From: Takakia lepidozioides | Taxonomy: Eukaryota; Plantae; Bryophyta | Direction of reading: 5' to 3' | DNA length: 64,000 nt | NCBI GenBank assembly: GCA_030704615.1 | Contig: CM060734.1 | Coordinates: forward strand, 25,420,001-25,484,000 | Shown here: positions 1-64,000 of the stretch, piece after piece | How the letters are laid out: the number at the start of each line of letters is the position of its first letter | Position numbering within the stretch: position 1 is the first letter of the stretch | Notes under the pieces: generated by a model | Databases searched by the model: none | What the model was told of the DNA's origin: nothing | The model's input: the letters and a program-made list of their open reading frames with translations, nothing else | Position numbers and translations under genes: made by a program

Positions 1-499
1 TCAGCTTCAGAGATGAAAGCACCATGCTGTAGGTAATTCCAGAGCACCTTGATGGTTTCAGATTGTGTACATGCATGAGCAAGCACGATTGGGAAGAGGA
101 CCAGTCAAGAGCAGGTTATAGTGACAAAGCTGAGAACTAGACTTGGGAATGCGAGCTTTCATTGTGTGAAGGATTGCAAGACCAAGCGAAAGGGCTGATT
201 TGGCTTGGGGCAAATTAGTGCACTTTGTGGAGTATGGTGAGATTGGGTTTCAATCTCGAGCTTCAACATTGAGAGGGCTCTTGTCATGGCAAAAGCAGGG
301 CTGGAACATGAGCTAAGAGATGCGACAAGGCCATGGAATGTGCACCTAGGGTTTCAGAGCTTGGAAGAAGAGCTCTTGCACCATAAGAGGAGTGTCTTGT
401 GGCTGGAAATGTAAGCCTTAGGGTTTCAGGAGCTTGGCAAAGGCTGTGGAGTGCTTAGTCTTGTCTTAGAGAGCATCAAGGAGCCAAGGAGCCAAGATA

Positions 500-980
500 G
501 GGGGCTGATACCTCTTGTGTGAAGGGGTTGCATGTGTGGAGCATGGATTCAGCTCATTGAAGCTTCAATCTTCAAGCTTGGAGGGCAAGCAAGGAAGAGG
601 GAAGGGCTGATTTCCTTTATGTGAGGGCAATGCATGTGTGGAGCATGCTTTCAGCCTGTTGAAGGCTTGTACTTTCAAGTTTGGGAGTGCAAGAAATGAA
701 GGAAGGGGCTGGTTTCCCTGTAGGGCATGTGTGGAGCATGCTTTCAGTCTGCTGAAGCTTGTATTTTCAGGTTTGTGGGTGCAAGAAATGAAGCAAAAGA
801 GCTGATTCTCTTATGGTGAGAGTGGGGCATGTGTGGAGCATGCCTTCAGCCCATTGAGGCTCTTGTTTTCAAGCTTTAGAGAGCTAGAACGGAAGGGCTA
901 GGGCTGGTTTCCACTTGGGGTGAAATAAAAGCATATGTGAGTTGGGGTTTCAACTTCAAGCTTGAAGGGAGCACAACTCT
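500..980 (+). repeat. ~100-bp degenerate tandem repeat (~5 copies) in the retrotransposon 5' region
   Basis: GCATGTGTGGAGCATG..TTCAG..TTGAAG..TTCAAG recurs at ~530, 632, 725, 828 and (degenerate) 932. Confidence 0.8.
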
Positions 981-1344
981 TGAAGCAGCAGGTGCAGGGG
1001 CTGGATTAGGTGCGAAGGGCATGCTATGGTCAAGAAAAGCACGTGAATGAGTGCCTACAAGGGCTGGAAGTCAGCCATGTTTGGTTAGTCGCCATAGGGA
1101 TCAATGGTGCTGTTTTGTGAGTTAAAAGGAAGCTTGTGCACTTAGTTTCGGTTGCAAACATCTTCCTTTGGAATTAGAGCTACTATTGGTGGTGTGTGGG
1201 GGCCATAAAGAGCAGGAATACCTTGCTAATTTCCTCACAGTCACCATAGCTCAGTGCAAAGAAGCCTAGAGTCCAAGAGACACAGACCCTAGCTTGGCAT
1301 GGCTAAACCCCTTGGAGAAATGGCTAAACTGCCATGAGTGGCCA

Positions 1345-1835
1345 TGGATGGGGCTGTGACGGGCTGTGACAGGCTGTGGCCTTTGGGGCTATGACCCCTG
1401 TGACCTGTGTAGGGCTGTGATGGGCTGTGGCAGGCTATGGCCTTTGGGGCTGTGACCCCTGTGACCTGTGTAGGGCTGTGACAGGCTGTGAGGGGCTATG
1501 AGGGGCTGCGACAGGTTGTGGCCTTTGGGGCTGTGACCCCTGTGACCTGTGTAGGGCTGTGACAAGCTGTGATGGGCTATGGCGGGCTGTGACAGGCTGT
1601 GCCCTGTGGCCTGTGGGGCTGTGATGGGCTGTGACGGGCTGTGGCGGGCTGTGGCCTGTGGGGCTGTGAGGGGCTGTGACCCTGTGACCTGTGTAGGGCT
1701 GTGACAAGCTGTGACGGGCTGTGGCCTTTGGGGCTGTGACCCCTCTGACCTGTGTAGGGCTGTGACAGGCTGTGCCTTGGCCTTTGGGGTTGTGACGGCT
1801 GTGACCAGTGATCTGTGTGGGCTTGAGCTGGTCTG
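1345..1835 (+). repeat. GGGCTGTGAC-based minisatellite with a larger repeating block
   Basis: Dozens of (g/a)ggctgtgac 10-mers. The block ggcctttggggctgtgacccctgtgacctgtgtagggctgtga recurs at ~1378, 1439, 1520 and 1723. Confidence 0.95.
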
Positions 1836-2567
1836 TGGTGGCCCGTGTTGACCTGTGGACGGCCTGTGCTAACTCGTGGAGGCACTGGTGAATTGCGTAA
1901 GGACTGGCATGTGGTCTTGAAGGCCGAATTTTGAAGCTCGTGGAGGGCGGTTTGAGGAGTATCTTCATGATATTCCCATGGTCATGCAAGTGAGGGAAGA
2001 GAGGAGAAAAAGAGTGTTGGGATGAGGGCATGCTGGGTTAGGCATTGCTTTAGCTTCTCTTCCTCGTAGTTTTTCACCCTCTCATTAGGCCAAGACCTTT
2101 CCGTAGGTGGAGGCAAGAGTCAGTTTGGGTTTGGGTTGGGGTGTCCTTGCAGGAGCAACACCGTGGAGTTGTTTTTGGTGTAGGGGAGTTGTCGTTCTGA
2201 TTTCTTGTGTTTGAATCCCCTCCATACCTGTATGCTTGACTGTGCGCCATGTTAGTTTTGTGTGGGCGCTTGTTTTTATAGGTGATTGGTCCGGATTTGA
2301 TCACCGGCCAGTCCTAGAGCATGTTGTCGATGGTGAGGCTGGGGTGATGACCAGTCAGACCATCATTGTTTCTCCTGTGGTGAGGTTGGAGGTGATGACC
2401 AGCCAACATAAGAGTGCTTGCGGCGGATGCAGGTGCAGGTGTAGGCTATGTTAGGAACCTAGTATTCCAAACCATAAGCCGCAACAGGTTCTCTACCCGG
2501 TTACCTTGTGGAGAGGGGGTTAGGGACATGTTCATGACCGGTTGAATGACAGCTTGTCAATACGGAG

Positions 2568-4613
2568 GTGCCACTAGTTGCTGGGGACAGTGCCGGTTCG
2601 AGCACTAGCGATACTAGTGGGTACACGAGACGAGGTGTGCGGTTTCGGCCACCTTCACCTCCTGTGTCTTCTACGGAAGGTTCTGATTCGGATTGTGAAT
2701 CAGGAGGACTCACACCGGCGGTGCAAGTTGTTTCCTTGCCATTGTTGTGGGACACAATGGAGGAGATGTATGGAGCTACCAAGGGGCCACGAAGGTACTC
2801 TGGGGCGGTGGGCACCATCGAGTTGGATGATTTTATCTAAGAGTTTGATAGTTGGTGTGATTTGCAGCAAATGCGCAATCCACAACTATTTACGCCTTTC
2901 ATGGCATGGAAGGGGCTGTTTCAGCACCTTGAGGGGCCGCCTATGGATGATTACCATGAGTTCAGGCGGGGGCATGAGGTTGAGATTGAGGAGTGGAGGA
3001 TGTACTGGTCACCCGACTATGTCTCCATCACTAGGGGCACTAGAGCCACGAGGGCAGTGGCTACACCTGCCGCTGCACCGGCAGCTTCAGCAAGCAGTAG
3101 TGGGACTAGTGGGACTGGTGGTACCGTAGCTACGACGTCCACCCAAGCCACTACCGCACCAGCATCAGTACCCGTGCCTGCCTTCAACCCTGTTGTGGAG
3201 TTCTTCGAAGAGTTGAGAGGGAACAACCAAGGGGTGAGGAAAGAGAAGTTGCGGAGTTTGCAAGAGTTCAAACGGAAGCCTACTGAGAGCTTGAGGGAGG
3301 CTTTCACTCGCATGAGGCGCTTGATAAATGTAACCCAAGGGGTTATGGAAGCTCAGGCAGTCCAATTCTGGTATGGGATATTGGACAAGGAGCTGAGGAG
3401 AAGGGTGCGGGATGCAACTCTCCTACAAGCGGCCCAACCTACCTTAGCAAATGTGTTTTTGCTGGTAGAGCGGATAGAGCTCAACATGGTGGAGGAACGA
3501 GTGGTCATGGTAGGATTTGCTACGAAGACACCAAGGGGTAGTGGTGCTCCTAGCCAACCACTACCTCAACGTGCTCAAGGCAACAAAGGGGCTCAGGTGA
3601 AGCTCAGGGAAGGACAGAGATGACCTCAGATGCAGGGGTCTCTCCCTTCATTTGCAGGCCAACAACGGGCAAAGGTGGTGTGTTGGACATGTGGAGGACC
3701 CCATGTCAAGAAGGATTGCCCAGAGGGAGGCAAAGGGCCGTCACATGCACAGCCTGCACAGTTGCACTGTGGGCATTGTGGCAAGCACGGGCATGGAGAG
3801 GCCTAGTGTTATGGTTTGCATCCTGAGTTGCGCCCAAGCCAGTTCCAAGGGAACAATGGTGGCCGGGGGTGAGGTGGGGCAGCCCAGAGAGGATGAGGTG
3901 GCTAGGCACGAGGTGTAGGCCAATGGCAAGCTCAACATGGCCAAGGACGCGGAGGTCAGGGTGTTGACCAAGGCATGGCCAACCGGCTTCAGCAGCTAGA
4001 ACAAAGGCTCGCTGCCATGGCTACAGCTCAGGTGGTACCGGCTCCCAGGCCGGATGGTCCACCTCCTGCTCCTGAGGGAGGAGATATGGGAGGCATGGGA
4101 TTCATGTGCGGAGCAGCACTACCACTAGTGCAGGTGGAGTCTGCTGCAGCCGTGACTCGAGGAACAACACGAGTTCATGAGCCACGAGGTGCAGAGGTGG
4201 AGTTGGATCCACAGCGTGGGGAGGCAAGTCGTCAGGCTAGGCTTCCTCAGTCATTCATATTGGCGGAGACAGTGTCGACGCCATCCATGGCACCTAGTTC
4301 TCGCCCGACTGTTACCGAGGCGGAGATTACTATGCCATTGGGAAGAGCTACATGGGTAGCACCACTACCTAGTGTTGCCAAGGCTACGGCAGCTAGTGTG
4401 CTGCTGGGAGCGGCCACATCTGTGTGCCAGGTTCCATTGTTCTTGGCTACCATGATTGCAACGCCGGGGGTAAGACCAGCTGAGGTGTTCAGGCTGGCAG
4501 CTACACTCTGTGAGAGTGGGGAGGTTACTTCATCTTCTGCGGAGATAGTGAGAGGTGTAGTGCCGGAGGGATCCTCGGATTTGAGGGTCAAGACTGCCAC
4601 GACGGCGCCGTAG
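2568..4613 (+). pseudogene. Retrotransposon Gag with two zinc knuckles, interrupted by in-frame stops
   Basis: ORFs 2568, 2862, 3975 and 4632 share one frame. Gag-like LDDFI*EFDSWCD and LQEFKRKPTESLREAFTRMRRL. Read-through of 3624-3975 gives CWTCGGPHVKKDC and CGHCGKHGHGEA*C. Confidence 0.85.
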
Positions 4614-4689
4614 CAAGCTGCAGTTGTCAGGTTGATGGAGCTGCCAGCTAGGCCAACCATTGAGCGCGCCATGGCGCCTGAAGTTGTCA

Positions 4690-5130
4690 TGTTAGACAAC
4701 CAGGATGACATTTTCTGTTTGAGTGGACCGGCAGGTAGGAGGTACCGGCCACTGCGGGTCTTGTTGGACTCGGGAGCTCAGCCATTGATGCTGGGCAGAG
4801 CTGCTATTGCAAGCTTGGGCCTCATGGAGGTAGATATGGAGCCTTGTCCTTTCCAGATACAGACGTCTCTGGGAGGATCGGAGCAGGCTCAGGACATGAC
4901 ACGACGTGAGTTGGCTATCAGACTACGGCCGGATCATCCTACAGATGGCTCAGTGATGCGAGCCAAGGCCATTGTGACAGATGCGGTCTCATACGATGTC
5001 CTGGTTGGTGGGGCAGTGTTGTACCCCATGGGCTTCACCCTTGATTTTTGGGAGGAATCAGCTTCCTATAGGCCTGGATGGCAGTCAGGGGAGGGCCGGT
5101 GTGTGCAGCTCCCTGTGACGTTCATAGGAG
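4690..5130 (+). pseudogene. Retroviral-type aspartic protease domain
   Basis: VLLDSGAQPLMLG catalytic motif and YDVLVG C-terminal motif in ORF 4632..5936. Confidence 0.85.
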
Positions 5131-5474
5131 GAGTTGCGGTTGCCCAGCGGGGCAAGATGCCGACACTAGCAGCATTCACATTTGTAGTGAGTTGGCCTGG
5201 AGAGTTGCTTGAGGGCAATGCTCATTCAGAGGATGACACAGCTCCAGGAGAGCAGGTTGATATGTATGGTATGGCGGAGTTGCCTGCCATGGTTGCTCAC
5301 ACTCCATTGTGGGGCTCGAGCAAGGATTTGCAGCGGGTTGCTGATCGACGGGTGCAACAAGCCTGGGTAGAGGCTTTTGTACCATCAGGAGAGGAGGACA
5401 GTGCGGGGATTGCACCAGGACCACCTCATTTGTCACCATTGGACACCACACCGATCGTGTGGCAGTATCCGGAT

Positions 5475-5885
5475 GAAGGCATTTGTCTTCTAGACTTGTT
5501 TGGCGGGATCAGCACCGGATTGGCTGTTTGTTTACAGGCATGTGTACGAGTTCGGCGTTACATGTATGTGGAGAAGGATGAGACTGCACGACGCGTTTTA
5601 CTTCGTCATGTTGCTCAGTTGGTGCAGCTGTACCCTGAGTTGTTGCCGGTGTCTGCAGTTCGTGGATATCAGCAAGCCTTGCCAGCAGACATTTCGTTGC
5701 TGGGGGCACAGGATTTGGAGCGGGTTGGCTCCATTGATCTGGTAGTGGCAGGTTGGCCCTGCCAAAGGCATTCATCAGCCAGGCATGGCAATGGATTGCA
5801 AGACTCGAGGTCGGGTCTGTTTTGGAAGATGGTACGGGTTTTGCGCCACTTGCAGCTTCATCAAGCTGTATCTCCAGCATATATG
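5475..5885 (+). pseudogene. C5 cytosine DNA methyltransferase domain (motifs I-V) in frame with Gag-protease, truncated just before motif VI
   Basis: LLDLFGGISTG (motif I, SAM binding), YVEKD (II), ADI (III), IDLVVAGWPCQ (IV, catalytic PC) and DSRSGLFW (V). The sequence then reads SPAY and is cut where ENV would be expected. Confidence 0.88.
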
Positions 5886-6290
5886 TTTATGGCAATTGGA
5901 CGGAGAGACGTATATGCGGTGATTACCGGCCTGTAAATCGTCAGACCAAGTCCGATAAGTATGTCATGCCAACACCAGATGAGATCTTTGATGTCATCGG
6001 GCATGCTAAGGTCTTTAGCACTTTGGATTTACGATCCGGATATCACCAGTTGCCGATCAAGGAGGCGGACAAGCAGAAGACGACATTCTGGGGGATCAAT
6101 GAGCACGGCAAGAATTGCCTATATCAGTGGCGGTTCTTACCATTTAGGCTTAAGAATGCTCCTGCAGAGTTTCAGAGAGTCATGGATAGGATTCTAGCAG
6201 GGGCGGACTTTGCTCGGTGTTACATAGATGACATCATCATCTTTAGTGCTACGGTGGAGGAGCATGAGAGTCACCTTCAGGTGGTCATTG
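5886..6290 (+). pseudogene. Ty3/gypsy reverse transcriptase fragment
   Basis: RRICGDYRPVN, FSTLDLRSGYHQL, LPF(R)LKNAPAEFQR and CYIDDIIIFS. Similarity stops after HLQVV; no RNase H or integrase follows. Confidence 0.92.
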
Positions 6291-7584
6291 CAGAAGGGAG
6301 GTGATAGTCTAGGAGTTATTCGGGTATGGGGGGCTCGGTTGCTTATACTATTGGCAGCTCAAGCGGTGACGGCAAGCGCTTGGGAGTTATGGGGTGTGGA
6401 GCTCGAGTAATCATTACTGGCGCAGCTTGGGCGGTGACGGCATGGAGCGAGGGCATCAGCAGGGGATGGACAACTCAACTGTGGATGGGTACTTGCAAAT
6501 ATCGACAGAGGAAAGGGATATTTAGGTGTTGTGCTCGTGATGTTTCTTCTTCTTTTTGCTATGACTTAGAATAGAACATGCAAGCTGGAGAGAGATAGCT
6601 TGGCAATGGCGTTAGGGAGAAAAACTTGGGAAATTGGGGGTATGAATGAAGTTGTGACAGAGTGAGTTCAAACCAGATGGATTCATGTGTTGAGAGAGCT
6701 GGAGTGTGTGCATTCTTGATTTGTAAGAAGAAGGATTCACTGGTGGTAGTGGTGTAGATGTTACATGACCTTTGTGACAATTAGATCTGTTACATTCTGT
6801 TTGCAGTCTGTTTTGCTTCAGTAGAATTAAGTCAATTAGTTATAGTCATGACCACAATGGAGGGGATTGCTGCAGAGTGTGGTGGTCATACAGGCAGGCT
6901 AATGGTTTCTGTGATCTGACCTGCTGCACATTGAAGGCCAACAGGATGGGCTCAATTGCATTGCACAACATATAGGTTGTAGTAAATTTGTGGAGGGTAT
7001 CTGTGTTTGCAAAGACAACTTGCTGCTGTGAGAAGATAACATGGGATGGGAGAGAGACCTGAAAATGCATATCATAAAGTGGCTGAGAGCATGATCAAGT
7101 GAGAAAGAGGTAACACCCTGAGATGACCTGCAATGTACTAGAGTAATTGTTCATCAAAAGGAAAACTTGCAAGGCTGTTGAATTGACTGAATTTCACTAA
7201 GTTAGAGAGATAGGCAGAACCAAAAAGAGTTTGTGAGCCTGACATACATGTTATCCTTATCATGATGTAAGTAAGAGAACATGGGATGGGAGAGAGATCA
7301 CATCTGCATACATGATCTGGAAAGAGGGGCTGCCTACTCAAACAAGGGAGAGGGAACATCCAGCAGTGTTTGCAGCATACCCTGTCTGAATGAAACCAAA
7401 ACAAGAAGTGTTGCATAGCTGGGTTTATCCTGAAAGTGCCTGGAAGTGTAAAAGAAAAAGTTGTATATCAATGATCTATAGTTGTAGGCTTTCTGGTGTA
7501 AAACTAACCCAACATTTGTGATGTTGTGTTTTGTGTTATGAGTACAGGACTCACCTACTGGCTAAGTTATGCAGTCACCAAACA

Positions 7585-7742
7585 CAAGAGGATAGAATAA
7601 CATAAGGGGTAGATGGATAGTGTAAGCAGGTTTATTCTTACTTTCTCTTCCACTGCGGTAAGGGTAAGTCTTGACTTCTCTGGTCATAATGAGTTAGTAA
7701 ATAATACTACCTAGGCTTTTAGGCCATTTTTTTCACACTACA
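7585..7742 (+). repeat. Candidate polypurine tract plus short TG..CA 3' LTR (7621-7742)
   Basis: Purine-rich aaggggtagatggatag is followed directly by tgtaagc...cactaca, after which composition turns AT-rich. No second copy in the window to confirm it. Confidence 0.35.
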
Positions 7743-7777
7743 ATATATAATGTTGGTGGCCCGACAAATGCCTACAA

Positions 7778-7920
7778 TATTTCAGTACATCAAAATTTCA
7801 GTATTTTAGTATTTCAGAGAGTATTTCAGCGAGTATTTCAGCAAGTATTTTAATGTTTCAGCTAGTTTTTCAGCAAATATTGTATTCCAGTTCGTATTTC
7901 AACAAGCATTTCAATATTTT
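7778..7920 (+). repeat. Degenerate AGTATTTCAGC short tandem repeat
   Basis: gtatttcag variants repeat about 10 times. Confidence 0.7.
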
Positions 7921-8850
7921 AATAATTAGTAAACTTGATGATTAATTTTGTAATATCATACATCAATATTTAATTCCTACATCAATAAAGTGTCCCCTGT
8001 TTTATAAATAAGTAAACTTTCTTCTTATGCAGAACATGTTTAAAATATACTTTGAATATGTGTTATCTTATTTCAATATAACATTTTAAGGAAATTTTCT
8101 ACTTAGAATCTTAGGGTGGAGCCATTACACGACTAGCCGCTTGTTTTTTCCCCGTTATTAATAAAATACTGGGGCTTCATCCCGCTATTATAAATAAATA
8201 AAATAAAATAAAAAATGGCCATCACCAACAACGTGCATCTGTCCATTGTCAGTCGCTGCCCAAGCAACACCCATAACCGAGAAGGACAACCGAGAGCATT
8301 GCTACGGGATGACTGATGAGGACTGTCTGGCACACCTGGACCTCCAATTCCATTTCCTGGGCTCAGAATTTTGTGTGGCCTCGTCGTAATGAGGCTGGTC
8401 AGACGATGGGGCGCGCCGTCTCATTAATATAGGAGCAAACTACCTTCATGCAGCAAGGACTTAGAATTTTTTTGGCAGATGAAATTTACAACTACCTCCA
8501 TGCAGGTAGTTTGTTTTAGGATTTTCTACATGAAGGTAGTTGCAAAACCAAGCTGAATATACCCGCACGAGAGTAGTTAAACACCCACACCTCCATAGAG
8601 GTAGTTGTAATTAGCGCATACCACCGGAACCACGTTCAAGGACTGGAACCCGAGACATGCATCGCCATATCGCCATTGACCTACCACCAGACCACAACCT
8701 CCACCATACCGACGATTTGCTTGTTAGTTTTTTTCATATATAAGAGAAACGGGGAATAGGGATCGTTTTAATGTAGCGGGGCCCGCTATCAGGTCCATGT
8801 CCCCTCTGCACCATGCGGCCTCATTACGACGAGGCCACACAAAATTCTGA

Positions 8851-9147
8851 GGCCATTTCCTGGCCTTGACGGCGTCTGTCGATGGCGTCCTTGGCCAGAC
8901 CTACCGTCCAGGATTCCAGAGCCCCGTCAAGGTGGGGATTCCCATGCCCATCGGGAGGCGAGGCCAGGTTCGAGACATCATCGCTACTGTCGACGGACTG
9001 CGAGGCGAACCGGTTTTCTCCCGACTCCCGCCTGTTGGAGTGGTCGCTGGTCTTCCTCACGTTGGAGCTGAGGGTTATCGTCTTCCGTGGTCGTCACCAA
9101 GTGTACTAGTTCTGGCGGTACAGGAGGAATTGTGTGTCGTCCGTTGA
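8851..9147 (+). pseudogene. 3' fragment of a root cap / LEA-related protein gene (frameshifted)
   Basis: LTASVDGVLGQTYRPGFQSPVKVGIPMP, then a frameshift to GGEARFETSSLLSTDCEANRF, and terminal CTSSGGTGGIVCR. These match the family's C-terminal motifs as I recall them. Confidence 0.8.
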
Positions 9148-9963
9148 GATTGAAAATCAGGATAAAAAGCAGGCTTGCAGGATGATGGAGCCCGGAATGA
9201 ATTAGTGGCGCATCGGATGCAGCTGAATAAGCACAATTTCAGTAAATCACTTGATAGATTCTTAATCAGCCTGCCTTGGACTGTTGTTGAGGTATCGATA
9301 GGTGTTCAGGGTCATAACACCAGTAATAAGTAAACAGCCGTCTAGAATCATTCTCATGAGCTACCAGGAAAGCTTGAGAAGCCTGATTGTTTGACCGATC
9401 TGGCTACCATGCCGTTGCTTGTAAATCGATGCAGCATGCTACGTCGATTCGACTAGTACTGCTTTATCGATTCGCATTCTTTTGTTGATAATTTGTCGGG
9501 TTATGTCTAGTTTGAAGTGTCTTGTTTAATCATTTGTTATTTGTGTGACTGATCCGAAACTTGCAGGTCCAGTTGTGTTTTTCCGGGGCGAGTGACCTCG
9601 GAAGAAGTCTGGTCTGACTGAATGAGAGTGTGAGTGCGCATGTCTGACTACAAAATCTATGAAGTTAGGTTCATCCATGAAGAATGGATGAACCGACTGA
9701 TGCGGATAGGTGACGAGAGTAGTAAGAGTCACACTAGTTGAGCAATAACATTGTCTGTGTCACGCACACATACGAACTTGCCTGCTTAGACAGCTGAAGA
9801 GTAAGACAACACAGATACCCTTGTAGGTCATTTGAGAATTTGAGATGAGGCTGCCTGCATCTATAGAATTCTTGCTGCGTGCCTGGAGATTTGTGGTAGC
9901 TCTCGCTGGACCATTTGATGCCCAATTGGCCAGATGGGAGGTCAATGTAGACACTTCAAGCCT

Positions 9964-11270
9964 TTAATGAAAGCCCGAGATAGCAACATAGTATGGGCGA
10001 ATGTCAGCTTTAGTCACCAGTCCGCTGCAAGCATAAGGATCCTTTTCAATAAATCTGTGCACCTCTGCACTGTTGGAAAACCACTGGCATATGGTCGGGC
10101 TAGGGATTGGACCTAGGACCTCCCCCATTCCGGTGGGGTGTTCTACCACTGAGCTACCCGTCCCTTTCTGTTCTCAGAGTGCCGTGCAAGGGCTATAGCC
10201 TTGACACCTCCAACATGCACCAAAGAAGCCAGTCCATATGAGATTAGTCAAATTTGCGAACAGATAGTTGCCAAAACTTGCATTTACTGCAAAGGATGTC
10301 ATTTTTGTCACTGCACTTATCACAAAGTTCATGCTCACAGATACAATCCTTGTGTTATATGATTTGCAGTGAAGAATTTGGCATGGCATTGAGCAATTGT
10401 CATCCCTCCAGCCTCTCCTCTCTCTATATGCCCTCTTTCCAAGCCTTAAAAAGCTGGAACTGGAGTGAGTTTCTTTAGAGTACTGATGTGGACCACCTCA
10501 ATTAGAAAGCTTGGTCCAACTAATGGAGAGAGAGTTCACTCCCATGCTCTCTTTCTTTCCCACCAAAAACGTGTTCTTTCACTCTCCTGTTATGCTCCTT
10601 CCAAATGGGGCTCAGAGTTTAAGGCCAAAAGGCTGCACCAAGTCGTATGGCAAATGTAATACATTTTTGCTTGGCATCAACAGTTGCCGACCAACTCATG
10701 GTTGGGGAGTTTGCACCTTCAATAGACGGGACATGGAAGATCAGCAAGGCACCATCGATAGGAGAGCCCCATGCCCCTCCTAGCAACAGCTTACCCTCCT
10801 CTACAAGCTGATTTGCGAGTGCCAAATGCTCTGCTCTGTACTGCTCCCGCCTTACCGGCACGTACTCTAGTCCAGGGCCACAAAGCATGCACAATGCAAA
10901 TCCATCATATCGAAAAAACTACCTCGATCCACCCCACCCTCCCCCCCCGCCTCCTTTTCTCTTTTCTGCCCTCCCCCTTGTCTTTGCCTAGCCTCTCTGT
11001 CATCTCCCTTCTCTTGCGAGAACTTGGCTGCGTCAATAGTTTCCTTCTTTCTTCTTTCTTTTTTTTACTTGAGGTTCTTCTTCAGTTCCTGTGGTTCTAC
11101 TACTTGAATCCCTTCCCAGGAAATAACAAATTTCTTTCCTTCACTCTCAATTACACACACCGTTTGCACGTAGGAAAGAACAAAAGCTGCACCCACCATA
11201 AATCAATACAAAATACTGTCGGGTGCCTTCATTCTTGTTTCCTCCTGCTGCAGCATTGCTGGATCCGTCC
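9964..11270 (-). CDS. YciI/YCII-related protein; exons ~11270-11197, 10866-10717 and 10064-9964 (start codon not resolved)
   Basis: The spliced product reads ..RQYFVLIY|EYVPVRREQYRAEHLALANQLVEEGKLLLGGAWGSPIDGALLIFHVPSIE|EVHRFIEKDPYACSGLVTKADIRPYYVAISGFH*. It has the R..H, G and DPY signature, and the GT-AG sites are phase-compatible. Confidence 0.82.
10092..10163 (-). other. tRNA-like element (tRNA pseudogene or SINE head)
   Basis: The minus strand ggacgggtagctcagtggtagaacaccccaccggaatgggggaggtcctaggtccaatccctagcccgacca folds as a 72-nt cloverleaf with an A box. T-loop (TCCAATC) and anticodon loop (CCGGAAT) are non-canonical. Confidence 0.75.
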
Positions 11271-11902
11271 ACTGCAAACCCCAGTAGCAAGTCTGTACTT
11301 GCCACGGATGGCAACAGGGTAAGATCCCAATTTGTTCGAATGGGTGCAGCAGTCGCTTAGAAAACCATACACAGATTGCCTGTATGATTGGCCTTCAAGC
11401 AGCTACCCGTGACACACACACAACGCGTGATAGGCAGGGAAAACTTTAGTCATCACCCATCTCCTATCTTATAAGAAAAGAGAGTCGAACAATAAACTGC
11501 ATCCTGAGACTGCTTGCCAGAGCTTTTGTAGTCTGGACGGAGCAGAAAGATAACACCAAATCACACCGTGAATGAAGAGACTTAACATCAAGACGAAGAA
11601 ATAAATCGACACAAATGATAGGACATGCAGCAGCTGAAACGTCGCGATTCTGTTTCTCAATCGAGACCGTGGGAGCCAAGAATATGAAGCACACCTCTGG
11701 CCTCGTACGCTTGTGTGGAACTCCGGGATGTGAAAGGAACACGGTTGTGGGTATAGAGCAGGAAACCGATCCAAAACGTACGCGAAGTGTGAAATGGACA
11801 GAGCTGGCATAGATCCTGCTCATCACCTGGTCACTATCACCATCCTTCGCCAATATTCTGTGCGCAACTACTCTCTCTTCTCTCCCTCTCTCTGGAGTGA
11901 AC

Positions 11903-12620
11903 CAGTGTTGTACTGGTATGTCCATTTTGACATACCAGACTGGTACTGGGAGGTCCAACTTGGCTCTTGGGTCCAACTGGTAGGGCCCGGGGTAGATTAG
12001 GACTGGCCAGGGTAGGTTATAGGATGGTTATGGGTATTTCCAATTTTGAAATACACTGGTCCCAGGCATGGGTATGGCAAAAACTCAAATGACAATTGGG
12101 GGGAGCATGTGCAATGGTATGGTATACCCTCACAGTCATCATACTGTATTCAAAACTGAAATTAAAACAGATTGAGGGCAACATACAAAAGGTAAGAAAA
12201 AATTGCAATCACACATGCCCATGCAAACTAATTTGTATTGCTCATAAATTAGTGAAAGTCTTTGTATTGTAAGGCTGGATTGTAACAAATGGGAGAAAAG
12301 CTCGATGCCATGATAAAAACTGAAAAAATCTTGCATATTTACGTTGTATGCTGATCAATGTACGCCACACCTTCTACCCCTAGTGTATCATTACACATAC
12401 CCATGCTAGCTTGGGTTCATCAATCTTCAATAAGGGTCTCAAGTGGAGTATGAAAGTAGTTCATACTTAGACTGGTATGGTAGGTAGGGGTGTAGGTCCA
12501 TGTTCAAAACCCAGGTCCATGGTATAGCCGGGGTATATGCCCCAAGACATACCCAACTGGTATGTTCTACAATACCCTTACTCATACCAGTGCCTACTGG
12601 CACATACCAGTACAACACTG
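11903..12620. mobile_element. Non-autonomous hAT element (MITE-like), 718 bp
   Basis: TIR cagtgttgtactggtatgt / acataccagtacaacactg; perfect 8-bp TSD gagtgaac at 11895-11902 and 12621-12628. Confidence 0.93.
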
Positions 12621-13961
12621 GAGTGAACCTTCGGACCACAGGAGGACATGATGAATGACATTTCGCATGACATGATCCTGCTTCACATGCTACAGATCTC
12701 AACTTCTGGCGCCAGTGGATTCGAACTCCAGGACGCACTTGTGGGCAGCAAATTAAATAAGGGCAAGAAACGGTTTATAACGGAGCTGCACAGTTCCGCT
12801 ACTTAACCGCCACTGTCCCCCTTCACGCGCATTGTCCGGGAATACTGCATGTTTCACTGGAAATTTGACGGGCCATGGGCTCTTGGGTCTTCGATCTTGT
12901 ACATGAGGAGACTATACACTGTCAATCAAACCGCAGCCAACAAGGTAAGCGAGAATGGGCTTTATAACATATGAACATGGATCCTCGAGATTAGTCTTTG
13001 AGGTCCATTCAGTGTACAACCACTGGTGGAGACCTGGATTTGGGTATCAAGCCTGTTCTCTGGGCTCTCGTCCCCAGGACTTCAAATCACAATGGGAGAG
13101 AACATGAAAAGATTGGTTGACAAAATCTTGGGTTTCGTAAACACTCCTCTGCTACCCTCTTGGTGGTGTCTGTCGCAGGTAAGATCTAGGTTTTTATGTG
13201 GACTTTTTCCTTGGGTCAGCCATTTGTCCCCAAGGTTTCTGAAGATCACTTGAACCTCAAGTAAAAACATAAAAAAGTATCTGTTCTTACTTCAGTTCAG
13301 TTCACTTTATTAGCCTGGAGACTGCAGCAACTGGCTCTGTCTCGGAGAAAGGGCATTCGGAGGAGGTATTTGTCTGCAAGGAGTTGCCGGTGGAAGTTGG
13401 GGGAAGGACAGTGAGGACGTCGGTGGGGAAGTTAGGGACTGATGTTGCTTCTTTTATGCACTTTATTATGTAGGAGAGAGGTCTTGTGGGCTGGATTTGG
13501 TGCTGCACTCAGATTGCGAGCTGTAATTGGGGAAAGAATCGAAGCTGTGCATCTGTTACAGCTTCAAGTTATATTCATCTTTGGAGAATGGGACGAGATC
13601 CGAGATTCTCTGTGAAGATTGTCACCAAGAGTTCAAAGGCGTCACTTGTGAGCTTCCCGCATGATTGCCCCGGTTGTTTTTCGGTGTCCAACCTAAGAAA
13701 CCGAATAGGAAGTCATTAATTCAGAAGCAGATAATTTGCAAAAACAGGACATCTCAAGGAGCTTACAGAATCTTTGGCATGATGAAGTGCAATTGTTCTT
13801 TCAGATTATTGGCATTAACATGGAATCTGGAAGAGCAATTGGATTGATAGTCCGAGTAAGTGATTAATGGCGTCCGTACTTATTGTGGTCAAATGGATGT
13901 CCATTTGTGGATTTGACTGAAAGATTAACTGGAGATGGATTTAGTTGATGCCCATCATTTG

Positions 13962-14489
13962 TACAACAACCCTGGGTTCTTTCAACTGTGACAGGAATCA
14001 CTCGTGAGCAATCCTTTTACAGTTCAGGTCTTGATGGAACCATAATCACAAGATCTACAATGTCTTTTTGTAAAAAAGGTGAATTATAGTCCCTGTCCTA
14101 CAAAAGCCAGTGACTATTTCTAGATTAACCAACTCTAATATGCACAGCACCGGTTATCACATCCGGTCCACCCAGCCACCACGCCGTGCCTATCTCTTGC
14201 ATCAGTTCTATCGGATCCTAGTGTCCTCTAGGCCACCATCCTCAATCCTCTTCTCCTCTCCTCGTGTCTGCCAGAACCGCCGCTCTTTCTTCGTGTACAG
14301 GTGACCTTCACCACCTGTTGACCTCCTTCACCTGTTGACCTCCTTGGCAGGTGATCGGTACTCAAAGCTGGCAGTTGTCTCTCCAATCACGTGACACTGC
14401 TCCAGCTTTCCCCCACCTATCATTCACACCACCCCATGGCCATTTCCACCCAGAAGTCATTCAGACTTGTTGCCTAGAGGGCCATAACA
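13962..14489 (-). repeat. 3' LTR
   Basis: Direct repeat of 18487-19001 with roughly 15-20 substitutions by eye plus a 17-bp duplication (cacctgttgacctcctt). Confidence 0.95.
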
Positions 14490-15685
14490 AACTCCCCCAC
14501 TAAAGATTCATCATTGTCCGCAATGATATTGAAATGGGGAAAATCCAATTGCAGGTCACTCTTTTTTTCCCAAGTAGCTTCAGATTCTGGATAGTGATAC
14601 CACTTGACAAGATGTTCACGATATGAACGATTTCGAAGGTGTTTCATTCTTGTCTCCAGAATAGATTCAGGTTCAGCCAATAACTGACCTTCATTCATAA
14701 CTTTGGGTAGTTCAGGTAGAATATGACTGGGGTTTGCCACATATTTCCTTAGGAGGCTGACATGAAAGACGTCATGGATTTTCCAAGTAGCTGGCAAATC
14801 TAGCTGGTATGCCACAGATCCATAACACTTTAAGATCACAAAAGGTCCACAGAATTTTGGGGACAGCTTAGGACACTTGCCCAATTTCAACTGGCTTCTT
14901 TTGGGAGCAACTTTCAAGAAGACCTTGTTGCCTACCTCAAATTCACGGAAGCTTCTATGCTTGTCAGCATAGAACTTGGCTCTTTCTTGAGCACTTCTCA
15001 TGCTTCTCTTTACCAAATCCAACACCGAGTGCATTTCACGGACCATGTCATTGACAGACTGGACCTTAGACAATGGCGTAAAAAGAGAAGCTGGGGTCAA
15101 ACAGTCGCGTCCATAGAGTGCTTGAAACGGGCTCATCCCGATGGCACTATGGAAATTCTCGTTATAGGCAAACTCTATCAAATACAAGTACTGCTCCCAG
15201 GAAGTCTGTCTCTGACCAACATACATTCTCAGCATATCCTCAATGGTTCGGTTGGTCCGTTCTGTTTGGGCATCTGTTTCAGGATGATATGCAGTACTAA
15301 GTCGTAACTTGGTTCCCAAAAGCTTAAACAAAGCAGTCCAAAAATGACTTGTGAACTTCGTGTCCCTATCACAAGTGATCTCACAAGGTATCCCGTGGTT
15401 CCGAAAGATTTCTTTCATGAACAGCAAAGCCACCTGAGGGGCAATGACTGTCATTTTTGTGGGAATCAAGTGTGTTGTCTTAGACAGTCTATCAGCAACC
15501 ACCATGATGCTATTATGTCCATTTCTTGTCCGTGGCAGTGCCACTATAAAATCCATACTTATCGATTCCCAGTTTCCATTGGGAACACTTACTGGTTGTA
15601 ATAATCCAGGATGACATATCCTTTCTGATTTTGAGACTTGACATGGAAAGTATCTATCCACATACTCTATAATCTGTCTCTTCAT
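14474..15685 (-). CDS. Integrase with GPF motif and C-terminal chromodomain
   Basis: WESISMDFI, ITCDRD, AYHPETDAQTERTNRTIEDMLR, KLSPKFCGPF and EPESILETR..HLVKW..EATWE. Confidence 0.93.
   Translation of the reverse strand: MKRQIIEYVDRYFPCQVSKSERICHPGLLQPVSVPNGNWESISMDFIVALPRTRNGHNSIMVVADRLSKTTHLIPTKMTVIAPQVALLFMKEIFRNHGIPCEITCDRDTKFTSHFWTALFKLLGTKLRLSTAYHPETDAQTERTNRTIEDMLRMYVGQRQTSWEQYLYLIEFAYNENFHSAIGMSPFQALYGRDCLTPASLFTPLSKVQSVNDMVREMHSVLDLVKRSMRSAQERAKFYADKHRSFREFEVGNKVFLKVAPKRSQLKLGKCPKLSPKFCGPFVILKCYGSVAYQLDLPATWKIHDVFHVSLLRKYVANPSHILPELPKVMNEGQLLAEPESILETRMKHLRNRSYREHLVKWYHYPESEATWEKKSDLQLDFPHFNIIADNDESLVGEFVMAL
14490..14503 (-). other. Polypurine tract
   Basis: Minus-strand ttagtgggggagtt abuts the 3' LTR. 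Confidence 0.85.
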
Positions 15686-16797
15686 TCCTGGCCAGAAAAA
15701 TTTTTTGTAACGGCCACATAGGTTCTCTGAAAGCCCGGATGTCCAGCTATGGGAATATTATGACAGTCATAAATGATACGCAGTCGCAAATATTGTAAAG
15801 AGGAAATGCACATACGCATGTGATAATATAATATCCCATCACGCAACAAGTATGGACGGTACTTGTCAATCTCATCAGAGGTCCGACGGTCATGCAAGAG
15901 ACTTTCATATGGTGCTTTGAAAAACACATCATCAACATAATGATTCTTCACATCATCAATCATAAAGCTTTTCACAAGCGACACAACATTGACCATTGGC
16001 TTTCTAGAGAGTGCATCTGCCAGTACATTCTTTTTTCCCTTCACATACCGCAGATCATAATGAAACTGCTGAAGGAATTCAACCCATCGAATCTGACGAC
16101 GACTCAAATTGGGTTGTGTACTGAGAGATTTTAAACTCTCATGATCCGTTTCAATTGTAAAGTCCACAGGAAGCAAGTAGCGCCTCCATATCTTCAGTGC
16201 GTGAATCATAGCCAAAAGTTCTTTTTCATGAACAGGATAATTATGTTCAGTTGGACTGAGTTTTCTGGACGCATAGGTAATAACCTGACCACTTTGCATC
16301 AATACTGCTCCAATAGCGAGGTCACTCGCATCAGTGCAAAGCACTATCTCATTCCTGGTAGGATCAATTAGCTTCAAGACTGGAGCATGAGTCAATGCAA
16401 ACTTTAGCTTGTCAAAGCTAACATCACAATCTAGAGTCCAAGCTTCATTCCAATCTTATAAATTACCATGAGTTATCAAGTTACCGGGAATTACCAATTA
16501 CTGAAAGTAACTCAGGAAACTGCTCATGAAGTTCTTTAGTAGATCAGTCATCGGGGCTGCAATGCGAGAGAATGATTTGACACGCAGAAAGCTAGCAAAC
16601 CCAACAAAGCTTCTGACTTCTATTTTATCTTTGGGTTTGGGCCATTCGGCCACAACCTGAATCTTCTTTGAATCAATGGATACTCCATCCTTTGATATAT
16701 GAAATCCCAAATAGTCTATATGATCTACAAAGAACTCACATTTACTCTTCTTTGCAAACAGATGATTATGCCTTAAGATATCCAAGACCATTCTCAA
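15682..16797 (-). pseudogene. RT C-terminal part, RNase H and start of the integrase zinc finger
   Basis: KSKCEFFVDHIDYLGFHIS, LCTDASDLAIGAVL, EKELLA, TDHESL, NVLADALSR and H..PIAGHPG. Confidence 0.9.
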
Positions 16798-16799
16798 CA

Positions 16800-18433
16800 G
16801 CAGACATCAGAGAAACATTGGGGAGGGCTCGAGTACCTTTTAATTCAAAGGTTTTGCCAGAGGGTAAGGTACCGCTCACCAACCCATGCTTGCAAGCCAC
16901 CACCGCATCCACAATGTCAAGCCATTGCATCCCCAGAATGCAGTCGTAGCAAGCGCCGTTCCAGACTTCAAAATTTGCCTTCGTGTGCACCCCTTGCATG
17001 ACAACTGGCATAGTTGAAAGATGTTGTTGTGTGGTCTCCACCCCACCATTTGGTAGCATAATCTGAGATGGCTGCACCTCCTCTTGAGATAATCCCAACT
17101 TGTCTGCAAAGGACTTTGATAGCATGTTGTGGGTGCTGCTAGTGTCAATCAACAACATTGTTGGTTTCCCCGCCACCTGTCCCTGAACTCGAATAACATT
17201 GTGGTTGTAGGCCACTCCACCATCGACAACTGCAGCTGACACCCTCATATTGGGACCCTTTCCAGTGGCCGATCCTAAACAATTTCCGAGGTCTGTGATG
17301 GTTACGGGCTCCACCGGTTCTTCCACTACCAAGGCTGCAGTCTGTCGGAATTGTCGTTCAGGACAATCTGCTGACCGATGGCCGGGCTTATGACAATTGA
17401 AACAGAGCCCCTTCCTAAAATGTTCTTCCTGTTCCCTGGGACTTAGGCGCGGTGGATTTCCAACAATTGGTTTCTGTCGTCCCTAATTGTCGTTGTTCTT
17501 ATAGGGTTTGAACCTCTTCCAATTTCCCTTCCTTACTGGGGTGATCTTAGGAGAAAATGTCATCTTCTTCTTATTTTCCCCTGCACGAGCCGAGTATGCC
17601 ACTCGCTGTGCCTTGATTTCACATTCAAAATTGCAAGCCAATCTATAGGCTTCAACCTCAGTGCGGGGATTGTGGGCTTGACCTTATATTTCAAAGAGTC
17701 ATTTAGGCCATCCACAAAAAAAATCCACCCTGTTATCTTCACTGAGAGTTGGAAAATAGCTGGCATGCATTTCGAATTTGGTCTTGAACTTAACCACATT
17801 GGAACTTTCCTGTTTCAGGGTGAGGAGTTCATCCTTCATCTTATGAGCATAATCTCCAGGGAGATAGTGGGCAAGAAACACTGATCGAAACTTCTCCCAA
17901 GTATCAATTGGGGGTTTGCTATGTTCACGGTGTTCTTTTTTCTGACGAGACCACCACAATTTTGCTGCATCCCGAAGTTGTCGTTCTAATTTTTGCTTCT
18001 TCAGGGTAATCCTCTTCAAAGAATTCCTCGAGTGTTTCTAGGAACGACAAAATCTCTTTTGGCTTGACAGAAGTCTTACCCACAAATTCCGGCAGCTTCA
18101 CCATTCGTTTGATCTTGCGAGTTACATCTTTGTTTCTCTTAGCTGTGAACTCCAAGGAGCTAGCGTCGGATTGTGATTCGGCCTGGCTTCGCAATTCGTC
18201 ATGTGAAGTCCCTATGATTCTTTTCGCACCTCTCTCTTTGCAGATTGAAGTTTCTGGACTTCAGATCGAATGAGTGCACCTAGGGCTTCCATCTGTGCAT
18301 TAGAGAAAAGCTGACCCTGGCGATCTTCCTTACGCCGAGAGCTACGAGCATCTGAAGGTTCCATCTCTTCTGAGTTACCGTACGAGCTACGCCGCACGTT
18401 ACTCTCCGATCCTGGCAACGAGAGCTTGCTCAT
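16800..18433 (-). pseudogene. Gag (frameshifted), zinc knuckle and aspartic protease
   Basis: AAKLWW, TWEKFRSVFLAHY, LLTLKQ, CFNCHKPGHRSADC (~17365-17405), LIDTSSTHN and YDCILGMQWL. Confidence 0.88.
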
Positions 18434-18472
18434 AAATCCAAACGTTCCTTTTTATGCCCTTATCGTACACAG

Positions 18473-18484
18473 GCTCTGATACCA
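18473..18484 (-). other. Primer binding site (initiator tRNA-Met)
   Basis: Minus-strand tggtatcagagc, 2 nt inside the 5' LTR boundary. Confidence 0.93.
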
Positions 18485-18486
18485 CT

Positions 18487-19001
18487 TACAACTACCCTGG
18501 GTTCTTTCAACTGTGACAGGAATCACTCGTGAGCAATCCTTTTACAGTTCAGGTCTTGATGGAACCATAATCACAAGATCTACACTGTTTTTTTGTAAAA
18601 AAGGTTAATTATAGTCCATGTCCTACAAAAGCCAGTGACTATTTCTAGATTAACCAACTCTAATATGCGGAGCACCGGTTATCACATCCGGTCCACCTAG
18701 CCACCACGCCATGCTTATCTCATGCATCAGTTCTATCAGATCCTAGTGTCCTCCAGGCCACCATCCTCAATCCTCTTCTCCTCTCCTCGTGTCTGCCATA
18801 ACCGCCGCTCTTTCTTCGTGTACAGGTGACCTTCACCACCTGTTGACCTCCTTGGCAGGTGATCGGTACTCAAAGCTGGCAGTTGTCTCTCCAAACCTTC
18901 ACGTGACACTGCTCCAGCTTTCCCCTACCTGTCATTCACACCACCCCATGGCCTTTTCCACCCAGAAGTCATTCAGACTTGTTGCCTAGAGGGCCATAAC
19001 A
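18487..19001 (-). repeat. 5' LTR
   Basis: Direct repeat of 13962-14489. Confidence 0.95.
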
Positions 19002-20356
19002 ATTTGACTCCAATGAGCTGCATGCCAAAGGATTTGTTCGCTAATTTGAATCAAACTTGTGAGAGTCATCCTGTAGAACTGATCTATTGGGGAGATTGCT
19101 TGAAATGACAGAGGGGAATGTGAAGAAAAAAGTGGATACATCCAAATTTTGAAGGCTAAAATTTCTGAAGTCAAATTTTTGCAGTGAAACCCAATGTTAG
19201 ATTCTTCCAGCCTGTTTGATGGTGGTGTATGATGCATAATCATATCTGGAAGGGAAGTAAGATATACTCACTAAATGGGGAGCTGATCAGATCTCAACTG
19301 GGGATTCAGTCACATTCGGCAGTCGAACAAGGGGCTCTTGACCAGCTTCAAGTTTAGTGTCACCAAGGGAAAGACTTCTGAATTTCATCCAAACATCTGA
19401 TTTTTTGTTAGATCAATGCTGGCATGGCAATGTCTTTGCATTAATCAAGCTCTTCTAAGATTCTGCCTAAGCTGATCAATCTGTAGGGCAATGAGTGCAG
19501 GATATGGCAGCTGAGGAGGGAGTGTTTGGCTTCTAGGTGGGGCAGCACGTTCACTCCCTGAATGCTGAAAAGGGTCCCCAGTCTGGCACTGTTACTTTTG
19601 CAGGACCAGTGGATGGTTATCAGGGCGTCTGGATAGGGGTTGACTGGGACAATGGGCAAGGCCGTCACAATGGAACTGTAAATGGAATTCACTACTTTGA
19701 CACAAGTGGGGAGCAGTCAGGGTCATTTGAGCGATCCCATACTCTTAGTGTTGGGGTCTCCTTACTCGCTGCTCTCTCTTCCCGCTACAAGGCAAACCCA
19801 GATGAGTCAAGACAGGGTATATATTCCACTATCTCTGCTGTGTGTAGATAGACAATATGAGACGGAAAAAGTTGTCGAGGAGGCAACAAGCTCGGAGAAA
19901 TTTGAGTGACAGGACAGAGGAAGCCAGGAGGATGCAGAAAGAAGAAAAGGGAAAAATAAAAGTTTATAATGTCCAAAGGAGGCCCATAGGAGAACTATAT
20001 GATAGAGCCCACATGTACCTCAAAGGGAAAGTACCCCCTGCAAGAGGACCAGGCTTGATATTATTTAGGCCAACTTCACAGTCAGGGTCATCTTTTCTGT
20101 GTGTGTACATGGCATAATATGGCTGAGATTTAATGCTACTCAAGAGCTAAGTGATGATTCAGTTCTCTTTACATCTATTCCAGGTGTACAGAGCATCTGA
20201 CTATGTTTTTGGCCGAGCTGCTATCTAGATGGACAACTTCATTTCAGATTGTTGCTTGTTAGCATACATTGATATTTGTCTTTATGCTGCAAATGGCGCT
20301 GCTCCTAGATAGGTTGATTTATGATGCATTTGTCGTTTGGATTTTGCATTTTTCAG

Positions 20357-20477
20357 GTCCACCATATTATGCTAATCACTGCCTACAAGGATCAGCTGCA
20401 GCAACATCTTAACAGGGCTGTGAGTGAAGCTATGATGTTCTGCTAGAACACAGAGCAGGAACTCTACAAACTGACAG
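20357..20477 (+). pseudogene. Isolated exon of a class II KNOX gene (KNOX2 domain)
   Basis: ttttcag|VHHIMLITAYKDQLQQHLNRAVSEAMMFC*NTEQELYKLT G|gtaagg resembles the KNAT3-type [41 protein letters not shown]. The conserved W is replaced by TAG. Confidence 0.75.
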
Positions 20478-22499
20478 GTAAGGAGAACTTGGGCTTGCAT
20501 GTGTTTGTTAGTACGTACTGCAAAATAGAGTAGCCGCGGATTGGAGACACCTGATCCAGGAAATTGAGCTCAAGCCATTGTACCTCCTTTAGCCTAGCCA
20601 GAGGATGTTAAAGAGTCTAACGGCCGAGCTGCGTTTCTAGGGCCTGGGATATAGTTGTACAGAGGTAACTAATTTGGAAGGGCACTATGAACAGGGCACT
20701 ATGAACGTCCAGTTATCTGCAAGTTAAATACTTGGCTTCGAGCTATTATTACAACTGTCCTTGGAAATTTACTTACCCTTGGAAATTAACAATGCGTGGA
20801 CTCTGCAGGAGCATCCCCGATTTATGGCAAAGGAGCAGCTACTCTCTCAAGCTCGGCCCTCTCTTCTGGGCTGATTTCAAGCTGATCAAGGTCCAAAATG
20901 TACAAAAACTAGAGATCTACATTTCTACAGTCTATAGAAGACGATATAGAGTATAATAAGAGAGATTGTATTATTACATTTTGTGTGTCTTTTTATACAT
21001 GCTAGAAAGTTGTGTCTCTTGACACCACAACCGATTCTATTTTAGTAGTCACACATTCCCTATTGTGACCTTCACTCCCTATAGTTGTGACTCTTGAAAT
21101 GTCCTTTCATATATTAGATGAATGTACACTGGATGAATGTTGAGGTTGACTACTCAACACAAAACAAATATTTCTTGCTCACAATCGGAGCCTGTGTCAG
21201 CTGCTCATCAAGATCTGGGATTTGAGCCATAGGTGTACCAACACGAAGGCAAGCAGCGTGGGCCGCCAGTAATTCTGGATATAAAGGGTACTGTGCCACA
21301 ATCATTGCTGTCTGTTTTGCACTTACCCATTCTGCGTTTTGCCTTTATACATTGTCCGAGTAAGTCTGCATAATCACTCACCCGAAGGCGCCTGTCAGGA
21401 ATATCGATCTATGTACCATATAATACTCTCCGACCCTCAGGTACCTATCCTCAACAATTTGTCCCAAGTAGGTCCTTCCCGAGGTCCTTCCTGGGGTCCT
21501 TAGGAGGTCCTTTCTCTCTAGTAGCTGCCAGTACTGGCATAACTCCATCCTTCCTTACTGGTGCAAAGTACCCGCTGATCCATGGACGAGAATCTGCAAT
21601 GTTCCTCCCGCAGCAGTTCCCTCATGAAAAAGCTTTTGCATCACTGTTAATGCAGATCAAGGGACACTAGCCCCTCCTCAACCCCTGCAGGCCAGACCTT
21701 CGTGAACCTCAGTCATTAACATAATCTTGAACAAACTAACAAATCGAGAGAGAGGAGGAGTGACTACACTACACTTGTGCTTTGCTTCTCTCTCTCCCGC
21801 CCTCGCTCTCTCTCACCAAGCCATACATCGGTTGCCATCCCTGCGCCTGCTGCCCCCTCGTCTTCTCGCCCACCCATTTGCCCGCGGAAGACAATAGGAA
21901 TAGTGTAAGAACTTAATGGACGCGTGCGATCTGACGGTACTTTTGCCGGCAGCCTGGGCTCCTCCGGCGGGGCCCCTGTCAAAGCCTCCCCACCCCGCTA
22001 TGCTACTAATTCCACATTTGCCCATTCTTGAGCTTTTTTTTCTTTTAAAAAAAAGGAAAAGACTATGTACCCCCAACTCATTTGCCCAGTTTGGGAAGGT
22101 CAGGCAACCCGACACTGTGGGAAGAGCGAATCAGTGGGGCCGCAAGAGGCACTAGCGTAGAAATAGGAGGCCGATGGAAGGTAGATTTTTTGTAATATTT
22201 ATGCGGCTTGGGATGGGCGGTGGGCCCCGCCCTTCTAGATCATTCCAGAAGCAGCAGATGAGGTGGTGGGCCCCCTTCTAGAAGGCTCCACCACAGCCTC
22301 CAAAAACTATATAAGGAGGCTAAGGGGGGTTTATTATGATTGTCCCGCGTCCCTTTGATGGGCTTTGCAAGCAGGGCCCCCTTAGAAAATAAAAAGTTGG
22401 AACCTCAACCAAACGGGGACAGAGCCATTCGTTATGTATATTTTATTTGATCCCTGAAGTAGCATCCAGACTGTCTTTCTTTGTAATATCTCTAACGGA

Positions 22500-25400
22500 T
22501 TCCCTGGGTGTCTTGTCTCCACGTGCCTTCTTCTCCAGTTGTGCAGCCTGCATTGCCGACCCCATCACTCTTACCCCGCGACACCAGCGCATGTGTGCGG
22601 CTCTTCATCAGTCCCACACAAATGGTACTTCTCCATTTCATCCCAGTGTCTTGCACGCGCCACCTCCTGCCTTTGCTTGGCATTGGCTTTCAACGCTAGA
22701 TGTTCTTGGCGCATTTCAGCTAGGACTGCCAAGGCCTCGTCTTTATACAAGAATTCCAGTGGCACTACGTCATGAGGTCCAACTGGCACTCCGTCTACCC
22801 TTAGACAGGCTGGCTCGTGATCCTGATGATATACCAGCATGGTATCTTTTCTTGTTATTTCCTCAGTGGTGTTTGGTTTTGCCCCCTCGTGGCGGTCAGT
22901 CAGGGCACAGAGAGACGCGCATCCGTCTTCGCCGTTTTTTATCTGGAGATTGGGAGAGTCTGCAAGATGAGCATCAATTACGGGCACTAGCCCTTGCGGC
23001 ACGCGCCCCTCCCGCTTCCTCCACGCAGCCACCTCATCGGCCCACAGGCGACTTCGTCATAGTCTCATGTTAGGCCGTGTTGGCGAGTACTCACGGGCGG
23101 CCAAGGCTTTAGCACCTTCCTCACCAGCGCCTCCATCACCGAATACTGTCACTACCCTCGAAGCCCTTCACCCATCAGCTCAGGATATTCTACCGCTTTT
23201 TTGTTGAGGACTTCGAGCCAGACAGGATCTCAAGCTAGATCGGGATCAGGCTTCAGTCCCCATCTTGCAGCGGCAGGTCCTTCGGTCTCTTGATGAGCAT
23301 CACTTACGTGACTGTTTCTCTCCACAGGACTCTGCTAGTGGCTTCTCTCAGCTATTTCAGATTTGCTCCTTTATTGCTGCTGGCCGTATCCCTGCCCCAG
23401 TGGCCCGTCTCCTTGGGCCTCCAGATTGTTGGCTATGAGCAAACCCTCAGGTACTGGCATCCGCCTATCGCAGTTGGAGAGGTTCTTTACCGCCTTGTCA
23501 GCCGCTCACTTTGTCTTCAATTTCGAGATGCCTTCTCCGGACACCTCTTTCCGCACCAGTTCAGGGTCGCCACTCCAGGCGGTTGCGAGGCGGTGGTTCA
23601 GGGGATTCGTGCAGCTCTTGATCTTCATCCGGATTGGGTGGTCTCCAGGTCGACGTCACCAACGCTTTCAACACTGTATCACGAGCGGCTATCTTTCAGG
23701 AGCTCCGTTCAGCCGGAGAGATTTCCACCAGCTCATTCCGTTTGTTCGATTATTCTATGCATCCACCACTCCCCTATACTACAGTCATCATTCTCGCCTA
23801 GGTGAGTGCTCCATCATTCAGTCCGAGGTGGGACCCGCCAAGGCGATCCTTTAGGAGGACCTTTGTTTGCCATGGCTCATGTCCGCGCCCTCACGGCTTC
23901 TGCACAAGTTCACTCATCTTGTCTTTTTCCGTTGGTGGCAGACGACACGCACATTGTAGGCCCTGCCTCACAGGTACTTTCAGCTTCCTATCATTTTGTC
24001 ACCCAACTCTCTGTCGTGGGCCTTTTCAGTGCAACCTCGCAAATGTGCGGTGTGGTCTCCGTCCGGTCTCCCTGCAGATTTTGTCCTCCCTGCTCACTTC
24101 ATTGCTCTGCCCAATGGCATCAGAATCCTGGGAGTCCCTTTTGGCACCACCCAGTTCACAACGTCCTTTTTGGAAGATGCACATCCACCAGGATGCCACC
24201 CACGCCGATCTCCTTCTAGGCTCGGAGATGTATAGGTAGCATATGGAATCTTGACCAAATGTTTCCTTCAGCGTCCCTCATATCTCTTCCGCACTGTTCC
24301 ACCCAGCTCAGATTTCCTACACCTCTTATCTGGGTTTGATACTACCATAATGACTATCTTCGGGAGATTGCTAGGACCAGGAGCTCTGGAGGTGTCTCAG
24401 GGACTTTTGCCACAACAACAAGCCACATTGACCGTCTCTTCCGGTGGTGTGGGTCTTTAGTCCACTGTCACTACCGCCCCGTCAGCTTTCCTCGGCAGTT
24501 AGACATTGGTGGCGCCAGCCCTCACTTCACGATTTCTCTGTGACCATCGTCCCATCCTTATGGACGTCGTTGCACATGTCGCAGTGACATTTTACCCTTC
24601 CAGCAGCATCTCCGCTCTGCACGAGATCTTCTTCCGGCACCGGCACGAGCATGTCTACCACCATTTGAGCAGTTGGTTGCTCAAGGCCTCGACCATCTTT
24701 AGGAGTCCATTTCCGAGCGCGTGCACTGTCATTCCTTTTCCGGCATGCTCTCAAGTGCTTCTTCTGAGTTGCATCGAGCCCGACTTCTATCATGCGCAGG
24801 ACTGGAGCAGGGGCATGGTTGACAGCACGACCCACTATCTCCCCTATTTTCACTACTGCGCTCCGCCTTCGACTCGGTTGCCTCATCCTTCGGCATTGGG
24901 CCTTCAGCGCTGCGTCTGTCTTCAGCCCATCGATGACCTTGTCATCCATCTCCTCCGCTGTCCATGTGGTGGTGAGCGCACTGCGTCTCATGATATGGTT
25001 CGCGATGCGGTGGCATCTATTGCTCATGAGGCAGGGTACCATGTACTGCATGAGCAACCACATCTACGACCCACGCTCATGTCACACTCTACACGCCGCC
25101 GTGTTGACATCGTCCTATCTAGAGATGGTTTGCGTACCTTAGCAGATGTCGTTCTCGCCGACCCCACTCGAGCGGATCTGCTATCTCGCGCAGCTACCAC
25201 ACCAGGCACGGCAGCCACTGTAGCAGCCTAGGCCAAGGAGCGCAACTACAGCGATCGTCACCCCACCGACACATTTCTTCCACTGGCGGTCGAAATATTT
25301 GGCTCATTGCACCGACACTTCGACGATTTCCTGCAGACATGTGCACATCATGCAGCCAAGAGCGGGTCCACTGACATCCCACATGCCTCCGTCCTTGTCG

Positions 25401-25710
25401 CCTACTATCGACAACGTGTTTCAGTTGCTTTGCAGAGAGCACAAGCCATCTCTATTTTGTATCGGGCTGATGTGGCTAGCTCCGCGTCATCTCGTCTTCC
25501 GCCTCTGCCTGACACTTTGCCTATCTCCTTGCCTGATCTCCTCCAGGCTACTGGGAGGGTCGCTCTGCTTGAGTAGTTTACTATAGCTTCTGTTTTCGTC
25601 GCTGGTTCAGTAGCTTAGTATAGCTTTTGTTTTTTCTCTAGCTGAGTAGCTTACTATAACTTTTTGTTTTCTTCTTTGTTTCTTGTTCCTTCCCCCCCCC
25701 CCCCCCACCA
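22500..25710 (+). mobile_element. Non-LTR retrotransposon of the CRE/RLE type (RT + CCHC finger + restriction-like endonuclease), frameshifted
   Basis: PIAVGEVLYRLVSR, HQF.VATPGGCEAVV, GTRQGDPLGGPLF, ADDTHIVG, GIRILGVPFG, SSGGVGL, CVC..HLLRC..SHDMVRD, RRVDIV..ADVV..DP, AKERNY and FLPLAVEIFG. No APE domain seen. Confidence 0.88.
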
Positions 25711-25789
25711 CCTTTTTGGGAACTTCACATCATATACACGTTCACCCATTGTACATGTTGTAAATAAAGTCTTCCAGGTTTCATCATTT

Positions 25790-26080
25790 GGAGTTGCCTC
25801 ATAACCTTAAGTTTGTGGCACATCTGGAAGTCGAGATGTGCCTCGTTGTATGATGGTAATTCCCCAGCTTGTGTATTTGCCACTCGTGCTCGCATTTACG
25901 TTGATCTAATTATTCAAGGCCGGAAAATGTGGGAAATGTTGGTCTTAGAAGTACGCAGACAAGCGTGCGTGCCGCCTTGCTCAACGCCTTTGATGGAACT
26001 TGGGCCCTTCGAGGCATCCTTTGCACCAGGGCTGGAGTAGACCACCTGATGGCTGGAGACTCACCTAGCCCGTGGCCCTC
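25790..26080 (+). mobile_element. L1-type LINE C-terminal fragment
   Basis: LWHIWKSRC resembles the W..W..RN/C motif of L1 ORF2 C-termini. Confidence 0.5.
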
Positions 26081-29000
26081 CCCGGCAAGCAGGGACAATT
26101 TGGAAGAAATCAACTGGAAGCACCGCAAAAACAGAACCTCTAAAGTCAAGGCTCATCTCAACTTCGAGCCGCTTCGTAGAAAGCGAACAATAAGAAGGAA
26201 GAAAGAAAGAAGACAGAAACATTACGAAGGGCCACCAGCACATGGGACAGGGTAGAATAAACCAAGAACTACTCCAGGATACAGGACACATGAAATTACA
26301 GAGAAAACTACAGGGTACAAAGAAAGAAAAAAGGAAAGAATCTTCAGAGTCCACGAGAAGCGTGGAGAGTTTATGGTACAAAGAGAATAGCACCATTACA
26401 ATACTGGTATGTAAACATAAGACGTTGTTTGCCGTAGCCACTGGGTCAAGAGAATGTGACTAGCCATCACTTACTAAGAAATTTCTGTAAATAGCAGTAA
26501 CTGAATCAGAATTTGAAGGTTTGGCAGTTGGCAAAGTCCAAGAAAAAGAGTGGCTTGGTGCAGATGACATGTATATTGTGTCAGTAAGGCAGACGCGAGT
26601 GGCAGTGGAGCTGGTGGGCAAGGCCCAGGTTGAAGATCGGCAACGCCGTTTAAATGCCTTGAGATTGGCCTCCCTTACCCATGCAGGGGTTGGTTCCGCT
26701 GGCCCCCCTGGAGAGATTGAAGATATATCACATCAGTAGTGTCTTACTCTTCAATATTCACCTGTCCATCCATGAGTTTCCAAGCAACCCTCGATGTTGG
26801 TCAATATTGCTGGAGCCTCTATCTTAGGCATTGTTTTTGAACTTTTGGGGCTGAACACATAGGGCTCAAATTGGTGAAAAGAACAAGGGACATTTAATCA
26901 GTGTAACCTACTAAATACTGGGGTCTAGGAAGGCTTATGTCAGATGCATCCCATGTAGAACTTTTAGACACAATCTCAGTAAGGATGATGTCAAGTGGAG
27001 GTCTTTTGTCTGAATTCTTCAAGAGTTCTACATTGTGCTGCAGACATTAATGAGCTGGATCTTACTGGGAACCTCCTTCCCCACTGGCATGTAAGAGATG
27101 TACCTTCCATTCTGATCTATGGTGTTCACTGTTCATTGCATCAAGATTCTGCAAGAGATATAAATGGTTATGGTTCAAGATGATTATTTTCACATTTGAA
27201 ACTCACCAACTGCGGAGTTATTACCCTTCGTTTCCCAAATGGCCTTCTTGGACACTGTACATTTCCACTAATTGTGGTCAAGTATTCACGTCAGATGAAC
27301 TAACATGGTATGATTGTGGACAGACATAAGCAAACTTTCACTCTAGCCAATGCTTGAGTATCTCAATCATATGTATAGAATCAAACGGGTGTGCTGGCAT
27401 GTTGCAAGATTTTTGTAGGAGGTGGGGCGTATCTGTGACGAGCTACCTGCACTCAGAATTCTAGACCTCAGCAGTAGGCGTATCTCATTTGCTTTGAACG
27501 GTCCATTCCCTGTATTCTCTGCTCTCACAGCTCTGGTTCTCAACAACTTTGCAATCTCTTGGGGACAGGTATGTTGGGTCCTGAAATAGCCTGTCCTTTG
27601 GTTTTCTTTCATCTTAGAGACAGGGATGAGAAATTTCGCAGTGGCAAGAGAAGAGATTATACTAATTTGCTTAGGATGGGTGTTGAGATCTAATTCTGTA
27701 CACAAATTGGTGGTGGAACGAGCTTTATGTCTGATGGCAACGACTAGGGGATCTGGTATGCTCAACATATATCCATGATCTCCCCTTGCAAACACCTAGG
27801 CCAAAGAGGGTCAAGCAGCTTCCATGCCGAATGCAAAAGTCCACCACTCACAGAAACCACCTCTTTCATTATGGTTAGTCCTGGTTATGTAATTGTGTTT
27901 CAGTTTTGCAGGTGGAGTTACTAAAGAAGTCGCTTCCTCACAGGAGCTTTCATTTTGTACAAATAAGCTACAAAAATTTGAGGTAATCTTTAATTTTGAG
28001 ACTCAACCCACCACTCTCTTTTTATCCCTCTCTGCAAACTGCTTCTTTCTTTCTCTCTATTTTCAATGGCCACAAGGCTACGGCGAACAACGTCTTATGA
28101 GTACATTCTCTATTTTAAAGATCATATCCTATCTCTAGATTGTGAGTGCGGAAGTTGTGAGTGCAGTTGCACTGATGCCTCTGTATTATCTGGAGGCCAC
28201 AGAATGAGATCCACTTTTGAACTTTGTTTCTTAAGAGGAAAGGCATAGTCCAAGCCAGGGTTCTTGCATACTATGAGCATCAACCCCCATGTAATTAATT
28301 CTCTTAAGAGGTCTTATTAGACCTGTAAAGCACATTGATGCACTTCATGGTTCTCATTATGTGGGATGCTCAACTTGAGCACCCGGTAGCTCTTTTGGAC
28401 CATGATGTTCAGGGGGCTGCCTGCATCTCTCCCTTTGCATTTGAATGATGTTTGAAGTTGGCTATGGGAGGTGGTAGGTCAGGAAGGCATTGATAGCATG
28501 CCAACTGAAGGAGCCTTTGTTCAAGGATTTGAGTTGCTGCGGCTGTTGAACCTGGAAGACAATTTCTTTGACAGCTGGCATGAGATCATGAAGCTTTCTC
28601 AATTGCAGAGGTGCCTTTAAGCAATGTGTCTTTCTTTCTTTGCTTTTGGGCTGCTTCTGGCTTCACTCTTTGTCTCTTGTTTCTTGCTTTCCTTTTGTCC
28701 AATAAGCTCTTAGACAATCACTCGAACAATAGTTTTATTTTTTGGCTCTGATTTTGTTTCCTCTCTCATGTTTTCTTCCATTTTGTCCCATAAGCTCTAT
28801 GAGCTTTCCGCGGACATTAGAAAGCACCATTTCATTTCATTTCATTTCAAAGTGCCTTGTGGGTCATTGATGTGTTTTTGTGTAGGTAGTTTGAATCCAG
28901 TCAGATGTCTTCATGCGACAACTTGTTCACCAGTGTGGAGAAACATTTATGCTCAATTTGAACCACCACATATAAAGTAAGGGACAGTGGAAGTGAGAGA

Positions 29001-32000
29001 CCTGTCAAGCAAGGATTTCTAATGTATATTTGGAAGCCCCTGTACTATCGTAGCACAGAATGATGTCTCTTGTTTGTCTGGTTTGTCTGGAAAAGTGCTT
29101 GGTGTGCTTGTCTGGCCTCAATCTTTCAGTCACCAAGAGAAATCTCAGGGTGCCGACACATTGTTGTTTGCAGCTTGGAGCAGCTGTCTTAGCGGAAATC
29201 GTCTCGAACATATCCTTTATCGAGGCCCATGGAGCTCTGTTGAGGGGATGCAAGATGGAAAGATCATGCAAGTTTGCATCTTTGCGGTGCCTTCTTCTAG
29301 GTGCGAATTTTATGCTCTTCCATCACCATACCAAAGATTACAGGGACACTCAATGCTAGTAAGCTAATTGGATGAAGCTATTCTGTGCATAATAATCGGA
29401 TATCGTTGTCGATGCAAGGGTGCAGCTAGGAATAAGACTTCAGACTGGCCAGCTGTGAATGCTCTGGACCAATTTCCTACCCTCCAGGTATTTGAGTGAG
29501 TGATTCATACTCCACAGACACACATTTCTTTCTGTTCATTTCACTGTCATGGACTGTTCATTGGATCGTTTGTTAGCAAGTCTACTATGGATGTTCACAC
29601 AGGATGTGCGGTTATCTGAGAATCCTCTTACAGATCTAATGAAGGGCACTGCAACACGCTACTGCTCATCGCTCGTATTGGGAAATTAAGTAGCCTTAAT
29701 GGCAGCCAAGTACGCACCCTGTTCCGTTTTGTGTATGACTAATTTTTTTGTCTGGATTGTGCCCTCTCTGTGACCATACACGGTGGTGTACACATTTACA
29801 TCTACGTCTCTTCTGCTAGGTACATGGAAATGGATGTTCCAGTAGTGATGAATCACTTCTTCTCTTTTCATCAAAATGTTTCCTGAGATGCTACATGATT
29901 AATACATGTATGTGGATGCCTGCACCAATGTATGTAAATAGTCTGGGACTGCCTGGTTTGCAAGTCTGCCTTTGGCCTTTTTTACCTGTAGCATTCAGTG
30001 AGACATGAGCAAGTCTGCTGTCACTGCTTTGGTCTTTGCACATCAACAGCCCCTTAGTTATCCTGTTTCTCTAGTATTCATCTCAAATTGTTAGGGCCTA
30101 CCACAAAATTTGATCGATTGATTCGTGTGCATGTAGCCAAGGTTGTGTCCTTGGCTACATATTCAGTGGCTGTATCTGTATTATTGCAATGCATGGAGTT
30201 GAAATGGAAAGCGTTGGCTTGCAGCAGACCAAAAAAATATTGTACTTTTTTGCTGGGCTCCTCACTAGAGAGAGTTGGTGCAGATGAAAGGTGGTGATTG
30301 TGCTCATCTGGTGGAAATTTCTGCAGGTTAAAGCAAGAGAGAGGAGAGATGTGTCAACCTTTTTCTTTTTCTTTTTCTTGTCCTTTTTTCTTTCTCTGTT
30401 ATTTCTCAGTGTCCCATGCTCCCTCTTAGCCTTCCGTGGGCACTACATCTCTTCTATATCAGAGGCCTTGACCAGATGTGTCTGGCAGCTTACCTGCAGG
30501 CAGCACATTGTCTACTTTGTGCCATTGGCCCTACATCATTGGCCCTAAGGGCCCCCCATGGAAATTTCAGTCTTCTCCTCTTCTCTCCCCTTTTTCTTCT
30601 GTTTTTCTTTTCTTTGCTGTTTGTTTCTGGTTTCTCCTCTGAAATTCTCTTTAACTGTGGATCAGATCTTCACATTACTCCTTTTTCGGTTACCATTAAT
30701 TGTAAGTATGGAGATAGCTCACTACCTATAAGGATATTCTCCTCTTCTCTCTTGTCACTTCTGCCAACCAGTTGTAGACCGTGTGACTAAGATCTGTCAC
30801 CTCTGAAGCAAAATTAAGTGCTACAGTAGCAGCATCGAAATCAACATTGTTTTTCTAGCATGTTGCCTAATCAGCTTACACTGCACAGTGCACAGTGCAT
30901 TGTCATTGGTTCTTCCCGATTGCAATGTCGATTTTGTGATGAGCCTCACATAGACTTTTGCACTGAAACCCGTCAACTTATCCAGGATGCTTAGTATCCC
31001 CTGGGGACTTACAGCTGACTCTTGCAGGGATGTGCAATAAGTACATCTCTCCCACCACTCTGCATGATATTGTTTTCAGATTGGTTTAGTCCAACATGTT
31101 CTTGTCTGCTACTTTTCTCCTAATCAGTAGTATCTGGGTGAGTAATTTTCATCAAAACAGGGGCTTTTACTTTCTGGCAGATATGTTCGCCACGTGCTGA
31201 CTACCATGCAAACAAGCAACACTGAAGAGATTACTACGTCCCACCCCCGGTATATTTCACGTATCCTACTTCATATGGTCCCAAATGCTTTGAAGTAGCC
31301 TTGAAGTCTTAGGACCCGCAAGAAAGGTTCTTCCTGGGTTCTTTGGCCACGACTTTCTCTAATGTCGTTACCAGATGTTATTTCTTTTTTATGTCCAGCC
31401 ACAGTAGAGGTACTTCTACAAATTCCATCTTCAGGAAACTGAAACTTTCTTCAACACAAGTGGGAGGAGAAGCAAATCCCTGACCCCATTCCTGTGAACA
31501 ATGAAAAGTAGAAGCAATGGAACAATGGTGATGGTGTGTCCTTTGGTCGATGACGAATCAAAGTTAAAACATATTGTTTGTATTCACTGTGCTTGTTCGG
31601 CTAGCTGCTGGTTGAATGCAGGTTTGAACGACTTAGAGTCTTGCATGATCTGCCAGTTGAGTTGGGCAACATAAGTTCAACAAGCACCTCTCAGAAGATG
31701 GCCACGGCCCTTGTTTGTGAGTATCCGTTCCTTATTGCTGCACTTCTTGTGAACTTGTTGGATAGAAAGAATTGGAGACTCTAAATTGATGTAGTTCATT
31801 CAATAGTGGAAAGGTGCAAAAGAGTGGGAAATTGGGAGGCGATGGGAGCTGGTGGGTCTTGGTTACATTAGTTCACCTGATATCAGCGTACGGTACCTGA
31901 TACGGGCCGTCCAATGGAGCTTGTAGGACATTAATTATATATGAGAGTCAAGGGTTTGATTCATAAAGCCTAAACCTTGAACTTGCGAAGATCAATCATC

Positions 32001-35000
32001 CAAACCATATGTCATAGGTGTCTTCCACACCTGTGTTCTAAAATGCAGTCTATCTTAATTTCTCTTCTTGGTTACATGAAACTTACAACTAGAGGTGATG
32101 ATATCCTCAGAAAAGAGGAACCGAGTATTAATTGGTGGACCATGGGCTGCTTCCAAAAGCTGGAAAGCAGTTGTCTTTAGGGGGACCTCATTTAGTATGA
32201 GCTCTCTAAATTCAAGTGGGCAGCCTTCTCTGAACTGCATGGTTTGCTATAGCTGGACCAGCCATCACCATCATCTGTGTCGCTGCCACCACTGGAGAGA
32301 GAGCACCAGTCATCAGGAAGCTGGGGCACCATGGTTTGTATTCCATGTCACAGCTCTCCTCTTTTATCCTGCTGGAAATGCCTGTTAATGTTGTCAATTA
32401 TGGGTCAATTATCCACTGCCTCCCGGTGGAATCGAGTCCCTTACTTCTTTGTTTGAAAGCTTTCATCACTGAAGCTGTTTTAATGTTGTTAGTTTGTTGT
32501 CCATCTTGCACAGCGTTACTAAGGTTCTATGGAAGTTTACATGTATGGTCGCCCAAGAACAGTGGCAGGTATACAGGCAGTTCCGGTACAACGAGGGTAA
32601 CATTTCTTGTTTGGAGAAAATACATGGATCATGCTCACAATGATATTGGTTGATACTCTGTTGGTTGACTGTTGGAGAGCGGTATGCAGATCAGCAGGTT
32701 GAAGGTCTTATGTGAAGGTATTTTCAAGCTCAAGGCAGCCCGGCAGCGAGTCTTTTGGAAAGATCAGGTTGTATTTCAACTGGTGACCACCTCTTTTTCC
32801 AAGTGCTCCATAATTTGTAGAAAAGTACTGCTTACATTTCCTTGTGTTCAGTAGTTCTCAAAGCTACATGTGGTAGCACAGTAGCATTTGTATGTTCCCA
32901 TCTTGGTCGTTTAAGGATACCACCATTGCCGCTAGTACTGAGCCTACTAGGGACAAAAAGAACCATGAAACTGTGACCTTGCCAAGGCCGTGGTCCATTG
33001 CTCCAATAGTCAACAAGCATATGACACCTTTCCTACTTTACCAAGGGCATATACAATGCAGTATGTGTCAGATTACATTTGTATATACAATTAGCTAGCA
33101 AAACCTCAATGTTGACATCTCTAAACCTTTCTAAACCTTTCTCCATCTTCGAGAATCTCTCGTTGCAGTCTGCGAGCTGCTTGTTGCAGGGGCCAACTGT
33201 TTGACTCTCAAGCTGTTCAAGCTTCCTGTGGACTTTATAAGTTCCTTTCTTTCTTCCTCCCTCTCGGACGTTATAAAGTTCCATTTCATTTCATTTTCAT
33301 TTCTTCCTCCCTCTCTATCGGCCTGTAATCTGGATCAAATCAAGGCAACTACACACAAACATTTGCAAAATAAGGACTACATGGTGTCAGGACACTCCGC
33401 TGCCAGTTTCATTGGAAGACAATCTAGAAACTTGGCAGAGGTAGGGCTGGGGCCTGGCAAGGCTGTTATTGTGGATGAGGTAGAGGACTAGGAAGTCTCA
33501 CTGTTCATGTCCGATGTGCTGATAGAGCTTCGCTATGGTGTAATTCCATGATTAATTGAAGCATAATGCAAACGATATGCCTTCTATTTCTCAATTGTAT
33601 GGTAGGTAAATGCATTTTGCCACTATCGAGCTCTTCAGGTTGCAAGTCCGTCACTCATAGTAGTTGGGTACGCAGTCAATCATGGCATGGACTATCAAGA
33701 AGCTGTTTCAAGGAGAAATGTTCAAATGGAAGTTGGATGGCCGTGTATGGCCGACCCAAGTATAGAATCCAGAATTGCAAAACATTCTCGAAGTCCGGCA
33801 CTGTTACAATATCCAAGGATGACAATAAGCAGTTGCCATTAATCTCAGGCTGCTCAGGCTGCTATGCTCCCACTCATCAGAGCTACTGCATAGTAGTGCT
33901 TGTGAGATTGACTTTCCCACTACCCCTTATGATGACAAGGAAAATTCCCCGAGGTTCTCAACCTCATACTCAGGTCCAGAGGATGGCAGAGCTTTCAGAT
34001 CAAAAATTGCTACCGTAGTTGGCAGGCTGATCCGGCAGTGAAGTGCCGAATATTTATTTTCTTTACAACAAAACACTCCGGCATAACTTAAAGAAATTTC
34101 TAAATTTTACGGCAATGCCACGAGGAGATTCTAAGTAATTCGGCGGTGACTCCCAGCATGAACTTGCTCTATCTACTGTACCAGATGTGGTAAAAGAATT
34201 AGGTTTAGGTGGGTCGGTTAGGTTTAGAAAAGTGTCTGGTTATCACTGGGGTTAAGCCTGATTTGGGCATGTTTGGGCTCATTGCGTAGGTAATCGCGTC
34301 AGCTATGAGGTGGCATATTCCCAATTCGTCATTGGACCTGGCCCCAGCCACGTGGAACACCTAGAGTCCGCCACACTCGTGGTTTCAGCTACAGTGTCCC
34401 ACTTGCACCTATGCCAGGAACAGCCAATCTGCACCACACATGTCAAGAATATGAAGAAATATTCCTGAAACATAGATCAAATGGGACGTTTGCTGAGGCC
34501 AGTGGCCCATTTGCACCTGAATTATTTCATTACTTCATTTTGACTATGTGCCATAATTGGCATGCCACTATGCGCGATGTGAGTCGTGCTTATCCCATGC
34601 ACATGGGCAATGCCAATGCCATATCTAAAGATGGATGTATCTATGTACCATCACATGCTATGCACAATGCCAAATATGTCATAGTATGGCATATGTTATG
34701 AATGTACATACACTGAAATAAGTCTTAAAAAATTACTAAAATAATAGAATAATGAAAAAAATATGTAATTAGTTGAAATAAAACAATGTGTGTCATCTCT
34801 ATATATATGTATATTAGTTCCTTTGTGGCCAAATGATTTTTAATAATTGTAGAGTTTTTATATAGATATACGTAAAATCCCCATCTTATAGCAAGATAGT
34901 ATTGAAAGCAGGTAGGTATGGGTGACATGGGATTGACCTCAAAACCTCTCCCAAGGATAACGCTTTTGTAGGAACATGGAAGCCATACTCGTATAATAAA

Positions 35001-35822
35001 AATCACTATTTTCCTTTATTAAACCAGCCAATAAAGGGGAACTTCTTTTTGGGACAGCCAAAGGCCCAAAGCACATAAAAATTTGAAAAATACGATTTTA
35101 AGTACTGCCCTAAAGTGGGCAGAGTTTTGGTTAAGTATAGTACCTAAGGCCTGGCAATACGCTGTAGCCACGTACATACGGAGGTAATCGCAAAACACCT
35201 GCAATTTGAATTTGATTGTACTTTGATAAATGTCCGTATCTGCCATATCGTACGTGGCCAGATTCAAACGGCTGATCCGAATGTCTTCAATTAATCTATC
35301 TTCAACAACACGATACTACGTGATATCGTCTATCTTCAAGAACACGATACTACGTGATATTGCCGTTCTGGAGCGGGTCTAGAGCACCTTAGAAATGTCT
35401 TCATGGTCAGTGTAGTAGTTTCTAATTGCTATTAGAGGGCTTCACAATCAAGCGCATGTAGTGGTGGATCTAGTAATTTCAGTAGGGATCAATGGGTTGA
35501 TTCTAATACCACATACTGCTAAGGTGATTAGTGGATTCAATTCTGACTTACTTTGGCTTCCCTTGAAAACCAGGTATTTTTATTCCTAAGCGTAGCTTGG
35601 ATCAGCGATTGGGCGATCTTGCAGGCACTGTGTGAGCTTCTGATCGAGAGGGTAGGCAGAGGGCTGTTGTAGCCGCGTTGAGGTCAGCTCGATTCGAACT
35701 TTTGAAGAAACACACATGGCTCTGTTGCCAAACTGTTGATATCGGCTGTGCGTTAGCCCCGTGGAAATATGGGAGGGAAATTATACCTCTGCTACCTTCC
35801 AGCAGCATAAGGTGGTATTTTC

Positions 35823-36734
35823 CAGTGTTGGGCGGTTCTTGCATTTGTGAAGGAACCTTCGGTTCCGGTTCCAAAATTATTTCAAGAGACGGTTCCGGAT
35901 CCGGTTCCGGTTTTTTTTTATTGAGCCGGTTCCGGTCCGGTTCCGGATCCAACTTTTAAACATGGGGGCGGTTCCGGTTACCGGTTAGTTGCTGATAAAA
36001 ACCATCGGTTCCGGTTAGGTTCCGGTTCTATTTTAAAAATATATTTGTTTAATTTAATTAGATTTAAAATATTTTATCGGTCCGGTAGATTAAATAGCAG
36101 TGTATTCACATATTTGAACTAAAATCCAACGATTTTGTTAGTTTTCACTAACACAAAAAAAACAAACAAAAATACTCTAAATAAATTGGTAGAAGAAAAT
36201 GGGTAAAATTTTATGGGTTGAAAGTACTATTCAGCTACCTGGCAAGTATTGGCATCTTCAAACATTTTATTAATGAACTTAGCCAGGATATCATGGAGCT
36301 GGAGATTGAACCCAAGATCTCATGGCGCTGAAGCATTGAACATAGAATCTCATGGCCTTCAAGCATTGAACCCAGGATCTCAGGAGCTTAAGAGCATTCA
36401 ATAAGTTTTTCCCTGGGCCCACCAGCCCCACCAAGGGGTCAAGAACCAAGAACCGGACTTAGAAGCTCTTTGGTAGGTACTAGAGACATTTAGGGCTACA
36501 GCCCACGGGTGGACCGGAACCGGAACCGGAACCGCTTTGGAGCTGGAACCGCCGGTTCCCACACATGTGGTCGTAGCTAGAACCGCCGGTTCCGGTTCCC
36601 ACACAATCCCCAATGAGCGGTTCCGGTTCCGGTTCCGGTTCTGCACAGGCGGGTCCGGTTCCGGTCCGGTTCCACATAACCGGAACCGGAACCAGCGGTT
36701 ACCCGGGGCCCAGGCGGGTAACCGCCCAACACTG
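35823..36734. mobile_element. Non-autonomous hAT element, 912 bp, with GGTTCC/GGAACC subterminal repeats
   Basis: TIR cagtgttgggcggtt / aaccgcccaacactg; perfect 8-bp TSD gtattttc at 35815-35822 and 36735-36742; arrays of ccggtt motifs at both ends. Confidence 0.94.
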
Positions 36735-37836
36735 GTATTTTCCTTGCCCTTCTCTCTACCTCTTTTCATTCCACGCACGATTGGATGTTAAGTTTATTAT
36801 TAGGGTGTACACCTACCTCAAAAATCAGCTCAGACAATGTATCAGGGGTTATGCGATGCACGTTCCCTTCTTGAAATCGAAATCGAGTCTCATTTGTCTC
36901 TAGAAGTGTCTATTCAATGTTCTCATATGGTGGCAGTGGATAAGCCAGGGTCTGGTTGAGAAACTGATGGTCAACTCGTGGTTTTGGAAGCTGGGGCTTT
37001 GGAGGTTAGTTGATTCTTTGGCCAGTCTTTCACATTCAATGAAATTAAGTCACCATCAGTCAGAATGGTGTATGGGGGAAAGATGTGAATCCTATGGTAA
37101 TTGATCTCTCTCTCACATGCGTGCTCTCTCCAGCAAAAGTACTTTTTTACAAAATGTTTTTTTCTTGGTTGTGATAGGTGAGCGTCCTTCACTTGTGAAA
37201 CAAGTTGCTGAGTTCCTCCTGCCATTATTGCAGGAGCACCGCTTCAGACCTTGGGCCTTGGTGCAGGTAAACTTGGCTGCTTCACTTCTGTCTCGCCAGT
37301 TTGATAGGCAATTGTGAGTTTTGGGAGTTTTGAGAATACCAAATCTTCCACCAAACATGGGAATTCTTGACAAAGCTGATGTTCTCACGGTGTTGGTTCG
37401 TTGACCGGCACACTAATGGAGCCATTCTATGTGGTGTCCATGAAGAAAACTTTGAAGCTTGCATGTTGTTGGCATGCTCTGAGGTGTTGTTGATATATGT
37501 AGCTTGCTTTCAAAGTACACCCAGTACTAGTCATGCCTATCCCTATTTTACGAATATAAAAAATTATGAATACATGATCCAATATAATTGTTTTCTCAAC
37601 TATGTTATATGATCCTTCATGTTCGTGAAACAGGTGAAGTATCAAGAGGTCCTGACATTTGCCATGTTTATCCAAGGTATGCAACATTTGGCTAGCATAT
37701 TCTCTCATGGTAATATCTTATGTTTCATGAATTGTAGTAATTTAAGGCTAAATTCAGAATTTTATATAGATTATTTACTAGTGTTGTTTGCATGGTATAG
37801 ATTGAACACCATAAATATGCGTGCAGGTGCATAGAC

Positions 37837-39481
37837 ATGGAGGAGTCTATCCCAGAAAGCCCAACATCGTTAAGTCTTATGAAAACAGTGGACCGAGGAC
37901 TTGATTATGGTTATACTTTCAGCCAGATCGCTGAAAGCTTGAGCATGCACAGAAATGTCCTGCGGAGAAAACTAGTCAAAGGTGGTTGGACGGGGGTAAA
38001 ACCAAAACTTACTAATTTACAAGTTTAAGAGCTCATAAAGACTTATGTGCCAATGGAGAAGAGTGGTGCAAATTGGGGCATCCGTCTCATCCAAGCAGTC
38101 TTGAGAGCACACCATCATCGAATATCACGAGAACAAGTGCGGAACGCATTACATGTCTTAGCACCACAACATCTGAACCGAAGACGTTTGGTGTGGATGG
38201 CCCGGGGCCAATACAACGTGGTTAAGTCAATGCGCCTATGGCACATTGATTGTAAGTACTCATCACATATATAGATCTATACTTAGAATTTTTTTTGTGA
38301 ACTTCTCATGTAACCAATGCAAGTGAGAATTTAGAGGAGGAAAGATTACGATGAATGTAATGATATTAATCTATTTGTAGATATGAATGTCACCATTACT
38401 TTATGAAACTTTGTGTAACTGATAAATCACAGCCTACGACAAGCTCGCTATGTGGGGTTTTCGTGTGCATGGTGGCATAGATGGTGCATCGCACTTTGTA
38501 TTATGGGCAAGAGTTGCTACTGACAAAAGGGCGGAGACCATTTTCGAAGGCTACCGGGAAGCTGTAGATCAATATGGTCATCCAAAGAACATAAGATCTG
38601 ATTTTGCAGTTGAGCATGGTCTAATCAAGCAAGACTTGGAAAGTGCTTGGCCTCAAGCAAGAAAGACACCATTCATTATAGGCCCCTCGGTACATAATCA
38701 GGTCTACAATACTAAACCTTCTGTTGTACATTTTTTGTGACACTCCTAATTGAACCAGATCGAACTTCAATTCATCAATGTGTATATTTGTTGTTTGACT
38801 AGAACAACAATAGATACATAAATGAAATAATATTTCGGATTGTAACAATGTGTAGAGGATCGAACATTTTTGGCGATTTATGTGGGAGAAATGCATGTGG
38901 TTCTATAAACGGCTATTTGAGATCATGGCTCACAGAGGCATTTTGGACATTTCTAATGATATTCACCATGGATCTTTGGTAGTTGTCTTTCTACCAATTA
39001 TGCAACAAGCTGTGGACGAATGGGTTCTTGCATGGAATTACCATCGTGTGCGATCAGTGTATGGGAGAGGTCGTAATATTGAAGGGCATATTCCTATTGC
39101 AATGTTCAGAGCATAAGAACGAGAGAAAAGGTAAAAATCGGTAATCTCACATAATCCATTACCAAATTATATAATTTGTAGGGAGTTTTGACAAGTTGTT
39201 TACAAATGGCTAAGTCAACCACACTTTTTTTGTGTAGGGAAATTGTAGACGAGGACGACACAGATGAGGAAGACTTAGGTGAACCGGACGAATTTTTCCC
39301 ATCTCAAAATCCAAATCTGGCCGACCCTACAAGCCAAGTTCCTTTTGATCTAACAGAAGGTCATATATCTTCGGAATCGAGAGAAATGTCTCGACCACAA
39401 GCTTATCTTTGGGAAGCAGCACGGGTTGGTGGAACTGATTATGAGTTGTCAATGAGGCCTCGACTGTCGGAAAACAATCAG
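37837..39481 (+). mobile_element. Intron-containing IS3EU-type DDE transposase (pseudogenised)
   Basis: N-terminal HTH (TFSQIAESLSMHRNVLRRKL), GIRLIQAVLR..RISREQVR, LWHID|..DKL.MWGFRVHGGIDGASH, YGHPKNIRSD, GPSVHNQ|RIEHFWR and WNYHRVR. GT-AG introns at ~38252-38432, 38702-38855 and 39131-39237; TAA stops at 38026 and 39114. Confidence 0.8.
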
Positions 39482-42224
39482 GTCAGACTCATTGTAATTT
39501 CATGTTGATTCAAATTATTACATGATAAATGACCTACGATTGCAGATATTAAAAATCATTATTACAAATGGATTTGGAATGATTGAGCCGGGAGTGTAGT
39601 AGGCCAAGCTGGTGTCGAGCATCACCTGCAGCCACCTGGTTGTTGCTTGTAGTTGCTTGTCTCGGCTGACTTAACTGCCTGCATCCATGCTCACATGTCA
39701 GTATTCAATACTTAAGGATTAATAGATAAGCTTAGAAGCTGAACGTGATTATAGAGAGACGATGAGCTTGGTTTTTATAAGTAATTAAATCAGGCCTGCA
39801 AGTACAAAATTTTGCAACTATGAAAATCTTACATGGGCGAGCAAAACTATCCGCCCCTATCATCTAGCAAAGTTTGAGAACCCGTAAAGGACTTAGGTTC
39901 ATCTTATGAATTCACTTAGAACTAGCTGTAACGAGTTCTTCTCATGTATAATATGTTTCAGTGGGTGTCCCAGAGAATAGCGCTACAAAATCTATAATTT
40001 ATAAGCTGGATATGGGAAAACCACCAGGTACCCTTTCATAGCATTCGACACTCTTCTGAAGCTCCCCAACCTGTTTTGCCCCCTCTCCACAAGTTATGTG
40101 AATCTGAAAGTTTGCCAATGAAAGTCATGTACTGCTTCAGCATGTCAAAACATAATGGGAAAAACTTCATGTCTAGCATGTCAGTTTTTCAGATCTATAA
40201 TATCAAAATGCAATTTGATTATTTGGTATGTTGTGGGTAAGTGCAGGTAATATCAAACATTCGGGATATTGCCTACGATCTCGAATCCTCATCATTTGAA
40301 CCTGACGAGAACAAGTATATCTTCCACGTAGCGTTGACAATAGTGTCTCGATGCTCCAGGTAGATCTATTTTGGCAATACATTGGTGGACCAAATGGATC
40401 GGACACTCTTAATGAATACAGTCTTGGAACTCAGGCTCACATGAAGTCAGAATGTTTTCGTTGGCTTATACTAGCCATACTAAAAGACAAGGAGCAAATG
40501 GAGGTTTGAAAACATAATGGTTATTACAGCATTTAATCACCAAAGTGAGATAGATAAACTATGTTTTTTTTTTAAATGTTTTTTTTTTTGGCTATTTACA
40601 AAACAATTTTGCGAAGTATTTTGATGGTTTTTTTCCTTTTTTCTATTTTTTGGGGGTTTCCAGCCCCAACAACTGGCCGTATTTTTTGTGATGGTTATGT
40701 AAAATGTATAATTTCCATATCAATTGAATTTTTCAATTGTGTGTGACATAGACGAAATATAGGGCTAAATAATCATGCACCTCTCTAAAAATGATAGCTT
40801 TTCATTCATAATATTTCTAGCCACATTGAAGGGACATTGAGTACCAAATCACTGCATTTCTCCACACATTCAAACTTCTCTAATCTTAACATATTTGTTG
40901 TTAATTTCACTCTCAAATTTCCGATACTATGGAAAAATATTTAGTGTTTTTATAAAAAAAAAATCCAACAAAATAATAAGAAGAATTCAGCTTACATTGG
41001 GAGAATAAGACTTCAAGAATTATCTTAATGTTGAAGAGCTTTAAACTTAAACATCAAATTGTGTATAACGTGAGCATGTTTTGTCTGTAACTGTGTAGAA
41101 ATACTAGGTGGAAGAAACCAATAGAAAACTTGAAAGGACATATGTACTTTATAGGGTTCCTAGAATGTGAGATCAAAATATATTTACAATTGTCCCTTAT
41201 CCCTATTTACAAAGAGCTTATAAGTATTAGTGGGAGTAATACATAACTTTTATACATTATTTTCCCCATGTCTCATTATGGGACCTGAGAGAGTGTTTTT
41301 TCTAAGAAATTTGGAAAACAGCACGAGTGGCTACAGAGTTCTGCAAAAAATAGTGGTAAATTCTGTTCATCCACTAAAATTCATCCACCTATGTACTTTC
41401 ATCCATTCATATATTCCATATTTGGCAAGGACATCCATAATATAATTTTTTATTTGGACAAATTTTGCTATTTCATGCATGAAAAAACAGGGAATTTGCG
41501 ACTGAAAATTCCATTTTATTTGCTGAGGTCAGAATCTGGCGAAAATTCGCCAATTAAAAAAAACGCTGCTGAGAGATAGTTCCTTTATAGAAATGTGAAA
41601 GGCTGTAGTAGTGAACTATGTACTAGTTGGGAATTAATTCTATGTAGGCATTTATAATTACATGTTTAAAAGTTTTAAATTGAAAAATGCTTATAAACTA
41701 TGTAGATTTGGAATTTTTTTAATGATATAATATTGAGATCAACAAAAACAGACAATTTGATGTGATGAAGTTCACAATTTCATCTTATGAGATCGTGAAA
41801 TTGATTATCAGATATCGAAATTGATCTAATGAAGCTGCCAATTTTGAAATTGACAATCTCACTTCTAAATTGAGATTACTTAAATTTAAAATGATCATTC
41901 AACTTTATTATAGTATCCTTTTTTCACGTATTAATTGATACTAGGTATTATATACTACATATGTGATTGAAAAATATATTACTTCGCCCTTTTATAGTCT
42001 TAGAAGCTATTCCACATTCTATTCAAGATTTGAGACATATCTAAATAGTAATGTATAAGCATGTAGTTTATTTTATATTATGTTTTAAACATAACGATTT
42101 TCAATATCGCAAGTTAAAGGATGTAATATAAAAACTATGATCTATATTAAAATATATATTTCAAAATAACAACCCTAAAAATCCATCTCAAAATTAGAAT
42201 CCCATAATACCTATCTAAATTTAG

Positions 42225-42416
42225 CAATCCTATCCACCTCAAAACAAAAACCCTACAATATCCAAGTCAAAATAGCAACCCCAAAATGCCAACCTTATAA
42301 CTTCTCTTAATAAATAAATTGACAATGAATTACATCACATGAACTAACATAAATAGAGTATGGTAAACTATCTAAAATAAAATGTGGAATTGTCAAAGGG
42401 GCAATTCAACTGTTAA
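42225..42416 (+). repeat. ~190-bp direct repeat, copy 1
   Basis: caatcctatccacctcaaaac...gtggaattgtc..caattcaa.tgttaa is near-identical to 45520-45726. Confidence 0.9.
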
Positions 42417-43089
42417 ATTGTATACCTACAAGAAGCCTGTTGTACCATAATTTAGCCCAAATAAAAGATGTTGAGAATTGATTGCCACCAAATATGTCAC
42501 ATAGGTATCACAAGTATAAGAAAAAATAGATGTCCTATATGTATCTGACAAATGTCGATTTCTTCTTGGTTTCTTAGTAATATTATGAGATCTTGTAGTT
42601 TTACTATAAGATCTATGAGATTTATAAGTCTTACTATAAGATTTATAAGACTTGTAATTAGTATTATCTTACCATTATCATTATCAAGACCTTACAATTA
42701 CATGTACACGATATTATGACAACATATCAAAATTTGAACCAGGTTTACAAGCACGTCAAATCACTTGTGGTAAAATGTATTACTCTAACGGGATCTCTCT
42801 AGTTGGAGTGCTTTTTCGTTTGGAGTGCTTTTTCGTTTGGAGCTCTAAAAAACAATCTCAACAAATTTATTTACTATAAGGTGTTTGATGATGTTGTTGC
42901 CCGTATAGCTGATTTCCTTACAAATCTTTTTGCTATTCCCATGCCAATAACATTAGGTCCTCTGAGACTGCCATATTGTGAATTTTGTATCAGCCACCAC
43001 CAACATGAAACGGCCATCAGCTGCATATCAGTTAAGAACCAAATCTTCAATTCATTCTCTTCTTGCCTCCCTCTTTCCTTCATGCTTGT

Positions 43090-45519
43090 TTTCAAACTTC
43101 CAGTATGCTCTACATACCATCTGACATATGTTGTATAAATATGACATAAATCAAAATTAATTAAATGATGAAACAAAACGTTCCCTATTTAAATGATTTT
43201 CTTTTCTTTTCAAACTTTGCTGGTATGTTCTTTTCAAACTTTGACAGATCATGGACAAATATGGGATCAAACAAACTGATTCACAGGTGGAACGAACCGA
43301 TCTTCATTTAAACGGTTTTTCTTCTTTTCAAACTTGGCCAATATGTTCTACATACCCTCCGACGGGTCTTGCACAAGTATGCGATCAATCAAAATTGATT
43401 CCAAGGGTGAACAAATTGATGCCCACCCAAATGATTTTATCTTGTTATCAAACTTGACGAATATGTTCTACATACCCTCTGACAAGTCTTGGACAAGTAT
43501 GGACTCAATCAAAATTGATTGAAAGATGGAACTAACCATTTCCCATTTAAATGATTTTATCTTCTTTTCAAACTTTGCCAGTATGTTCTACATACCCTCT
43601 GACAGGTCCTGGACAAGTATGGGATCAATGGAAATTGATTCAAAGTTGGAGCCATCCGTTCTTCATTTTAACGATTTTATCTTCTTTTCAAACTTGGCCA
43701 GTATGTTTTGCATACCCTCTCATAGATCCTGGACAAGTATGGGCCAGATCAAAATTTCTTCAAATGCGGACCACAACGTTCCACATTCAAATGATTTTAT
43801 CTTCTTATATTCAAACTTGGTAAAGTGTTATACATACCCTCTGACAAGTCATGGACAAGTATGGGATCAATCAAAATCGATTCAAAGGTGGAACCAACCG
43901 TTTGCCCTCCAAATGATTTAATCCTCTTTTTAAACTTTGCCAGTATGTTCTACATACCCTCTAACAAGTCCTGGACAAGTATGGGATCATTCAAAGGTGG
44001 AACCAACCGTTTGTCATCCAAATGATTTTATCTTCTTTTCAAACTTTGCCAGTATGTCTACATACCCGCTGATAGGTCCTAGACAAGTATGCGATCAATC
44101 CGAATTGATACAAAGATAGAACAAACCCTTCTGTATTTAAATGATTCTACCTTCTTTCAAACTTGGCCAATTTGTCATACATACCCTCTAATAGGTCCTG
44201 GACAAGTATGGGATCAATTAAAATTAATTCAAATGTGGAACCCTCCGTTCCCCATTTAAATGATTTTATACTTTTCAAACTTTGCCAGTGCGTTCTACAT
44301 ATCCCCTGACAGGTCCTGGACAAGTATGGGCTCAATGGAAATTGATTCAAAGGTAGAACAAACCATTCCCCATTTAATGATTTTATCTTATTTTCAAACT
44401 TTGCCAGTATATTCTCGTACCCTCTCACAAATCCTGGACAAGTATGGGCTCAATCAAAATTGATTCAAAGGTTCACTGCTCCGTTCCTTACTCAAATGTA
44501 GTTATCTTCTTTTCAAACTTGGTGAGTATGTACATACCCCTTGACAAGTCCTGGATAGGTATGGGATCACTCAAAATTGATTCAAAAGGCGAAGAATTCT
44601 TCGCCATCCACATGATTTTATTTTATTTTGAAAGTTACCTAACATGACATACTCTCTAACAGGTCATGGACAAAATGATGGGATCAATGTTATGAAATTC
44701 AAATTGTTCCCCGTACAAATGATTTTATCTTATTTTCAAACTTGCCCAGTATGTTATTTACATATCCTCTGAGAGGTCCTGGACAAGTTTGAGATCAATC
44801 AAAATTGATTCAAAGGTGGAACCCTCCGTTCCCCATTTAAATGATTGTTCGCCATCCAAATGATTCCTCTTCTTTTTTAAACTTGTCAGTATGTTATACA
44901 TACCCTCTGATGGGTCGTGGACAAATATGGGATCAATCAGAATTGATACAAAGGTAGAACAAACCTTTTCCCATCCAAATGATTTTATCTTCTTTATAAA
45001 CTTGGCCGATATGTTCTACACACTGTCTCACAGATCCTGGACAAGTATGAGATCAATCAAAATTGATTCAAAGGTGGAACCCTCCATTCCCCATTTAAAC
45101 GATTTTATATTCTTTTCAAACTTTGTTAGTATGTTCTACATAGCCTCTCATATAGGTCTTAGACAAGTATGACCTAATGAGAATTGATTCAAAGGAGGAA
45201 CGAATTGTTCCCCATTTAAATGATTTTAGCTTTTCAAACTTGGCCAGTGATATGTTACACACCCTCTCACAGATCCTGGACAAGTATAGGCTCGACCAAA
45301 ATTGATTTTAAACTGGACCACACCGTTCCCCATTCAAATGATTTATCCTATTTTCAAGTATGGCCAGTACGTTCTACATACCCTCTCACATATCCTGGAC
45401 AAGTATGGGCTGGATCGAAATTGATTCAAAAGTAGAACAAACCGTTTCCCATTTAAATGATTTTATCTTCTTTTCAAACTTGGCGAGTATGTTCTACATA
45501 CCCTCTCACAGATCCTGGA
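43090..45519 (+). repeat. Degenerate ~120-bp satellite, ~20 copies
   Basis: The monomer aaatgattttatcttcttttcaaactttgccagtatgttctacataccctctgacaggtcctggacaagtatgggatcaatcaaaattgattcaaaggtggaac... recurs at ~43191, 43310, 43429, 43549, 43669, 43789, 43911 and onward. Confidence 0.95.
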
Positions 45520-45726
45520 CAATCCTATCCACCTCAAAACAAAACCCTACAATATCCAAGTCAAAATATCAACCCCAAAATACCAACCTTATAACTTCTC
45601 TTTAATAAATAAATTGACAATGAATTACATCACATGAACTAACATAAATATGAGTATGGTAAACTATCTAAAAACAAATGTGGAATTGTCTACTTCAAGG
45701 ATTCAAAGGGACAATTCAATTGTTAA
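45520..45726 (+). repeat. ~190-bp direct repeat, copy 2
   Basis: Matches 42225-42416, with a short insertion near its 3' end. Confidence 0.9.
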
Positions 45727-46309
45727 GGATGAAATTTTCATATTTCAATGGTCCAAATAGACAATGGAAGATTTGGACCCAATGTATACCCAAAGACAAA
45801 ACACAAGCAACAAATTTATAGAATAAATTAAATCAACATATAAACTCAACATAAAATATCAAAGAGTCCTTGAAATTGGTACTGAAGACAACTCAGAATA
45901 GTATGAATCAAAATTGATTAAAAGATGGAACAACGTAACACATGTGTATAGAAATACTTAAAATATCAAATGACCATCAAAACTTGAAGTTGGGGATGAG
46001 GCTTGTAAAAGTTCCGTTGGTCATTTTGTTATTTAAGGATTTATGTACACATGTGTGGATTTGTTCCAGGTGGAGAACATCAACATTGGAAAAAGTAGAC
46101 ATGGAGAAGCACCGCATTACGAAGTAAAAGACACTACAAAAAGAGCTTCAAAATGCATACCGTGTAACAGGTCCTGGTCTAATATGAGACGAAACGAAAT
46201 CCATTCAATGGGCGATCGAATGGTTAACCATCCAAATGATTTTCGTTTGCTTTCAATCTTTACCACTATATGAGACGAATCGAAAATCGTGAAATGGGCC
46301 AACGGATGG

Positions 46310-49300
46310 TTTTTCATTCGCTTCGAGACTTGGCCAATATGTTCAATGTACCATCTGATAGGTCCCAGAGTAATATGAGATCCAATGAAATTCGTTCAAT
46401 GGGCCAATGAGGCATTCACCTGTCATCCAATTTTGTTCATTGAGAAAAAAAAAAAATGCTCTCATGGGTGAAAAGCTATTGCACCCATTGAACAGATGAC
46501 GTTGAGGCCCATCTTTTGCCCGCATGTCCTTGAACATGTGCGCAACACATGTGAGGAGATACAACAGAAGAAAAAAATCATTTGCCTCCCCAGGGACACG
46601 CTCACCCCTCAACCGATTCGAATCTAAATGAATTTGAAGCAAATAATTAGGCTTCCGCTGCCTTTGATTTGGGGTTTCTGCTACGTATCGATTTTATTTT
46701 TGGCTCAATTTTGTTGTGCGGCTTCAAGCCTCCCACCGCTACATCCCTGCAAAAAATTTGGACCAAACAAAATTGAAAAACAAATTAAAAAAAAAATGTT
46801 CTCTTCGCTCACTATTGCAGAACTCTCTATGAAGACTGCATGTAATAGAACGCAAATCAAGTTTGAAAGTGCAAAACAGGGAAGAAACTGTGGTTTTGGG
46901 TCCAATTGAATTTTGTTCACTCCCAAATTTGGCACGCACGTAACATATATTGTCGTTACACATACGGTTCAAAAATAGAATGGAAAAAAAATCATGTGCA
47001 CGCGAGACGCAGTTCAACAGGTCCACAGTAATAGCAGATGAACCAAATTCATCGAATGGGTCAACGGATGGTTGCCTATCCAAATCATTTTTGTTTCCTT
47101 TCAAGCTTTGCCAGTACGTTTTGGTACACCCTCTCACAGGTCCCGCATAATGAAACGAAATTTATTCAATGGCTCAACGAATGGTTGCCCATCGAAATGG
47201 TTTTGGTTCGCTTTGACTTGGCCAGTATGTTGAATGTACCATGTAGAGGTCCCAGAGTAATATGAGATGAAACAAAAATCGTTCAATGGGCCAACAGATG
47301 GTTGCCCATCGAAATGATTTTCGTTCGCGTTGAGACTTGGCCAGTATGTTCAATGTACCATCTGATAGGTCCCAGAGTAATATGAGATCCAATGAAATTC
47401 GTTCGATGGGCCAATGAGGCGTTCACCTGTCATCCGATTTTGTTCATTGGGGAAAAAGAAATGTTGTCATTGGTGAAAGGCTATTGCACCCATTGAACAG
47501 ATGAGGTTGAGGCCCATCTTTTGCTCGCATGTGCTTGAACATGTGTGCAACACATGTGAGGAGATACAACAGAAGAAAAAAAATCATTTGCCTCCGCAGG
47601 GACGCGCTCACCCCTCAACCAATTCGAGAATTTAATTGAATTTAAATGAATTTGAAGCAAATAATTAGGTTTCCACTGCTTTTGATTGGGGATTTCTGCT
47701 ACGTATCGATTTTATTTTTGGCTCAATTTTGTTGTGCGGCTTCAAGCCTCCCACCGCTACATCCCTGCAAAACTTTGGACCAAACAAAATTGAAAACAAA
47801 TAAAAAAGAAATGTTCTCTTCGCTCATTATTGCAAAACTCTCTATGAAGACTGCATGTAATAGAACGCAAATCAAGTTTGAAGTGCAAAACAGGGAAGAA
47901 ACTGTGGTTTTGGGTCCAATTGAATTTTGTTCACTCCCAAATTTGGCACGCACGTAACATATATTGTCGTTACACATACGGTTCAAAAATAGAATGGAAA
48001 AAAAATCATGTGCACGCGAGACGCAGTTCAACAGGTCCCACAGTAATAGCAGATGAACCAGAATTCATCGAATGGGTCAACGGATGGTTGCCTATCCAAA
48101 TCATTTTGTTTCCTTTCAAGCTTTGCCAGTACGTTTGGTACACCCTCTCACAGGTCCCGCATTAATATGAGATGAAACGAAATTTATTCAATGGCTCAAC
48201 GAATGGTTGCCCATCGAAATGGTTTTGGTTCGCTTTGAGACTTGGCCAGTATGTTGAATGTACCATGTAAGAGGTCCCAGAGTAATATGAGATGAAACAA
48301 AAATCGTTCAATGGGCCAAACAGATGGTTGCCCATCGAAATGATTTTCGTTCGCGTTGAGACTTGGCCAGTATGTTCAATGTACCATCTGATAGGTCCCA
48401 GAGTAATATGAGATCCAATGAAATTCGTTCGATGGGCCAATGAGGCGTTCACCTGTCATCCGATTTTGTTCATTGGGAAAAAGAAATGTTGTCATTGGTG
48501 AAAGGCTATTGCACCCATTGAACAGATGAGGTTGAGGCCCATCTTTTGCTCGCATGTGCTTGAACATGTGTGCAACACATGTGAGGAGATACAACAGAAA
48601 GAAAAAAAATCATTTGCCTCCGCAGGGACGCGCTCACCCCTCAACCAATTCGAGAATTTAATTGAATTTAAATGAATTTGAAGCAAATAATTAGGTTTCC
48701 ACTGCTTTTGATTGGGGATTTCTGCTACGTATCGATTTTATTTTTGGCTCAATTTTGTTGTGCGGCTTCAAGCCTCCCACCGCTACATCCCTGCAAAACT
48801 TTGGAAAAACAAAATAAAAAAGAAATGTTCTCTTCGCTCATTATTGCAAAACTCTCTATGAAGACTGCATGTAATAGAACGCAAATCAAGTTTGAAAGTG
48901 CAAAACAGGGAAGAAACTGTGGTTTTGGGTCCAATTGAATTTTGTTCACTCCAAATTTGGCACGCACGTAACATATATTGTCGTTACAACATACGGTTCA
49001 AAAATAGAATGGAAAAAAAATCATGTGCACGCGAGACGCAGTTCAACAGGTCCCACAGTAATAGCAGATGAACCAGAATTCATCGAATGGGTCAACGGAT
49101 GGTTGCCTATCCAAATCATTTTTGTTTCCTTTCAAGCTTTGCCAGTACGTTTGGTACACCCTCTCACAGGTCCCGCATTAATATGAGATGAAACGAAAAT
49201 TTATTCAATGGCTCAACGAATGGTTGCCCATCGAAATGGTTTTGGTTCGCTTTAGACTTGGCCAGTATGTTGAATGTACCATGTAAGAGGTCCCAGAGTA

Positions 49301-52300
49301 ATATGAGATGAAACAAAAATCGTTCAATGGGCCAACAGATGGTTGCCCATCGAAATGATTTTCGTTCGCGTTGAGACTTGGCCAGTATGTTCAATGTACC
49401 ATCTGATAGGTCCGCAGAGTAATATGAGATCCAATGAAATTCGTTCGATGGGCCAATGAGGCGTTCACCTGTCATCCGATTTTGTTCATTGGGAAAAAGA
49501 AATGTTGTCATTGGTGAAAGGCTATTGCACCCATTGAACAGATGAGGTTGAGGCCCATCTTTTGCTCGCATGTGCTTGAACATGTGTGCAACACATGTGA
49601 GGAGATACAACAGAAGAAAAAAAAAAATCATTTGCCTCCGCAGGGACGCGCTCACCCCTCAACCAATTCGAGAATTTAATTGAATTTAAATGAATTTGAA
49701 GCAAATAATTAGGTTTCCACTGCTTTTGATTGGGGATTTCTGCTACGTATCGATTTTATTTTTGGCTCAATTTTGTTGTGCGGCTTCAAGCCTCCCACCG
49801 CTACATCCCTGCAAAACTTTGGACCAAACAAAAAAAAAAATAAAAAGAAATGTTCTCTTCGCTCATTATTGCAAAACTCTCTATGAAGACTGCATGTAAT
49901 AGAACGCAAATCAAGTTTGAAGTGCAAAACAGGGAAGAAACTGTGGTTTTGGGTCCAATTGAATTTTGTTCACTCCCAAATTTGGCACGCACGTAACATA
50001 TATTGTCGTTACACATACGGTTCAAAAATAGAATGGAAAAAAAATCATGTGCACGCGAGACGCAGTTCAACAGGTCCCACAGTAATAGCAGATGAACCAG
50101 AATTCATCGAATGGGTCAACGGATGGTTGCCTATCCAAATCATTTTTGTTTCCTTTCAAGCTTTGCCAGTACGTTTGGTACACCCCTCTCACAGGTCCCG
50201 CATTAATATGAGATGAAACGAAAATTTATTCAATGGCTCAACGAATGGTTGCCATCGAAATGGTTTTGGTTCGCTTTGAGACTTGGCCAGTATGTTGAAT
50301 GTACCATGTAAGAGGTCCCAGAGTAATATGAGATGAAACAAAAATCGTTCAATGGGCCAACAGATGGTTGCCCATCGAAATGATTTTCGTTCGCGTTGAG
50401 ACTTGGCCAGTATGTTCAATGTACCATCTGATAGGTCCCAGAGTAATATGAGATCCAATGAAATTCGTTCGATGGCCAATGAGGCGTTCACCTGTCATCC
50501 GATTTTGTTCATTGGGAAAAAGAAATGTTGTCATTGGTGAAAGGCTATTGCACCCATTGAACAGATGAGGTTGAGGCCCATCTTTTGCTCGCATGTGCTT
50601 GAACATGTGTGCAACACATGTGAGGAGATACAACAGAAGAAAAAAAATCATTTGCCTCCGCAGGGACGCGCTCACCCTCAACCAATTCGAGAATTTAATT
50701 GAATTTAAATGAATTTGAAGCAAATAATTAGGTTTCCACTGCTTTTGATTGGGGATTTCTGCTACGTATCGATTTTATTTTTGGCTCAATTTTGTTGTGC
50801 GGCTTCAAGCCTCCCACCGCTACATCCCTGCAAAACTTTGGACCAAACAAAATAAAAAAGAAATGTTCTCTTCGCTCATTATTGCAAAACTCTCTATGAA
50901 GACTGCATGTAATAGAACGCAAATCAAGTTTGAAGTGCAAAACAGGGAAGAAACTGTGGTTTTGGGTCCAATTGAATTTTGTTCACTCCCAAATTTGGCA
51001 CGCACGTAACATATATTGTCGTTACACATACGGTTCAAAAATAGAATGGAAAAAAAATCATGTGCACGCGAGACGCAGTTCAACAGGTCCCACAGTAATA
51101 GCAGATGAACCAGAATTCATCGAATGGGTCAACGGATGGTTGCCTATCCAAATCATTTTTGTTTCCTTTCAAGCTTTGCCAGTACGTTTGGTACACCCTC
51201 TCACAGGTCCCGCATTAATATGAGATGAAACGAAAATTTATTCAATGGCTCAACGAATGGTTGCCCATCGAAATGGTTTTGGTTCGCTTTGAGACTTGGC
51301 CAGTATGTTGAATGTACCATGTAAGAGGTCCAGAGTAATATGAGATGAAACAAAAATCGTTCAATGGGCCAACAGATGGTTGCCCATCGAAATGATTTTC
51401 GTTCGCGTTGAGACTTGGCCAGTATGTTCAATGTACCATCTGATAGGTCCCAGAGTAATATGAGATCCAATGAAATTCGTTCGATGGGCCAATGAGGCGT
51501 TCACCTGTCATCCGATTTTGTTCATTGGGAAAAAGAAATGTTGTCATTGGTGAAAGGCTATTGCACCCATTGAACAGATGAGGTTGAGGCCCATCTTTTG
51601 CTCGCATGTGCTTGAACATGTGTGCAACACATGTGAGGAGATACAACAGAAGAAAAAAAATCATTTGCCTCCGCAGGGACGCGCTCACCCCTCAACCAAT
51701 TCGAGAATTTAATTGAATTTAAATGAATTTGAAGCAAATAATTAGGTTTCCACTGCTTTTGATTGGGGATTTCTGCTACGTATCGATTTTATTTTTGGCT
51801 CAATTTTGTTGTGCGGCTTCAAGCCTCCCACCGCTACATCCCTGCAAAACTTTGGACCAAACAAAATAAAAAAGAAATGTTCTCTTCGCTCATTATTGCA
51901 AAACTCTCTATGAAGACTGCATGTAATAGAACGCAAATCAAGTTTTGAAGTGCAAAACAGGGAAGAAACTGTGGTTTTGGGTCCAATTGAATTTTGTTCA
52001 CTCCCAATTTTGGCACGCACGTAACATATATTGTCGTTACACATACGGTTCAAAAATAGAATGGAAAAAAAAATCATTGCACGCGAGACGCAGTTCAACA
52101 GGTCCACAGTAATAGCAGATGAACCAGAATTCATCGAATGGGTCAACGGATGGTTGCCTATCCAAATCATTTTTGTTTCCTTTCAAGCTTTGCCAGTACG
52201 TTTGGTACACCCCTCTCACAGGTCCCGCATTAATATGAGATGAAACGAAAATTTATTCAATGGCTCAACGAATGGTTGCCCATCGAAAATGGTTTTTGGT

Positions 52301-55300
52301 TCGCTTGAGACTTGGCCAGTATGTTGAATGTAATACCATGTAAGAGGTCCCAGAGTAATATGAGATGAAAACAAAATCGTTCAATGGGCCAACAGATGGT
52401 TGCCCATCGAAATGATTTTCGTTCGCGTTGAGACTTGGCCAGTATGTTCAATGTACCATCTGATAGGTCCCAGAGTAATATGAGATCCAATGAAATTCGT
52501 TCGATGGGCCAATGAGGCGTTCACCTGTCATCCGATTTTGTTCATTGGGAAAAAGAAATGTTGTCATTGGTGAAAGGCTATTGCACCCATTGAACAGATG
52601 AGGTTGAGGCCCATCTTTTGCTCGCATGTGCTTGAACATGTGTGCAACACATGTGAGGAGATACAACAGAAGAAAAAAAATCATTTGCCTCCGCAGGGAC
52701 GCGCTCACCCCTCAACCAATTCGAGAATTTAATTGAATTTAAATGAATTTGAAGCAAATAATTAGGTTTCCACTGCTTTTGATTGGGGATTTCTGCTACG
52801 TATCGATTTTTGGCTCAATTTTGTTGTGCGGCTTCAAGCCTCCCACCGCTACATCCCTGCAAAACTTTGGACCAAACAAAATAAAAAAGAAATGTTCTCT
52901 TCGCTCATTATTGCAAAACTCTCTATGAAGACTGCATGTAATAGAACGCAAATCAAGTTTGAAGTGCAAAACAGGGAAGAAACTGTGGTTTTGGGTCCAA
53001 TTGAATTTTGTTCACTCCCAAATTTGGCACGCACGTAACATATATTGTCGTTACACATACGGTTCAAAAATAGAATGGAAAAAAAATCATGTGCACGCGA
53101 GACGCAGTTCAACAGGTCCCACAGTAATAGCAGATGAACCAGAATTCATCGAATGGGTCAACGGATGGTTGCCTATCCAAATCATTTTTGTTTCCTTTCA
53201 AGCTTTGCCAGTACGTTTGGTACACCCTCTCACAGGTCCCGCATTAATATGAGATGAAACGAAAATTTATTCAATGGCTCAACGAATGGTTGCCCATCGA
53301 AATGGTTTTGGTTCGCTTTGAGACTTGGCCAGTATGTTGAATGTACCATGTAAGAGGTCCCAGAGTAATATGAGATGAAACAAAAATCGTTCAATGGGCC
53401 AACAGATGGTTGCCCATCGAAATGATTTTCGTTCGCGTTGAGACTTGGCCAGTATGTTCAATGTACCATCTGATAGGTCCCAGAGTAATATGAGATCCAA
53501 TGAAATTCGTTCGATGGGCCAATGAGGCGTTCACCTGTCATCCGATTTTGTTCATTGGGAAAAAGAAATGTTGTCATTGGTGAAAGGCTATTGCACCCAT
53601 TGAACAGATGAGGTTGAGGCCCATCTTTTGCTCGCATGTGCTTGAACATGTGTGCAACACATGTGAGGAGATACAACAGAAGAAAAAAAAATCATTTGCC
53701 TCCGCAGGGACGCGCTCACCCCTCAACCAATTCGAGAATTTAATTGAATTTAAATGAATTTGAAGCAAATAATTAGGTTTCCACTGCTTTTGATTGGGGA
53801 TTTCTGCTACGTATCGATTTTATTTTTGGCTCAATTTTGTTGTGCGGCTTCAAGCCTCCCACCGCTACATCCCTGCAAAACTTTGGACCAAACAAAATAA
53901 AAAAGAAATGTTCTTCGCTCATTATTGCAAAACTCTCTATGAAGACTGCATGTAATAGAACGCAAATCAAGTTTGAAGTGCAAAACAGGGAAGAAACTGT
54001 GGTTTTGGGTCCAATTGAATTTTGTTCACTCCCAAATTTGGCACGCACGTAACATATATTGTCGTTACACATACGGTTCAAAAATAGAATGGAAAAAAAA
54101 TCATGTGCACGCGAGACGCAGTTCAACAGGTCCCACAGTAATAGCAGATGAACCAGAATTCATCGAATGGGTCAACGGATGGTTGCCTATCCAAATCATT
54201 TTTGTTTCCTTTCAAGCTTTGCCAGTACGTTTGGTACACCCTCTCACAGGTCCCGCATTAATATGAGATGAAACGAAAATTTATTCAATGGCTCAACGAA
54301 TGGTTGCCCATCGAAATGGTTTTGGTTCGCTTTGAGACTTGGCCAGTATGTTGAATGTACCATGTAAGAGGTCCCAGAGTAATATGAGATGAAACAAAAA
54401 TCGTTCAATGGGCCAACAGATGGTTGCCCATCGAAATGATTTTCGTTCGCGTTGAGACTTGGCCAGTATGTTCAATGTACCATCTGATAGGTCCCAGAGT
54501 AATATGAGATCCAATGAAATTCGTTCGATGGGCCAATGAGGCGTTCACCTGTCATCCGATTTTGTTCATTGGGAAAAAGAAATGTTGTCATTGGTGAAAG
54601 GCTATTGCACCCATTGAACAGATGAGGTTGAGGCCCATCTTTTGCTCGCATGTGCTTGAACATGTGTGCAACACATGTGAGGAGATACAACAGAAGAAAA
54701 AAAAATCATTTGCCTCCGCAGGGACGCGCTCACCCCTCAACCAATTCGAGAATTTAATTGAATTTAAATGAATTTGAAGCAAATAATTAGGTTTCCACTG
54801 CTTTTGATTGGGGATTTCTGCTACGTATCGATTTTATTTTTGGCTCAATTTTGTTGTGCGGCTTCAAGCCTCCCACCGCTACATCCCTGCAAAACTTTGG
54901 ACCAAACAAAATAAAAAGAAATGTTCTCTTCGCTCATTATTGCAAAACTCTCTATGAAGACTGCATGTAATAGAACGCAAATCAAGTTTGAAGTGCAAAA
55001 CAGGGAAGAAACTGTGGTTTTGGGTCCAATTGAATTTTGTTCACTCCCAAATTTGGCACGCACGTAACATATATTGTCGTTACACATACGGTTCAAAAAT
55101 AGAATGGAAAAAAAATCATGTGCACGAGAATGAAAAAAAAAAACATGTTCACGCGAGACGCAGTTCACAGGTAGCAGATGAACCAGAATTCATCTATCCA
55201 AATCATTTTTGTTTCCCTTTCAAGCTTTGCCAGCTACGTTTGGTTACACCCTCTCACGTCCAGCACATTAATATGAGATGAAACGAAACTTATTCAATGG

Positions 55301-58300
55301 CTCACGAATGGTTGCCCATCGAAATGGTTTTGGTTCGCTTTGAGACTTGGCCCACAATATTTTGAATGTACCATGTAAGAGCCTGGTCCCAGAGTAATAT
55401 GAAGATAACAAAAATCGTTCAATGTGGCCAAACAGGATGGTTGCCCACGAAATGATTTTCGTTCGCGTTGAGACTTGGCAAGTATGTTCAATGTACCATC
55501 TGTAGGTCCCAGAAGTAATATGAGATCCAATGAAATTCGTTCGATGGGCCAATGAGGCGTTCAACTGTCATCCGATTTTGTTCATTGGGAAAAAGAAATG
55601 TTGTCATTGGTGAAAGGCTATGCACCCATTGAACAGATGAGGTTGAGGCCCATCTTTTCTCTTTTAGCTCGCTGTGCTTGAACATGTGTGCAACACAGTG
55701 AGGAGATACAACAGAAGAAAAAAAAATCATTTGCCTCCGCAGGGACGCGCTCACCCCTCAACCAATCGAGAATTTAATTGAATTTAAATGAATTTGAAGC
55801 AAATAATTAGGTTTCCACTGCTTTTGATTGGGGATTTCTGCTACGTATCGATTTTATTTTTGGCTCAATTTTGTTGTGCGGCTTCAAGCCCTCCCACCGC
55901 TACATCCCTGCAAAACTTTGACGACAAACAAAATAAAAAAGAAATGTTCTCTTCGCTCATTATTGCAAAACCTCTATGAAGACTGCATGTAATAGAACGC
56001 AAATCAAGTTTGAAGTGCAAAACAGGGAAGAAACTGTGGTTTTGGGTCCAATTGAATTTTGTTCACTCCCAAATTTGGCACGCACGTAACATATATTGTC
56101 GTTACACATACGGTTCAAAAATGAAGGAAAAAAAAAAATCATGTGCACGCGAGACGCAGTTCAACAGGTCCCACAGTAATAGCAGATGAACCAGAATTCA
56201 TCGAATGGGTCAACGGATGGTTGCCTATCCAAATCATTTTGTTTTTTTCCTTTCAAGCTTTGCCAGTACGTTTGGTACACCCTCTCACAGTCCCGCATTA
56301 ATATGAGATGAAACGAAATTTATTCAATGGCTCAACGAATGGTTGCCCATCGAAATGGTTTGGTTCGCTTTGAGACTTGGCCAGTATGTTGAATGTACCA
56401 TGTAAGAGGTCCCAGAGTAATATGAGATGAAACAAAAATCGTTCAATGGGCCAACAGATGGTTGCCCATCGAAATGATTTTCGTTCGCGTTGAGACTTGG
56501 CCAGTATGTTCAATGTACCATCTGATAGGTCCCAGAGTAATATGAGATCCAATGAAATTCGTTCGATGGGCCAGAGGCGTTCACCTGTCATCCGATTTTT
56601 TCATTGGGAAAAAGAAATGTTGTCATTGGTGAAAGGCTATTGCACCCATTGAACAGATGAGGTTGAGGCCCATCTTTTGCTCGCATGTGCTTGAACATGT
56701 GTGCAACACATGTGAGGAGATACAACAGAAGAAAAAAAATCATTGCCTCCGCAGGGACGCGCTCACCCCTCAACCATTCGAGAATTTAATTGAATTTAAA
56801 TGAATTTGAAGCAAATAATTAGGTTTCCACTGCTTTTGATCGGGGATTTCTGCTACGTATCGATTTTATTTTGGCTCAATTTTGTTGTGCGGCTTCAAGC
56901 CTCCCACCGCTACATCCCTGCAAAACTTTGGACCAAACAAAATAAAAAAAAATGTTCTCTTCGCTCATTATTGCAAAACTCTCTATGAAGACTGCATGTA
57001 ATAGAACGCAAATCAAGTTTGAAGTGCAAAACAGGGAAGAAACTGTGGTTTTGGGTCCAATTGAATTTTGTTCACTCCCAAATTTGGCACGCACGTAACA
57101 TATATTGTCGTTACACATACGGTTCAAAAATAGAATGGAAAAAAAATCATGTGCACGCGAGACGCAGTTCAACAGGTCCCACAGTAATAGCAGATGAACC
57201 AGAATTCATCGAATGGGTCAACGGATGGTTGCCTATCCAAATCATTTTGTTTCCTTTCAAGCTTTGCCAGTACGTTTGGTACACCCTCTCACAGGTCCCG
57301 CATTAATATGAGATGAAACGAAAATTTATTCAATGGCTCAACGAATGGTTGCCCATCGAAATGGTTTTGGTTCGCTTTGAGACTTGGCCAGTATGTTGAA
57401 TGTACCATGTAAGAGGTCCCAGAGTAATATGAGATGAAACAAAAATCGTTCAATGGGCCAACAGATGGTTGCCCATCGAAATGATTTTCGTTCGCGTTGA
57501 GACTTGGCCAGTATGTTCAATGTACCATCTGATAGGTCCCAGAGTAATATGAGATCCAATGAAATTCGTTCGATGGGCCAATGAGGCGTTCACCTGTCAT
57601 CCGATTTTGTTCATTGGGAAAAAGAAATGTTGTCATTGGTGAAAGGCTATTGCACCCATTGAACAGATGAGGTTGAGGCCCATCTTTTGCTCGCATGTGC
57701 TTGAACATGTGTGCAACACATGTGAGGAGATACAACAGAAGAAAAAAAAATCATTTGCCTCCGCAGGGACGCGCTCACCCCTCAACCAATTCGAGAATTT
57801 AATTGAATTTAAATGAATTTGAAGCAAATAATTAGGTTTCCACTGCTTTTGATTGGGGATTTCTGCTACGTATCGATTTTATTTTTGGCTCAATTTTGTT
57901 GTGCGGCTTCAAGCCTCCCACCGCTACATCCCTGCAAAACTTTGGACCAAACAAAATAAAAAAAAATGTTCTCTTCGCTCATTATTGCAAAACTCTCTAT
58001 GAAGACTGCATGTAATAGAACGCAAATCAAGTTTGAAGTGCAAAACAGGGAAGAAACTGTGGTTTTGGGTCCAATTGAATTTTGTTCACTCCCAAATTTG
58101 GCACGCACGTAACATATATTGTCGTTACACATACGGTTCAAAAATAGAATGGAAAAAAAATCATGTGCACGCGAGACGCAGTTCAACAGGTCCCACAGTA
58201 ATAGCAGATGAACCAGAATTCATCGAATGGGTCAACGGATGGTTGCCTATCCAAATCATTTTTGTTTCCTTTCAAGCTTTGCCAGTACGTTTGGTACACC

Positions 58301-61300
58301 CTCTCACAGGTCCCGCATTAATATGAGATGAAACGAAAATTTATTCAATGGCTCAACGAATGGTTGCCCATCGAAATGGTTTTGGTTCGCTTTGAGACTT
58401 GGCCAGTATGTTGAATGTACCATGTAAGAGGTCCCAGAGTAATATGAGATGAAACAAAAATCGTTCAATGGGCCAACAGATGGTTGCCCATCGAAATGAT
58501 TTTCGTTCGCGTTGAGACTTGGCCAGTATGTTCAATGTACCATCTGATAGGTCCCAGAGTAATATGAGATCCAATGAAATTCGTTCGATGGGCCAATGAG
58601 GCGTTCACCTGTCATCCGATTTTGTTCATTGGGAAAAAGAAATGTTGTCATTGGTGAAAGGCTATTGCACCCATTGAACAGATGAGGTTGAGGCCCATCT
58701 TTTGCTCGCATGTGCTTGAACATGTGTGCAACACATGTGAGGAGATACAACAGAAGAAAAAAAAATCATTTGCCTCCGCAGGGACGCGCTCACCCCTCAA
58801 CCAATTCGAGAATTTAATTGAATTTAAATGAATTTGAAGCAAATAATTAGGTTTCCACTGCTTTTGATTGGGGATTTCTGCTACGTATCGATTTTATTTT
58901 TGGCTCAATTTTGTTGTGCGGCTTCAAGCCTCCCACCGCTACATCCCTGCAAAACTTTGGACCAAACAAAATAAAAAAGAAATGTTCTCTTCGCTCATTA
59001 TTGCAAAACTCTCTATGAAGACTGCATGTAATAGAACGCAAATCAAGTTTGAAGTGCAAAACAGGGAAGAAACTGTGGTTTTGGGTCCAATTGAATTTTG
59101 TTCACTCCCAAATTTGGCACGCACGTAACATATATTGTCGTTACACATACGGTTCAAAAATAGAATGGAAAAAAAATCATGTGCACGCGAGACGCAGTTC
59201 AACAGGTCCCACAGTAATAGCAGATGAACCAGAATTCATCGAATGGGTCAACGGATGGTTGCCTATCCAAATCATTTTTGTTTCCTTTCAAGCTTTGCCA
59301 GTACGTTTGGTACACCCTCTCACAGGTCCCGCATTAATATGAGATGAAACGAAAATTTATTCAATGGCTCAACGAATGGTTGCCCATCGAAATGGTTTTG
59401 GTTCGCTTTGAGACTTGGCCAGTATGTTGAATGTACCATGTAAGAGGTCCCAGAGTAATATGAGATGAAACAAAAATCGTTCAATGGGCCAACAGATGGT
59501 TGCCCATCGAAATGATTTTCGTTCGCGTTGAGACTTGGCCAGTATGTTCAATGTACCATCTGATAGGTCCCAGAGTAATATGAGATCCAATGAAATTCGT
59601 TCGATGGGCCAATGAGGCGTTCACCTGTCATCCGATTTTGTTCATTGGGAAAAAGAAATGTTGTCATTGGTGAAAGGCTATTGCACCCATTGAACAGATG
59701 AGGTTGAGGCCCATCTTTTGCTCGCATGTGCTTGAACATGTGTGCAACACATGTGAGGAGATACAACAGAAGAAAAAAAAATCATTTGCCTCCGCAGGGA
59801 CGCGCTCACCCCTCAACCAATTCGAGAATTTAATTGAATTTAAATGAATTTGAAGCAAATAATTAGGTTTCCACTGCTTTTGATTGGGGATTTCTGCTAC
59901 GTATCGATTTTATTTTTGGCTCAATTTTGTTGTGCGGCTTCAAGCCTCCCACCGCTACATCCCTGCAAAACTTTGGACCAAACAAAATAAAAAAGAAATG
60001 TTCTCTTCGCTCATTATTGCAAAACTCTCTATGAAGACTGCATGTAATAGAACGCAAATCAAGTTTGAAGTGCAAAACAGGGAAGAAACTGTGGTTTTGG
60101 GTCCAATTGAATTTTGTTCACTCCCAAATTTGGCACGCACGTAACATATATTGTCGTTACACATACGGTTCAAAAATAGAATGGAAAAAAAATCATGTGC
60201 ACGCGAGACGCAGTTCAACAGGTCCCACAGTAATAGCAGATGAACCAGAATTCATCGAATGGGTCAACGGATGGTTGCCTATCCAAATCATTTTTGTTTC
60301 CTTTCAAGCTTTGCCAGTACGTTTGGTACACCCTCTCACAGGTCCCGCATTAATATGAGATGAAACGAAAATTTATTCAATGGCTCAACGAATGGTTGCC
60401 CATCGAAATGGTTTTGGTTCGCTTTGAGACTTGGCCAGTATGTTGAATGTACCATGTAAGAGGTCCCAGAGTAATATGAGATGAAACAAAAATCGTTCAA
60501 TGGGCCAACAGATGGTTGCCCATCGAAATGATTTTCGTTCGCGTTGAGACTTGGCCAGTATGTTCAATGTACCATCTGATAGGTCCCAGAGTAATATGAG
60601 ATCCAATGAAATTCGTTCGATGGGCCAATGAGGCGTTCACCTGTCATCCGATTTTGTTCATTGGGAAAAAGAAATGTTGTCATTGGTGAAAGGCTATTGC
60701 ACCCATTGAACAGATGAGGTTGAGGCCCATCTTTTGCTCGCATGTGCTTGAACATGTGTGCAACACATGTGAGGAGATACAACAGAAGAAAAAAAAATCA
60801 TTTGCCTCCGCAGGGACGCGCTCACCCCTCAACCAATTCGAGAATTTAATTGAATTTAAATGAATTTGAAGCAAATAATTAGGTTTCCACTGCTTTTGAT
60901 TGGGGATTTCTGCTACGTATCGATTTTATTTTTGGCTCAATTTTGTTGTGCGGCTTCAAGCCTCCCACCGCTACATCCCTGCAAAACTTTGGACCAAACA
61001 AAATAAAAAAGAAATGTTCTCTTCGCTCATTATTGCAAAACTCTCTATGAAGACTGCATGTAATAGAACGCAAATCAAGTTTGAAGTGCAAAACAGGGAA
61101 GAAACTGTGGTTTTGGGTCCAATTGAATTTTGTTCACTCCCAAATTTGGCACGCACGTAACATATATTGTCGTTACACATACGGTTCAAAAATAGAATGG
61201 AAAAAAAATCATGTGCACGCGAGACGCAGTTCAACAGGTCCCACAGTAATAGCAGATGAACCAGAATTCATCGAATGGGTCAACGGATGGTTGCCTATCC

Positions 61301-64000
61301 AAATCATTTTTGTTTCCTTTCAAGCTTTGCCAGTACGTTTGGTACACCCTCTCACAGGTCCCGCATTAATATGAGATGAAACGAAAATTTATTCAATGGC
61401 TCAACGAATGGTTGCCCATCGAAATGGTTTGGTTCGCTTTGAGACTTGGCCAGTATGTTGAATGTACCATGTAAGAGGTCCCAGAGTAATATGAGATGAA
61501 ACAAAAATCGTTCAATGGGCCAACAGATGGTTGCCCATCGAAATGATTTTCGTTCGCGTTGAGACTTGGCCAGTATGTTCAATGTACCATCTGATAGGTC
61601 CCAGAGTAATATGAGATCCAATGAAATTCGTTCGATGGGCCAATGAGGCGTTCACCTGTCATCCGATTTTGTTCATTGGGAAAAAGAAATGTTGTCATTG
61701 GTGAAAGGCTATTGCACCCATTGAACAGATGAGGTTGAGGCCCATCTTTTGCTCGCATGTGCTTGAACATGTGTGCAACACATGTGAGGAGATACAACAG
61801 AAGAAAAAAAATCATTTGCCTCCGCAGGGACGCGCTCACCCCTCAACCAATTCGAGAATTTAATTGAATTTAAATGAATTTGAAGCAAATAATTAGGTTT
61901 CCACTGCTTTTGATTGGGGATTTCTGCTACGTATCGATTTTATTTTTGGCTCAATTTTGTTGTGCGGCTTCAAGCCTCCCACCGCTACATCCCTGCAAAA
62001 CTTTGGACCAAACAAAATAAAAAAGAAATGTTCTCTTCGCTCATTATTGCAAAACTCTCTATGAAGACTGCATGTAATAGAACGCAAATCAAGTTTGAAG
62101 TGCAAAACAGGGAAGAAACTGTGGTTTTGGGTCCAATTGAATTTTGTTCACTCCCAAATTTGGCACGCACGTAACATATATTGTCGTTACACATACGGTT
62201 CAAAAATAGAATGGAAAAAAAATCATGTGCACGCGAGACGCAGTTCAACAGGTCCCACAGTAATAGCAGATGAACCAGAATTCATCGAATGGGTCAACGG
62301 ATGGTTGCCTATCCAAATCATTTTTGTTTCCTTTCAAGCTTTGCCAGTACGTTTGGTACACCCTCTCACAGGTCCCGCATTAATATGAGATGAAACGAAA
62401 ATTTATTCAATGGCTCAACGAATGGTTGCCCATCGAAATGGTTTTGGTTCGCTTTGAGACTTGGCCAGTATGTTGAATGTACCATGTAAGAGGTCCCAGA
62501 GTAATATGAGATGAAACAAAAATCGTTCAATGGGCCAACAGATGGTTGCCCATCGAAATGATTTTCGTTCGCGTTGAGACTTGGCCAGTATGTTCAATGT
62601 ACCATCTGATAGGTCCCAGAGTAATATGAGATCCAATGAAATTCGTTCGATGGGCCAATGAGGCGTTCACCTGTCATCCAATTTTGTTCATTGGGAAAAA
62701 GAAATGTTGTCATTGGTGAAAGGCTATTGCACCCATTGAACAGATGAGGTTGAGGCCCATCTTTTGCTCGCATGTGCTTGAACATGTGTGCAACACATGT
62801 GAGGAGATACAACAGAAGAAAAAAAATCATTTGCCTCCGCAGGGACGCGCTCACCCCTCAACCAATTCGAGAATTTAATTGAATTTAAATGAATTTGAAG
62901 CAAATAATTAGGTTTCCACTGCTTTTGATCGGGGATTTCTGCTACGTATCGATTTTATTTTTGGCTCAATTTTGTTGTGCGGCTTCAAGCCTCCCACCGC
63001 TACATCCCTGCAAAACTTTGGACCAAACAAAATTGAAAACAAAATAAAAAAGAAATGTTCTCTTCGCTCACTATTGCAAAACTCTCTATGAAGACTGCAT
63101 GTAATAGAACGCAAATCAAGTTTGAAGTGCAAAACAGGGAAGAAACTGTGGTTTTGGGTCCAATTGAATTTTGTTCACTCCCAAATTTGGCACGCACGTA
63201 ACATATGTTGTCGTTACACATACGGTTCAAAAATAGAATGGAAAAAAAATCATGTGCACGCGAGACGCAGTTCAACAGGTCCCACAGTAATAGCAGATGA
63301 ACCAGAATTCATTGAATGGGTCAACGGATGGTTGCCTATCCAAATCATTTTTGTTTCCTTTCAAGCTTTGCCAGTATGTTTGGTACACCCTCTCACAGGT
63401 CCCGCATTAATATGAGATGAAACGAAATTTATTCAATGGCTCAACGAATGGTTGCCCATCGAAATGGTTTTGGTTCGCTTTGAGACTTGGCCAGTATGTT
63501 GAATGTACCATGTAAGAGGTCCCAGAGTAATATGAGATGAAACAAAAATCGTTCAATGGGCCAACAGATGGTTGCCCATCGAAATGATTTTTGTCCGCGT
63601 TGAGACTTGGCCAGTATGTTCAATGTACCATCTGATAGGTCCCAGAGTAATATGAGATCCAATGAAATTCGTTCGATGGGCCAATGAGGCGTTCACCTGT
63701 CATCCAATTTTGTTCATTGGGAAAAAGAAATGTTGTCATTGGTGAAAGGCTATTGCACCCATTGAACAGATGAGGTTGAGGCCCATCTTTTGCTCGCATG
63801 TGCTTGAACATGTGTGCAACACATGTGAGGAGATACAACAGAAGAAAAAAATCATTTGCCTCCGCAGGGACGCGCTCACCCCTCAACCAATTCGAGAATT
63901 TAATTGAATTTAAATGAATTTGAAGCAAATAATTAGGTTTCCACTGCTTTTGATTGGGGATTTCTGCTACGTATCAATTTTATTTTTGGCTCAATTTTGT
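46310..64000 (+). repeat. ~1016-bp higher-order tandem repeat, ~17.5 copies, runs to the window end
   Basis: The landmark atgaatttgaagcaaataattagg appears at 46628, 47646, 48672, 49690, 50709, 51723, 52743, 53754, 54768, 55788, 56800, 57813, 58828, 59844, 60860, 61874, 62889 and 63914. Each unit contains about three 120-bp subrepeats. Confidence 0.98.

Follow-up and report, generated by a model that had tools for sequence, protein, structure and literature searches.

The stretch analysed, hereafter the window, is 64,000 nucleotides long and opens with a copy of a Ty3/Gypsy retrotransposon in which the first half of a DNMT3-type cytosine methyltransferase lies between the protease and the reverse transcriptase. 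Its parts and the other features of the window are listed in Table 1. Among the latter, the chromodomain of the decayed chromovirus seems, by eye, to lack the first aromatic-cage residue, which in the light of PMC3350952 and PMC6317226 hints weakly at a vascular host.

Table 1. Features of the window (positions counted from its first nucleotide)
Feature	Position	Strand	Remarks
5' non-coding sequence, of the element itself or its repeat family	1-2756	+	Contig cover, self-BLAST
Gag	2757-3620	+	Met at 2757, stop at 2838; frame may begin further upstream
Two CCHC zinc knuckles	3681-3809	+	At 3681-3719 and 3768-3809; second interrupted by the stop at 3804
Aspartic protease	4671-5126	+	LLDSG at 4761-4775, DSG at 4767-4775
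Protease-methyltransferase linker	5127-5492	+	About 122 codons; conserved in relatives (alignment)
DNMT3-type cytosine methyltransferase, N-terminal half only	5493-5882	+	From motif I (SAM binding) through the catalytic PCQ to motif V: DLFGGISTG 5493, VEKD 5568, ADI 5685, GWPCQ 5751, DSRSGLF 5802-5822
Internal deletion junction	5882-5883	+	About 1.14 kb missing compared with relatives (motifs VI-X, linker, start of reverse transcriptase)
Ty3/Gypsy reverse transcriptase core	5883-6285	+	YIDD at 6221; frame differs from that of the methyltransferase; cut at 6285
Root_cap fragment	8851-9106		
YCII-domain gene, intron-containing	9970-10918	-	
tRNA-like (SINE-like) insert in YCII gene intron	10092-10163		
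Decayed chromovirus	14474-18500	-	tRNA-Met primer site at 18484
Tubulin-folding cofactor E-like (TBCE-like) gene, intron-rich	19537-33300	+	CAP-Gly and LRR; some exons look frameshifted
KNOX1 fragment inside TBCE-like gene introns	21153-21344		Antisense
LINE inside TBCE-like gene introns	22393-25576		
Integrase-core (rva_4) fragments of another element	38426-39113	+	
Satellite	46700-64000		About 17 copies of about 1015 bp with internal subrepeats of about 120 bp; many near-identical

Layout and decay of the window copy

A single plus-strand frame, from 2550 to 5882, holds Gag, both zinc knuckles, the protease and the first half of the methyltransferase. The preliminary description had placed these parts in one frame, with a linker of about 120 amino acids and methyltransferase motifs I-V, and our analysis confirms the order. 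It had also taken the frame to be open, which is not the situation here. Seven stops interrupt it, at 2838, 3621, 3804, 3870, 3894, 3903 and 4611, all before the protease and one of them within the second knuckle. There is no frameshift before 5882, and the register is intact up to that point. A gypsy reverse transcriptase does follow, as had been claimed (RVT_1, E = 1.6e-18 for 5738-6301), but it is truncated and stands in another frame, into which the deletion of about 1.14 kb has shifted it.

The Pfam scores of the upstream domains are weak and under the cutoff, both for Gag (PF03732, E = 0.011) and for the protease (E = 0.031). Both assignments gain support from probes of a Marchantia relative, to which the identity is 58-78%; for Gag alone the identity to Marchantia probes is 72-78%. 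The methyltransferase does match PF00145, the check that had been proposed for it, with E = 8.4e-9, above the cutoff, and is 73% identical to a Marchantia copy. The domain ends just before motif VI, so that the set of motifs I-X is incomplete. Measured against four related loci, the deletion at 5882/5883 comes to 1138-1183 bp and has removed the C-terminal half of the methyltransferase together with a linker and the beginning of the reverse transcriptase. RNase H and integrase are absent from the window copy.

Other copies were traced by aligning public contigs of several runs of the same organism to positions 1900-6500. In run X1, 42,288 of 3,038,600 contigs align to this part, and the family is therefore highly repeated, contig depth not being the same as copy number. 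Past 5881 other copies run on into sequence that is missing here (45 contigs of X1, two of X5, one of X8), and at 5883 contigs of other copies come in from different sequence. They likewise continue past 6285 (34 contigs of X1, two of X5, two of X12), beyond which the cover collapses. Run X12, guessed to be RNA, places 67 contigs on the stretch, a number that says nothing on transcription. At the other end, cover in runs X1, X2 and X5 is already high at position 1, apart from a dip at about 991-1260, so the 5' end of the element likely lies before position 1, outside the window. The 5' non-coding part includes a tandem-repeat patch at about 1347-1837. Two contigs of run X8, about 94-96% like the window, span most of the element (2107-5881); one of them begins with what we take to be a cloning-vector polylinker, and a piece of the family may have been cloned earlier.

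The seven stops before the protease identify the window copy as a pseudogene. It is a dead, internally deleted copy that cannot encode the enzyme.

A family widespread in bryophytes and its algal relatives

With the window domain as query, 18 long protein homologues were found; 14 of them are Marchantia polymorpha models, at up to 73% identity, and Sphagnum fallax contributes one. A complete Marchantia domain gave 632 matches. The best 120 of these come, as far as plants are named, from Marchantia (M. paleacea included), Calypogeia fissa, Riccia sorocarpa and Sphagnum (with two further species), and none of them from a vascular plant. Bryophyte copies are 66-74% identical in the DNMT domain. 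We also collected 80 metagenome loci that look peat-moss-like, one of them (L005) matching an integrase probe of Sphagnum fallax at 100%. Among viral contigs there was one weak match to the family, at 34% identity.

The order in the 80 metagenome loci is Gag-knuckle-protease-DNMT-RT-RNaseH-integrase. Where enough flank is available, a protease lies upstream of the DNMT domain in 66 of 69 related loci and a reverse transcriptase downstream in 57 of 65, and the fusion is thus a trait of the family, as the preliminary description had supposed; DNMT and reverse transcriptase share a frame in 43 of 59 metagenome loci. The rve integrase and RNase H were found in relatives only. A PHD finger follows the integrase in relatives, and domain scans at the Pfam level found no chromodomain in them. 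Motifs I-X are complete in several relatives, among them P0001, P0008, L003 and L005. All 80 metagenome loci are decayed, the longest open frame over the domain being 467 codons; open polyproteins of the form zf-CCHC-protease-DNMT-RT-RH-INT occur among algal-type relatives (P0150, P0283). By a profile search this domain order could be followed to Closterium and Klebsormidium nitens (read by eye as knuckle-protease-DNMT in the K. nitens model KFL_013780020, our P0222); the search also led to Scenedesmus, in which the domain comes after RNase H.

In both trees the window copy falls on its own branch within a clade of liverwort and moss copies, from Marchantia, Calypogeia and Sphagnum, with SH-aLRT values of 100 (DNMT) and 99 (reverse transcriptase). 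These are quick trees with SH-aLRT support only and a midpoint root; unclassifiable representatives were dropped, of the post-RNaseH rows only the first 35 (DNMT) and 22 (reverse transcriptase) were kept, the DNMT tree has no host DNMT3 outgroup and the reverse transcriptase tree no K. nitens sequence. P0222 shares the domain order and stands outside the bryophyte clade, with no resolved place in the DNMT tree. The window reverse transcriptase is at most 80% identical to moss-like copies, and the DNA about 65-80%, so that neither the Sphagnum sampled nor M. polymorpha is likely to be the host. The intron-rich TBCE-like and YCII genes, the fragments of KNOX1 and Root_cap and the chromovirus primed by tRNA-Met point to the genome of a streptophyte, probably a non-seed land plant, and the trees suggest bryophyte kinship; a search with the YCII exon matched no named plant. 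Judged from the trees and from the order shared with Closterium and Klebsormidium, the window family is probably an old streptophyte lineage, and it is widespread in bryophytes. The first half of this had been anticipated as a possibility; survival of the lineage is not confined to this plant.

A second architecture, RT-RNaseH-DNMT-integrase(-PHD), was observed in 82 of 146 distant relatives (P0139-P0281 with P0018, P0078 and P0124), including Scenedesmus sp. PABB004; another 18 have protease-DNMT-RT and 46 the DNMT domain only. It forms a separate 99% clade in both trees. This clade of its own, together with the Scenedesmus elements, indicates that DNMT3-Gypsy elements also occur in chlorophytes.

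Could the fusion have arisen just once, by passive capture of a host DNMT gene, or be a nested insertion or an artefact, whether bacterial or of the assembly? The window copy is, after all, a truncated pseudogene. A close homologue (P0044) is labelled as a bacterial MAG protein on a 2.4-kb contig, and phage Dcm proteins match the domain at 24-31% identity, with E down to 1e-15, among the eight listed of 425 records. Nevertheless, the domain occupies the same position and frame in mosses, liverworts, Closterium and Klebsormidium, which refutes one-off capture as a description of the family. The domain also has no introns and no DUF3444 (absent in Pfam scans of 17 family proteins), the latter being carried by host plant DNMT3, and the eight phage matches stay at or below 31% against 66-74% for bryophyte copies. 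The fusion is, moreover, present in contigs of independent runs. We regard capture or artefact as most improbable. The finding also carries a warning for annotators of bryophyte genomes: many of the gene models with PF00145 are pieces of transposons.

Enzyme type and possible role of the methyltransferase

The best PDB sequence match of a complete family domain (P0019) is DNMT3A (E = 6e-12), followed by DRM (1e-8) and M.HaeIII (3.5e-4). For its predicted structure (pLDDT 71, pTM 0.77) all fold matches listed are DNMT3A, DNMT3B or DNMT3C, with a top E of 8e-15. By sequence and predicted fold, the element-borne domain is of DNMT3 type, with an unrearranged motif order and no introns. In view of the phage Dcm matches, its ultimate donor may have been either a host DNMT3 or a prokaryotic DNMT3-like gene.

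Between families the DNMT domain has pN of 0.21-0.28 against pS of 0.63-0.79, the latter near or at saturation, and is similar to the protease in this respect; where dS could be computed, dN/dS is 0.12-0.25. On these ratios the domain is under purifying selection. Within the moss family dN/dS ranges from 0.3 to 2.2, as expected of decayed copies. The argument that the fusion carries a functional domain gains support for the family, in which the domain is conserved under selection, and fails for the window copy.

Cytosine methylation is the main weapon of a plant against retrotransposons. That an element should keep a DNMT3 of its own, from streptophyte algae to mosses and liverworts, is a puzzle. 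Beyond the domain order, the single frame, the catalytic motifs, the selection and the bryophyte clade with its algal cousins, all of which we observe, we infer a role for the enzyme. The window holds a dead copy of a repeated Ty3/Gypsy family whose polyprotein DNMT3-type domain, in active copies, probably methylates the element's own new cDNA. The domain would be made with Pol and packaged in the particle beside the reverse transcriptase. It would methylate cytosines, probably in CG, on double-stranded cDNA before or during integration, and new copies would thus arrive pre-marked. Methylation of cDNA by an element-borne DNMT was proposed by de Mendoza et al. (PMC5890265), who report that DNMT3 domains borne by DIRS elements of Symbiodinium methylate CG in yeast.

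In the same study the Klebsormidium Gypsy domain (KnitGypsy-Dnmt3) gave no methylation in yeast, a result that its authors call inconclusive because human DNMT3B failed too (PMC5890265). This inactivity, and the PHD finger after the integrase in our relatives, would suit a non-catalytic DNA- or chromatin-binding module, one that guides integration together with the PHD finger, for example. Such a role is unlikely in view of the residues retained across the 80 loci, F-G-G in 77, PC in 69 and ENV in 78; these counts are biased, as the scan patterns contained the motifs, but catalytic and SAM-binding residues are kept likewise in Marchantia models that the patterns did not pick.

The active domain might also work in trans, released by the protease to methylate host chromatin, sister copies or competitors and so limit harm or competition. 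It does form part of a polyprotein that the protease processes, flanked by a linker on either side, and in yeast the isolated DNMT3 domains of DIRS elements methylated both genomic DNA and a plasmid (PMC5890265). However, no targeting domain is attached to it, the Klebsormidium methylome is ordinary and plant-like, and the benefit would be shared with copies that lack the domain, which would make its long retention harder to explain. We consider action in trans quite unlikely and retain methylation of the element's own cDNA as the preferred reading.

The composition of the window bears on this question as well. Observed/expected CpG is 0.51 in the element, 0.51 in the neighbouring chromovirus and 0.47 in background DNA, an equal depletion that gives no sign of self-methylation. 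The 37 differences listed fall into seven CG, ten CHG and 20 CHH contexts, a division in which neighbouring mutations can cause misclassification. Neither the depletion nor these contexts separate self-methylation from methylation by the host. Over the whole window CHG is not depleted (observed/expected 1.02-1.07), as against 0.59-0.68 in the peat-moss-like loci, a contrast that may point to a host whose methylome differs from theirs.

Ends of the relatives and comparison with known systems

Information on the ends comes from the moss-like relatives and not from the window copy. Their repeats are laid out as A-coding-B or A-coding-B-A-B, in full in L049 and L080 and in part in L005. Repeat A is about 338 bp long and starts with TG; repeat B, about 118 bp, comes right after the polypurine tract and ends with CA (L049, L080, L005, L064 and others). 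Two complete direct LTRs are absent in the relatives, the ends being A (5') and B (3'). Exact 4-bp target duplications flank seven of the ten loci with both ends, two further loci having one mismatch and one having none, compared with 0 of 90 cross-pairs. The internal B|A junction is a palindrome, CA-GC-TG or CA-AT-TG (CA-NN-TG). The A|B junction is different in each of three elements, one of which retains primer-site letters, as in end-joined two-LTR circles. A follows the first B in only three of the 18 loci listed; the A-coding-B form could result from recombination between B copies.

In L057, L058, L072 and others, repeat A is followed by 11-12 bases that can pair with a site lying some 32 nt downstream of the TATA box. 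Self-complementarity of at least 9 nt occurs in ten of 24 rows, some of which represent the same insertion, with six of the 24 mis-cut. These features suggest self-priming of the Tf1 type in the moss-like relatives.

Under the model that we have in mind, the integrase would cut the cDNA at its internal B|A junction rather than at linear ends, and would do so within the repeat that reverse transcription is expected to leave in terminal position. Such an internal cut is reminiscent of IS3-type circle junctions. We offer only tentatively the wider picture of an ancient, once very successful land-plant Gypsy lineage whose active DNMT3 pre-methylated its cDNA and which integrated via the internal CA-NN-TG junction of circular or linear cDNA. 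If true, such an integrase-type retrotransposon would follow a replication cycle of its own. Should the host be a fern or lycophyte, the element would also be the first of its kind in a vascular plant.

The Gypsy-borne DNMT3 architecture has already been published for Klebsormidium; our results carry it over to land plants and add one more family, which is highly repeated. In the openly accessible text that the search covered we found no report of DNMT3-bearing Gypsy elements in land plants, though an earlier mention elsewhere may exist. The accessible main text and supplements of PMC5890265 leave Marchantia unmentioned. An opinion paper (PMC6338049) describes methylase-encoding transposons as absent from 'land plants, such as tracheophytes', and the passages of PMC12344493 and of a 2026 preprint that cite such elements call them only 'streptophyte'. 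With copies in Marchantia, the question left unanswered in 2018, namely what purpose a Gypsy-borne DNMT serves, moves to a genetic model plant for which methylation mutants exist.

The closest known system is KnitGypsy-Dnmt3 of Klebsormidium nitens (de Mendoza et al., 2018; PMC5890265), likewise a Ty3/Gypsy element with an intronless DNMT3-type polyprotein domain under purifying selection. The legend to its Fig. 4c gives a DIRS-like repeat layout, to be compared with the A-coding-B-A-B layout of our moss-like relatives; target duplication, priming mode and a PHD finger are not given for it in the accessible text. The K. nitens DNMT shares about 34-40% identity with the Marchantia copy and is not part of the bryophyte clade. 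The family described here resides in a land-plant-type genome and appears far more abundant; its copy in the window is dead and without ends.

SymbioDIRS-Dnmt3 of Symbiodinium also has a DNMT3 in the Pol frame, and its domain methylates CG de novo in yeast (PMC5890265). It is, however, a tyrosine-recombinase element and an independent capture, unlike the present family with its DDE integrase and 4-bp duplications. The host DNMT3 of non-flowering plants (Yaari et al., 2019; PMC6453930) shares the DNMT3-type catalytic domain and the unrearranged motif order; host plant genes carry DUF3444, and that of K. nitens is multi-exonic, in contrast to the element-borne domain, which has neither feature. 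Finally, EpiLTRs and DAM-LTRs (bioRxiv 10.64898/2026.05.21.726589) are also Ty3-type elements with DNA methyltransferases. Their DNMT is sister to DNMT4 and is accompanied by a DAM domain and a chromodomain, and according to the authors it was captured separately from that of the streptophyte Gypsy-DNMT3 elements.
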